Origin: Fimicolochytrium jonesii
Lineage: Eukaryota
Assembly (NCBI RefSeq): GCF_025526975.1
Contig: NW_026515668.1
Location: 496,001 to 560,000 of the forward strand
Direction of reading: 5' to 3'
Length of the DNA stretch: 64,000 nucleotides
The position numbers and the translations under genes were made by a program. Within the stretch, counting starts at the first letter, position 1; each line of letters starts with the position of its first letter. This document shows positions 1 to 64,000 of this stretch, piece after piece. A model generated the notes under the pieces. The model had not been told where the DNA came from. It searched no databases and worked only from the letters and a program-made list of their open reading frames with translations.

Positions 1-260
1 CTTCACCATGGTGGACTTCACAGTAGTGCTTACTGTGGGCGAAAATGGCTTTGAAGTGACTGTCCAAATGTCAAAATGGGAGTGTGTAGGGAAAGCTACC
101 GTGCACGTGACCCAGCGGGTAGCCCTCGCGACACTTTGTGAAGCTTCGGCATTTGACGATTTGACATCCCAGGCCCATCACCCTCTCAGAGAGCCACGTC
201 GGTATCACTCGCCAGCTTTCCAGCTTGCTACCCAGCTCCTCAGTGTCTCTCAGTACCAGC

Positions 261-686
261 ATGTTTCCCAAAAAAGTCTGCCTGTCGCTATTTATCTGCC
301 TGCTAGCACTGACGCCGTCGATATTCGCGTTCAACTTCTTCGACTTCTTCAACGATGGAGGGCAGCAGCAACAAAACCAAGGACAACAAAATGAGAGTGC
401 GGAGGGGCAGCGGGCAGCTACTGAGCGAGGTAGGGAAGCTGCAACAGTCAAACTGTGGGTATACTTCCCCTTTTACTCACCCAGGCGACGTTTTCCAGGT
501 TGTCCAGGATACATCTGCCCACAAACCGCGCACTGCGTCTCAACCCCATTAGCATGCCCGTGCCCCAACCCGACAGAGAAGAAGTGTGTAGTGGGTAGCT
601 GGTATGTCTGCGTGAGAGGCGACCAGACATGTGGGACGATCACCAAACTAGCGACGGGGTTGAATGAGGGCCACTCGGAGCTCTGA
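261..686 (+). CDS. LCL2: Small secreted Cys-rich protein, LCL2 (long chronological lifespan 2)-like; one in-frame intron 430-498
   Basis: Signal peptide, FFDFF..QQQQ, then CPGYICPQTAHCVSTPLACPCP..KKCVVGSWYVCV, matching the fungal Lcl2 cysteine pattern. The 69-nt GT..AG intron removes an atypical segment. Confidence 0.7.
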   Translation: MFPKKVCLSLFICLLALTPSIFAFNFFDFFNDGGQQQQNQGQQNESAEGQRAATERGREAATVKLWVYFPFYSPRRRFPGCPGYICPQTAHCVSTPLACPCPNPTEKKCVVGSWYVCVRGDQTCGTITKLATGLNEGHSEL

Positions 687-892
687 AACGCATCGAATGC
701 GGCGCATCGCACTGAAACTAGATTATGCACCATGGCATTGTATCATAGGACATGTTGCTTGCAGGAATAGATTTTTTGGAAGGTAGACTGCATTCATGTT
801 GGCGACCATGATCGGCATCGGCGACCTCAGCATAGGTACTATCAACATGACACATGGGGAAAGGGTCTATGTATATACGCCGCTAGAGAGAT

Positions 893-1208
893 GGGTGAGC
901 GAAGCGTCGGTTGGTTGGTTGAGCGGACGGTTGGGCGGACGGTTGAGCGGACGGTTGAACGCTACCCTGCTCGCTCCCTCGCTACAAGGAGGCTGGGCTG
1001 CGGTGGGCGGAGCGTAGCTCGCTTCGCTCGCAAAAGATCCAACGTTCGGCGAGGCTCGCTAACGGCCGTGGTTAGAGGGACTGCGCTTTTGGCGCAAGGG
1101 ACTTGCTTCGCTCGCCGCTTCGCTTGCCCTCGGGCTCCCAGACCGAACCAAGGCCGCGCGAGTGATGGAGCGCAAGGAACTCACTCTGCTCGCGCTCGCG
1201 ATCGCTTG
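893..1208. repeat. GC-rich non-coding repeat patch: three 12-bp (A/G)GCGGACGGTTG units plus several GCTCGC/GCTTCGCTCGC motifs; possible non-autonomous element
   Basis: Seen directly at ~921-957, 1017-1031, 1105-1125 and 1187-1208. Lies between the stop codons of two convergent genes. Confidence 0.45.
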
Positions 1209-1209
1209 C

Positions 1210-1872
1210 TTATGGCGACTTTGAAGGTTGTGGTTCCCGCACCATAACCGGAACCGAAACGGCGTCATTGACCACAGCTTGTCCAACGACTCTGAATCCA
1301 AACTTCTCGTAAATAGGTTGGGCCATAGGCGAGGCCTCCAGATACGCCGGCAGCCCCTGCTCATCAGCCTGCTTCAGACCCCAGCGAATGATCGGCGAAG
1401 CTGCCCCAAGACCCTGATGTTTGGGATGAGTGCAGATCAACTTGAGATACCAATGGGGCCGATCACCAACAAATTGCTGTTGCGTCGTCCCTAGCGCTTT
1501 CTCGAAGGCAGCCAGAAACTCTTCATCGCAGTCGTCTGCCGGCTCGTTAGGGTCCTTCTGCGGCGCGTGATACTCCTTTTCCTTGGGTTCCTTTGCTTCC
1601 TTCTTCGGAACACCCCAAATCCCGTAGGCTGCGATTTCCCCGGTATCCTGACGCACAACCTTGAAGAACTTCAAGCCGCGTTTTTCAGAGTCAGCAAGCA
1701 TCTGCCCGTGGCGGTATTTGACGTTGGCGAGACGGGCTTGGGTGGTGGTGCCTCTTGGGTTTATGTGGACCGCTACGATATCGGTCTCAAAGGCAGCAAC
1801 ATCGAGGTCTGCCACGGTGGGAATGTCGGATGAGTGTACAGGCTCGAGGGACAGCTGCGGCCTGACCGTCAT
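1210..1872 (-). CDS. GNAT-family N-acetyltransferase
   Basis: WYLKLICTHPKHQGLGAAS (acetyl-CoA-binding motif A) and AYLEASPMAQPIYEKFGF. Intronless ORF, first ATG at 1872. Confidence 0.9.
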   Translation of the reverse strand: MTVRPQLSLEPVHSSDIPTVADLDVAAFETDIVAVHINPRGTTTQARLANVKYRHGQMLADSEKRGLKFFKVVRQDTGEIAAYGIWGVPKKEAKEPKEKEYHAPQKDPNEPADDCDEEFLAAFEKALGTTQQQFVGDRPHWYLKLICTHPKHQGLGAASPIIRWGLKQADEQGLPAYLEASPMAQPIYEKFGFRVVGQAVVNDAVSVPVMVREPQPSKSP

Positions 1873-2414
1873 CGTATTGGTGAACCGCAAGTAGATGTGT
1901 TGGGAGGAGGTGTTTCTGGTGGTACTGTGGCGAGCCCGAGGGTTGACTTCCCAAAGCCCGAGGGTTTGTGGGCAAGCGTCAGAGCAGCGACGTCTGCGAC
2001 GTCTTAGGTCTGGCTGCGTCTGGCTCGTCCGAGTCGTCTGGCGCGTGATGTCGCCTTCTTTCCTGGTTTAATACTCGGACTCGATTCACTGCAACTCCCC
2101 TCCTCCGACTCCTTCCCGTTCCCCGCTACCTCATCCCTGCTTCACCCCCTGTTGCTCGCCCGCATTCTCTATCCGGCCCTGCCCGCTATCCACGAACACT
2201 GCTCTCTCGTCATAGCCCAGGTCTGCTCATTGCAACCCCAGCTGCAGGCAAGTTCCGTCGTCAGCGGCACAGATAGCTGAGTATATATAGAGTATACCTT
2301 CACCTTTTGGACTCGAAAAGTTCCGTAACGAAATAGCACTGCAAAACCGCTACGAAGCCCACAAAAGCAATCTCACCCGCACCGTCACATCCAAACACAA
2401 CCGACTCCCACGCC

Positions 2415-2816
2415 ATGTCCCAACAGTCTGCCCTCCGCCGCATCTTCTCCCTCCGCTCTCCCTACCCCTACCTCGCCGCCGCCACCGCCGGCCTCAGCTG
2501 GTGGACCTCAGTCGTCCTCTCCGGCGTAAACGTTCAAAAGGCGCATTCCGGCATCTTCAAAGCCGTCATGTTCCATCTCCGCCACGACCCAACCGCCAAG
2601 CAACTCCTTGGCACGGACATCACCTACGATGCCAAGCGGGATCATAGCGTGGAAGGAGACGTGAATATGCAGAAGGGGCGGGCGGATTTTAGGTTTGGGG
2701 TGCAGGGGAGTGAGGGGAGGGCGGAGGTGAGGTTTAGGGGCAGTGGGAAGGGGGATAATTGGACGAGTGAGGTGTTTACGGTGGTTACGCCGGAGGGGAA
2801 GACAGTTGAGTATTAA
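2415..2816 (+). CDS. COA1: Cytochrome c oxidase assembly factor Coa1-like
   Basis: Basic N-terminus and one TM helix, then FHLRHDPTAKQLLG..VEGDVNMQKGRADFRFGVQGSEGRAEVRF, typical of the Coa1 domain. Confidence 0.75.
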   Translation: MSQQSALRRIFSLRSPYPYLAAATAGLSWWTSVVLSGVNVQKAHSGIFKAVMFHLRHDPTAKQLLGTDITYDAKRDHSVEGDVNMQKGRADFRFGVQGSEGRAEVRFRGSGKGDNWTSEVFTVVTPEGKTVEY

Positions 2817-3325
2817 GGGGATGAGGATCGAGGAGAGGGAGATGGAACGTGTTGTCGTAAAAGCTCTGCAGAGCATATGAGGAAAAGCGGAAACCCTTGA
2901 GAATAGTGTATGGCATATTTAAGATTAAGAGCTGGGATTTCTTCAATGCGTTTGGAGGATATGTGGAAGGACGATGGCAACCGGCTCATGTGTCAGCTGG
3001 ATAATGCCAATGAACCCATCTGTCCACGAGAACCCTCTATGTATGTGTATCGAAGATCCCCTTGGCGGCTGGTTTGCGTTCGGGCACTCGCCAAGAGAGA
3101 GGATGTCGTCTCGTCGCGACAGGTGCCTTTTGACGCGACTGCCTTGCGGGAGCGCCTTCCCCACTCCCTTTCCTTTCCTTCGCAGACGATCTCCACCGAA
3201 TATCCTTACTTCAGTCGTTACCCAAAAACCCATCTCACACGCTCACATATCCCACCCGTAGGCCTCCCTTCACCGCTCTCATGAAGAAGCAGATTGGCTC
3301 TGCAAAACATTCATATTGAGACACA

Positions 3326-5030
3326 ATGGCCGCACAAGCAAACGACACCGCGCCCACTGCGGCTCCGGGCAAAGGAGAGCCGGCGGCTGACACCACGGAG
3401 GAACTCCTGAACTGGGACGATCCGGAGAACTATGGGCTTGCAGAGGAGGACTGGTATGGAGGCGAATTCGGCGAGGATGCAGGGATCGAAGGGACTGCTG
3501 AGGGTGGGGACCTTCAGGGTTCCGCCGTCGCCGAGATGTCTGCAGCAGCGAGCAGCGAAACTGTATTCGACACGCTGCTGGAGGACGGCGTGAAAATTGG
3601 AGCTGTGGTTGCAGAGAACGGAAGTTCAGCAGGAAAGGCGGAACGCATACCTTCGCAATCACAACCATCGGCGCAGCCCAGTTCCGATGCACCCAGCGCG
3701 AAAGTTACCGAGTCTCATAATGGCCTCCCACCGACCCCGCAGAGCCGTCCGCAGCAATATCCACCACGACGGCAGTACAACCAGCCGCAAAATGGTATCG
3801 GACGGCCTGTGCAGACGGGTTATCGAATGCATGGAGGCGAGCAGCGTCCACTGAGCATGCAGGGCGGTCGACCGGGGGCCTATGGCCATCCTGCTTCGGG
3901 CACAACTCTTCCGCCAAGACCGGGATTCCAGCCGCAATACAATGCATATGGTGGTGGTGCTGGGTATGTGTATAGTTCGAACTGTTGTTGGAAGCGGTGA
4001 TGGACGAAAGGCCTAATATCTCGACCTTCCCAAACGACAATCGTTCAACTTGCAGACCGGCAGTTCCCACCGGCCACAAGATCCATGTGAACCCAAAATT
4101 CGCAGCGATGCAAGCTGCGCGCTTCCACCCCTATGGCGCCGGAAGTCCGACTGGACCAACGAATCAGAGAGGGAACCAATACATGGGCGGACAGCAAGTG
4201 ATGCGGCCCATGGGGTATAACTCTGGGCCGATGGGCAACATGAACGTGGAAAGGAGGGTTATGGGAGCCGGGGTGGGACCTGGTATAAACGTGGGTGCGG
4301 GTGTGGGAGGTGGAATGGGCAGGGGAGTCAGAATGGGCATGAGCATGGGCGTTGGCACGGGGATGGGAAGCCCTGGCAATATGGGAATGGCGGCGCGTGG
4401 CCTGGGCAGGCCGAACCAGGTTAGTCTCATAATGCATCATCAAAGTAGAAACAACATAGTGACCCGTATGGCATTTGCAGGGTCCTCCAAGTCAGAATTC
4501 CTCATTTGTTCCAGGCCGGCCAGACCGACGTCTATCGAACGCGTCAAATGGCCATGCACCACTCAGCGGAAACGCACCGCAACAATTCCGTCACGATGCG
4601 CAACAGTCACCTGCTGGACAGGCGCCGCAGCCATCCGCCCAGCAATTGAACGCCGCGACGTCAGTGGCAACCATCAACGATCTCAGTGCGTCCACAACTG
4701 CAGAGACCCTAACGACCCTGGCTGCATCCAAAGGACTCCGTGTGGTGGTATGAACGATTGCACGACTGCTCATCGGAACTCGTCCCTTATCCACTGACTA
4801 AGCCTACCTCCTAAACCTAGAGCGTGGACAAAAAACCCGGTGAAACCGTGGCAAAGGTCTCTTTCGGAGCACCCGATGGTGCAAGAGTGTTCCGGAGGAT
4901 GTTTCACAAGTAAGTGTCGTCTCTTGGTGGCAAGCTCGTGCCTTGGAGTAGGTTCTTCCCGACCAACTCATCCCTTCTCCTGCTTAGAACGGATATCGAG
5001 GGTAGTCGGGTGCAAATCACCTTAACGTAA
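3326..5030 (+). CDS. RBM33-like RNA-binding protein (multi-exon)
   Basis: Acidic N-terminus (EELLNWDD), HKIHVNPKF motif and a G/M/P-rich linker. The spliced C-terminus NDLSASTTAETL..AKVSFGAPDGARVFRRMFHKTDIEGSRVQITL resembles the atypical C-terminal RRM of animal RBM33. Stop TAA at 5028-5030. Confidence 0.55.
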
Positions 5031-5344
5031 TTACCCGAAGCCGTCTCGATCTGTCGCATCTTGCCTCCCCAGGACCGACCATTATGTCTCAGCGCCGACG
5101 AACACTACTGCCGCAAGCCTCTTCCCACCCCATCCGAGACAAAAAAAAAGGCGTAATTGTAGTGAGCACCGAACTCTACCTGCAACTCTCGATCTATTAG
5201 CTTCGCCCCGTTTACTATCATACACATTGGGGTCGAACAGGAAAGACCGAATTGGCGGGGGAATATGTACATTGTGGTGTGGCAGACTGTCGCTGTGGGC
5301 GAGGAGACACTACACTGCCGGGATCATGCGAGACCGCACGCCCC

Positions 5345-6908
5345 TCACATACTGACATCATGCAATGCGGTGCATACGACGGCTTTCTGGTGGCCGCTGT
5401 AGTGGCGGATGGTTTCACCGGTCGCTAGGTCCCATAGTCTCGCGGAGTGATCTGAGGAACCTGTGATGTTGGGAAGGAATGAAAATGATGATGGTCATTA
5501 TCGTCAGAACACTGCCTGTATGATCGTCCAGTTGGTTGCTCTGTTGCGTAATCGTAAACGTACCAGTCACGAGATACGCCGAGTCGGCCGAAAACGCGCA
5601 GTCCCACACCCACCGCTGATGGCCCGTCAGCGTCTTCTCCAGCGTGAACTGTCGGTCCGCCGTGTTCCAGATCTTCACCGTGTGATCAGCCGAGCAAGTG
5701 GCCAGCACCCTGTAAAGTTCATCCGTTAGCAGTCCATTGCAGCAGATCGAGGGACGGGATTGTTCGTACTTTGTATTTGGACTCAACATGCACTTGGTGA
5801 TGAATTTGCTGTGTCCTGCGACCTTCGTGAGGGCTTCCAGCTGTGTCAGGTCGCCTGTGGTTTTGGTTTTCCACACATAATAGTTTCCCTGATGAGGATA
5901 TGGCCGTGTCGATCAGCAGACGTGCACGAGACGCGAGGGACTGCCCATCGCGAGTGTACGTACCTTGTTATTCGCGGCTACCAGAATAGATCCATCCGAC
6001 GCCATCGTCACCGATCGTGCGGGTGTGTCCTCCTCCGGGAGCTACACACAGAGAATCTGCAGTCAGGCCAACATTCCGTCTCCCTTTTCCCGACCAACTC
6101 TGCAGTTCCGCCCCGCTCTCGTACCAATTCATGCGTGCAAGCGTTCTCCCCCAAATCCCACACTTTCACCGACCCATTCTGATCGCACGATATCAGTTCT
6201 CCCTGATTTGGGTGTATTATGACGTCGTTTACTGGCGATTTGAGTTCATAGTCTCGTTGTATTCCCGGTGCCCTAACATTGAACAGATTTCAGACATCTG
6301 CACATCACAGCCGTAACGCGCGTGGGAGGGGACCAACCTCACGTCCCAGATCTTAATCGTCCCATCCTCGCTGCCTGTGACGATCCACCTCCCTGACGAC
6401 TGAAACCCGATCGCTGTTACGTTGCCCGTGTGTCCGTCAAACGAGGTAATCTACCATTCAGACGCGTCAGCCCCCAACGTCCAACACAACCCCAAGTCGG
6501 TCATTCGTTCTGCTTACAGGATTGGGGTTACTGGACTGGACTTCATACATCCGCACGTGAGGGTTCCCCGCTGCTGCTAGGTACCGCTTATCCGGGGATA
6601 TCGCCAGTCTGTTTACTTGCTAGTGCGAAAACAAGGGAAGGCGTCAGCCCCGTCTCCATCCTCCACCATACCCTGCTTATTCCAGTACTCACAGAATCGG
6701 CATGTTGTATCGTCCGCAGACATATTCCACTTAAAGCTTCCCAGAACCGGATGGTGTGGTCATATCCCGCGGTTGCGAGGACGACCTCGGTGACGTTTTG
6801 CGTGACGGGTGCTTGCTGTTGGTGCGGCGCTGGGTGAGGAGCCGCATGCGGTGCCGGTGCCGGGGCGCCACGATAGGCTGCGTGCTTTGGTGGTGCGGCG
6901 GGCGACAT
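5345..6908 (-). CDS. LST8: TOR complex subunit LST8 (WD40), multi-exon
   Basis: [55 protein letters not shown]. Confidence 0.95.
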
Positions 6909-7352
6909 TGCGGTAGGCGACAAGGTCGCAAACGATCTTCGGTTGTGGTGCTTTCGAGATGGCGTTGACTTCCGCTTTAGAGAATTAATTTAGCAGTGAG
7001 TTGAGCAGCTGTCAGCTTGGACCGCCGATCCTAAAACAATGTAGGTCGTCCAGAAGTTCAGGGAGGGCCACTCCAAGTTGTCAGTGATCTGGAAACTGTG
7101 AGTTGCTTATGAAGTCTTGCGTTGGCACAGATATGAATTTGAACATGTCATGATGAGGTTGGCGCGTCCTTCGGCTCGCAAATACGACGCTTCGCACAGT
7201 GCATTTATGGGCTTCCGCTCTAATTACGCCAGAAACATCTACTGTTAACTATCGCTGCAATTGCCCAATCTACAAACATAAATTAGACTCCCTAAAACAA
7301 GAAAGATTGCTCAGAATCGACCACGAGCAGCGACCAACAGAGGTCACGAGTA

Positions 7353-8871
<1,519 letters not shown>

Positions 8872-9220
8872 GCTTGCTATTGCTGCCGAACGGAATTCGC
8901 TGGTCAAACGTCCAACTTAGTCCATTCAGATTTCGAGCAAGTTCGACGTCCCAAGAGTGGCTTACGTTGAGGTAGTTTAATTCGGTTGCACGTGATTCAG
9001 AAACGCGTCGGGTGACTCATTCCAATGTAATGCGAGAATGGGCCACACCTGCCGTTCGTCGCTTCCTCTCAGGCCGCTGGCTCCTCCGTTTCCCACGAGA
9101 CGCTCCCAATCCGACCAGAACACGAAAGCAGCCATTCCCATTCGGAAAACGATAGATCGGTAGCAGTCAAGCGCGATGGCCTCGGGTGGAAAGTCTGCGG
9201 AAGGCTCCGTTAGGAGCCAC

Positions 9221-10854
9221 ATGTTGGTGCGTAGGTCGCTGGGAGTGGGTGCAAGTGGAGCCTGGGTCGGCAAGGGTGGCGAACCTTCAGGTTGCAGTCA
9301 AACCTCACAATCGTCCGACTGGCTGGGAAACGTTCTCAGTTGGGTGGACTGCGTATTGACAAACTTTCAATTCTCGTAGGCCACGAATATCCGCCGGAAA
9401 AACACTAAAAAGGGATTGGCGTTCACGGTCATGGTTGTCGGTATGTGGCGGGAGTCAGGAGAAAGGAGATCTTTGGAGCAATGCCTCTCGTTCGATATCT
9501 TCCAGCAATCGACGATATTACAAAGGCTGTTCTGACGAGGTTGGCCACCCTGCAGGATCCTCCGGTCTGGGAAAGAGCACTTTCATCAACACCCTATGCG
9601 AATCGCCAATAATCGCAAAGAGGGATTTCGGAAACCCAGAAAAAGCCGCCATAGAGAAATCCGTCGCTATAACACCCGTAACAGTTGGTTAGTGATCAAA
9701 CCGGAGTCTCATGGGTCTCAACCCCTCACAGGACTAACTGAGTCGATCTTTAGATATCGAAGAGGATGGTAAGATCTCCGGTTGAAGAAACGAACGCAGA
9801 GAACGGGGATTAATGAAGATATTCAGGCATCAAGCTGGCGCTGACTATTGTTGACACCCCCGGGTTTGGTGACAACATCAACAACGAGGGAACGTGAGTG
9901 ACTTTGTGCGGATCATGAGATCTTTCGAAAAATATGATCGCTGAACGCGATTTCAGGTTTTTGGATATTCTTTCCTACATTGAGAAGCAATACGACAACA
10001 TTGTAGCTCAAGAGTCTCGTATCAAGCGTAATCCCAAGTTCCAAGGTGAGTTGCGTTAGTTTCCACGTTTCTCGACATTCTTACATCTGGCTAACTCAGG
10101 ATCCCAGACAACCGCGTTCACGCACTTCTGTACTTCATCCCACCAACCGGCCACTCGTGAGTAGAACGGATCCAGCGCTGGAAGTCCTCGACGAAGTCGC
10201 TGAACTGTATTCCTCATCAGCTTACGCGAACTGGACATCGAGTTCATGCGGAAACTCGGAGCTCGTGTCAACGTCATTCCCGTCATCGCAAAATCTGATA
10301 GCATGAGCCCACCAGAACTGGCATCATTCAAGAAGCGTGTGATGGAGGACATTGCCCACTACCAGATTCCGATCTACAACTTCCCCTATGACGATGAAGA
10401 GGACGATGAGGAGACGATAGAAGAGAACAACGAGCTCAGGGTTGGTATCGTTTGACGTTTGCAAACCAAGTGGAAGAATGTGTCTGACATTCCCGCGAAT
10501 CTATTTTCGGACTTCAGGCCCTGTTGCCTTTCTCTGTCATCGGTAGCGAAGAAGAGGTTGCTATCAACGGGAGGCGGATGAGATGTCGCCAGTACCCGTG
10601 GGGGATTGTAGAAGGTTAGTAGCTGAAAAGGCGCGACCTCCTGGAACGGGATCACAATCTAATTTCCTTGTAATGCAGTTGACAACGCAAGACACTGCGA
10701 CTTCTCCAAACTGCGGTACATGCTCCTCAGCTCGCATCTGCAGGACCTGAAGGAGATCACACATGACTTCCTGTACGAGCAATACCGTACCGAGAAGCTC
10801 AGTGGGGAGGGAGGCGCCGATGGGGCTGATGTTGATGAGGAGGACGCGGAATAG
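9221..10854 (+). CDS. Septin GTPase (Cdc11/AspA-like), multi-exon; start exon inferred
   Basis: [14 protein letters not shown] (P-loop), [41 protein letters not shown]. Confidence 0.9.
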
Positions 10855-11257
10855 ACTGGGTTGGTTTCTTTGCGCAGTGCGTTTGAGAAGCGAAGGGCGA
10901 GAACAAGATTATTCGAGCAATGATGAGCGCGATATGTATAGACGAATTTTACTTCGGATGAACTTTGATCCACCTTCTCCCGGTTTTACGCATGACCCGT
11001 CCGAGAGAGATAGGGGTCTGGAGAGGTGTGAGATCTGTTTCGAACATGGTTGGATGGCTGCTTTACCAAATCCTACATACATCTTTGTTATTCGACCCCT
11101 CGTCTCGTGGCCTAATGTTGTCAAACAGCATCTCGCAGAGTGTCCTTGGTCTAGGCCTTTTTCGACGGGTCTTTGCGCTCTGACCCGCTCACATGCTACT
11201 CTATTTGATACGCACCATACGTTTATCGATCTACCTTGTAAATACACAATATCTAAT

Positions 11258-14200
11258 CTAAACAACGAGCTCGGACAGCTCGACTTTCCGGAACTCAACT
11301 GTCAAGCCATTGGATGAAGTGCTGGCATCTTCCACCGACTTGTTGCGGAACTGCAATTCCAGTGTATCTGCGGATGACCCTGGTGCAGTGGTTGCCACGG
11401 TTATGCGGCTGTTGAGAATGGAAAATGCGTTAATACATTGGTCGGATGAACTACGACCGCAATAGAGCGCTCGCTTCATACCTGTTGGTGTCAAAGAAGC
11501 GCAGGAAGTAAGTATGCAAGACGCGTTTCAGCGCCGTCTTGTCCACTTTATACAACTCTTTATGGAAGACTTCTTCTTCTTCCAAAGTCTTGAAGCCCTA
11601 GGAATCCCACAAAGCGTCCATCAGTACTTGTGTGCTATGGTGTACTCGGGTGACAATCGCGCTCCCAAACTTACCCTCAACACACTCCTCAACGCGCCCA
11701 CAATCAACCCTCCACTCGTAGACTTCGCGCTCGCAGCCTTGTAAGCCACCGACGCTCTCGCCGTCTCGATATGGAAATCGCTGCAGAGCTCCTCAAACCC
11801 GGCATCCGTCTGCAATTTATTGAGGATGCCGTAGAACTCGAGGAGGGCGCGATGCGGCTCGGAGGACTCGTACAGCTCGAACGAGAGTTGACCGGTCCAG
11901 AGTGAGATGTGGATGGACGCGTCGTATGCGTAGCCTTGACCGCGGATGGCGAGGTAGAGCGGTCCCTCGGCCCGAGTGAGGATTTCGGCGAGGAGAGTCA
12001 CTGCATAGTAATCCGGGTGCGGATGGGGTCGGAGCACATCGCATGGAACGATCTGTGCCAAGAAGGTGGTCGTTACTCCTGGGATGGGGATCAGGACTGC
12101 ATTTCCGAACGTTAGGTCGGCGGACGAGGCGTCGTATGGTTGACGTGGGTACGGGAACGGCGATTGTTGAGCAGCGCGGGTCACTGCTGTTGAACCTGAG
12201 CTTCCGTGCGTTTTGTTGTACAGTGCGACTTCTTCGTCCCAGATCTTGACCACCTCCTCAACCAGATGACTTGGAGACCCGTCCTGCACGGCAATCTGGG
12301 CAAACCCAGGGCCGCCAGTGGGTTGTGACGGGTTGATCAGACACGATTTAATCTGCTCCAGGGCTTCCACAACCTGCTGTACTCCTCCTGCCTTGATCTT
12401 CTCAATGACCCCCCTCAGGAACCCTTCCTGCCTGAACAGTGTGAGATACAGGTCGTTCCTGTTCCCTTCAACCGCTTTGTGCTGCTTGTCGAACGGAAGA
12501 GTCACACGAGTGCAGACGGCAGACAGCATATCCGGCCCATCCCGCTTCAGTTCGGTGATTTCGCTGAGTAGATTCTTCGCGATTGTGACAAGTCGCTCCT
12601 CCGTGAATGTAGTACACATCAGCACCTGAGCCAGGAAGCGAACCATCTTCGTCCAATCCTTCCGTTCCGCACTGGCTGAGAGCATGAATACTTCGCTCAA
12701 CCAGCTGGCGTTCCAAATCTCGTTGCCGAAACCAACGGCGGCTTCGTATGAGACAAAGAGGTCTGCGGATTGCCGGACAACTTCCCGGTAGTCCACGACG
12801 GTCGTACCCGTCGGTGTTTGCAGGGTCAGGGACGATTGGAACAGCAATTCCTGGAACAGGACGAGGTACGGCCGCAATGCTTCAGGGATGGCGTGTGTGT
12901 GCATGCCCAAACGTAAGTGGGAAAAGACGGTGTTGGTCTGCACGACCTGGAAGGTATCGAACGGCCTGCCTGTATCTCCCAGCGTCATGACTTCCATGAC
13001 CGACTCCAATTTGTCACATCTTGTCACATCCGCGACCGGTGGCATCTTCGCGACCGCGTCCGGAGTTAATATCACCCGGTTCTTCTCAACAGCGTCGTCC
13101 AGCACTGCTTTCAGGTGGGCAAGGCCCTTTGCCCCGAGAGCTTTTGCGCGCTCTTTCTGCTCGTCTTGTTCTTTCTTCGCTAGCTTCTCGGCCAGATGAC
13201 GGTCTGGGATCATGTGAACCTCGATTTTGGGGACATCGACTAGCCACCGGGTGACTAGATCCGACCAAAACTTCATGGGCTTGTCAGCCAGCTCTTCAAG
13301 GGTCTTCAAAATGGTTGCCCGAGTTCCGATAACGGGGCGACCATTTTGCGCTCGGGTATCCTTCAATGTCGAACTCGACGCCAGAGAGTGCCGGATGACA
13401 TCAGGAAGGATATAGGATGCGCACGCCTCCAGCGGTTCTTCCTCTAACGCCTCCAGAATCTTTCGGCGATGTCGGGAGAGCGCGCCTCGAATGGCGCTCT
13501 GTTTGCTTTCGCTCTCGGCAAGAAAATCGAGCAGTACCTTCATCATCATGTCGTGATAAACTCCGGGTTCGAAGAGTCTGAGGTCCTCCGCAGGACCTGT
13601 AGAACCCGCGTCCGATCCGCTCTCTGAGCCGTTTTCCTCATCGCTGTATTCAGATTCGGAGCCTTCCTCGTCTCCATCAATCTCCATCGAGTCCGAAGCA
13701 TCATCCTGATCAGCGTTGGACAAGGGTACTCCACTAAACACAAGCTCAATCGCGGTCTCGACATAGCCGCGCACTTCGAAGTCCACCTGAGAGGCAAAAG
13801 GCGTTTCCCGCTCTACAAAGGCTTGCGAAAATGGGGACGCTGATGTTTCGTGAAGATAGCGGAACAGGACATCGAGCGCTACGATCGTCGTTATGTCCTC
13901 AGAAGGTGGCCCTCGCCAGGCGTAGGCGATAGACCCCAGCTCTTCATCCGAGCACGGAAAGGGCACGGTCTCCTTGATCACATGCCCTGGACCTCCAGGC
14001 ATCTTTGGAACAACGATGGACGGAATCTTTGCGGGTACCTCCGACGCTGGTTTCGCTTCCAAGAGTCCATCCACCTCCGCCAGCTTCTTGAACACTTCGG
14101 AAGGAGGTACCTGCCCGCAGATGATTGTCGTGAGATTGTCCAGATGGTAGAACTTCTTGTGATATCTCACGATCTCTTCATTCTTCAACTTTGCAATTTC

Positions 14201-14851
14201 ATGCGTCAGTCCACCACATTCCCGAGAGTATGTCGTCTCGTTCTGGAACAGCAATCGTCGCAAGGTCAAGTCCAGAACATCTGCTTCCGTGTTTTCCCTC
14301 CCCGCCATCTCGCAGTACACAACCCCTTGGTGCTTTGCGTCCCCATCCAGATGATGCACCTCGGTCACAAACTGCTCCTCGCTGAGTGTTGGGAACAACA
14401 CGTGCTCCAAAAAGACCGGCAAGATCTCCAACATGCCCTCCGAACCTGCTGTTGTGATGGTGTACGCCGTATGATCTTCCGTAGTATAAGCGTTGGTTCC
14501 GGTGCTCAGACAACGGTTAGCGAGGGAGTCCAAGAAGCCTCGAGTATAACCGTTCAGAGTCGACCCACAGAACACCAGGTGTTCCAGGGTGTGAGCGAGA
14601 CCTTCATCCCCTTCCGCCAGAGTAGGCACAACAATAGACGCAGAGCATAGCGGACCGGGCACTGGGCAAAAGACCAGACGGAAGTTCGAGTCGTCGTGCT
14701 TGTAGGTTTTGATCTCTGTAGTCGTCGCAGGCAGAGCGAAAGGCACGGAACTCTCGAGGGAAAAGGTGCGCTTGGAGGCGACCATGGTGCTGAAACGGCG
14801 GGTTCTCGTAGGCGGCGACGGGATTGCTCTAGCAAACAGACGCCTTAGCAT
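11258..14851 (-). CDS. M16C/pitrilysin-family zinc metallopeptidase with a possible mitochondrial presequence; 3' end spliced
   Basis: HTLEHLVFCGS (HxxEH), TNAYTTEDHTAY, GVVYCEM, IRGQGYAY. Arg-rich MLRRLFAR N-terminus. Confidence 0.88.
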
Positions 14852-15159
14852 ACGCTCAGCACCGTCTTCAGTTGCTTTCCAGGGGGAGAGGAACGAACTT
14901 ATGCGACCTGCAATTGAGAAAAGCCCCTTTGGACTCTGCAGGGGACGAGGCGAACTTACGCGTGGCTTTCCCTCTGAGTCTCCGCTTCCCCGAAATTCAG
15001 AACAGGTGGGCGTGGGAAACACCAAGACTACCAAGATCATTCAGAAGACGCAGCACAGAAGACATATATAGGTGCCGTTCAAGGACCTCCATACGACCCA
15101 TATCGTTCCCGCTTCGCAACTCTGGGCGTGAATAGCGCATCCAACGCACATAAGTCAGA

Positions 15160-17527
15160 ATGTCGGTGACAATATCGCACCCGACCATCGTGGCCAAGAC
15201 AGTGACGCTGAAGACGACGCCATCCACACCGCTCAAGCAGCTGGTGGTGGACGCCGTCACAAAGTGGAACCTAGGGAATCCTGATGGCTTTGGGCTCAAG
15301 TAAGTCAATCCATACAAGCGATGGCGACGGAGCTTCAGCTCGCGTGGTGGCCACTCTGACTGACGCTGCTGGCCTTCTTCACTAGGCATGGAAAGAACAT
15401 CCTGGACCTTACGTTGAACATCCGGTTTTCCAACCTTGCTCAGGGTGCAAAGCTTGCTCTGATACCAACGCGAGCTGCCGCAAGTGGACCGGTCACGGTT
15501 GCCTTGCAGACGCCAGAGGGCGGGAGACTTGTAGACAAGTTCCCGGTGGCCACGACATTATGGACCATTCTGACGACCTGGGAAGAGCGCGATGCGTATG
15601 TATACGGATACCTTGCTGCACACTTTGGGATGAGCGCCGGCATTAAATGCTTTCTACTCGGCGGGCTCTGCAGAAATCTGAACATCACGCGAAAGACATC
15701 CGTCGAGGAACGCGGGATGAAGAAAGTGAAGAAGGAGGTGTACCAAATGCCGGTCTGCATTTTCATGAACAAGGAGGTCCGTATTGTCAGTTACAGAATA
15801 CCAAAGTGCAAGAAAAAATTCATCTTAATTTGGCATCCGCCGTTCACAGTACAGTACCATCCAAGCGCTCCAATCCACAACATTACAAAATGCTGGGCTC
15901 ACAACTGGAAATGGAGTCATCCGAGTCTTGTTGAAACCGACGGATATGACGATCGAGGAAGCTCTTCAAACGAACGCTCCCTCCCCTCCGGCGATACCGT
16001 CTTCGACCGTGGACGACAAGAATGCGGCTCCGTCCGCTGTTCAACCGCCGGCTGTTCCGACAAGTGCGCAAGCTGCACCTCCAACACCCCCTTCCCCAAA
16101 AACAACCATAGCTAATGCTGAACACCCTACACCGATGGATATCTCTGATGCGGCTCCTTCATCGATGCCTCCCTCCATCCCTATGGAAATCGATGGAACT
16201 CCGGACATCAAAGCAAATGGGAGTTCTCAACAAGAACAACCGACAACAATAGCCGTCGTTGAGACCCCAGCCGCGGCATCAGAACCCATGGATATCAGCG
16301 ACACTACCGAGTCCCACACCTCGCAAGCCGATGCCGCGCAAGTTGGGACTGATCACGGGCGGAATCACCCTGCGCCAGGACCCGCAAATCAAAATGATAC
16401 GCCCGTCACGCAGAGTTCAGCCGCAGAGCCGTCGAAAGGCTTCGACAGGGGTGTCCAGGTGTTTGCGCCTCCACCTGTCGATGCTCCATATCATCAAGGT
16501 GGGGGTTTTAACGCAATGGGTTTGAAACATCGCATCGGGGGTAGCCCCACCACTTTCTAATATTGATATGTCTCCATCACGTCAACAGTTGAACTCCCAG
16601 ACTCATTCTACGACCTCACGTCGACGGAGCTGAAGCTACTTCTTGCGAGTACCTCTAGCTCTCTCCTCGCCAACGGCAGCTCCTCGTCCAGAGATGCGCC
16701 TCTAATGACCCGGGCGATGCGTGAGCGGGAAGCCGCGTTGAAGCTGAAGAAGCACCCGAAGACATTGATCAGGGTCAAGTTTCCGGACCGGGTCATGGTG
16801 CAATTGAGCTTTCTGAGCAGCGAAGCAGGTAAACTTCTTGGTCTGTAGTCCTGTTTCTGCAACCGGGAGACGAATTCTGATAAACCCCATTCATCTACGG
16901 CGTGTCTCTGTAGTGCAAACGCTGTATACGTGCCTCACACCAATGCTACGGACGCCCACGCCACGCTTCACACTGTACATTACACCTCCATACCAGGAAC
17001 TGGATCCACGGCAGACATTCTGGGAGGCAAAACTAGCCCCAAACTCCATGGTTCATTTCAAATGGGCCGAGGAAGCAGCAAACGAACACAACGCCGATGG
17101 CTCCGCGGAATATCTAAACGAGGAGTGGAAGGGCAAACTGTCGCCGTTACCTGTACCAGAAACTGCGGCCTCTGCAGGCGTCCTGGGCGGAATCGGGGTC
17201 GCAGCCGCAGTATCAGCCGCCGGACTCACTGGCGGCAGTAACGCACGCAACGGACCGACCACCTCTTCATCGTCCACATCCCCGACTTCAAAACGGCCCA
17301 AATGGCTGCCCAAGGCGTTCGGCAACACTCTGAGCGGCAGTAAGAAATCGCCGTCGTCGTCTTCTGAATCTCTGCAGCAGCAGCAGGGGTCGTCGTCTTC
17401 GTTGTCGGAGCAGGATCAGCAGCAGCATGGGTTGTATGGAGACGAACGCGACGGACATGGCTCGTCGTCGGCGCAGAGGAGCCCGCCGCCGACTGGACGA
17501 CCGAAATGGTTCAAGATGGGTAAATAG
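15160..17527 (+). CDS. TUG/ASPSCR1/Ubx4-like UBX-domain Cdc48 cofactor, multi-exon
   Basis: UBL1 segment LDLTLNIRFSNLAQGAKL, ELPDSFYDLT, LMTRAMRERE, IRVKFPDR (UBX) and a PKWFKMGK terminus. Confidence 0.85.
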
Positions 17528-17866
17528 GGAGATAGTTGTAATGAGCGTATTGGGTGTAAATATGTAGATATGGAGCAATCTGGAAAATGATCTTCTCAGG
17601 AGGATATTGGGGTGTCTGATGCGTTCTGGTGTGTCGGCGGAGAGGGGCCCAGAAACCTTCCTGAATGGCTCTGGTAGCCCACCAGCAACCTCATGTATGT
17701 GTAGTAGACGTGAATGTATGCTGCCAACTCGTATATATACACCAGTTTCCCCGAGTCCCAAAAAGTACATAAATGATGCAATGCAGTTCTATCGTGGCAG
17801 ACAATATCTAATTTGGCTTCGAGGGAATCTCCCTCCTGACTCGCACGTCGTTGCAAAAAATCGCAG

Positions 17867-19795
17867 CTACTCCTCCACCCGTCCATTCAACACCCTCCTC
17901 TCCACCTTCGTCCTCCCCACCTCCACCCGCTTCTCCACAACAATGTCCTCACCCTTCCCCCCATTCCGTTCCTCCCACCCCTCCGGTAACGGAATCGTCC
18001 CCTTATGCAGCTGCCACCCGCGGCGAGCGATCTTAACGACGCCGTAGAGAAGGATGGCGGATCCGAGGATGTAGGAGAAGTAGTAGGTGGGTTGGAAGGG
18101 GTTAGTGTAGTTGAGGAGGTCGATGAGGGGGAGCGGCGGGAGGGAGGAGGTGGGGAAGGGGGGGGAGGGTTTGCGGAGTTTTGACATCTGGTTGTCGCGA
18201 GCAGATTGGTTAGGATTGGTAGAGGGTAAGGTAGGAGAGAGCACGTAGGTATACCTTTCTGCTTTCCTCGGCGAGCTCTGGGGCGGGTGTTTGGTCCAGA
18301 CCCTGCTTTTCGTGTAAGTCTCGGAAGCGGTCAAGTGCTTCCACGCTCTCTGAGAGTCTGTGGAGTGTGTTGAAGAGAGCGACCACTTCTCCGCGGGTAA
18401 GGCGGTAAAGCTCGGGCCTGATCGTCGGAAGGATATGTTTAGCCGCAAGATCTGGTGCGAGAGACTCATAAAAATGGATACTTACTTATCCCCATACGAG
18501 AAAAGAACCTTCAAAGCGGTCCCCAGCCCCGAAATCTGCAACTTCCCCCAAAGCCGACACTTCTCACACCCCACACAATCCATGATCAATGAAATATTCC
18601 GAAAATGGGTCTTGAACTGCTCCTTCAAGATCTGGCTATCCGGGCCCACAAACATCGACGTCTCATCAAACGTCGGGCCGCATTTCGCGCTCAAATCGCC
18701 GACCTGTGTCACGAGGTCTTCGATCTTTTGCGTGTCAGCGCCGTTGCCCGTGCAGAAATGGTGCACTTCGTGGTCCCGGAGGAAGGGGGAGAGTTTTTCG
18801 ATGGCGCGGAGGAGGATGGTGTAGGTGAAGTACATGTTTTGGATCCGGTCGGGGTGGTTGCCGACACGGTCGGCGAAGCAGGTTAGGTTGCGCATCCAGA
18901 CGCCGGTGTTGCGGTCTAGGTATTGGTCGCAGATGTGGGTGGAGATGGAGGAGTGCAGGCCTGGTGGAAGAATGAGGTGAGATGGCGGGTCGTTAGTCTC
19001 TCACAAACCTTCAAAGTCTTCACATACCAGAAATCAGCCGATAAAACACCCTCCTCTCAATACAAGTATTCTCCGCATCCTGATCCGCCGGCTCCAAAAG
19101 CGGCGAAATACTGCCCTGATTCGGGTACCCAAAACAATTCTCCTGATAAATCGCCCTCCAGATCCTCTCGGGCGACTCCCCCGAGTAGCCCGTAAACCGC
19201 TCCGGATTCTTAATCAAATCTACATAACTCCCATCCGTCGACCATTCATCCTCCACGACACAGAAATCCGACTCCTCAAACTCGCAGCTCTTCTCCATGA
19301 AATTGAACGGCGACCCCAGCGGGGACCGATCCACAACGGATAAGCTAGCGGTTTTCCAATGCTCCGGTATCTCCGAGTCCTCGGCTTCGATGACGGAACA
19401 GTCGCGGAGCACGCAGAGCGGGTTTTCTTGCCAGAAGGGGCAGTCTTTGTGAAGGGCGGTTTTCCAGTAGCGGAAGAAGGAGGTTTGGACGAGGGATGTG
19501 AGGATGGGGGAGAGTTCGCGGTTGACTTTTTCGATGGTTTGGTATTCGCACCGGGCGTCGGCTATTGGGCCTAGTGGCTGTTTGCGTAAAAGTCAGTATC
19601 CTGCCAGGGATTTGGATGCATCATATAGGCCCGCATGGAACTCACCGAGCAGTAGGCCTCTTTCGCGGGCGAAGAAGAGTCAGCGTCTTTCGCATATGCC
19701 GTTTGCACGAGCAGTAACACCAGTGCTAGTATGGCGACCGTTTGAGCCAGCAGTGGTAATCGCCGTGTCCATGACCGGCGGCGTTGGATGACCAT
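17867..19795 (-). CDS. ERO1: ER oxidoreductin 1, multi-exon
   Basis: YVDLIKNPERFTGYSG, IWRAIYQENCF, FRNISLIMDCVGCEKCRLWGKLQ. Signal peptide present. Confidence 0.95.
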
Positions 19796-20886
19796 GACGG
19801 TGATCGACAAGTAGAAACTGGACGCGAATGAGCTTGTTTTGCGGGTAGCTTTGTTTTCGAGGCTGGGTTAAATGTTCCACTGTGGCAAGGGGATAGATAG
19901 AGTCTACTGTCTATTGTCTACCTGATGTCGGGGTTTGTACATGAAGCGAAGCTCATAGAATGAGCAGAATGGCGGAGTGGGCTTACAGTCGCGAGGTCCA
20001 GCCACGTTGAGACGTTGCAGCCTCGTGCCGCGTCATGAGTCAGGACGCGTATACACTACGGGCCAAAGTAACAATGCATATTCGTAAATAATCCGAAATG
20101 AATTAAAAAACCAAATGATGATAATGCGCGTCGCATACTTGCGTGAATATGCATGAATAAACGATGATAATGCATTGATTAAACGAAAGTAATGGACCGT
20201 CCCAACCCACGTCCCACACCCACTAATCAGGGACATCTGACAAATATTCATCGTTAATCATGCATAATTATGCATTGGAAGCGAAGTTTATTCTAGCATA
20301 ATCCATAATAATGTATGGTGCATAAACGAAGATTGAAGAAAACGGCAACAGAAAAAAGGCAATACGCATACCCCAAGCAGCCACGTTCAATCCAGATCCA
20401 TGTCCATGTCCGTGATCAGACGACAACGCTGCTATCCACGAGGAAGCAATGCACATGCGATCAGGGCGGGTAGTCCAGAAATGTAGGGCTGACAAGTATG
20501 ACAAAAAGCTTGTGCAAAGAGAAAGCGGCCATACAGATGAATTGAGGAGTGAAAGTGAATTGAATTTGAAGGTTGTTGTGATGCTGGGAAATGGTCTGCG
20601 CTCGCCTGTTTCACAAATCGTTGAATTTGTACGTTATATATATATGGGAGGAAAAGAAATGGTCCGTTTGTGCATCCACTTACCAATCCACACAACCTCA
20701 TCGACATTCAAAGTCCTCGTCTGGCCATAGATCAACCGTTGTCCTAGGCTCGACGGTGAACGGTTCCCATATGCGCTTCATTTCCCCGCCAACGTTACCA
20801 CCTGGGAAGGGAAACAGAGACTCGAGATCCCCCAAGATACGATGGCGACAGCCGATCGCAGCATCCTTTCCAACCATAGCTGCCAC

Positions 20887-23330
20887 CTAGTAAGGTGCTG
20901 CCACGTGTGTGGCGTAGATGTACCCCTCCAACGTGTCGACGTTTTTGAGAAGCGTCTGCAATCGCCGCTTGTTGTATTTACGAGACTTGTCCTGCAGACT
21001 CTGCGTCAATGACAACTTGATTTCCTCAGGCGGACGAGGCTGGAAGACTGCAGCGGTTATCATGTACTGAATCATGCTGTTCGAAGGGGACATCTTCGCG
21101 CATGCCAAACAGTTAGGGCAGGTGTCAGGAGTTGTCAGAATCACATACTTGAGTTGCCTAACCTTTGCATCCTGCCCGATATAGTTGACACTGTAGGCCG
21201 CTTCAAGTAGGTCCCTGGGGATACTTTCCATCCACGATGGTTCTGCGTTCTCCAACCACTCCATGGTTGGTGCGTTGTCCCAACCCTGTCCAGTAGGTGA
21301 CAAAAGATTGGCGCCACCGGCCAGTAGGATGAAACGCACGGCCAGACCGTATAGGTCCCAGAGAATGTTGTCGCAGTCCTTAGCGTTTACCCAAATGTGC
21401 CGTAGACAGCAAACAGTACGACCCTCAGGCTTGCTTGGGTTCAAAGGCCCCTCCAATCCTAAGTAACCAAGAAAACTCGATTGGGTTAGATCACCCCGCA
21501 TGTACTCAAACTGACCACGATCGACCTTACCGGGCATGTTCCTGGTTTTCATCGCCTCAAAAAATGCCAATGCTACGGCTGAGTCTCTTTCCTCCGCAAG
21601 TACAGCCTGCGCAATCAACGCCACGGCGCCTCGGATGGTTGTAATAGTACCAGCATTCTTGTCTCGGGTGTGTGCGACAAACACCGAGTCCTTCAACCCA
21701 GAGCATACATGAAAGAATGCCATTGTGGTAACCGGGAACGCTGCATGGCGCCAATTGGAGCTGGGGTGTCGCTTGTATGTGATACCTCCGTTCTCTTCGT
21801 CTCTGAATTCCATGCCAATGAGCTTGACAGCGGCAGCAACTGCAATCGGCCATTGCGATGGCTTGCTAGCGTGTGTAACGGCGTATTAAACAACGGATTC
21901 CCTCTCGTCATACTTCGGGATCAGGGTTTTGTCGAGGGTAAGACGGGCTGCCTTCATGACATCATCTGAAAGGTCCATGTCAGGCACCGATGTTACCCTG
22001 ACACTTGAAGGACAGCTCCCTTTCTTCCGTACGTTGTCTTTCAGTTTCTTCGCTTGTACTTTCTCCTGGCTGACGTGGTCCATCATCTGACGCAGAAGAA
22101 CCGACGTGGGGCTTTCATCCTCCTTGCAGTCTACCGGGGCAGACTGGCGGTGGTTTCCCGTTTCGACAGATTGTTCCTGAGCGTCGTAGGCCTGCCCGGA
22201 TTCGAGCAAGTCGTAGTTACTGAATGGTATGTCCAGCGTAATCTGCGGGTGGAAATGGGGAGGGCTTGTATCAGATTGGTGCGATGTATGCGCAATCGCA
22301 CCATTTGGATGCATTCTGTCCAGCTGAGGAGACATATCAGGTGATACGACCGGGGTGTCAGGCAGAGCCGACATCGCAACGTCGAAGAGATCACAGGGCG
22401 GCATGTCATTGTACGTCCGATTATCGTGGTAGTCCTGCATGCCATTCTCAGTTACGATGGCGTTGGTGGCCATCGTAGGTGAACGTACGGCAGGTGAAGG
22501 ACGATGCAGGTCCATCCCCAAGTCCGCCCAGTCAGAGGGCCGTGTGCGTTTCTGACCTGCAACAGGGGTAGAAGACAGGGATCGGCTTTCGACCTGTTTG
22601 TGCCGGGTGTTCGTAATCCTGTTCTTCGTCACAGTGAGCGTCATTGAGATCGTCTCCCTCACATCGAAGGCAAGAACCTCTTTGTTGTCCTGTGACTAAG
22701 CCGCAAGAGCCGCTCCACCTTCTTGAACCAACCCTCGGTACCAGTTGGGTCTACGAGAAACCCAAGTAGTTTTCTAGCACCTGCTGGGCCTGCGTGGTAT
22801 TCTTCGAACGTTGCAGGCAAGATGCTATAGAGCTCAGGAATGCTGTATTTCAAAAATTCTGTGACTAAAAGTCGAAGCTTTTTTTCTCGAGAATCGCCGA
22901 ATGGGGTCTTTGGAGCCAAAACGACCGCAGGGGCGTTCATATTTTCTGCATACCCCGGTCCCGGATGGTTCGCATGTCTGTTTGAGAACTCTTCCTGGAC
23001 AAGTGACAGGATTTTTCCCACGGTGCGCTCTTCGCTATCGCGTAATAGCCCGTCCACTTCGTGCAATAGACGAGTCTGCTGGGCGTCGAGAAGGCTACCA
23101 ATGTCGTTCGTCGTGAGCTGCGGTCCTTGGCCACCGCTCCATCCGTTACCAGGTGAGCCCCTTGGAGCGCCTTGGCTACCCGGACTTCCTGCACCGTAAC
23201 CAGCCGAAACTCTACTGCCAGTGCCGCTGCTTGAAGGTGACGTACCCAATGCACCGAAGGCTGGGCGAGGCTGTGAGGAGAGCTGATTGCTGAATGGAGG
23301 AACGAACGGTCGCATGGCTGAATTTCTCAT
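20887..23330 (-). CDS. CACTA accessory/cargo gene(s) of unknown function (ORFs 22659-23330, 21886-22662, 20887-21813; probably one spliced or frameshifted gene)
   Basis: Three abutting same-strand ORFs downstream of the transposase, inside the TIRs. A GTGAGG..AACAG intron candidate lies at the first junction. CPNCLAC motif near the end. Confidence 0.5.
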
Positions 23331-23692
23331 CCGAGTGGGTATCGACGACAGGGAAAAAGTTTGCTGGACAACAGGAGGGAAGTTGCTGAGCGTGGGAAAA
23401 CGAGATCTGCTGAGCGGGGGGCAATTGAGGGCACCTGTTGCTTACGTAAAGCACTAATTACGCGTCAAACTCCGCAAATTCGTCATGAATGAGAGCATTG
23501 AACCGGCCTTTGTACCTGATCAGTTTTACTCGGCTTTCTACGTAATGACGTTCAAGTAAGTTGCAATTGCGCATTGATCAGACCTATGAATGGTACGGGG
23601 TAAAACAATCGACAATATGTGTACGTGAAGCGCAAGGCACTCCTAGTGTCGCCCTACTAAGTTACCACCCTTAACAATCTCCCATGCAGGTG

Positions 23693-25826
23693 TTACGTCG
23701 AGGGGACTGTGGGAGCAGTGACGAAGGAATGGAGACGATCGTCGTTGTCGTACTCCGAGACTGCCAGAATCGTGCCTGTTCCCAGCGTCGACGCCTGTAA
23801 CCATGTGAGGAACTTCGCATCGGGGAAGAACACTGAGTAACAGTGACTGAGGTTTGCCTCAGCGCTAAGCTGCTCGTACAGGCGTGGATGTCGTTCGAAA
23901 GCCAGCAATCACACCCCTCGCACGTTCACCACCAGCAATCGTTCGCTGTCGTCGAAGCGCGACAGCTCTGCCCTACCCACCAGTTCGCCAAATGCAACGC
24001 GCTCCAGATCCAGGTTCGCGGCGTTGGGATCATCCATTGCCAGGATCGGCAAAAGCGTAACGGCATCTTGCACGACCGGAGGGAGCTTTTGAACAATGAA
24101 CATGGTGCGATCACGGAGCTTTTTTCCAAGCCGTGGATACCCCTGCAAGGCGAGATGCAAGACTCCAAATTCCAAGTTTGCGTAGTGTAAGTCCACATGG
24201 TCCGTATTGATTGGCAAGAACACAACACAGTCTCCTTTGACGTAATCAACAAAGTTATGACGGAACGCCTTCAATACATCGGCTGGTAAGTCCTCTCCTT
24301 CCCAATCATTTTCGGGGGCCCACTGCGCGCATATTTCTCTGTATTCCGTGAACTTGGCAGCTGACATCCCTTGCTTCTTAGACCAATCGCTGCGTGTGGG
24401 CAGGCCGGCGCTGTGGTCCGTGAGGACCTCAGCAAGTCGCTCCATCTAGAAGCTGCGGAGAGCAGATACTCCAAGTGATTTATGATTGGTGTTTATGGTA
24501 CGGCCCATGGCGAAGCGTGATATCAGCGATTCGAAGCCGAACGTGCTAAACTCTTGGGCGCATCCAAATCTGGCGATCTGTTCCTGAAAGTGATTTACGT
24601 AATGTGTGTTGATGGAATGGTATTCATCGCCGTAGAGACTTAACGCCAGCTTGTTACTCTCGAGGAAGATACCTCTCATTGTACGCATTAACCCGACAGG
24701 TATCGCATGCCGCCACGACAGTTCAATCCGCGCCCGGTGTGCGAGCCGGATACCCAGTGGGGCAACAATTCGGCGTCGCGTTGCACAAACTCGCGCAAAA
24801 CACCGAAGCTGCGCAAGACAAACGCTAGCTTGTTTTTGTGGGTCTGTCCGAACATCCAATGATTCATTGTTTTGATTTGGGGCTGCTTTATGCCATTGCG
24901 TTCACAAAACGCCCGATATTTCCTGTTGAGCGTGCTCCAGAACGTCGGACCATGAGATTCCATCAGCACCGCAGCGAATTGCTTCCACTCCTTTTCCACT
25001 TCTCCTTCGCCCTCGGAGTGTTGCATGTCAATGGCCGCTAGACATGTTGGTTTTAGTCCTGGCCACAACCAACAATAACTAGGGAACGTTATGCCATACT
25101 GCTCAGCGTTTTGCAAGGCGGGATGGTCGCCGTGACCCACGTCCATCCACGCAGCACAAAGCTCCTCCACCACATTGACGGTCGTAGCAGTGTTGCTCCG
25201 GGATTGTGCGCACTGACATCTCTCCGCGTGTAGTTGATGGTCGTTAATGGCCATGATTAAGTGGTCACGCATGATCATACATACATGGCACGGCCGCCGC
25301 GTGAGATCACTGGACTGTTTGAATCCTAAGAACGATGTCCGACCGGGACCGTCCCCTACAACGGCAAATGGTACGACAATGCAGGGTTTGGTCTCATTTG
25401 TGAAAGCATTGAAGACCCAGATCCCTTTCGTGAGGTGGTGTAGTTCATTGGCCAGTATACGTGCACAAAAATCAGTTCCAAGCGAATCTTTCTGACCCAT
25501 ATCCATAAGCGACAGAGGCGCCATTGCATGGCTTGTCTTCACGTTCCGGAATCCGTGTTGAAGTTCTGCACATGGTACCGCAAGGATGGTCAGATTGTTT
25601 ATGCGATTTCGGTACAGTTTAAACGCGTCGACGAACACAACCAAGTGAACGAAACGCACGCGCCGATGGCGATTCTGCTGGTAGAATGCACCCCAGCTGT
25701 TGGCAGTGGCTTTCATACTGGTTGCCCATTGGAACCCTGTCCACGCGCCTCCTTTGTGCGTTATCCCGAGCTCGTCGTTGTACCTATCAATGATATCCTG
25801 TGTTGATAGGTTCAGAAATCACTCTC
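23693..25826 (-). pseudogene. CACTA transposase (TnpD/Tnp2-type), 3' part, with stops and frameshifts
   Basis: VVFVDAF, AVVGDGPGRTSFLGFK..RPCHVC, AIDMQHSEGEG and INTHYVNHFQEQIARFG..STFGFES, spread over ORFs 24688-25716, 24446-24859, 23909-24445 and 23693-23908. Confidence 0.82.
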
Positions 25827-26061
25827 TGTTGGAGGTATCATCCTCCCGAGTCCCCAGTTAGGGTTCCCGTAGTTTATTTCCTCACGTGACTCCCCTCTTG
25901 CTTACGCCACGCTTCCGCGTACGGGACTTCACTCTTTTCTTCCCCTTCGGACCTCGCGTCCTCTTCACACGTTAGACTTCAATACATACTTCACAGTACA
26001 GCATTGCTTACTACATAGAGTTTGCTCAGTCATCTGCTTCCTCTGCCAACTACTGCTAAGT
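25827..26061 (+). repeat. 5' LTR
   Basis: TGTTGGAGG...CTAAGT; 11 substitutions versus the 3' copy by manual comparison (~95% identity). Confidence 0.95.
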
Positions 26062-26150
26062 GGTTATGAGTCCTGGCTTCGCCCGCAACTAGCGGACGTT
26101 CCAGGATAAAGAACTCACAGTCTCCAGTCACCGCTCTCTTAGAAAGCACC

Positions 26151-27863
26151 ATGCCACCTAAGGATTCAACAACCCAACCTCAGAAGGGCTACGCAGCTGC
26201 AGTGACAGCCGGCAAGCCCTCCGCTCACCACACGCGGTCCCAAGGAGGAGCTCTCCTGGGTCCCCTGCCTGCGGCTACTAGAGGAGGAGGAAAGAAAGTT
26301 CAACAACCCCCTGTTAAGAGTTCTGAATCTATTAATCAGCGCTCTGGCATTGACTCACGTACTCCGCTTAATCAAGGCGTAGCCTGTCATGCCGACTTAC
26401 GCAGTGAACCAACACCTACCCCGCCTTACAAAATGCCTGGTGGACTTGTGGATGAGAAGAAGAGGAAAGAGGAGCTTTCTGCTACTATTGCAGAATGGAA
26501 AGACGTAACCACGCCATATGTGGATGCGCCTGAATCACGCGGACATACCGGAACCGACCCCTTCCTGATGGATTCCATTCAGGAAGAACCTATGCCTGTT
26601 AAGCAGGAAGAGGAGATGCTTCAAATGAAGGATCAAATAGCCACTCTGACTGGATTGGTTACCTGGTTCTTGAATTCGGGCCGAGCGCCACAACAAGGCG
26701 GACCTACCGTCCCCTCCGTGAACCCGCTCGCTCAGTCGCCTGTGAATAGCACTCGCTCTCAGTACTCAACTAGCCCTATCCAGGGGAACGTGCCATACAT
26801 GACCTCTGTGGCGCCGGCACCCCATGCGCCCCCTCAGCGCGCTATGGCCTACTCCGTCCCATACGCTTATAAAGCCCCGGAACGGCATCCTTACTTTCAA
26901 CCTCGTTCTCAAAGACCTCCTTTCGCTCAAATTCCACACGAAAGTGCATCTGTGAGATCTGTTACTCCCGTAACACCCCCTACGGCCGGCAAATCAGCTT
27001 CCAAAGTCTTCATCAACACTACCCTTAGTAAACTCGGCACCTACAACGGCGACCCCAATGTTACCAAGCTTCAAGGGTTCCTTGATCACATCGAGGTGAT
27101 TATGAAGTACGAGATGATTTCGCCTTCCGAATGCGTAGACTTCGTTGTCAACGCGCTCACTGGACCAGCTCTCCAGTGGTGGAAAAGCCTTCCTGAAAAC
27201 GAGCGCTTCTCCATAATTTCCTGGCACGATATTCAAGACGTCTATGGACTGCCCCCGCCACTCGGATTACGCTCCGCGATGTTGAGGCGCTTCATTCCCC
27301 GGACTCATCTGCCGCAAATTCTTCACAGACTGCGCGCTCTGAAGCCCAAGTCAATTAACCATCAAGGTTTAACCAAATTCGTCGCCCAGTTCAACCTTTT
27401 GGTTGGACAACTCCCCGGGCTCCCGGAATACGTGCTCTGTGCCGATTTTCTTCAAGCGCTTCCTAAGAATCTTAGTACCCTGATCACTGCTCAGGCTCAG
27501 TACGACGATAGACTTAGTCCTTCTCAAGAAGCCGCGATTCGTATAGCCGCCCAGCTCAACGAGAAGACCCCAAGTACGCCTCAGTCGGGCGCATCCGCTG
27601 CCCACGTTACTTCCACTCTTCCTCAGAAGAAGAAGAACAAATCCAAGACTGGCGGCTCCAGAGGCTCCTCCTCTACCCAATCCTCGTCTTCTGACGCAAC
27701 CAAGAAACCTCCCCAGTGCAAATACTGCCAGAGGGACGGCCACAAGTCGGAAAACTGCTTTACTTACAAAGCTGTCAAGGATATCATGGACAAGAACATG
27801 AAAACCAAGCAGGACGCACCCGCTGCAGCCTCCATGGCTTATGCCATGCACGTTCAAGTCTAA
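26151..27863 (+). CDS. Copia gag
   Basis: ALTGPALQWW capsid-like motif and CKYCQRDGHKSENC (CX2CX4HX4C) zinc knuckle. In frame with pol beyond a TAA. Confidence 0.88.
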   Translation: MPPKDSTTQPQKGYAAAVTAGKPSAHHTRSQGGALLGPLPAATRGGGKKVQQPPVKSSESINQRSGIDSRTPLNQGVACHADLRSEPTPTPPYKMPGGLVDEKKRKEELSATIAEWKDVTTPYVDAPESRGHTGTDPFLMDSIQEEPMPVKQEEEMLQMKDQIATLTGLVTWFLNSGRAPQQGGPTVPSVNPLAQSPVNSTRSQYSTSPIQGNVPYMTSVAPAPHAPPQRAMAYSVPYAYKAPERHPYFQPRSQRPPFAQIPHESASVRSVTPVTPPTAGKSASKVFINTTLSKLGTYNGDPNVTKLQGFLDHIEVIMKYEMISPSECVDFVVNALTGPALQWWKSLPENERFSIISWHDIQDVYGLPPPLGLRSAMLRRFIPRTHLPQILHRLRALKPKSINHQGLTKFVAQFNLLVGQLPGLPEYVLCADFLQALPKNLSTLITAQAQYDDRLSPSQEAAIRIAAQLNEKTPSTPQSGASAAHVTSTLPQKKKNKSKTGGSRGSSSTQSSSSDATKKPPQCKYCQRDGHKSENCFTYKAVKDIMDKNMKTKQDAPAAASMAYAMHVQV

Positions 27864-30800
27864 CCAGCCAACCACGACGTCCGCCCCTTCAAGGCAAACG
27901 TGGATTCCGGTTGCACGGATCATATGACCCCCTATATCGAGGATCTAGATCCATCTTCTCTCCAAGACTACCACCGCCTTATTGGACTCGCGGATTCGAC
28001 TACCATTACCTCTCAAAAGAAGGGTACCGTACTTATCCAACCTATGTCCGGCGGCGAAGTTCTCGCTCTTCGCGACGTTCTATTGGTTCCCAGTCTTGCC
28101 CAGCCGCTTATATCTGTTGCTAAATGCACTGACAACGGCGTCACCGTCTCCTTTCACCCCACCGACGTCGTTACGTTCAACACCGACCGACATTTACTCG
28201 CGATGGGAATGCGCAAAGGCAACGCGTACTATTTAGAAGGACGGGTTACTACCTACAAGCCCAATGCCCAGGCACTGGTCGCTTCCATAACCCCCCAACT
28301 TCTGCATCAACGTCTTGGACACCCTGGAAACCACATTCTCCCGGTTATGCCTAAGATAGTAGAAGATTGGCCTTCAGTGGGGGCTACGCCGGACTCCGGC
28401 GCACGCTGCGATCCATGCGCTTTCGGCAAAGCTACCCGCCTTACCTTCCCTAAATTGACATCCCCGCCCCACAAACCCGGCGAGCTGATACACAGCGATT
28501 TACAAGGTCCATTTCAGATCCACGGCATTGACGGAGAGCGCTACAGTCTCGCGTTCCTCGACGACGGCTCCGATTTCGCCTGTACCTACTCCATCAAGGA
28601 CAAGGAGGCATCCACTATTACCGCAAGGTTTATGATCTTTCATAAGTGGCTCAAGAATCAAACTGGCGTCTCCCTCAAGATCCTACGTACGGATAGGGGG
28701 CGAGAATACACTGGCGCGCTCACGTCGTACCTACACGACAATGGGATTACCCATGAGTCTACTGTCACGTATTCTAGTCAACAAAGCGGAAAAGCAGAGC
28801 GCCTCAATCGGACGTTGCTGGACCGCATACGCGTCATCTTTGCGGACACTCACCTTCCCCGCAAGCTCTGGCCATACATCCTGGAGGCTGTCTCTTACCT
28901 GCACAACCTCTACCCGCATTCAGTTGCATCCCCGGACGCCAAATCGCGCTCCAAATTCCTTACCGGTCGCCGCCCGAGCATCGCGCATCTGCGCAAGCTC
29001 GGCTGTCTCACGTATACTGTTGTTCCACCCAAGGGCCGGGACTAGATGGCAAATTGTGCTACCATGACGTACCTAGTGGGCTATGCTCACCAACAAGGCA
29101 CCAAAGGTTACTATGTCTGGGATCCAGTTCGCGACACTGTCGCCGTCTCACGTGACGTTCGTTTCGACAAATCTACTGGACTCCCTGAGCACCTTCGTCA
29201 AGATCCTGCTCTCCTAGATCTTCTAGAAGATGCTCCTACCTCGCAAGAGGAGTTCCCTATCGAACACATCCTTTCTGAACGTCAGCGCCGCGGCAAGAAC
29301 GTCCAAAAGGAATACCTCGTCAAGTGGGTTGGTTTTACTACCCCTACCTGGCAACCACGCTCTGATCTCATTGAGACCGAAGCGTTGGATATCTGGGAGT
29401 CTCATCCAGACGCTTTCAACGCCCGAACCATTGAAGCCCTCTTGAACGCCTTCAACACGCGTACCGAAGACACGCCTCAATCCGTCACTATGACCTGGCG
29501 ACAAGCAATGGCCTCCCCTCAATCAGCTGACTTCAAGCTCGCAGCTGATAAAGAGTTCCAAGCCCTCGTTGATAATGGGACTTGGGAGCTCGTACCCCGT
29601 CCGCGAAATCAGCGCATACTTGGTAGTACTTGGGTACTTCGTCAAATCTTCAATCCAGACGGTACTTTCAAGAAATTCAAGGGCCGTGGTGTAGTTCAAG
29701 GTTTTCCTCAATCCAAGGGTATTGATTATAACGACACCTACGCTCCCACCCTACCCATGTCAGTTCTTCGCCTTTTCCTCTCCATTGCCGTCTCTCTTGG
29801 TATGGAAATCCATCAACTCGACATCCCCAACGCGTTCTTACGCAGCGATATCGACGGACCCGTCTATGTTGAACAATTTCAAGTCTACGAAGATCTGCAC
29901 AAGCCGCGCGCAGACTGGGTATACCTCTTACGCAAGGCTCTATACGGTCTGAAGCAGTCTCCGCTTCTCTGGTACCGTACTCTTTGCGAAACCCTCAGTT
30001 CTCGCGGCTTTACTCCGTTAAAGAACTGCCCATGCGTCTTCTATTGCTATGCGACAACGACGCGCACTCTGGACGCCCTCCAGATGCTCCTTATCTATGT
30101 GGACGATTTCATCGCCTGCTGCTTTCCCGTACACGTCAAACAAGTGAAAGGTGAACTATGTTCCCATTTCAACTGTACGGATCTCAGTCCCATCAAGAAC
30201 TGCCTGGGTCTGGTATTCGATTACCAGCTCTCGCCGTCAGGGACCCAACTCAAAATCAGCAATGTTACCTATATCGACGGTTTACTTGAACGATTTGGAC
30301 AACAAAACGCTACCCTGGTCTCTACGCCGTGCGCCGTCTCTGCGCGTACCCGACCAGCCTCCGCAAGCCCCCCTTTTCATAGCAAGCTTCTCTACCAGGA
30401 AGCAGTGGGGGCCCTCACGTGGGCATCCATTACCTGGCGCTGAAATATTTCAACTGCCGTCGGCTTCGTCGCATGTCAGGTCTCAGCTCCTACCCAAGCC
30501 GACTGGAATGATGTACTTCGCATCATGCGCTACCTGAAAGGTACCCGCACCTTCGACCTTACCTTTAAGTCGGTCATTCAGATCAAGCTGGACTTCGCGT
30601 CTGTACAGACGCATCCTACGCAGACGATGCCAACGACCGCAAATCTACCGCGGGCATCGCCAGCTTTTTCAAAGGTCAGCTTATCTACTGGAAAAGCACC
30701 AAGCAGAAGTGCGTAGCTCTCAGCTCCACAGAAGCTGAGTATATCGCCGCATCCCTCGGTTACAACGAGGTCATCTGGCTCCGCTCGATTCTCGCGGAGG

Positions 30801-31108
30801 TCTTCGGCGACAAATAGGGCAACATCAAAGACCCCACGCCACTCCACATCGACAATCAGAGCGCACGCGAGATTGCCAACGCCACGGCTATTACTCAACG
30901 CTCCAAACACATTGACGTACGCTACCAGAAGCTACGCGACGGCATGGCGGAGAAAGTTGTCGTACTCCTCGACACCGCGACGCAGGAACAACTGGCTGAT
31001 TACTTCACAAAGCCTTTTCCTCCCGAGACACATACGAAATTTATTCAAGCAATTCAAGAAGGACGTGTCGCTAGCAATAGACAGCCGGCGACGACTACGT
31101 CCGAATGA
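27864..31108 (+). pseudogene. Copia pol (protease, GAG-pre-integrase, integrase, chromodomain, RT, RNase H) with premature stops and a frameshift
   Basis: VDSGCTDHM, HQRLGH..CDPC, IHSDLQGP..LRTDRGREY..AERLNRT, QLDIPNAFL, ALYGLKQS, IYVDD, SSTEAEYIA and KHIDVRY. Stops at 29043 and 30441; RNase H region frameshifted. Confidence 0.92.
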
Positions 31109-31819
31109 GACATACGGAACACCCATACCAGGACGGCTTCTGGGCACTATATACGACTTTGGCACCTTAACCCACCACCGTGATAGCTGCCGCTGCCCCC
31201 GCACCGGGGGCTCCACCGGCTCCGGCTCCGCCTCCACCAGGCGGACCCCAGGACTACCTCCCCCGCCGTTTCCGTCACCATCTCCAACCTCACTCGAAGA
31301 CAAATCATCCATGTGCTTTCGCAAGTACTGGAGTCGCTTCATCATCTTGTCTCGCTCCCGTCTCTCGACCGCATCACTGCGGCGCTTTGCCTCTTTCATC
31401 TTTTCTTTCGATATGCTGCCTTTTGCCTTATATCGTGACTTCGAGACTGCATTACATCCAAGGTAGTCTGCCTCCTCCATCAATGCCTCGAATGACCCCT
31501 TCTTTCGCTTCGATCGATCCAGTTTCGCCTTCGTAAACGCCAGGTGCTTCGCGGGGTTCTCATGGTTATCCTTGCGGTACCTCAACGTCGATACCTCCGT
31601 TGCCAATCGAAGAGCTTCTCTAACTCGGGCTTTCAACATCAAAGAGTCGCTTGCGGACGCTGCGGACGATGCGCGCGTAGAGCGCGTAGTCGGTCGTGAG
31701 GGTCCTGGCGGAGGTGCAGCTGGAGGGGCTGCTGGTCTCACCGTCTTACGGGCCGTTTGCTTCTTCTTGCCGTCGCCGCTCTTCTTGCCACTCCCGCCGT
31801 TCTTGCCTCCGTTCGCCAT
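30932..31819 (-). CDS. Antisense basic (K/R-rich) ORF in the copia 3' region, unknown function
   Basis: 295-codon ATG-initiated ORF between pol and the 3' LTR; only its last ~60 codons overlap RNase H. Confidence 0.5.
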   Translation of the reverse strand: MANGGKNGGSGKKSGDGKKKQTARKTVRPAAPPAAPPPGPSRPTTRSTRASSAASASDSLMLKARVREALRLATEVSTLRYRKDNHENPAKHLAFTKAKLDRSKRKKGSFEALMEEADYLGCNAVSKSRYKAKGSISKEKMKEAKRRSDAVERRERDKMMKRLQYLRKHMDDLSSSEVGDGDGNGGGGSPGVRLVEAEPEPVEPPVRGQRQLSRWWVKVPKSYIVPRSRPGMGVPYVSFGRSRRRLSIASDTSFLNCLNKFRMCLGRKRLCEVISQLFLRRGVEEYDNFLRHAVA

Positions 31820-32086
31820 TGTTTCGCGTATCGTGTGGTAGTCTGGGATACGGTAGTTGAGTATGGGGAACGTTGGTCTTACCTCTCTGGGGGTGACTGA
31901 CAGCTGTCTCTTGTTTTAAACTCGCGGCGTTTCCCCTTCTTTCATTTTTACTCTTTCATTTCTTTCATTTTTTAGTCATAGCTATTCATCCCCCCGACCG
32001 CCCGCTTTTCGCGTACGGCCGCACCGCTGTACTCATTGTTTGTTTTTCATCTTTCACTTAGATAGACTCGTGAGTTTGAGTGGGGG

Positions 32087-32321
32087 TGTTGGAGGTATCA
32101 TCCTCCCGAGTCCCCGGTTAGGGTTCCCGTAGTTTATTCCCTCACGTGACACCCCTCCTGCTTACGCCACGGTTCCGCGTACGGGACTTCACTCTTTTCT
32201 TCCCCTTCAGACCTCGCGTCCTCTTCACACTTTAGACTTCAATACATACTTCACAGTACAGCATTGCACACTACATAGAGTTCGCTCAGTCATCTGCTTC
32301 CTCTGCCGACTACTGCTAAGT
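32087..32321 (+). repeat. 3' LTR
   Basis: Direct repeat of 25827-26061. Confidence 0.95.
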
Positions 32322-33240
32322 CTCTCGACCATGGGTATGGTAATCTTCTCGTTCGTACGGCTGATCTTCTATGCAACGGTGGCTTGCTGGAACCAGAAGC
32401 GGACGACGTGCGACAGCAGCATGTATGGCATTTTGTTTGTCGACCCCTGGACACTGGACGTCCGCATCTCCATCAACGGCTTTACTGCACGCCAGGCTTT
32501 TCTGTGGGCGGTCGGCCTAGTCCGCGGTATCTCCACTCCCGGTTCGGTGCTGAATATGTTCATGTCAAAGAAGCTGGCATACGATTGTAGTGTCCATTTG
32601 GCCCGGATAGCGAAAAGAATGAATTTGAGCAATGTCAACTTCTCCGGGCTGAGGAAGTACTGGCGCGCAGGAGGTAGCGGGAACATAGGTGGATCGCCAG
32701 CGGGGTATCCTCCTCCTACTGGAATTGCATCATCGTATGGTTGATCCTCCTCCTCGTACAGGTCGTCGTTGTCCAAGACGAGCCCTTCAAAATGCTAATC
32801 CTCATCATCTTCAAACCCATCGGCAGCGTCGAGTGCTATGTTGAGGTCAAGGTGCTGTGTATAATCGTCCTCCCCGTAGTCCAAAAAGTTGGCCTCGTCA
32901 TCATTTTGTTCCATGTCATCCTCTATTCCATAGTGCAAGTCCGGCTGTGCAAGTTCGTCGGGAACAACAACCCTGGCCTGTCCATCCGCTGGTGGGGCGC
33001 CTTCTATATCTACCCGGTCTGGCTGATTCTCAGCAAAGTGGATACAGAGATGGATCTTCGCAAAGTCCTCATAGCTGTCGAAAGTACCGCTAAATCCGCA
33101 CTCCCTGCACACAATCTGCGGACGAGGCTCACGATGCCTAGATTCCTTTCGCAACTCCGTACGTGGCGATAAATGTGGTGCAGGAACCTGGTGGGAAGAT
33201 CCTTTTGACAAGCTGGTACGGGGCATCGGAGCACGGACAT
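32322..33240 (-). pseudogene. CACTA transposase 5' part (two C2H2-like zinc fingers, acidic tract), frameshifted
   Basis: MSVLRCPVPAC..HIYRH and VCREC..HLCIH, then a D/E-rich stretch. Same strand as, and contiguous across the copia TSD with, the catalytic part. Confidence 0.65.
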
Positions 33241-33963
33241 CGTAGTGGGTCTAGGTATAAATGGTTATTTGATACGATGGTGGCACAGCCTATCCGGAAA
33301 GGGATGAAGAGCACATTGGATAAGATGACAGGTTCTTGTTCCGCCTTTTTTCTTGATCAACCAGAGTCGCCATGTGCAATGACGATTCTCAGTTTGTCAG
33401 AAGGATATCGGAAAAGCAAGAGTGATATGCCAATGGTTTACTGGTGATAATCTGGGTGATAATGCAGCATTATGAATGATAAAGCCCTCGCGCATGGAAC
33501 AATACGTTATTTTCCGATAATGATTAATGCATACTTATGAATCACGTGATTATGCATAAGTATGCATGACATATGATTTCATGGGTGGCCGGCGGCAACA
33601 TTCGACCAATAGCTTTAATTCATGAATTATTTAACATATTCATTTGATAATTAAAACATATGGCGTGTTTCGATTATGCATTTGATTATTCGTCGCGTGG
33701 ACCTGCATTATCATAAGTATGCATCGGCTGAACCTTAATAAATCATGGATAATTAAAATTATCCATGGCGCGTTTGACCCGTAGTGTATAGAGTATAGAG
33801 GAGGGGACTTGCCCATTGACGAATTTCAAGTTCCATGGTGTCCAAAGAACATACTTTACATACTGTACATATAACAATCTACGCAGAACAGAATGAGGAA
33901 ACTACAAATTACACTGAAGAGACCGAGGCCTGCGCCCAATCCTTCGTTGAAATCAGCATTCAT

Positions 33964-35618
33964 CTAAACGGACGCAGCACCCAACTTCTCAAAAGCACCC
34001 AACAAATCCCCCTTCAACAACTCCCATTTCTCCACACCCACACTAACCCTAAGCAAATTCTGCTCGATCTGCTTATCACTCAGCGCGCGCCACTCAATCA
34101 AGCTCTCTACGCCGCCAAGACTCGTGGCATGCTTGAAGAGTGTAAGGTGACTCGGCAGGTGTCGAGCGAGGTCTGGCGTCTTTAGTGAGAGTCCGAAGAC
34201 TGGGGAGTAGCCGTTGGGCATCTGGGCTGGGAGCCATTTGGTTGTGGAAGGGTCGAGAACGCCTTGGAGGGAGGAGTGGTGAACGGTTTTGACGACACGG
34301 CGGACAATATCGATTTCGCGTTGGGTGGGCTTGTTAGCGGTAGGGGCAGTCCCGGATGCCGTTGGCAGCTTGTTGTCGTCCGACAAGCACGTATACAGCC
34401 AGCGTACGAGCTTTTCCGCGCTCTCACTCTGTCGGGCTACTCTGAGCTCCAGCGTCTTCAAGCTGCGTAAGCACAGCCATTGCTCCATACTGCCCATGAT
34501 GCTCCCCAAGATAGTCCGCTCCGTCAGCAGCTCCTTGGCCCACTTGCGTCCCCTCTCGTCATCCTTCAATGTGATGACACCCGCCAGCATGTCGCTGTGC
34601 CCGCCAAGATACTTGGTGCCCGAATGCATGACGATGTCCGCTCCTTGATCGAACGGGTTCTGCAGGCCAGGAGGCGCGAAAGTGGAGTCGACAAGCAGAT
34701 ATGCCCCTGCTGAGTGGGCGATCTGAGCATAGTGAGCGATGGAGAGGGATTCGCCGGTTGGGTTGACGGGGGTTTCGAGGTGGATGATATCGCCTGGTTG
34801 GAGTGAGGAGCTAGGCGTAGATAGCGGTACAATGCTGAGGGAAGTGAGCTTTTGATGAAGTTGAAGCACTCCGAGAGACCCGTGGTAGCCGGGGCTGAGG
34901 GCAACGTTGCGGGGTTTGAAGTAGGTCTGATTAAGAGAAGAGAGGACGGAATTGAGTGGACATTGAGAAAGCAGGGAAATCGGTTTTCTCCTACGGCCAA
35001 ACTGGCGCAACGTACGTAAACGGCAAATAGCGCGGCCAATCCGTTAGCGTATGTGATGGCCTTGCCGTGTGTCAAGACTGACAGCTCATCCTCAAGACGC
35101 GTAAGATTGGGTGCAGACTCGCGAGAGTAGACAAATGGCTGGACGGGCTGGCCCTGGAAATATCAACGTAAATGAATGATAAGAAGTAGTGAATTCAGCT
35201 CCCGACAAGCTGGAGATGTGATCAGCGGGGGTATTCTGGCGCTACGGCGCATTGGCGGTCGCCGTCGCTCGCGCGAGTCTCAAGCATTATTCCGCCTCTA
35301 GCTTCCCGTCGATGAGAAGCTAACTACAGCCAACTTCCGCTCGCTTGTAGGTCCTGGGTTCGCTTCCCGCCAGCCTCATGCCTTCCCTATCGCTCCCCGT
35401 CCCAACCCCAACGCCCAGATACTTACCTGACGGTCAATAGCGGGAATAAGCAGGTCCGGGTCCTGAGCATACTCAAATGTCGTGGTGAGGTGAATAGGCG
35501 GGGCGACTTCTCTCGTGTTGGTGATAGACTGATCTCGGGTGGCGGGGTGTTGCTGGTCGGTGTTGACGCCGAACGTGACGGCGGTCGTGGGAGCCGGTGA
35601 GTCCCCGCTTGGAGGCAT
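33964..35618 (-). CDS. Cys/Met metabolism PLP enzyme (cystathionine gamma-synthase/lyase family), multi-exon
   Basis: VAPPIHLTTTF, YSRESAP, LETPVNPTG, VDSTFAPP, HSGTKYLGGHSD (PLP lysine), ATSLGGVESLIE. Confidence 0.93.
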
Positions 35619-36550
35619 GTTGCTGGTGGTGTGGCAGACGGCTGGTAAAGAGGTGGGGGGGGGGGGGGGGGGGCGGCTGGATGTGGTCAGTGCGCTGAGT
35701 TTTTATGGGCGGCCGGAAATAGGCATATCAGTTTGAGACTCCATCTCGAGGGGGAGGGAGGGGGAGGCCCTTGTGCGACTGGCGCGTTCTGGGTGACTGT
35801 GGTGACAAATCCTGCCCAACGCGTTGGCGGAACCCCATGCAACGGCTCGAAGTGAGTACGCCTGGCACTCGCTAATCCCAGTATCTGATGTTACCCGCTG
35901 GGTACTCCAATTGTCTTCAAGACTTCGGCTGCTCGAGTTGAAACTGAAAGGGTTCGGCATCCCGTTGGGGGCCACCACAAGCGATCGGTCTTTCAAGCTA
36001 GGACTCGGACAACTGTGACAATATGGCTTCCTCCACCTCTGGCAGATAACGCGTGATGGAGCGCGGCTGCTCGTCGTCCCGAGAAGTGGTGAGCTCACGA
36101 CGCCGCTGTGCTGAGGTGCCCAATTAATGGGTCTTCGGGGCAACATGTGGGGAGCCCGCCATTCCGAGGTATCGCTGCCGGCCATGACGCCCTCTCCCAA
36201 GGAACGCACACCAAAAAGCGACGCTAAGGCATCGGTGTCCGATTTGCCCTGTTGCTGCCACAAATAGAGAGCGCCAGATCTGTTTAATGTTGAGAGTGGG
36301 TGGTAGTGGTATCGGGGGATTCTCTTTCGGACACCGCTCGCTCAGCTTCTCACGCGTTTGTTCCTCCGTGTCACTCCGCAAGGCACAAGAAGCACAGCGG
36401 GGAGAAGAGGCCATCTGATCTACAGGCAGGGAGGCGGCGCTTGGAGCTCGCTCGTCTACTGACGGCCTTCCAACAGTGAAAGAAGGGTTGGATATATAGA
36501 TAGAAGGCCTCATATCTTTTCGAGTTGCTTCACAGGTGTGCCATAGGTCA

Positions 36551-39218
36551 ATGAGCGATCCTTCAGTGGCCGACCCATGGGCCGAAGGCCCACTCCCCAC
36601 ATTCAATCCCGACGATATTCACACCCAAGCCGAGGTTCATACCAGCGCTGTTACGATTGATGTGCCTGTTATATACCCTCCCAGGCCTTCAGAGGTTCTT
36701 CATAGCGGTCACTTTGAGCCTGTCGAAGATGAGCTTGACAACGAGTCCCTCATCTTGCCGCCGCGGGATGTTCCATCAGCCTCGTTGACCAGAGGCAGTC
36801 GACGTGGGAGCTTTGCAACAATCGGTGCAGCAAACGAAATGTCGTCGCTACTAGCTATCGACTCGGCCGACGACCTGATCCGAAGTGTTAGCGAGCTGTC
36901 CTCCAATGCAAGTGAAAACGATGAGCTAGAGGGGAGCGGGGAGGAACGTCCGCCGGCGCCTACCCTCGTCTCTTCGACTCTCAACGTACTGAACACAATT
37001 TTAGGGACGCAGATGCTGAGGTATGGTCCGGTGCGGTCGTTTGAGGGCTTCATGCATTGGTATCTGCTGAGCGTGCGAACTTTGCGGTATCTGTCAATTC
37101 CTCTGGACTGAGCCACAAAATCGTCCCTCCGTAACAGTATGGCTTACGCATTTGCTAAAATCGGTCCAGTTACGGGCACCATCATCCTCATCATTTTCGC
37201 CCTGGCCACTCGTAGCAGTCTCCGTTTCTTGGTCCAATCAGCTCAGCAAGTGAGCTATCACGACACACGGCTGGCTGTTCTTACAACGGCGAACACGCCA
37301 TCATACGCCACTTTGTGCCGTGCCGCGTTTGGCTCCTCTCGCTCAACAAACAAAGCAGGATCGGAGCGTTCGGTTACGCTCATTGTCATGCTGGTGGACG
37401 TCATGATGGTGTTTGCGTGCCTTGGGTTCGCCGTTAGCTACTTGCAGATGATTGCTGATGGCGTTCCGAGGATTGTTTGGGAACTTGTGCCCGGGTGGGA
37501 TGGCAGCGGAGAGTGGATTGTCGGATGGATCTCGAATGGCCAATTCTGGCTCTTTGGTCAGTTGAATCTAAAAGTTCCTAGCTGGTCGTGTTCGCCGTCT
37601 ATTAACCCCAATCCGTCTGAACTTCAGCTTTTCTCATTCTACTGATACCACTATCGCTCTCACGCGACGTCGATGACTTCAAATGGTTCTCAGGGACGGC
37701 GTTTGCGTGCGCGGTGTATATGGCGTTGGTCGTCGTCATCTGTTATTTCACGCATTCCGCTGTCCCAGCGGAGGTCACAGAACCCGGCAACGGCCCCGCC
37801 GCACCAACGCCTCCGGGGGATGGAAATCAATCCAATCGCCCTTGGTATCTCCTAAATGATGACATTGTCGGCACCTTACCTATTTTTCTATTTTTATTCA
37901 CTTGCCATCAGAATGTGAGTGTCTTCTGTGCACCTGTGAGCTACCGTCGCTGTAACTAATATCCGATGCTTCCAGATATTTTCTATCTACAACGAGCTTA
38001 ATACATCACCAAACAGCGCGGAGAACACAGCTGGCACTGCGTCTCCCAAAACCGACGCATCGATAATGCACATCATTGATCTAGCGATTTTCCTATGCGT
38101 CGTTATATACCTTGCTGTCGGGTGGGCGGGGTATTTGACATTTGGAGCAAAGGCAGAGGAAAGTCTTTTGAACAACTGTGAGTAGAACTTTGCTGGTCTT
38201 AATCTGCATCCCAGTCTGACCACTGACCATCCCGCAGACAACGCTATCGTAATAACAAACAGTGGCACGGATATCCTTTGTGCTGCTGTCCGCATTTTCA
38301 TACCCGATCCAACTACACCCCTGTCGCGCAGCACTGGACTCGATCCTAGCATATTTTTGGTCCCCATCTCCATCCTCATTTCGCCCATTCGGCGGACCTG
38401 CAGGACGCTACTCCCGCCTCGAAGCGCCGCAAAGAAGCCAGTCCGGTCATCGAGTGCATCGCCGCTCCCTCGCCGGTCTCTCCCGCTCCGCTTCCGCATC
38501 GATGGCGACACCTATACCACACTGGCTAAGCAGCGCCAGTCCATCCTCATTCTCCCTCTCATCTCCACTAAGCATGTCGCCTTCCCAATCCTCAATATCC
38601 CTCGGGGCAAGCCCAGACCCTGCATACCCCCCACCGCACCACCACCGCCGCCGATCCTCCCGCCGATCCCGCGCCCGCGGCTGCTGCGGGAAAATCTGGC
38701 AATGGTGGTGGCGCCGCTTTCGACAACTCCTAAACGGAATGGGGATAGAGACGGGCGACGAGAGCAGCGGCGTTATATCGCCCGAAACACGGACGAGACA
38801 TCAATTGACTCTCTTGCTCCTATTCTTGACGTACCTGTGCGCGGCCTGCCTGCCCGACCGCATCCTAGACAAGGCGCAAGTTTTCATTGGCGCGACGTGC
38901 GGGGTAGGGATATGTTACGTATTACCTGGGATGATGTTCCGCCGCATCGTGTTGGCAGACGCCACACGGACAAGCGATGATCGGGTTAGACATAACGTCG
39001 ACCGGGGGTCGATGTTTGAGAGGGGACTGTCTGTTTCGGATTTTGAGTCGGAGGGGCAGTGGAAGTTGATGGGCGTATCTCATGGGACGCTTTTGACTTG
39101 TCTGAGGCAGAAGGTTGTGATGGACGACCTTTCTTGGGCAACAGTGGGCGCTTATTCTGTAGAGGTGCTGGGCTTATTCTGTGCATGCTTAGGTGTTGTA
39201 TATTGTTTCATGGCATAG
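36551..39218 (+). CDS. Amino-acid transporter (Aa_trans; Avt5/6/7, SLC38-like), multi-exon
   Basis: LNVLNTILGT, LPIFLFLFTCHQN, FSYPIQLHPCR, FIGATCG..YVLPG; multiple TM segments. Confidence 0.85.
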
Positions 39219-39642
39219 ATACAGTGTGGATATCATAAAGGATGCTATGGAGTTGTTTGCACACCGGCTGTGAGCCTTTCTTGGGTCATGCGTTGAACCC
39301 CGGAGGAGGCGAGCGAATCCTTCCGCCAGCACTCTATCGGCATTATGAAACCATATGTCCTAATCAAAGCGGATTGACCAGCGACTGTTTGGCCTGATCG
39401 CCAGGTGCCTCGAAAAAAGAGACTACAGAAACCTACGTGCGATGGATCTCGATGACTTATTCGCTGTCTACCTAATCCAGCACGTCAATCTATGACTGAG
39501 CCCGCAAACCCACTGAGCATCCGCTCACGCGAGCTCTCGTTGATGACTCGGGCCCGTCGTCGCGCTGTAAGGTGTCCCTCCTTTATCCGTGCTATCCCAG
39601 CTTCTGATGTCGGATCGGACCTTTCTGAACCCTTGGGAGGCT

Positions 39643-42600
39643 TTATTCGTCAAGTCGTGTGGTGGCAAAGGCACCTTTCGAGTACCACTCGGCAATGACA
39701 GCGAATCGATCATCGGCGGTTTCCAACTATAAAAAACGTAACACGATGAGACCATAGTACAAGGGGAATATCAAGGGGTTTCCAACCGCGCCAAACCTTA
39801 TGCATGAAGACATCGTGTCTTGTGGCATTTGCCTCCTGGCTTAATACAAGATCTTGAATCAAGCGATGCTCCGGCGCGCATCGTGGACATTCTTGATCGG
39901 CATCGCCCAAACATCTGAATAGGGGAGTCATCAGCATCCACGCCGATCCGGTGATTATCTGGTATTTCCAGCAATCCGAAAAACTCATCGTTACCTCTGG
40001 TGATACGAGTGCTTGCAAAGAAAATGTATCGTCGGCAGCTCCAATGGTTGACGGCAGATTTCGCATTTCGTGACCTGGAAGACGACGGGTCTTTGAGAGA
40101 CATGATACGTGAGGAGTGCGATTTAGAAGACGCGCAGGTTATTATGTGCTTACTTGGTCCGTATCTCGTCAATCTGCTCTTTCATTTGCCGCGTTTCTTC
40201 CCGATAACTCGTTATCAGATTCTGAGACTAGCGCGCGTATAAACGGCGATTAAGAGCCATCCTCTCTCGCTTGGTATGCGGTTGGTTAACACGTACCTCT
40301 TCGATAGCTTTCCGCTCGGACTCGACCCTCCGAATGATATAGTCTTTCACCATCCCAATGGTTACAGACGGGTTGCGCGCCAGCACTTGTATGACCTGCA
40401 ATGGCGGAAGCAGACTCTTTCGATCGATGGTGTCCAGAACCTCCAGAAGCTCTGCTTGCGGATTGGGCCCGCCCAATCCAGTCCCTTGTTCGGCGAAAAA
40501 TGCGAGTGCTTGGGTCCAGAGCCCGATATCTGCGTCTCTGTTGGCATGTGTGTGTCAGCAGTCACTTGGTGGTACAAGGTGTCGATAGCCGCGAAGCTCA
40601 CCCGTATTCTTTACACGTCGCAATCACACTTGCGTAATCGCCTGCGTCCATATGCTGTTGCAGGATGTCCTTGTGTCTAAAACCCTTTGGATCAACAAAC
40701 CGCAGATGGCCGATTTCGCCGAACGAGAGACTTACAACGACATTTTTTGATACAGATATAGCGTCCCAGCCTCAAATTTGTGTGTCCTGCACAGGATCAA
40801 TGCATGATTCAGGTCGTACGTAGCCTGCCATCGGGTAGGAAACATCGTCAGCTGAAGTATATGTACTCGACGTTCCCAATAGACTTAGGATCTTACATTT
40901 GGATTCCGAAGGAGCTCGTCTGCGTTCATTCGCCACCGGGCTAGGGTTGGCGCATCAACGATCGCGATAGGCGATGCCGGAGGCTATTGGGAAGTACACT
41001 CAGTAAGCCCAACATCCGCCCGTCATTTCTACGCTGACTTCCAATCTTACTTCATCATTTGAGACGTCATCGACAGGTACATGACCTCCGCCCAAATAGA
41101 GCTCCAGCAAAGTGTTGCAAACTACTTTCTTGCTGGCGTTATCTTGTTCGACACTCTCCGCTTGTGCTGGGCTACTTTCCGCTTTCGCGCCGTCCTTCAC
41201 CTGCTTTGCTGGCTGCTTCCCTTTCCCTCCGATCGAGAGCTGCCATTTGCTTTCCAGAATCCTTTCTAGGAACGTGATGCACCACTCCCCCTGATTGACA
41301 TAGAGATGTATGAAGTCCTCTGGTTTGGCGCTGGGACTGTCAGAGTCCGTTGGTCGTGGCGAGCAAAGTCTGAGTAGTAATTGTGTCATCTCCGCTGGCA
41401 TCTCCGTGACGAGAGTGTAACCGTATTTCGCAAGCGATCTTTTGCTTTCGGAAAGTTCCATAGCTTCAACGTATTTAACAGCTTGGGCGTAATCCTTCAG
41501 GTCCTCGACCTGGATTCGTAGGTACCACTCGTTTTCTCCAAACTTCTTCGCAAGATATAGCGCATGGCTGTAATATCTTCCCTGGCGGCACACTCGGATG
41601 GCGGTTTCTACGTCGAATTTGAGCTCTTTGCCGGTCTTGATGAACTCGTCTAACCGTCGCACATCTTTGAGTTTGGTATAACAATTGAGTAACAGCGTTG
41701 TATGGTCTGCATTGGCGAGGCCTTTCTCGTGTAGCGCTTGCAGGTACGACGTCAAATTGTGGATGCGCTGAGCATCCAAGAACTTTCGTATCACATACGA
41801 CGGCTCCAGATGCCCGATAGTCTGAATGTACTGCTCCATGGCAGAGTCGTACTCGCTTTTCGAGTAAAGCCAATCGGCGTACTTCTTATAGATTTCCACC
41901 AATGTTCCATAGTCGTAATCCCCGCCGATCGGCATGGTTGGCGATGACACTGGGGCGTCTGCGCTAGGCGGCGCATGCGGCGCGTTGCAGACTACGTTGA
42001 TAGCCAAGGAGTACATGTTCTTCTTGAACAGGATATCGAGTTTGGTATCCATGTCTTTCTCCATGAGTTTGTAAAGCTGTTTCGACGCGTCGGTTAGCAG
42101 CAGCCCATGTCATCTTAAATGAGACGTTTCTACCCACTCTGTGATCTTCCGTTAGGACATATAGCTCACCCCACTCACTTAGCACAGACTTTATCGCCTG
42201 CGCCCTAGAACCCACCCCGCCGAACGTGCCGGTGTAGGCGATGAACTTGTTCTTTAGGTCATATAAAGTCAAGATAGTTCCGGGCATCGTTTCCGATGGG
42301 GCTGTATCCAGAACGGATCTGCTTTCGGCGTCGATGAAGTCCGATAATGCAGATTGGCGACTTGGTGCAGGAGGTGCCTCGCGCGAAACGACCACCAGGT
42401 AGTTTCGCACCCATGTTAAGGACGCTTTATGGCCTAGTAGAGTATCGATGTTTATTACGGCAAAACATGACTTGAACGCGGTTGCTCTCGTTTGTGCGCA
42501 CCCTCAATGACAAAGCATGGTCCTCTCCCATCCAATCCATAGAAGTATACTGCCTGTGCGTCATCACCTTAAGATTGCATGAACTGCATTCCACTGCTAA

Positions 42601-43726
42601 CGTGGCCACGTACCTCTTTCCTGCCCACCACAATCTCCTGATTCGTCTCTTGCGGTGTCAGAATGACCGTATCTAGGTCCCCCCCTTCTTCGTCCAGTGT
42701 TTGCTGAAGTGCCAAGGGCTCTTCTCAGCAACAACCCCTACCCAGGCCCCGGTCGCCCAAGATACCACCCACCTTCACATCCTTGCCTGAGGTATCGCAG
42801 GTCAATATTCGTGCCAGGGTTACTATATACAGGATGGTCCTTTTGCCGTCCTCGTAAAAGCCAAGCCCTGTGAGTCTTCTCGTAAGTTCCCATGAATGGC
42901 GCGTAATTGCAGTTGCTCAGGCTAACCGGTAATCATCTCGCTGCCCTCATGAATGATCTTCGACTTGGTGAATCTGTCCCGCGAAATGTCTCCTCGGATC
43001 ACGATAACGACTCCATTCTCCAGCCCGATCGCCACCTGCGTCATATTTTCCAAAACGGCTATTGCCGTGACCTGTGCGGTGCCTTGGGTAAATTCAACGC
43101 AATGTAGGGCAATCTTCATGAATGTCCAAGCCTACCGGAAAAACCTTCTGGCCATATTGAATCTTGCTCGTCCGTTGAAGACCAGGTGTTTTCGCGTTCC
43201 TGTCCAACTTGTCTAAGTTCCACACCTTTACAATCGGTATTCCGTGCTCATCCTCCTGTGAAGCCAAACTGCTTTAGCTCGAGTCCACGACTATCTCAAG
43301 CTGTACTAACTGCACTCACCCCGACGGACACAAGCTGGTTCTTGAATTTCATATGTCTCAAGTGAGTGACGCGCCCCTCGTGAGCTTGGAAGCTGAACAC
43401 GACGCTCATCGAGTGGTTCAATATGATGACTACGCCGGAGGCATGTGGAAGGGACAAATGGAGTAAGACATGGTTCAGGAACATAAGGAGGTGAACTGAT
43501 ACGATACTCATCTCCATAGAAAAGGTGACCTCTGCCATGGGAACTTGCGGTCACTTCCAGGTCCTGAACATAAAGGAACGAAGGTTACTTCCTCACGTCA
43601 TCTAGATAGGGCTGTGGGAGGAACGACCGCTACCTTGAGCCACTGAGGTGCCTCCCCCGGCTCCGAGGAGCTGGCGACCAGCTCTTGGTCGAAAAAGGTG
43701 AACTGCCGCCACTGAATTACAGTCAT
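39643..43726 (-). CDS. VPS11: HOPS/CORVET subunit Vps11, multi-exon
   Basis: QWRQFTFFD N-terminus, LEPSYVIRKFLDAQRIHNLTSYL, NADHTTLLLNCYTKLKD and a C-terminal RING (ECPRC). Confidence 0.95.
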
Positions 43727-43996
43727 TTTACGTGGTGATCTAGCGTATGCCAACCTTGGGAGAGACTAAGGACAAAGGATATGGGCCACCGCTGGCTCTT
43801 CCAAAGATGTGACGTTTGCAAATCGATCTCGACAGCGCGTGTACAGTAGCGCGTCAAACCGACAGTGTCAAAACATCGACTTTTTCCTTTTGAGATCGGA
43901 AATCTCGGCTGTGGTTTGGCATAGTATCGACTACCTCCTCGTACTACAGATCTTTACCCTGTTTTGATCTGGAAATCACATCAAGATTGGGAAGAA

Positions 43997-46900
43997 ATGA
44001 CAGAGAAGGCTTGCTCTCAGAGTGAAAGTCTAACCATTCAAGCCCACAAAGTGGATGGGATCCAGATCACAGCCAATGTGCGCAAACCGAAACGGCAGAT
44101 ATCTGTCTCTTTCAAAACCAAGGTAGTGTGGCTGCGAATCACAATCTGAAACACTTTCTGATGGTAAGGCTCATATAGACACTCCTATAGGCACGCCGTA
44201 GCCCTTTACCACATGAGGAGAGAAACTCAGCGGTCAGACAGGAGAAGCAGCCGATATCGAGAGCTTCCAGCCGGATATCAAAGAGACCCGCATGGAATAC
44301 AGGTGGTGGATCAGCTACGGAGAGAATCGCAAAGAAGCCGATCTCGGGCGCCAAACCTTTCATGCAACCTATCGAAGCGCCACATCTCGCAAGGAAGACA
44401 GAGGTATCTCCAATCGAAGACCTGCGGCAAAGTCCTATCCCTACGCTGAATCTTACGGACGAATCACATATATCGATCACAACGGGCTCGACGTCACCCA
44501 ACATAGCCCAGCCATCACTACCATCGGAAATATCACGATCAAACGGCGACCCAGAGCCATGTCCTGGATTACTGGAACTGGCCCCGGCCGCCGAGAGTTT
44601 AGATGCGGAAACTCAGAGTGTCCCAATTGCGTCAGATACCGCTCATATGCCGTCGCCGCCATTCCCAGACGGTCCCAGATCTGTCATCGGTGCATCGTCT
44701 GTCGAGGAGATGTTTTCCGGGCTATCGAGCTTGGAAAGGGAGTACCTATCAGAAGGCAGCCCACAAAAGTCGCGGCATACGGTAACAATGGCCCCAGATG
44801 GAGACTTCAACGCAACCGTGTTAGATTTCCGGAGATCCACTCGATCTGAGCCTGGTCCGTTGCCGACATGCTCGGAGGTTTCCGAGAGCAGTGGAAGCGC
44901 GGAAGGACACCCAGCACAAGATGTCCCGGGGTCATGGGCCTCTGCAAACCTCCCCATTCCATCATTGCCCACCAACCCGGCATCAGTGCTCGCCATTCGG
45001 CATGAGCATTTGAGAGCTGATCCTCCACTACCCCAAAGACACTATGCCCGACCTGCTTCTCGTGCCGAGACGTCCGCGACACATTCCGCTGACTACCGGC
45101 ACTCCATTGATCGACGAGACCGCATCAGACCCAGTACAGCCACCTCGGTTGTATCAACGGATGACAGAAGTGAATACAGCTTCAAGGATGATCCCACGTC
45201 ACGGCGGGTGGACAGGATTCTAGACTTTCTGAAAGGCGTTGAGGAGGATGATTCCAAGAGCGCCGCGGAGCTACACGCAAAGCAAAGTGATTTTGAGAGC
45301 ATCTTGGGCGGAAGTAACAGGTAAGCTTAGAGAAGGGGTGGATATGCCGGCAGATTGTACTTCATCTGATCGCTTATCTTCGTAGCACATCAGGATTGAA
45401 AAGTCAAATGGGGAACTCAGGTTGGCAACAGTTGCGTTGGACCGATTACGTCCGTACTGAACGAGCTCTGACGCATTCTTTAGCCGCAGTGTTCGACGGG
45501 GTCAAGGCCAAGATAATCGGCCAGCAGATGGAATTGGACGAGAAGACGAGAACACTCAGCATGCTGAAGAAAGAGTTGAAGAAGCTGAAGGACAATATGC
45601 GTGAGCAGACACTAGAATCGTATGTGAATCGTCTTGACGGGGGCACTCCTATCTGGTATAATGATGATTAACAGAACCTGACGGACGATGCAGACGGAAG
45701 GAGTTGAAGTCTAAGCTGGCAATGCAGCGCAAGGAGTACGAGACGATCATCAAACGGCATCTAACGTTTATTGACAAGCTGCTCGCCGAGAAAGAGGAAC
45801 TCACAAAGAAGTGTGAGGGTCTCACCGGGGAGGTGAAGGGATTGGAGAAACAGTTCCGAGACAGGGTACTTCATGAATGAAGTACACAAGGCTTCCAATT
45901 GCATTCCGTCTCATCATCGTTTTGTTATCGTAGTCTAGGGTGCTGGAAGAGCAGCATGAAAAGGATCTGAAACAACAGAAAGAGCTTTGGCATTCAGCCG
46001 AGAAGCTCAAGCGGGATAAATGGATACAAGAGAAAACAAAAGCTATTAAAGACCAGACCATCAAAGGACTGGAACCTGAGATCCAGAGAATGCTCGCTGT
46101 AAGCACCTCACCACACGTTCTCGAGAGTGACAGAGCAGTATGCTGATCCAAAGCTCGGGTGACATATCTAGCAACACAAGCAGCAGATCCGCCAGCTGGA
46201 GGAGAAGTACCGGGAAGAAGTTGTGAAAGAGAAAAGCATCCTTGTCGAGCAGCAGCAGCGGCAAATGGTAAGTTCGATGAGACATATCTCTCTTCCACTT
46301 GAACCCGAACTCACGAATGCGGTCTTCTCGTACAGGAAGGCATGCGAGACCGAATCGTCGCAGAGCGACAAAGAGCTTGCGAAGAGGAGAGGGAGTTCTC
46401 AAGGCAGCGGTATCAAAAGCAGCTGGAACGAGATGAGCTGGAGTTCCAACAGCAAAAGCGCAAGCTTCTGGCGGAATTTGACGAGCAAAAGCATGCCATA
46501 TCCGAATCTGCCAAGCAAGAAAGGCAAAACGAAGAGCTGGTCCACCGGAAACAACTGGAGGAGATACGCCGACAGCTTGACGCGGAACGTGAGGCCAAGG
46601 CGCACGCGTTGGAGGACCTGCGTAGGAGGCAGAATGCAGAGGTGGGTTGTTTGGAAACGGAGCCACAGCTTCGGGTTCATCTACCAACTACAAATTTGAA
46701 CGCAGTCGACGACTTTGCGGGAGAAACTGGCCATCGAGAGAGAAGAGTGGCAGGCTCAATACATGGCAAAGCAAGAGGCCGAGATGCGCACGCGTGAGGT
46801 ACCAACCCTCTGCCTGACAACACCGGGAACAGTTCATAGGAGGGAGTCAAGCTAATTTCTCTTGCAGAAACAATTCAAGGAAAAGCTCATACGCGAACGC

Positions 46901-47788
46901 GATAGCGAAATCGAGATGGTTGTGCAGCGCTTGGAATCCGAAACGAGCTCTAATTCAAGCGAAGGAGTGCGAAGACATCGGTTGGAGATTGAGCGCATCC
47001 GGTCAGAGGTTGCTGACGAGATCAAGCAGGTGAGACGAGCGTACCGACTTTGGAGTTTGTTGCGTCCTTACTGATTTGGCATGATAGCTGCGGGATCAGC
47101 ATAGTCTCGCTTTAGACAAGGTCGTGAGCGCCCAGAACGAAAAACGACTGGCGGAAGAAACATTGAAAGGCTTCGAGAAGAAGCTGCTTCAGTTGCAATA
47201 CGAATCCACGGCGAAGGACAATCTGATCCGGGATCAGAAGACCGAGTTGACGAGGCTGAAAGTCGACGAGCAGACTCTTATGGAAGCGATTCGTAAGTTC
47301 ATAAAACATTCATCGGTAATCCGAACGGCATCTGAACATGGTTCTCATCCAACCAGGGAAGGACTTCGTTGACCAAATCGATGCCAAGGAAGAAGCGTTG
47401 ACGCACTGCAAAGATCAACTAGCACAACATGATCAGGAAATGGAAGCAACGCGACACTTGCATAATCAACGACTCGAGGAGTTGAGACAAGAGAAGGTGG
47501 GCCTTTTGTTTGATTGTGTAGAGGATCATGCGAAAAGCCGTTAACCAGCCCAAGCAGGAGCACACAATACAAATGATAGAAGAGCAGGTTCGAAAGGCAA
47601 TGGGCGCTAAGGATCAAGTCATCGGTAGCCTTAAAGCTGAAGCACAAGACCTGGGCATCAAGAACAAGTATCTAGAGCAGATCATAGAAAAGCAGCGACA
47701 GGTACGTTCCCTTTTCGCATCTCATCATCGAAGCTGTGAAGAGCGATTTCCCAACCTTGATGATCCCTCATAGGAACTCCTTACATAA
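43997..47788 (+). CDS. CEP131: Centrosomal/ciliary coiled-coil protein CEP131 (AZI1), multi-exon
   Basis: RHLTFIDKLLAEKEEL, AEKLKRDKWIQEKTKAIKDQTIKGLEPEIQRML, RERDSEIEMVVQRLE. Confidence 0.85.
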
Positions 47789-47909
47789 AACACATCAAGT
47801 CAAACGAATGTACATAGCTCTGAGGACTACCAGCCTCTTTCACATCTCCCAATCTCCCGTAAGGATGCATTTACAGACGTATGTATCCTTTAAGGGTCCT
47901 CTACGGAAA

Positions 47910-47927
47910 AACGCGTGTCCCGTAGTG
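47910..47927 (-). repeat. Orphan CACTA-type terminus sequence (minus strand CACTACGGGACACGCGTT)
   Basis: 17/18 identical, same orientation, to 57099-57116; followed by TA on the + strand. Confidence 0.65.
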
Positions 47928-48057
47928 TACAGGATTAGACCAGAATTGTCAATCCTTCTCCCTGTCTGGACCGGGGCGAGTTGTCTGGACGATCCCCTCA
48001 CGGCTTAGCTGGACGATATACCATCTGCGCTTATATACAGTATCTTCCCGTCATATT

Positions 48058-49470
48058 ATGGCACCTCACAAAGGGTGTGGTGGTATGGTGACCCAGCAGC
48101 AACGACGCAAACGAGAAGCTCCTCATGCCATTGTTCACAGCATGGCTATCGAAATTCAGCATACCCACACCAGTGACACCACCGTGCCAAGCCAGAGCTA
48201 CGAGCAACTTACGATAGAGGAGTTTTCTGCGGTGGCCACTGTCAGCTCACAGATCATTGCTCAAGCCAATTCCCACTTTGCTGCATTGACATACATCTGC
48301 GAACGGTTGAAGAGAACCTATCCCCTTCTCACATCAGGAGAATGCGGGTCTGTAACGCCCCTGATAGCCTCTCTACTTCACGAGTCGAACATTGCGCAAA
48401 CCGCTTCCAGCAACATTCGCAACGGGGATATTGGAGGCAACGCCGCGCTGAGGGGCTGGGAACCTCTAGTCCTGCTGCTGCAGACACAACCATCGGCGCC
48501 AACTTCAGACCGCGCGACGCCCGTCTTCAGGAAGATCATGGAGATCCACGCACTTGGGTTCTGCGATGTGATCAGTGATAGCATTCTTATAGGGGCACTC
48601 TGGAAGCGAAACCAGGTCCCGGGAACTCTGGAGCCGACGCATGTAGAAACATCAAAAGCCATCCAACACCTTCTTTCCACCAAGCGTCGAATCTACGCAC
48701 TCTCCCTACGCCGCCGCAAGTTTGGTGTCCTACGTTTCGACAACGCCAATGATGAGAACACAACCTGGACGGCAATGTGTGAGCAGCTAGCAGAACTGCC
48801 CACCAAACGGAGCATCCGATCCACATCAATTATACCTATCTTTTCAAATGCAAAGCGAAACCTCTACCGCATGCACATTGATTGGTGCCCAACAGACGAC
48901 GTTTTCCCTCTTTCGGTGGCCTTTCTATCGCAAACTCCTCAATTCCATCGCCTATCGCAAACTTCTCGTGCACTTGTGTGCACAACGGTAGAATCTGTTG
49001 CATGCACGCTCAACCCGGGGCTTCCACATATGACTCGCAGGGCTGGGACTGAGTCAACCTCTGATGGCGCATCCAACCAAACCAGATCACATCAACGGCA
49101 TCGCAGTCTTAGAGTAGGATTCTACGCCAATTTGCTAGGGGATGTGGTGGAGAAGATGGATCTGGACGACGATGAGCGGGCTTCAATGGTGATCGACCTC
49201 GCCATCACACCCCAATCCCTCCCCTGGGAGGAGCAACCAGTCAGCGTAGCTTCCGTGCGCCTAGTCTTGGATCAACCGGGTGACAGGCTCATAGAGGCTT
49301 TGTCCGTCAAACAAAGAGAATCAAAAGAATCAGAGAAGGAGACAGAGGGAGCAGGCACGCCAGTAAAGTTCCGGAAGTTTACCATTGAGCAAGGCGATGA
49401 TGGGAAACTCCGGTTGTATGCCGAGAAGCGTGTGCGAATGCGACCCGCACCCAGAGAACAGGGTCGATAG
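48058..49470 (+). CDS. Intronless 470-aa orphan ORF convergent with the Fanzor gene
   Basis: Long open frame with no introns, unlike most host genes here; no family recognised. Confidence 0.6.
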   Translation: MAPHKGCGGMVTQQQRRKREAPHAIVHSMAIEIQHTHTSDTTVPSQSYEQLTIEEFSAVATVSSQIIAQANSHFAALTYICERLKRTYPLLTSGECGSVTPLIASLLHESNIAQTASSNIRNGDIGGNAALRGWEPLVLLLQTQPSAPTSDRATPVFRKIMEIHALGFCDVISDSILIGALWKRNQVPGTLEPTHVETSKAIQHLLSTKRRIYALSLRRRKFGVLRFDNANDENTTWTAMCEQLAELPTKRSIRSTSIIPIFSNAKRNLYRMHIDWCPTDDVFPLSVAFLSQTPQFHRLSQTSRALVCTTVESVACTLNPGLPHMTRRAGTESTSDGASNQTRSHQRHRSLRVGFYANLLGDVVEKMDLDDDERASMVIDLAITPQSLPWEEQPVSVASVRLVLDQPGDRLIEALSVKQRESKESEKETEGAGTPVKFRKFTIEQGDDGKLRLYAEKRVRMRPAPREQGR

Positions 49471-49530
49471 TCGATAGATAGTCACGACCCAGAGCACCCA
49501 GAGAACAGGGTCGACAGTCGATAGATAGTC
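49441..49530. repeat. Tandem duplication (37-bp core, 1 mismatch) spanning the ORF stop; each copy has a CGACCC..GGGTCG stem
   Basis: GCACCCAGAGAACAGGGTCGA(T/C)AGTCGATAGATAGTC at 49447-49483 and 49494-49530. Confidence 0.85.
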
Positions 49531-49684
49531 GCATTGTACACGCTCTCACGGAAATTGTAGTGGTTCAATAATTTTAATATACATTACACATTTGAGAACA
49601 TCTACGCCCTCACCAATCATCGGAGGGAAGGGCGTGAATGCACTAGACTACTAAGAAGAAGGAGATACGCCGTGCAAATATAAT

Positions 49685-52600
49685 CTACGGTCTATCCAAG
49701 GGAATGGCATCTGGCTCAGTGACTGCCTCTACGCCCTTCGGATTCCACTCTGATATTGCCTTGGCCATGACAAGGTTCAAATTGCTACGCGGTGCATTCT
49801 CGTCACGGTCCATTTTATTCCCGCAGTTGATGTCTGAACAGAGGAATCTCCGACCTCGTAGCTTCCCCGAAAGGCGCTTACACTTGAAACAGGCCTGTGT
49901 GCTCCACGCTTCACTTGGATGGACTGTTTGTCCACATCCACGAACAGTCTGCCGATGCCCCAACGTCTCTCTGAGTGTCGCATGCTGGAGCGTCATGAGA
50001 ATTCGCTTGTTGAGCCGACTGAGCTGACCAACTCTCCTTTTCACTAGTTTTGGCACATCAAATGTGGGTAGAAGCACAATGTCGAACTTCTCGAGGAAGC
50101 TGGCCGTATGAATATGCAAGTGGTCGATCTTGTTACCAAGGCTGGCACGGAGTTTTTCGATTTCTTCAACGTGTTCCTCGCATACCCTCTCTCTCAGTTC
50201 CTGTTTTTGTTTGGGGATCACATCACGTAGCTGACAAGCGTGGGAAAGAAGGCCATCTCCAATGGTATCCTGAAAGTCCCTCTTGAAGATATCGCCGTCT
50301 AACAACGATTCGAGTGCTATGGCGTGAGCTCTCCATTTCTTCATCCGAGCATCGACCTCTTCTCTCAACTTCTCAATGTCAGGAACCCTCTCCAACATTT
50401 GACCAATGTGAGATTCGATCTTGTCCATCTTGCGGAGGGCCGGTGTGATGTATTCTGCGGATGGTCTACCAAATAGGATTGTGTCTCCATATGAAGTATA
50501 CCCGACCATAAACTTCTTGATGCCGGGATCGATGGAGATCATGGTCGGTAGACCAGGTATGGTGCTCCACGGCGTCTGCGTGTTCTGCTTTCGACGCTTG
50601 ACCCAAACATTCCATGTTCGCTTGACCCCTCTGAATGCTTCCGGGTCTAGGTCAGGGTCAAACTCCCATGGAATATAGTGTGTCTTTTGGCTGATAGCAG
50701 CCAGCCTTTTCAGGTAGAGTGCCTTGTACCGTGCACGCCTCGGGGATGTTGATGGGTATCTTTTTCCTGCTTCCAGAATCCGTTGGTCTCCGTCTTCAAT
50801 TGCCGGTGCAAGTGGAAGTTCGATCGCCGGTATGGGCAGCCTCTGCAGGGAGAGAGTGGCTTTCCACTGCCCCTTGTCATCCCGCGCATTCCGTGTCAGG
50901 TACAATGTCCTCCATTCGTAGTCGATATCTTTTCCTTGATAGCCACCCATCACGGATCTCTCACACGGGAATGGCAGCACATATCCACGTTCTCCGAATT
51001 TGATAATGTAGTCACTTGACCTCATCTCGTAGATGGTCAGCCTGCGGATGGTTGTTCTGTGCCGCCCGGGTATGGCATTATCTCGCATGCTTTGCCCACG
51101 CCCCAAAGTCGTCCTCAAGCCCTCACTGGTCTTCACAACCAGATCCAATTTTGCTCTAAAATCGACGGTGAGCCTCGCCTTGTTCCAGGCCTGACTCCCA
51201 AAGTGAAGGGCCGTCGAGTTGGCAACAAAGAAGTGCTTGGCGTACAATCTCGTCATAATGGACTCAAGATCTGTCAGCCGTTTTGTGGTTTCTAGGAAGT
51301 TGCTGGCGTGGGTCGCAAGTCTGGTTGTCATCGCGCCCAGGTCGGGGCCTCTGACTGTGGTGCCAATGATTTTCAGACCATGGTGCTTCGACAGTGCAAC
51401 CTGCAACTCCACAATCGATTTCACGCATTCAATGCGTAATTTTTGCACCAGGCTCATGTCCAGTGTCGCTCTCAAATCCACCGTCTCTTTTTTATCCACG
51501 ATGTCTTGATTTCGTTTACTGGCTCGGCCTGGATGTAGAGTCCAGACAACAGATTGTGCAAGGAATGCGATTGCGTTCTCCATTTTGACGAGTTCCTTTC
51601 GACGATTTGCAGAGGGATCAACTGACTCTTCCGCTTCGGGTGTTGCCTCGACCGCTTCGTTGTATGGGTATGGCAGTGACCCGTGTGTCAGGGCGTCCAA
51701 CACAAGAATGAATGTTTTATAGGCTGCCGCGCCTGGATTCCTCTGCCCGTAACAGGTTCCCTTGACCATTGCCCGATTCTTAACCGTCTTGCGGGAAAGA
51801 AGGAATTTCAGAGCAATCTTCTGCTCTGCCGTCACTTCCATTGTGACCGAGTGTTTTTTAAGAACTGCGGTGGCTTGCTTGATCGTCAGAGACAGTGTGA
51901 TGGAAGAGGTTTGGGTGGTGGTGGTGAGATCCAGTAAGTCGTCCGCCGCCCGCTTCCATTCGTCGCCCGTGTGCGGGAGCTCCACGTCTACCGTAGGATG
52001 GTTCTTTGAGGATAATTCTTCTACCGTCACAACTTTGTTCGGTGTGGTGGCACAGATCCGAAAACATTGCGCCTTCCGTTCCCACAGAGCCTTGAAGTTC
52101 TTCTTGCCGCCTGTGCCATCAGGTTCCCCATAAATACGATCCAGCTCAGCGGTATCCTCTGCACCGACAATCTCCATTGCCTTGGCTTTGTTGTCTGTAT
52201 CATCCCAATTCAAAAGGTCGATAAGGTGGTGGAATATGTGCTCGCATAGTAGGGCCTTGTCGTTCCCCTTTGCCCACTGTAACGATCGTGAAGGTGCAAT
52301 CATCCAGCACTCTGCGGGCTCCTCCGAATCGCGTTCAGCCACCACTAAGAATGCGGGGGATCTCTCTCTTCTTCCCGTCAGATCCTTGATCTTGTCTACC
52401 AGATCCTCCACATTCAGCTCCCCGGCCGTCCGCACTTCCAGCCAGCCATTACGCTCATAAGGGTCGGCCCATTCCCTCCCGCGCTGTGCAAGTAACAACA
52501 CGAGGCGGAATAATGCTGTTTCCGCAGCGGCAGGTGGCTTCTTTGAGAGGTGCTCTGCCCACGACCGCAGGAATATGAAGCGGTCTGGATCATCCACTCC

Positions 52601-55600
52601 ATCTGCAAGATCCCACTGTTGTAGTGCCGTAAGAGCCAGCTGATGTGAGGCAGATGGACGCCCGAATGCAGTGAATATGCCGTTCACGGTTGCGTCCTTT
52701 GCCGAATAAATTGTGTGATTGGCGTTGACGGCATGCAGTATATCCTGCAAGCTGGCTATTGATGATGATGCAGAGGTATTATTCGGCGAACATCGAATGG
52801 TGCCGTCCTGAGCTACAGTGACGGTAGGTGCAGTCTGGTGTGCATTGAGAAATGCCATGGCACTGGTGAGTCCCGAGAACAGGCGCAGTGTGACCGCATG
52901 TAGGAATGCCATAATGCGATTGAGTTTCGCCACGTCCCTCAATCGCTCCAATGCAATCTGTTCTGTGAAGCCGCCTTCGTCTTCCCTCAATGCCTTTGCT
53001 TCCTTACTTCCAGATCCCATGCCGAGCCCTTCCATTCTACGCGCCCTCACAGTCACAGGAGCACTGATGGATCGAGCGATGAAGCCCGCATCCGCAAATC
53101 TGCTGCCAATCTCCCCGGCGGCACCTATGCGTGCCACCCCATGCTTTAGCCGAGTAACTTCCTCTGGGGTAATAGTGATCTCCTCCTGAAACGGCATGGT
53201 CTGAAATGCTTTACGACATAGCGACATATCAGATGAGCCCATCAACTCCTTCGCCTTCTTTCGATCTAAGAACTGATTCCCCCCGAGCCTAGCCTTCCAG
53301 AACTTCTTGATGTCCGGAAGATACGGCACCATCTGAAAAGGAAGCATCGTGTCGGCGTCCGCGACCAGCTGTTCCCATGCCTTCCACATGCGCAGGATGC
53401 GGAACTTTGGTCGGAGGTGTTGGTAAAGGCTTTCATGGAGATCCGCGGCTCCCCACTGCGGTATGAAGCCCAGGACCCGTGCTTGCAACTCCGTAAATGT
53501 GCGAACAATCAAGGCCATGATTCTCCGTAACGTCGCGTCGTCTGCAAACTTTGTGCTCTTCCCCTTTCTCTGACGCGGCTTGTAGTTGTGGAGGATACCA
53601 TCGATATGGAGCACATCCCCCATGTGGCGAGCAAGAAGCGCGGGGTGGAAAAGGGGGATGATGGTGACGGGTCCCGTTGACGGGTCAAATATGTGCTCGG
53701 GCAATGCGGAGTTTTCGCTTTGAATGTAGTATCTCTCTCCAAAGTTGTATGCTACTGATCGCCCATATGTCACAACAATCTTGACATCCAAGCCGGCGAT
53801 TTTGCAAAGAAGGAGGGCCGTGCTGTTCAGCCCTTTCATAACTAATGGGTCGATTCCGGGTGCGGGTGGTGTCGGCTCTGATGAGGCCGGAACGGCAAAC
53901 GTGACATGACGTTTTTGAGCCCCGGTATACTGCGATGAAGTGTCGGGTCCAGTTGGCTCGCATCCCGGGGGAGTCTCTGATGGCGGGGCATTGGATCCGG
54001 TAGTTGAGGAAGGTGGGCCACCCCCGCGTACGCTGTTTCTGGATTCGGCGGGCTGAGTGGGCTCGCATCCCGACGAAGTGGATGATGGCGGGACATCTGA
54101 TCCGGTAGTTGAAGAAGGTGGGCCACCCCCGCGTACACCACTCCGAGATTCCCACCTAGGTTCCGTCGGCTCGCATCCCGACGAAGTGGATGATGGCGGG
54201 ACATCTGATCCGGTAGTTGAAGAAGGTGGGCCACCCCCGCGTACGCCACTCCTAGATCTGAGCCTGCCCCCGCCTACGCCACTCCTAGATTCCCACCTTG
54301 GTTCCGTCGGCTCGCATCCCGACGAAGTGGATGATGGTGGGACATCTGATCCGGTAGTCGAGGAAGGTGGGCCACCTCCCGCCGGTCCAATGCGGTGCGA
54401 CGGCATCCTCCCGATGGACGACATCCTAGTTGATGTAGTGGCAACTGTATTGTTTGGCGTGGAGGGGCTCCCGCTGTCCTCACATTCTCGTTCTTGTATC
54501 TCCTCATCTATCGTTCCTGGTTTGGGTTCCGGTAGAACATCTTTACCGCGAGGGTTATTACCGGGATGGCGTTTGAGGGCACTGCAGTACCAGGACTGCT
54601 CGAGTAACAGATGAACGACGTGATTCCCAGGCTTGCACAAACCAATATGCTTTGGAGCATCCGTAAACTTCTTCAGAAAGCGTCCAGTAAACGTACGCTT
54701 GTTGATGCCATATTTAGCTTTGACTGGGCAGAACAGCATCTCGATGACAGTCGGTAGCATCGGTTGGGCGGGAATGTCCATTCTCAGGGCATTGACAGTC
54801 TGCAAAGTCCGTGCAAACGGAAATGGAAACCCGAGATGCCTGTCGATGAGGGCGCATGCTTCTTCGATCTGCCCCTCTTCAAGTTTCCTCAGCTCCAATT
54901 GCAACTCGTGTAGCATATGGATGGCGTCCGGGTGCTTGACAAACGTCCAAAAGAGTGGTGCATATCGCTGACATTCCATGGGGGACGGGACAAGACCCTC
55001 ACCATCCAGGCATTGCAGCGTCCCGCCCATTGTGGTGAAGTCTGCCAGGTTTTGTGATTTAAGGTTGTATATGTGGGAGCCCTACGACGGGCGTTTGGTC
55101 AGTATTGTGGGAACACGCGTCAGGTATATGAGATATGAGACTAACCTCTGGCTCGGTGTCGGATGGCACTTTAGTACTTTCAAGCCGTGCCCGCTTGGCA
55201 GCTGCATGCCTCTCACGGTCCCGTTGGTTCCGCTGAAGGCGCTTTTGCTTCTGGTCCTGCAGGGGTCCGTAATTGCACATTAAATTACTTGCAGAACGCC
55301 CCCCTCCGACCATTCAACCAACCTGTGGCTCCTCGTCAGATGTATTAGCGGAATCCGTACCCTGCATCTCCTCAATGGCACTGGTGCTGAACCCCGCCTC
55401 TGCGTCAGGGTTCGTACTCTCAATCCATCCCCGTTTACCCAGCGCACGCGCACGCTGGTCCCGTTGGCGCGTGTTTCTTTGAAGACGCTTCTGTCTCTTG
55501 TCCTAAATATGTTCGGCATATCAGCAAAACATGTCAATGGAACATAACACAACCACAATCAGGCAACTAACCAGTGGTTCATCATCCGAGGTCAAACCGG

Positions 55601-56468
55601 TACCGGGCATATCCTCATTGGCAGGAACGTTGATATCAGTGAAATCCATCCTGTCGTCGTCGCTTCCTCCAACGTCGGATTCGGATTCGGATTGAATTGC
55701 GTCGGAATCAGACAATACCATTGCAAAGTCTGAACCAGGCTCAGGTGAAATGGACCGGGTTTGTATTTCATCGGGTTCTTTGCCGTTGCCCATGTCAAAA
55801 AGATGCCGTAGCTTGGTGTCTGCGGCACGGCGCTTAGCTCTACAGGCGTTTTCAGGTTCTGTGTCGGAACTTACGCGGCGCTTCTTCGATGCTTTCGTTG
55901 CGCGATACCCGCGCACTGTTTCCCACCCATCGTCCACATTGTCCAAGGCTTGAATGGGGTCCCCAGTGCTTTTTTTGACCAGCACATCGTAGTGATTCCC
56001 ATCAAAGGTAAGGAAGTATGTGCTGGCCGCAGGTCCCATTTCCGGCGTGACTTTATGGAAGTAGTAGCCTCCACCTCCATCCGTTGGGGCAATGAACACA
56101 CCGAAGTTGACGAGGTAAAGGTTGGCCAGTGCACCCAGCGTAAGGTCTCGTCCCCACACGCCACCCCTCCCCATGTCCTCAAGAAAATGCTCAAAGCTCA
56201 GCGGTTGACCGTCCCCTTGATACCCTTGATCTTCTTGTTGAGTGGCAAGTAAGGTCCTGTCAAACGCATTCCGATAATTAAGCCGTCCATCAGCCTCCGC
56301 CTCCATATGTTCAATGAGCGCTCTTCTGACGTCGCCGTGTTGCTGTTGGTTGCTCCACAGGCAGAATGCAGCCGCGCGAAACTGGCAGTTCCCATCCCCG
56401 ATAATCCCTAGAGGGCCGCTTCCCCGCGGTAGCGGAAGCCGCACGGCACCGGGATTGTGGCTTGACAT
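49685..56468 (-). CDS. OTU deubiquitinase-Fanzor (TnpB-like RuvC) fusion, ~2194 aa; exons 56468-55572, 55502-55323, 55256-55146, 55081-49685
   Basis: OTU: GDGNCQFRA..WG..NHYD. Three phase-0 GT..AG introns (69, 66, 64 nt) join it in frame to the 1781-aa ORF. C-terminus: ISIDPG (RuvC-I), VLLPTF, SEAWSTQACFKC (shifted Glu plus Zn finger) and CSDINC..MDRDENA (RuvC-III). Confidence 0.85.
53952..54385 (-). repeat. Coding tandem repeat, four copies of GGGPPSSTTGS(D/N)xPPSxTxxGCEPT
   Basis: Near-identical units of roughly 100-135 bp, visible in both DNA and protein, frame preserved. Confidence 0.9.
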
Positions 56469-56670
56469 GTCGGTGAGGGCGTATTATCGGAGTTCGACGG
56501 CGGTTGGGTGAGGGAGGTGAGGGAGAGAGGTGAGGGAGAGAGCTAGCGTCAAAATTCGACAGCCTCTGACGGAGGAAAGTCTCACGCGCATGCTTACCTC
56601 ACAAACAAACATACAGTATCTAACAGTGGAATTACACCCTTCTGGTACTGGATTTGCATTCTGATAACAC

Positions 56671-56742
56671 TGGCGCTTGGCACAGTTGAATCTTGCTTTC
56701 CCTGCAGACGTGCAGGTCGCGAGTTCAATTCCCACTCCCAGA
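56671..56742 (+). promoter_or_regulatory. Degenerate tRNA-like sequence / putative Pol III type-2 promoter
   Basis: A-box-like TGGCACAGTTGA (56678) and B-box GAGTTCAATTC (56721) at tRNA spacing (T8 to G53 = 45 nt). CTGCAGA sits at the anticodon-loop position and AGGTC at the variable loop. Stems are mismatched, so this is not a functional tRNA. Confidence 0.45.
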
Positions 56743-56984
56743 CAACTTCTTTGTTCAGATTATGACCCCTGTCGCACTCGGTGCGGCGTGGTAACTACTG
56801 TCGCGCTCGGCGCTTCGTGGGTGTTAACTGAACAGCACAACTACAATAAGTACCGCAACAGAAAGAGCTACCTTGTCCAATCCTCAAGTCCTTATCCAAG
56901 TTATTGACGGGATGCCTTTTTAGATGTATATGAACATGAACATGTACATAGCGCTTGTGGGTCTTTACAATGTTTTGTTTGCTC

Positions 56985-57116
56985 ATGCATACGTATGCAT
57001 ATGGGAACGTTTATGCATCAATATATGCGTAAATATACGTAAGTTCGTTCTAAGTACGCAGTTTGCATTATGCATGCATAAACGCATGCATAAATTGGAA
57101 CGCGTGGCCCGTAGTG
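56985..57116 (-). mobile_element. CACTA-type terminus with ATGCAT-rich subterminal repeats, ~650 bp upstream of the OTU-Fanzor ATG
   Basis: Minus strand reads CACTACGGGCCACGCG; the first 12 nt are identical to the left TIR at 20054, and the subterminal motif matches the 20054-33786 element. No inverted partner found. Confidence 0.75.
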
Positions 57117-57586
57117 TCTAGATCCGTGGGCTGTTGTTGGCTTTGCGCACGTTGACTCGCGCGGAAGGTTGTTATTGGCTGTTACTCACTCATGTACTGT
57201 ACAGATAACGCTGCGAGGATAACAGGTGAGGCTCACGCTCGCAGGGCTGTGGTTTCGGGAGCGGTCATCGATTTCACGGAAGTCGTTGCAACTCTCAACG
57301 TCCTCCCCTGCGGTACGTACATACGTAAATACTTAAACATCCTTCCCTACATCCTCCCCAGTGCCTGTGCACACACAACCGATGTATCATCGCCTCCTCC
57401 TCACCGATACGGCATAAAGCAAACCCGCTACCTTACAAGCACAACACCGCGACGGCTCCTTCTCTTTTCTGAATTCAATTCTTAACAACAGGTGGGCGAG
57501 GCGACTGACAGCACCGCGCTCGCAGTTGCCGTTGACCAGCATCTGACCTGACCTTCCCGTCTCATAACAGGCATATTCCCAGCATT

Positions 57587-59285
57587 ATGAGCGACTTTGA
57601 CGATTATGACCTGGACTTTCAGTCAGAACCGGAACTGGAATTCGATGTGGAAGACAAAGAGGCTGGCTGGGAATGGGAGGATAAGGCGGAAGACAAGGAG
57701 GAGGAAGAAATGATTGGAAAGGCACTGGAAGCGGCTAAAGCTCTCAGAGAAGAGCACGCAGAACAGAGGCGGATTGAAAAGCTGTGCTGCGAGAACCCGG
57801 GCGACGCCGAGCTAGACACCCTGCGGCCAATCCAGACCGATGCGGATCTCCAAAGGGAGTACACACGGTTTAACGAGTTCCTCTTTGAGTACAACCAGCT
57901 CACCACCAAGGTTGACGTCACGTGGTGGAAGAACATGACGTACCAGCCGGGAAGTTGTGGAGAGCACAGGAACGGGAGTGGGCACTATATCCATCTCAGC
58001 GAGCCAATCATGAAGAAGAAGCCCCGGGTGGAGATTGTGGGGGTCTTGCTGCACTGGCTCCTACACCTCTGGATCCAACTGCACATGAAGAGACCGCCCA
58101 TGGATGACAAAAAGAAGAGGCATAAACACCAATTCCACTCGGCGGTGGAGTGGGTGGAGGCGAGGGTCGATATTGAGATCCCAATCTCCCACAACATCTA
58201 TGCTAAGGACGCTGCGGAGTTGCGTGTTCACAAGTGGCGTTGTACAAGGTGTGGAAGGACCTACTCCTCGGCACGGAATATGGCGCCGAGCAAGTTGAAG
58301 GATGAGGGCAAAGGGTGTAGCCCTTATGCGGCGTGGCACAAAAAGAAGTGCGGCAAAGCAGATGCCTTTGTGAAGACCGCGGATAAGACAGGACCTCTTC
58401 CACTCCCCCCAGGAACCAAGTGGGTATTTGGCATAGTAAAAAGCATACGTTTGCCCAGCGTCTAACCAATCGGTTATCCCAACAGATTCCCAGCCACCGA
58501 TGCGGAAAAGGAGAGGGCCAGGGAGAAGGGGAAAGGAAAGCGGACCGCGGAGGAGGAGAAGACAAGCGGAAAGGACAAGAAGCAGAAGGCCACGGCAACG
58601 ACTGGCCCTTCACAGGCTGTGACCGACGGAGTATATCATGAACGGCAGCGGAAACTGCTTTGCGGATTGCATGCGGTCAACAATGTCCTCCAAGGTCCAA
58701 TATATACTCAAGCAACCATGAACAACATCGGCCGCGCACTGGACATTGAGCGTGGAACAACACCCGCACCCGGAGCCCGAAGCACGTACTGGAGCCCGGA
58801 TGGCAATTACGATGTGGGCGTCCTGGTACGAGCCTTTTCGAATCAAGGCTTGCAAATGGCACAACTGGCGATCAACAACACCTCCACCCCCGCGGACACT
58901 GAGAATGCCTTCATAGTGTACCACAACCACCATTGGGTGGCATACCGTCGTGTTCGTGGCGTGTGGTATAACCTCGACTCCCTTGCACCTACCCACCAGC
59001 GGATGGGCACACAAGAGTTGGTAAGTGCTATTTTGAGGGCACCTTTCTATGATTGAGAGGTTCTTTCAACCATACCTGATGCTGATTGTGATTTCACAGA
59101 ATCACTTGCTTCGCAGGTTGGCCACACGTGGGTTTTATGTTTTCGCGATTCGCGGCGCCCTGCCTACGGCCGCTGCCACTGGTGCTGCCGCCGGTCCTTC
59201 CGCTGCCGCCGGTCCTTCCGCTGCCGCCGGTCCTTCTGCTGCCGCCGGTCCTTCCGCTGCCGCCGGTCCTTCTGGTGCTCAGTAG
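57587..59285 (+). CDS. SprT/Spartan-like (HWxxH, catalytic Glu lost)-Josephin deubiquitinase fusion, ~517 aa; exons 57587-58419, 58486-59020, 59100-59285
   Basis: SprT: YTRFNEFLF..IHLSEP..VLLHWLLH..HKHQF..WRCTRC..HKKKCG. Josephin: YHERQ..LCGLHAVNNVLQ..GNYDVGVL..HHWVAYRRVRGVWYNLDS..GFYVFAIRGALP. Introns 58420-58485 (CTAAC branch point) and 59021-59099 keep the frame. Confidence 0.8.
59184..59273 (+). repeat. 18-bp coding tandem repeat x5 (AAAGPS)
   Basis: GCTGCCGCCGGTCCTTC(C/T) units. Confidence 0.9.
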
Positions 59286-59505
59286 GAAGAGTTGGGTGCA
59301 AGTTAGTGGAACACGAGGGAAGAGGGTATTGCAGAAGTATCTCCATTATCACGGCAGTATTGTGCAGTATTGTGCAGTAGAAGAAATCGGCAGTATCATG
59401 GCAGTATCACAGAAGCAGCAGTATAGCTTTATAGATCTGACACTGCCTCCGGCTTGCTATCGTACTCTTCATCCTCCCAGTTGATTATCATGTTGTTTGG
59501 CGGTA

Positions 59506-60274
59506 AGGGTGCAGTTTAGTGGGTTTTCCGCGCGTAGCCCACCGGATCCCAGAACCCACCAAACTACACTCAAAAAAAAACCCGCCAAACTACACACAAC
59601 CACTTCCTAGTCCTAAGCGGGCCTCTATCTCCTGTTCTTCCGAAATATCCACGTTCTCCCGCTCAATTGCTTCAGTGAATGCCTGGTCGTAGTCTTCTTC
59701 TGCCATTTCCAATTGAAATTCCTCGCGATCTTGGGGACCAAGGGTACTCCTCTGCAGCGCGTAGGGTGGGGCTGGAGAACTGCTCCATGCTGGGCGTGAT
59801 TTTGGGTTTGGAATTGCACCGGCTAGGGTGATTTTGGGTTTGTAAATGCGAGATGGTGGGTCAAACGCGCGCGCAAGCAGTGTACAGTACTGTAGTTTGG
59901 TGGGCTGTGGACGCGCAGTAGAAGCAGTGTACAGTACAACGCGCGGAATTCAAAACTTGTTTCAGACGTTGCGAGGATATGTTTTTCCCCGTGACTTCAC
60001 ATTGTATAACCGTGGAAGAGGATATCACACATGAATTTACGCACCTGATCTCGTTTGACGTGATTTTCTTAACTGTTTCAAGCTTGAGAGGATGCAGATA
60101 TTATGACGTGAGACAGCTGTGAGGAGCACCATCAGAGCTGTTAGAAACAGATGTGGTATGGACATCAGGGGCCAAAACTCGCTCACGACGTGTTGGACCA
60201 GTTGGGGTTGTACGTAGTTTGGTGGGTTCTGGATCGGGTGGGTTACGGGGGCAAAACCCACTAAACTGCACCCT
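59506..60274. mobile_element. Non-autonomous TIR element (MITE-like, ~770 bp)
   Basis: ~60-bp imperfect inverted repeats AGGGTGCAGTTTAGTGGGTTTT..CCAGAACCCACCAAACTAC at both ends. No convincing ORF; TSD not evident. Confidence 0.75.
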
Positions 60275-60333
60275 ACGTAGCCGAAGTGCGCGGTATATAT
60301 AATAGCCCTAACTGTAAGCTATTCGCGCATCTG

Positions 60334-60482
60334 TAACCCTAACCCTAACCCCTTAAATGCGTTGCCTGGCGTCATTGACTAGTCTCAGTCTGGTCTTATG
60401 TCCCTAACCCTAACCCTAACCCTAACCCTAACCCTTATAAGCCGTTACTCTAGGGTTAGGGCGTAACCCTAACCCTAACCCC
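60334..60482. repeat. Interstitial telomere-like (CCCTAA)n clusters, with one inverted TAGGGTTAGGG block
   Basis: TAACCCTAACCCTAACCC at 60334, (CCCTAA)5 at 60402, and TAGGGTTAGGG followed by TAACCCTAACCCTAACC at 60451-60482. Confidence 0.85.
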
Positions 60483-61504
60483 TGTAGATCTAAGTTATGT
60501 TGTGATGATAAAGGACGAATGGGGCGGGGCTTCTTCTGCTTCAGGTGCGTGTGATTGAATAGATTGGCGGGGGGACGTATAATTGACATTGTTGACATTG
60601 TTCGATGGTCCATTGACAAAGGCGTCAATGTCATGAACCAGGAACGTGGAGTAGAGTAGAAGGGACAATTCCCCAGTGGCCGAATACACCTCTCAGGGGT
60701 ACACCTGATACATTTGCGGCGGCTGGAAAAACGGAAAAAGGAACCTCATGGAAGGCCAGTTATCGATCAACTTGGCAAGGAAGGCGGCGAATGACTTCCA
60801 AGGCTTTGAAGCCAAGCATAAAAGGAAGCGGCCGTTGGCATCCCCCCCCTTGTTTCTTCGGGGGAGAGCTCCCCATTGCATATACAACACAACCAACGGA
60901 GACCGCCAGGTATATACCCGCCCTATTCTTCATGAGCGTCGAGAGAGAGAACCGCAAGTCTAACCCATTCCTCTGTTAATACAGTATCAACCCACAGACC
61001 TCGCCTCATAGCGAGAAATGTGCACCGAATACGTGGCGTAAGGACCTCAGTTGTGGGTATGTATGACATTTGAGTGCCGCAGAGTGGTTGTCTTGAAACA
61101 ATGGCTAATGGACGCTACTCTGAACTGGGAATAGGGATGTTCGCACTCGGTCTCGGTTGCCAGTCAAGGTCAATTGGTCAAGACAGAGAGTGAGCCAGAA
61201 TTATGTCGTAGAGATAGTTCTGTGCGTTGGCTGTGGAAAACCCCCCCGTGCACAGCATCCTGCACGTATACCCATAGGATAGCATAGTTAACCCCATACA
61301 GTGCCGAAGGGCATGGGTTTAGTCAGTCTTGTACTGTACACCGGTGATGACGTTATAATCGCACTGCTGACGTGATGGACGCGTTTTGCTTCCGACGTCG
61401 AATTTCGACGGATGCCTGCGATAAGGGAACTCTTGATTTGCATCGCCCGTTCACAGGAGCTGTTGGAGGCATAGATTCTTTGCGTCAATCGCTAATTCAG
61501 TCCA

Positions 61505-62591
61505 ATGTCCTTTCTCAATCTCGAGGACATCTCGTATCTGTCGCTGGCCGGGTTCACGCTGAATGTTGAGGAAAGGTCAGCACTTCGGTCGTCCCTCCAA
61601 GTGAAGAAGGACCAGGAAAAGCTGGATGAAATATGGCTGTGGGGAAAGGTTTTGGGGGTGCAGAGGGATTATTTAATTGCGCAGGCCGTGGGCGATAATC
61701 CGTTTGCCAGGAAGTTCTTCTACAGGTATGGATGATGTAGGCTGCAGAACGCTGAAATGTCTCGGAAGCTGATGAAGCATCTATCCTCTCCAGTATTGAT
61801 CTAGTCAACTGGTTGTTGCTTCCGGAGGTGGCGCCCGCGGATGTTGATAAGGTCAATCAGATTGAAGGACGATTTTCTGGCGACCCGGCTTTCGAGTATG
61901 CTATTGGTGTGTCTCACTACTCCTCATTTGGAAGTTTTACGACGAGCCCCGTACTCACGCCGAAACATGATGGTCATAGCGGACAAAAGTCTACCGGATG
62001 GGGAGCAGGAGGCAACTGTGAATGAAGAGAAGCGTTTAGCGGCTACGGTGGCCTTGATTAACTACGAGACCGAGGTGGTGCCGCGTGGAAGTTACTACCG
62101 TGACAACCTGCACAAACTACGAAAGAACCCCGCTTTCGATGGTAACTTTAGCTGCTTTCGCAGATGCCGACATCGCACATCCGTTTATTGAACCTCATTG
62201 TAATCGATCAGGCATTCCAAGATCTGAGCTCGGGCAGCTTACCAACTACCTTCACTTTCGGGAGGGGTTCAACATCAACAGAAAGACACTACTCGAGCGA
62301 GCGGGCGCTTTTGACGAGAGCATTGATATCTTCGAGAGTATTTCCGGGGACAGTCCGAAAGGTGCGTGCCATCGCCACGCAAATGGCAAGCGCGCTTTGT
62401 ACTGACGAAAGTCAATGGTGATCTCTCCAGGTGTCTGGTCATGCCAAACCGAGCGAATGGGGTCCGTTGTTATCCTGCGGAATCTGCTGTGGCCGGGCTA
62501 TACATTCTTTCATAGCTCCAGTCCGTCTCGCTGGGGATCAATGTACTTTGGAACGGGGCAAAAGAACTTGAACGTTGGGTTCATGTTGTAA
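61505..62591 (+). CDS. RSPH9: Radial spoke head protein 9 (flagellar), multi-exon
   Basis: LWGKVLGVQRDYLIAQ, IEGRFSGDP, EEKRLAA..VVPRGSY, LRNLLWPGYTFFH..MYFGTGQKNLNVGFML. Confidence 0.9.
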
Positions 62592-62747
62592 AGCGCAATA
62601 GATCATTCACATTCATTCAGTCACAATACATGGATTCAACGTGATTGTATCGGCACCTTTCTATTTGCTACATACTTGCTCTCAACTAGCGACTACAACT
62701 CCAAAAGCAAAGTCCTTCAATGGTCTTCCAGATTCCATACGTACGAC

Positions 62748-64000
62748 CTATTCATCATGAACGTATCCTTCCAAAACCCCTTTTACCACACGGTCAAGAA
62801 TCTCGCATACAAGGTGCTGGTTGAGTTCCCGATGTTGCAGCATATTGAACAAGCGTGTCATCCCGGTGACAGCATTGTACTTGCCGACAACCCGGGACAC
62901 ATTATCCAGACCCACCGTCGAGTGTATGAATAGATTCTTCGCCTCCCTTTTGATGTCTGCAGCGGTGGGTACTGGGGTATGCGCGGTAGTTGAAGTAGCG
63001 GACGATGTCGCACTCGTGGCAACCTTGTTCGCCTCTCCCGCCGTGGGTGAGCTCGTAGTTGCCTTGCTCGCCGGAGTTGCCGAGTCCGCTTTGTCGGCAT
63101 CTACGCCGTTCGGCCGAGGTGAGGAATACCAGATCCCTTCGGGCCAGAACATGGTGTCCACCTGCGTGATGTACGCCGCAATGGTTTCCTCAGAGGTTGC
63201 AGCTGCAAGTTTCTGCTGCAAGGCAGCGGAAATGGTTGCCCCATATGTTCGTCGCAGGATCGTTTTGGCGAGATGCAAGCCCTTCTGCCGCATCCACTGC
63301 GCCGGGTCCGACAGTGCAAATACTTCTTCGACTGTTCCGAAGATGCATTCCAGTATGGTCTCAACCTCTCCCGGGGTCAGGATGGGTTTCGCCGCGGTAT
63401 TAGACGCTTTAGGGTTCAGCGGCCGGCCAGGACTAATATTGGGCGTGCCTGAGTTGGTGGGCGGTCGAACAGGCGAAGAGGATCTGTTTGTCGGCATGGA
63501 CAAGACGGTAGAGGTGGCCGTTGTCTCCGAGTACTGGGTCGCTGTGCCATCGAGCGACGTGCGACCTTCTTCTCGCGATGGTCCTAGCTTTTCTTGCGTT
63601 TCGCCCACTATCTCCGAGAGAGGAGCTAAAGTCGCCAAATCTTTGAGGGACGAAGCCCGCTCCGGGATGCGTGCATGTTTGTCTTGAGGAGTCGCCAGCT
63701 GGTCGAGGGATGTAATGGAATTCCGTGCTCTAGGTAAAGTGCTGACAGCGCTATCAGCGGCCTTCATGACCCCTTGTGCGACACCAGTAACCGCGGCGTT
63801 AACCTCGCCGGCCACAAATGTCGCCGCACGCAAGGGGGTAGCCACCGCCACCTTTCGTAAAAGACTGCCAGCTGACTTGAAAGTCCCGAATACTTTCGAT
63901 GCCGCCTGCGCCCTGGCGGTGCTTTCCTCTCGCTGCACATTCTCAGGCTTCAGGAATTCTTGCAGCGTCCCCGACTCGCAGATAGCAGCGTCCGGAATCA
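62748..64000 (-). CDS. 3' part of an SNX13/14/19/25 (Mdm1)-family sorting nexin (Nexin_C domain); 5' end outside the window
   Basis: EEVFAL..WMRQK, YITQVDTMFWPEG, VVGKYNAVTGMTRLFNMLQHRELNQHLVCEILD. Confidence 0.8.
   Translation of the reverse strand, partial: IPDAAICESGTLQEFLKPENVQREESTARAQAASKVFGTFKSAGSLLRKVAVATPLRAATFVAGEVNAAVTGVAQGVMKAADSAVSTLPRARNSITSLDQLATPQDKHARIPERASSLKDLATLAPLSEIVGETQEKLGPSREEGRTSLDGTATQYSETTATSTVLSMPTNRSSSPVRPPTNSGTPNISPGRPLNPKASNTAAKPILTPGEVETILECIFGTVEEVFALSDPAQWMRQKGLHLAKTILRRTYGATISAALQQKLAAATSEETIAAYITQVDTMFWPEGIWYSSPRPNGVDADKADSATPASKATTSSPTAGEANKVATSATSSATSTTAHTPVPTAADIKREAKNLFIHSTVGLDNVSRVVGKYNAVTGMTRLFNMLQHRELNQHLVCEILDRVVKGVLEGYVHDE

Follow-up and report, generated by a model that had tools for sequence, protein, structure and literature searches.

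A predicted spliced OTU-Fanzor2 protein of 2,194 residues in the chytrid-type fungus Fimicolochytrium jonesii

The minus strand of a 64,000-nucleotide window of the genome of the flagellated fungus Fimicolochytrium jonesii (the whole stretch of DNA analysed here; contig NW_026515668.1, positions 496,001 to 560,000) carries a gene that may encode a giant fusion of an OTU domain to a Fanzor2-type nuclease. Our best explanation, to which we give a probability of about 45%, is that a spliced 2,194-residue OTU-Fanzor2 protein is made, that its nuclease is RNA-guided, that its OTU domain counters ubiquitin, and that the gene resides in a mobile island.

Translation of the minus strand over four predicted exons yields 2,194 residues and a single terminal stop, with no internal stop. 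Exon 1 (55572..56468, 897 nt, residues 1-299) is followed by exon 2 (55323..55502, 180 nt, residues 300-359), which contains the first copy of a basic/acidic coding repeat, by exon 3 (55146..55256, 111 nt, residues 360-396), which contains the second copy of the repeat head, and by exon 4 (49685..55081, 5397 nt, residues 397-2194), an unbroken frame of 1,798 codons; all four lengths are divisible by three. The predicted introns are in phase 0 and span 64-69 nt, matching host introns of ~60-77 nt (host sizes read by eye). Intron 1 (55503..55571, 69 nt, GTTAGT..TAG) contains in-frame stops and a candidate branch site, CTGAT, with the first AG after it, intron 2 (55257..55322, 66 nt) runs GTTGGT..CAG, and intron 3 (55082..55145, 64 nt, GTTAGT..TAG) has a CTGAC and then the first AG. 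Both the exon lengths and the stop-free translation agree with the original prediction that three phase-0 introns join the OTU exon to a 1,781-residue ORF. Introns 1 and 2 interrupt the duplicated coding repeat at the same point, and their ends are 47-53% identical in ungapped comparison; the score of the repeat heads in exons 2 and 3 was reached by none of 5000 shuffles, and that of the repeat tails at introns 1 and 2 by 13 of 5000. Repeat-based support is absent for intron 3, whose removal the fusion requires, and an in-frame join there has a one-in-three chance. The exon 4 frame starts open exactly at the intron-3 acceptor and extends 1,798 codons from stop to stop (1,781 counted from the first Met), a stop-free length with a chance of ~10^-34.6 at the local base composition. 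Codon-position bias runs along the whole frame, and the other five frames over this stretch hold 40-87 stops each. If intron 3 were retained, a short open tail would end at a stop ~30 nt ahead of the next ATG, too short a gap to hold a separate promoter. The contrast drawn earlier between this unbroken frame and decayed transposable elements nearby also holds, as the neighbouring LTR element is broken by in-frame stops. We infer that a spliced fusion, with splicing predicted, is the most economical gene model.

The public annotation of the locus comprises the last 421 residues only, and this protein forms a singleton cluster at 90% identity, while the 1,781-residue ORF and the unspliced OTU ORF are both absent from the public protein collection. 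Such a model does not account for ~1,400 open codons whose base periodicity is of coding type, and it retains just 125 residues ahead of RuvC, which would be too few for WED plus REC. At 421 of 2,194 residues, the annotated form is a fifth of the predicted protein, which shows how far annotation can shorten genes of this kind; a survey restricted to annotated proteins of 350-800 residues would overlook them.

The C-terminal ~270 residues (49775..50575, minus strand) are, judged by sequence and structural model, a Fanzor2-type RuvC domain with a helical insert and a zinc finger, nearer to Fanzor2 and pro-Fanzor proteins than to Fanzor1. The DPG motif, by which Fanzors are defined in PMC10711439, supplies the RuvC-I Asp (D1914, 50528-50530), the canonical Glu position is occupied by a Pro that is inert there (P2068, 50066-50068), and a relocated Glu (E2120, 49910-49912) is separated by six residues from the CxxC that begins at C2127. 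A C4 zinc finger is formed by Cys 2127, 2130, 2144 and 2149 (49823-49891), the second pair being spaced CxxxxC as also in several relatives, and the last catalytic Asp (D2156, 49802-49804) lies C-terminal of the finger in an Arg-Asp pair. Each of these residues sits where the original prediction had placed it. The zinc finger matches Pfam PF07282 (TNB) at E 2.8e-5 with 24.6 bits, slightly below the cut-off of 26.3. Between RuvC-I and RuvC-II, a helical insertion of ~60 residues (50222..50425, limits approximate), the REC2 insert, is visible in the HMM alignment and is common to chytrid relatives. The Asp-to-Glu spacing is 206, against a median of 142 in 133 matches; this fits the range of 125-275 given in PMC3627910 and, because of the helical insert, exceeds the search pattern of 120-160 given in PMC10711439.

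Searches with the last 538 residues matched 1,247 proteins at E <= 0.001, and among the best 149 others, 136 have DPG, 145 have Glu-x6-CxxC and 121 have an LLPxF-like motif. For a profile of 22 related sequences, the best match is the Fanzor2 structure 9b0l (E 5e-31, the runner-up reaching 3e-12), and no Fanzor1 is recognisable among the best 60 profile matches listed. In a structural model of the last 739 residues, model positions 451-720 are predicted with confidence, and the top match is again 9b0l (Foldseek E 1.4e-9, Z 17.1, rmsd 3.3, 207 aligned), with SpuFz1 at rank 38 (E 8.7e-4). The C-terminus aligns to Fanzor RuvC, with 9b0l first by both profile and fold. Phmmer of the last 538 residues against the PDB gave chance matches only, and a single-sequence fold of the same residues reached pLDDT 33. 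One typical match is of the cyanobacterial pro-Fanzor type; the relatives' tree was a quick one that contained no named Fanzor1 or Fanzor2 reference. The matched proteins measure 135-793 residues (median 440), which bears out the earlier estimate of about four times the usual size. The RuvC domain likely cuts DNA, and would do so under RNA guidance.

At the N-terminus, the OTU domain is recognised by Pfam PF02338 (E 8.1e-6, 26.8 bits, cut-off 23.3), and the catalytic residues claimed originally are in place in exon 1: D25 (56394-56396), C28 (56385-56387), H159 (55992-55994) and D161, with Asp-Cys-His intact. Alignments to OTUD7B, OTUD1 and OTUD5 in the PDB are weak (E 0.03-0.7) and place the Cys and His. 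Beyond the domain, exon 1 encodes basic clusters (KKRR at 195, KRR at 212) and then an acidic tract. The domain would probably act by removing ubiquitin from proteins in its reach.

In a Ser/Gly/Pro-rich tandem tract (53913..54379, minus strand), a unit of 105-141 nt is repeated in 3-4 copies, where every length step is divisible by three and the copies have diverged (65-93%) with the frame kept. A stretch resembling the C-terminal half of a uracil-DNA glycosylase (UDG) fold (53618..53800, minus strand, residues ~824-884) is a weak lead: PF03167 was matched at E 0.21 on one of nine fragments, the score of a profile built for this analysis was reached by 7 of 1000 shuffles, and hhalign gave a probability of 35.5% with 0 of 150 shuffles as good. 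A profile of 19 bacterial sequences did not detect the N-terminal UDG half with the catalytic motif. Phage and plasmid matches to the stretch were weak and were set aside, three of the four fetched being antisense to an annotated gene and the fourth lying in a hypothetical protein. WED and REC would be expected at residues ~1376-1898 (50576..52144, minus strand), a candidate position where pLDDT is mostly under 50 and where four Fanzor2 sub-profiles score no better than shuffles, as they also do in four chytrid relatives. Language-model look-alikes of residues 1376-1896 score 0.90-0.91 with low shared-feature counts, and some of them are transposase-fragment families. A WED-like motif at exon-4 residues 1070-1092 was lost on a shuffling test. 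An Atlas search with exon-4 residues 405-1200 returned no usable match, and a word-limited search with residues 397-1396 found no relative among proteins of 550-1750 residues.

Relatives of the giant protein are 20-40% identical and scattered, the nearest matches reaching at most 42% identity over short stretches, and word-limited searches for giant relatives of 988-3147 or 1330-3795 residues found none. A DNA scan of viral and metagenome contigs with the proteins of the window gave no relative, while one with a five-sequence alignment gave 80 loci of ordinary TnpB/Fanzor2, with a longest matching frame of 688 codons; the best 30 of the 80 all score higher on the typical than on the divergent profile. 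We report here that the giant protein, by sequence, resembles divergent chytrid Fanzor2-like proteins with the ~60-residue helical insert, namely KAJ3095413.1, KAJ3118187.1, KAJ3110822.1 and KAJ3110655.1 of Phlyctochytrium bullatum, KAJ3165855.1 and KAJ3175053.1 of Geranomyces variabilis, and KAI8820402.1 of F. jonesii. In these proteins the helical region is likewise lengthened and the RuvC motifs are divergent, but they are 236-759 residues long (gene models as annotated) and 20-27% identical over the alignment, and no OTU domain was found in the five that were scanned. As to whether the fusion had been described before, we found no paper describing or discussing an OTU-Fanzor pairing, but two giant predicted Fanzors with an OTU-like ADGNC start (OTU judged by eye), Fanzor50_3025 (1,392 aa) and Fanzor50_2614 (2,183 aa), are already present in Data S1 of PMC10530073. 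They are labelled unclassified, go unremarked in the portions of that paper's text available to us, and were compared here by N-terminus; apart from the motif, their N-terminal 400 residues are apparently unrelated to those of the giant. The same table has apparent mis-joined gene models. Two unrelated giant entries with such a start suggest that the pairing recurs.

Downstream of the stop codon lies a candidate guide-RNA scaffold (49400..49684, minus strand), with a long stem at ~49410-49550 around a 37-nt duplication. The hairpin gives z -2.46 (3 of 200 shuffles) and the whole 321 nt z -1.49; it is the second-best of 165 scanning windows, six of which reach z <= -2.4. There was no Rfam match for the candidate, and the hairpin overlaps the last codons of a convergent orphan ORF (48058..49470, plus strand, intronless, 470 residues). 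This ORF is present in the public protein collection, where it forms a cluster by itself, belongs to no Pfam, PHROG or NCBIfam family, and is possibly part of the same island as the giant gene. On the other side, a predicted spliced SprT-like plus Josephin gene (57587..59285, plus strand) is divergent, standing head-to-head with the giant gene at 1,118 nt. Its exons are 57587-58419 and 58486-59020, which join in frame and stop-free, and probably 59100-59285 (read by eye). Pfam detects the SprT-like domain at E 1.6e-10 and the Josephin domain at E 1.7e-26; the latter matches Josephin-2 (6pgv, E 1.8e-16) and has Cys, His and Asp motifs, while the SprT-like HExxH position reads HWLLH, without the Glu. 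By sequence, this is a second deubiquitinase gene beside the giant gene, which, like the REC2 insert and the chytrid relatives, the original prediction did not include. Two further points favour the best explanation: this adjacent gene, and the Helentrons, which carry OTU as cargo and conserve its catalytic residues (PMC4067079). The flanking zones of this single copy share no exact match longer than 12 nt, inverted or direct, that could mark terminal repeats. No transposase or serine recombinase family was found in the neighbouring ORFs scanned (Pfam, PHROGs), where small spliced exons could escape, and a Pfam scan found no Rep or Helicase family near the gene, which may still sit in a non-autonomous Helentron.

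In the preferred reading, four exons would be spliced to give one 2,194-residue protein, which basic repeats would direct into the nucleus. The stretch just behind the stop codon would supply the guide RNA for DNA cutting by RuvC, and a diverged WED/REC lobe would occupy residues ~1376-1898. The tethered OTU domain would most likely counter host ubiquitin control, either where the nuclease binds or cuts or with the giant protein as its own substrate. The orphan ORF, the giant gene and the SprT-Josephin gene would form a cargo-laden mobile island of ~11 kb between two host genes.

With two separate genes or transcripts instead, the OTU protein would have 424 residues if intron 3 is retained or 315 if intron 1 is, and a distinct Fanzor of 1,781 or 421 residues would start at an internal Met. 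The Fanzor-only public model, the stop that follows read-through of intron 3 and the failure to find a fused relative favour such a split, but the ~30 nt from that stop to the next ATG, the opening of the long frame exactly at the acceptor, the ~1,400 periodic codons that annotation leaves unexplained and the shortage of residues ahead of RuvC in the 421-residue form make it unlikely. It is quite unlikely that the OTU domain is instead the processing protease of a polyprotein and cuts out a Fanzor of 700-800 residues, in the manner proposed for Helentron proteins. Three VRGG motifs in the disordered tract and one RLGG in exon 4, which resemble the ubiquitin tail, speak for it, but these GG motifs sit within a Gly-rich repeat that has expanded recently, and the only such motif where the Fanzor module likely begins is a VMGG at the annotated Met. 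Cleavage of Rep/Helicase/Endonuclease subunits is raised as a role for the Helentron OTU in PMC4067079.

A domesticated nuclease that kept the triad, lost RNA guidance and serves the host, for example in DNA-protein crosslink or chromatin repair with SprT-Josephin, would account for a WED/REC that neither sub-profiles nor model detect, for the lack of detected element ends, and for the singleton cluster, the host-type introns and the weak UDG-like half domain. We hold it to be very doubtful: annotated chytrid proteins within the searched lengths include no orthologue of the middle region, the low identity and scatter of relatives are as expected of mobile genes, the language-model look-alikes include transposase-fragment families, and the SprT-like motif lacks its Glu. 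Highly improbable is a recent functionless chimaera, formed when a Fanzor inserted in frame into an OTU gene, with decay yet to come. No relative with the same architecture was found in the word-limited searches, as such an accident would predict, but there is also no close Fanzor-only parent, the tandem repeat copies have diverged yet kept the frame, and codon-position bias covers its whole length.

Should the fusion reading be true, a Fanzor tethered to a deubiquitinase would imply that the limiting step lies in how the host controls chromatin, repair or protein turnover by ubiquitin, and the protein would also offer a natural model for delivering a chromatin-editing enzyme under RNA guidance. 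Among known systems, the Helentron OTU-like cysteine proteases (PMC4067079, PMC6431247) likewise show OTU as mobile-element cargo with catalytic residues kept, but accompany Rep/Helicase, for which no family was found at this locus. Fanzor2* proteins of non-IS607 eukaryotic transposons (PMC10711439) are also Fanzor2-type and lie in eukaryotic genomes outside an IS607 element, but have ~500 residues and are flanked by TIRs and target-site duplications, no such ends being found here. SpuFz1 of Spizellomyces punctatus (PMC10432273) is, like the giant, a chytrid Fanzor with a rearranged RuvC, but is of Fanzor1 type, with 626-663 residues in a single TIR-flanked exon. ApmFz2, the Fanzor2 of Acanthamoeba polyphaga mimivirus seen in 9b0l, differs in its 520 residues and in lacking introns, an OTU domain and the ~60 extra residues between RuvC-I and RuvC-II, and the giant has no recognisable WED/REC and no adjacent IS607 serine recombinase that was found. 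The two nonetheless share the RuvC fold, DPG, relocated Glu, C4 zinc finger and RD, and the Glu-to-Asp spacing of 36 in the giant compares with 34 in the ApmFz2 triad D324/E467/D501 (PMC11832414).

The gene lies on the minus strand (49685..56468), and the four exons and three introns originally predicted for it were borne out in the sequence; the exons, joined as predicted, give 2,194 residues with zero internal stops. The claim of an unbroken long frame held as well: exon 4 (49685..55081) is a frame of 1,798 codons with a chance probability of 10^-34.6, the remaining frames holding 40-87 stops, and its codon-position GC pattern matches that of host genes along its length, the repeat tract excepted. 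The tails of exons 1 and 2 are alike (13 of 5000 shuffles reach the score), as are the heads of exons 2 and 3 (0 of 5000), and the sequence of intron 1 (55503..55571) resembles that of intron 2 (55257..55322). These likenesses point to duplication of one exon-intron unit, so introns 1 and 2 are, on sequence, very likely real. Intron 3 (55082..55145) has a donor identical to that of intron 1, CTGAC followed by the first AG, and a host-like size; the housekeeping genes of the window have short introns.

The last 538 residues gave 1,247 matches at E <= 0.001 (HMMER, 1.84 billion representatives). Among the best 149 matches, the window's own left out, DPG is present in 136, Glu-x6-CxxC in 145 and an LLPxF-like motif in 121; these 149 are 135-793 residues long (median 440). 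DPG with a relocated Glu is the Fanzor fingerprint, according to PMC10711439. When structure entries were searched with a profile that combined the window's domain with 21 divergent relatives, the Fanzor2 assignment was upheld, with the mimivirus Fanzor2 structure 9b0l at E 5e-31 and TnpB and Cas12 entries far behind. The alignment-based structure model, confident over RuvC, helical insert and zinc finger only, again placed 9b0l first (Z 17.1, rmsd 3.3, 207 aligned), a fold match not fully independent of the profile match because the model's alignment is rich in Fanzor2-like sequences; Fanzor1 ranked 38 in Foldseek. The Asp-to-Glu spacing is 206, versus a median of 142 among the matches, and the active site is predicted to work like that of Fanzor2. 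On every RuvC criterion tested the protein is a member of the Fanzor family, as the original prediction held; the gene is not an IS607-type element.

For a quick tree, 14 sequences without a motif were set aside and 136 cores used, with named references not among the tips. In it, 124 typical sequences stand apart (SH-aLRT 93) from a divergent group of 12 that includes the window's. Placement inside the divergent group is weakly supported (30) and its branches are long, so a chytrid-associated Fanzor2-like subgroup is likely but not proven. Among 23 Fanzor matches looked up, seven are named proteins, all chytrid; together with a radial-spoke gene and the short introns of the housekeeping genes, they place the window in a flagellated, fungus-like eukaryote. 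The divergent Fanzor2-like proteins P0004, P0007, P0009, P0028, P0070, P0077 and P0117 come from three chytrid genera and are labelled hypothetical; P0004 and P0028 carry DTG in place of DPG, P0009 is without zinc-finger motifs, and the gene models of all seven may be truncated, as the window's is. At the N-terminus, the OTU domain passed the Pfam cut-off, and its catalytic residues proved intact, with D25, C28, H159 and D161 all placed; there is good reason to expect it to be active.

One nuclear protein is the most likely product, and we put the probability of a single fused OTU-Fanzor mRNA, judged from the sequence, at about 0.75. The less probable reading, in which OTU and Fanzor lie on separate transcripts, has intron 3 against it, which if retained brings a stop ~30 nt ahead of the next ATG and whose acceptor is the exact opening point of the long frame. 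Evidence against the fusion is that public annotation of the gene covers the last 421 residues only, that the public protein collection lacks the other candidate products, and that word-limited searches found no giant relative. Another rival is self-processing of the fused protein. Domain scans found no family in the ~1,000 middle residues, a region that includes a Ser/Gly/Pro repeat tract. One middle stretch resembles the C-terminal half of uracil-DNA glycosylase (Pfam E 0.21, hhalign probability 35.5%; 7 of 1000 shuffles as good in a profile test and 0 of 150 in hhalign, with a motif picked by eye before testing); the N-terminal half was not found in the region, and the stretch is a possible lead only.

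In the one-protein mechanism, the most likely one, the Fanzor module would be loaded with RNA from the 3′ flank and would then bind and cut DNA at a site that matches it, the mode of action of characterised Fanzors (PMC10530073, PMC11832414). The OTU domain, held on a long flexible arm, would strip ubiquitin off nearby host proteins or off the giant protein itself. Fanzor guide RNAs are located behind the stop codon, and here a long stem 3′ of the stop (z -2.46) overlaps the end of the convergent ORF, has no Rfam match and is equalled by 6 of 165 control windows. Homology is detectable across residues 1899-2165 only, and sub-profiles of WED and REC fail to outscore shuffled sequence, both in this protein and in four chytrid relatives. 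For residues 1376-1896, language-model look-alikes at 0.90-0.91, with few features in common, include transposase-fragment families that we take to be TnpB N-terminal pieces; they are the sole hint of a recognition lobe. Domestication without RNA guidance is a further rival; we lean modestly towards an active guided nuclease. The remaining rival, also less probable, is a functionless chimaera. No terminal repeats above 12 nt were found around the gene, and no transposase family among the neighbouring ORFs scanned.

Head to head with the gene, 1,118 nt away, lies a predicted spliced SprT-like and Josephin deubiquitinase fusion (57587-59285, plus strand), whose SprT-like domain is without the catalytic Glu (HWLLH) and whose Josephin domain, with an AAAGPS repeat tail, keeps catalytic motifs that look intact; a literature search found no description of such a fusion. 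Tail to tail lies an intronless, publicly annotated orphan ORF of 470 residues (48058-49470, plus strand), a singleton with no family in domain scans. The three genes fill 48058-59285, bounded by the radial-spoke gene RSPH9 (~61500-62590) and a multi-intron coiled-coil host gene (44000-47787, plus strand), presumably of centrosomal CEP131 type by eye, an identity with no Pfam support. The presence of two deubiquitinase families beside a Fanzor suggests a mobile island. Beyond it come a 769-nt inverted-repeat element (59506-60274; terminal inverted repeats of 44-62 nt, ~90% complementary) in which no coding domain was recognised, and then interstitial telomere-like TAACCC arrays (60334-60481) that include a short inverted GGGTTAGGG stretch. 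Elsewhere in the window, an LTR element (25827-32321, plus strand) has 235-nt LTRs 95.3% identical and a frame interrupted by stops; it combines, unusually, a Ty3-type capsid match with a pol in copia order. Its integrase and reverse transcriptase are separated by a chromo-domain match (E 6.6e-5) that falls under the cut-off.

In a search of the openly accessible literature, no description of a fusion between OTU and Fanzor turned up. OTU goes unmentioned in PMC3627910 (its main text plus 12 of its 14 supplements); the tables of PMC10711439 contain chytrid Fanzors, but neither the opening residues of this protein, nor any of three accessions looked for, nor an OTU motif; and no chytrid genus looked for occurs in the supplements of PMC10432273. 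PF02338 (OTU) is not among the ten domain accessions shown in the preprint supplement of PMC10530073, and the available parts of PMC12247965 and 10.64898/2026.06.03.729735 contributed nothing further. OTU is an established Helentron cargo (PMC4067079, PMC6431247). Known Fanzors average 620 residues (PMC10530073), with Fanzor2 at ~500 and Fanzor1 at up to ~800 (PMC10711439). Among the 3,655 rows of Data S1 of PMC10530073, two giant entries of 1,392 and 2,183 residues (Fanzor50_3025 and Fanzor50_2614), known from their first 400 letters only, begin with an OTU-like motif.
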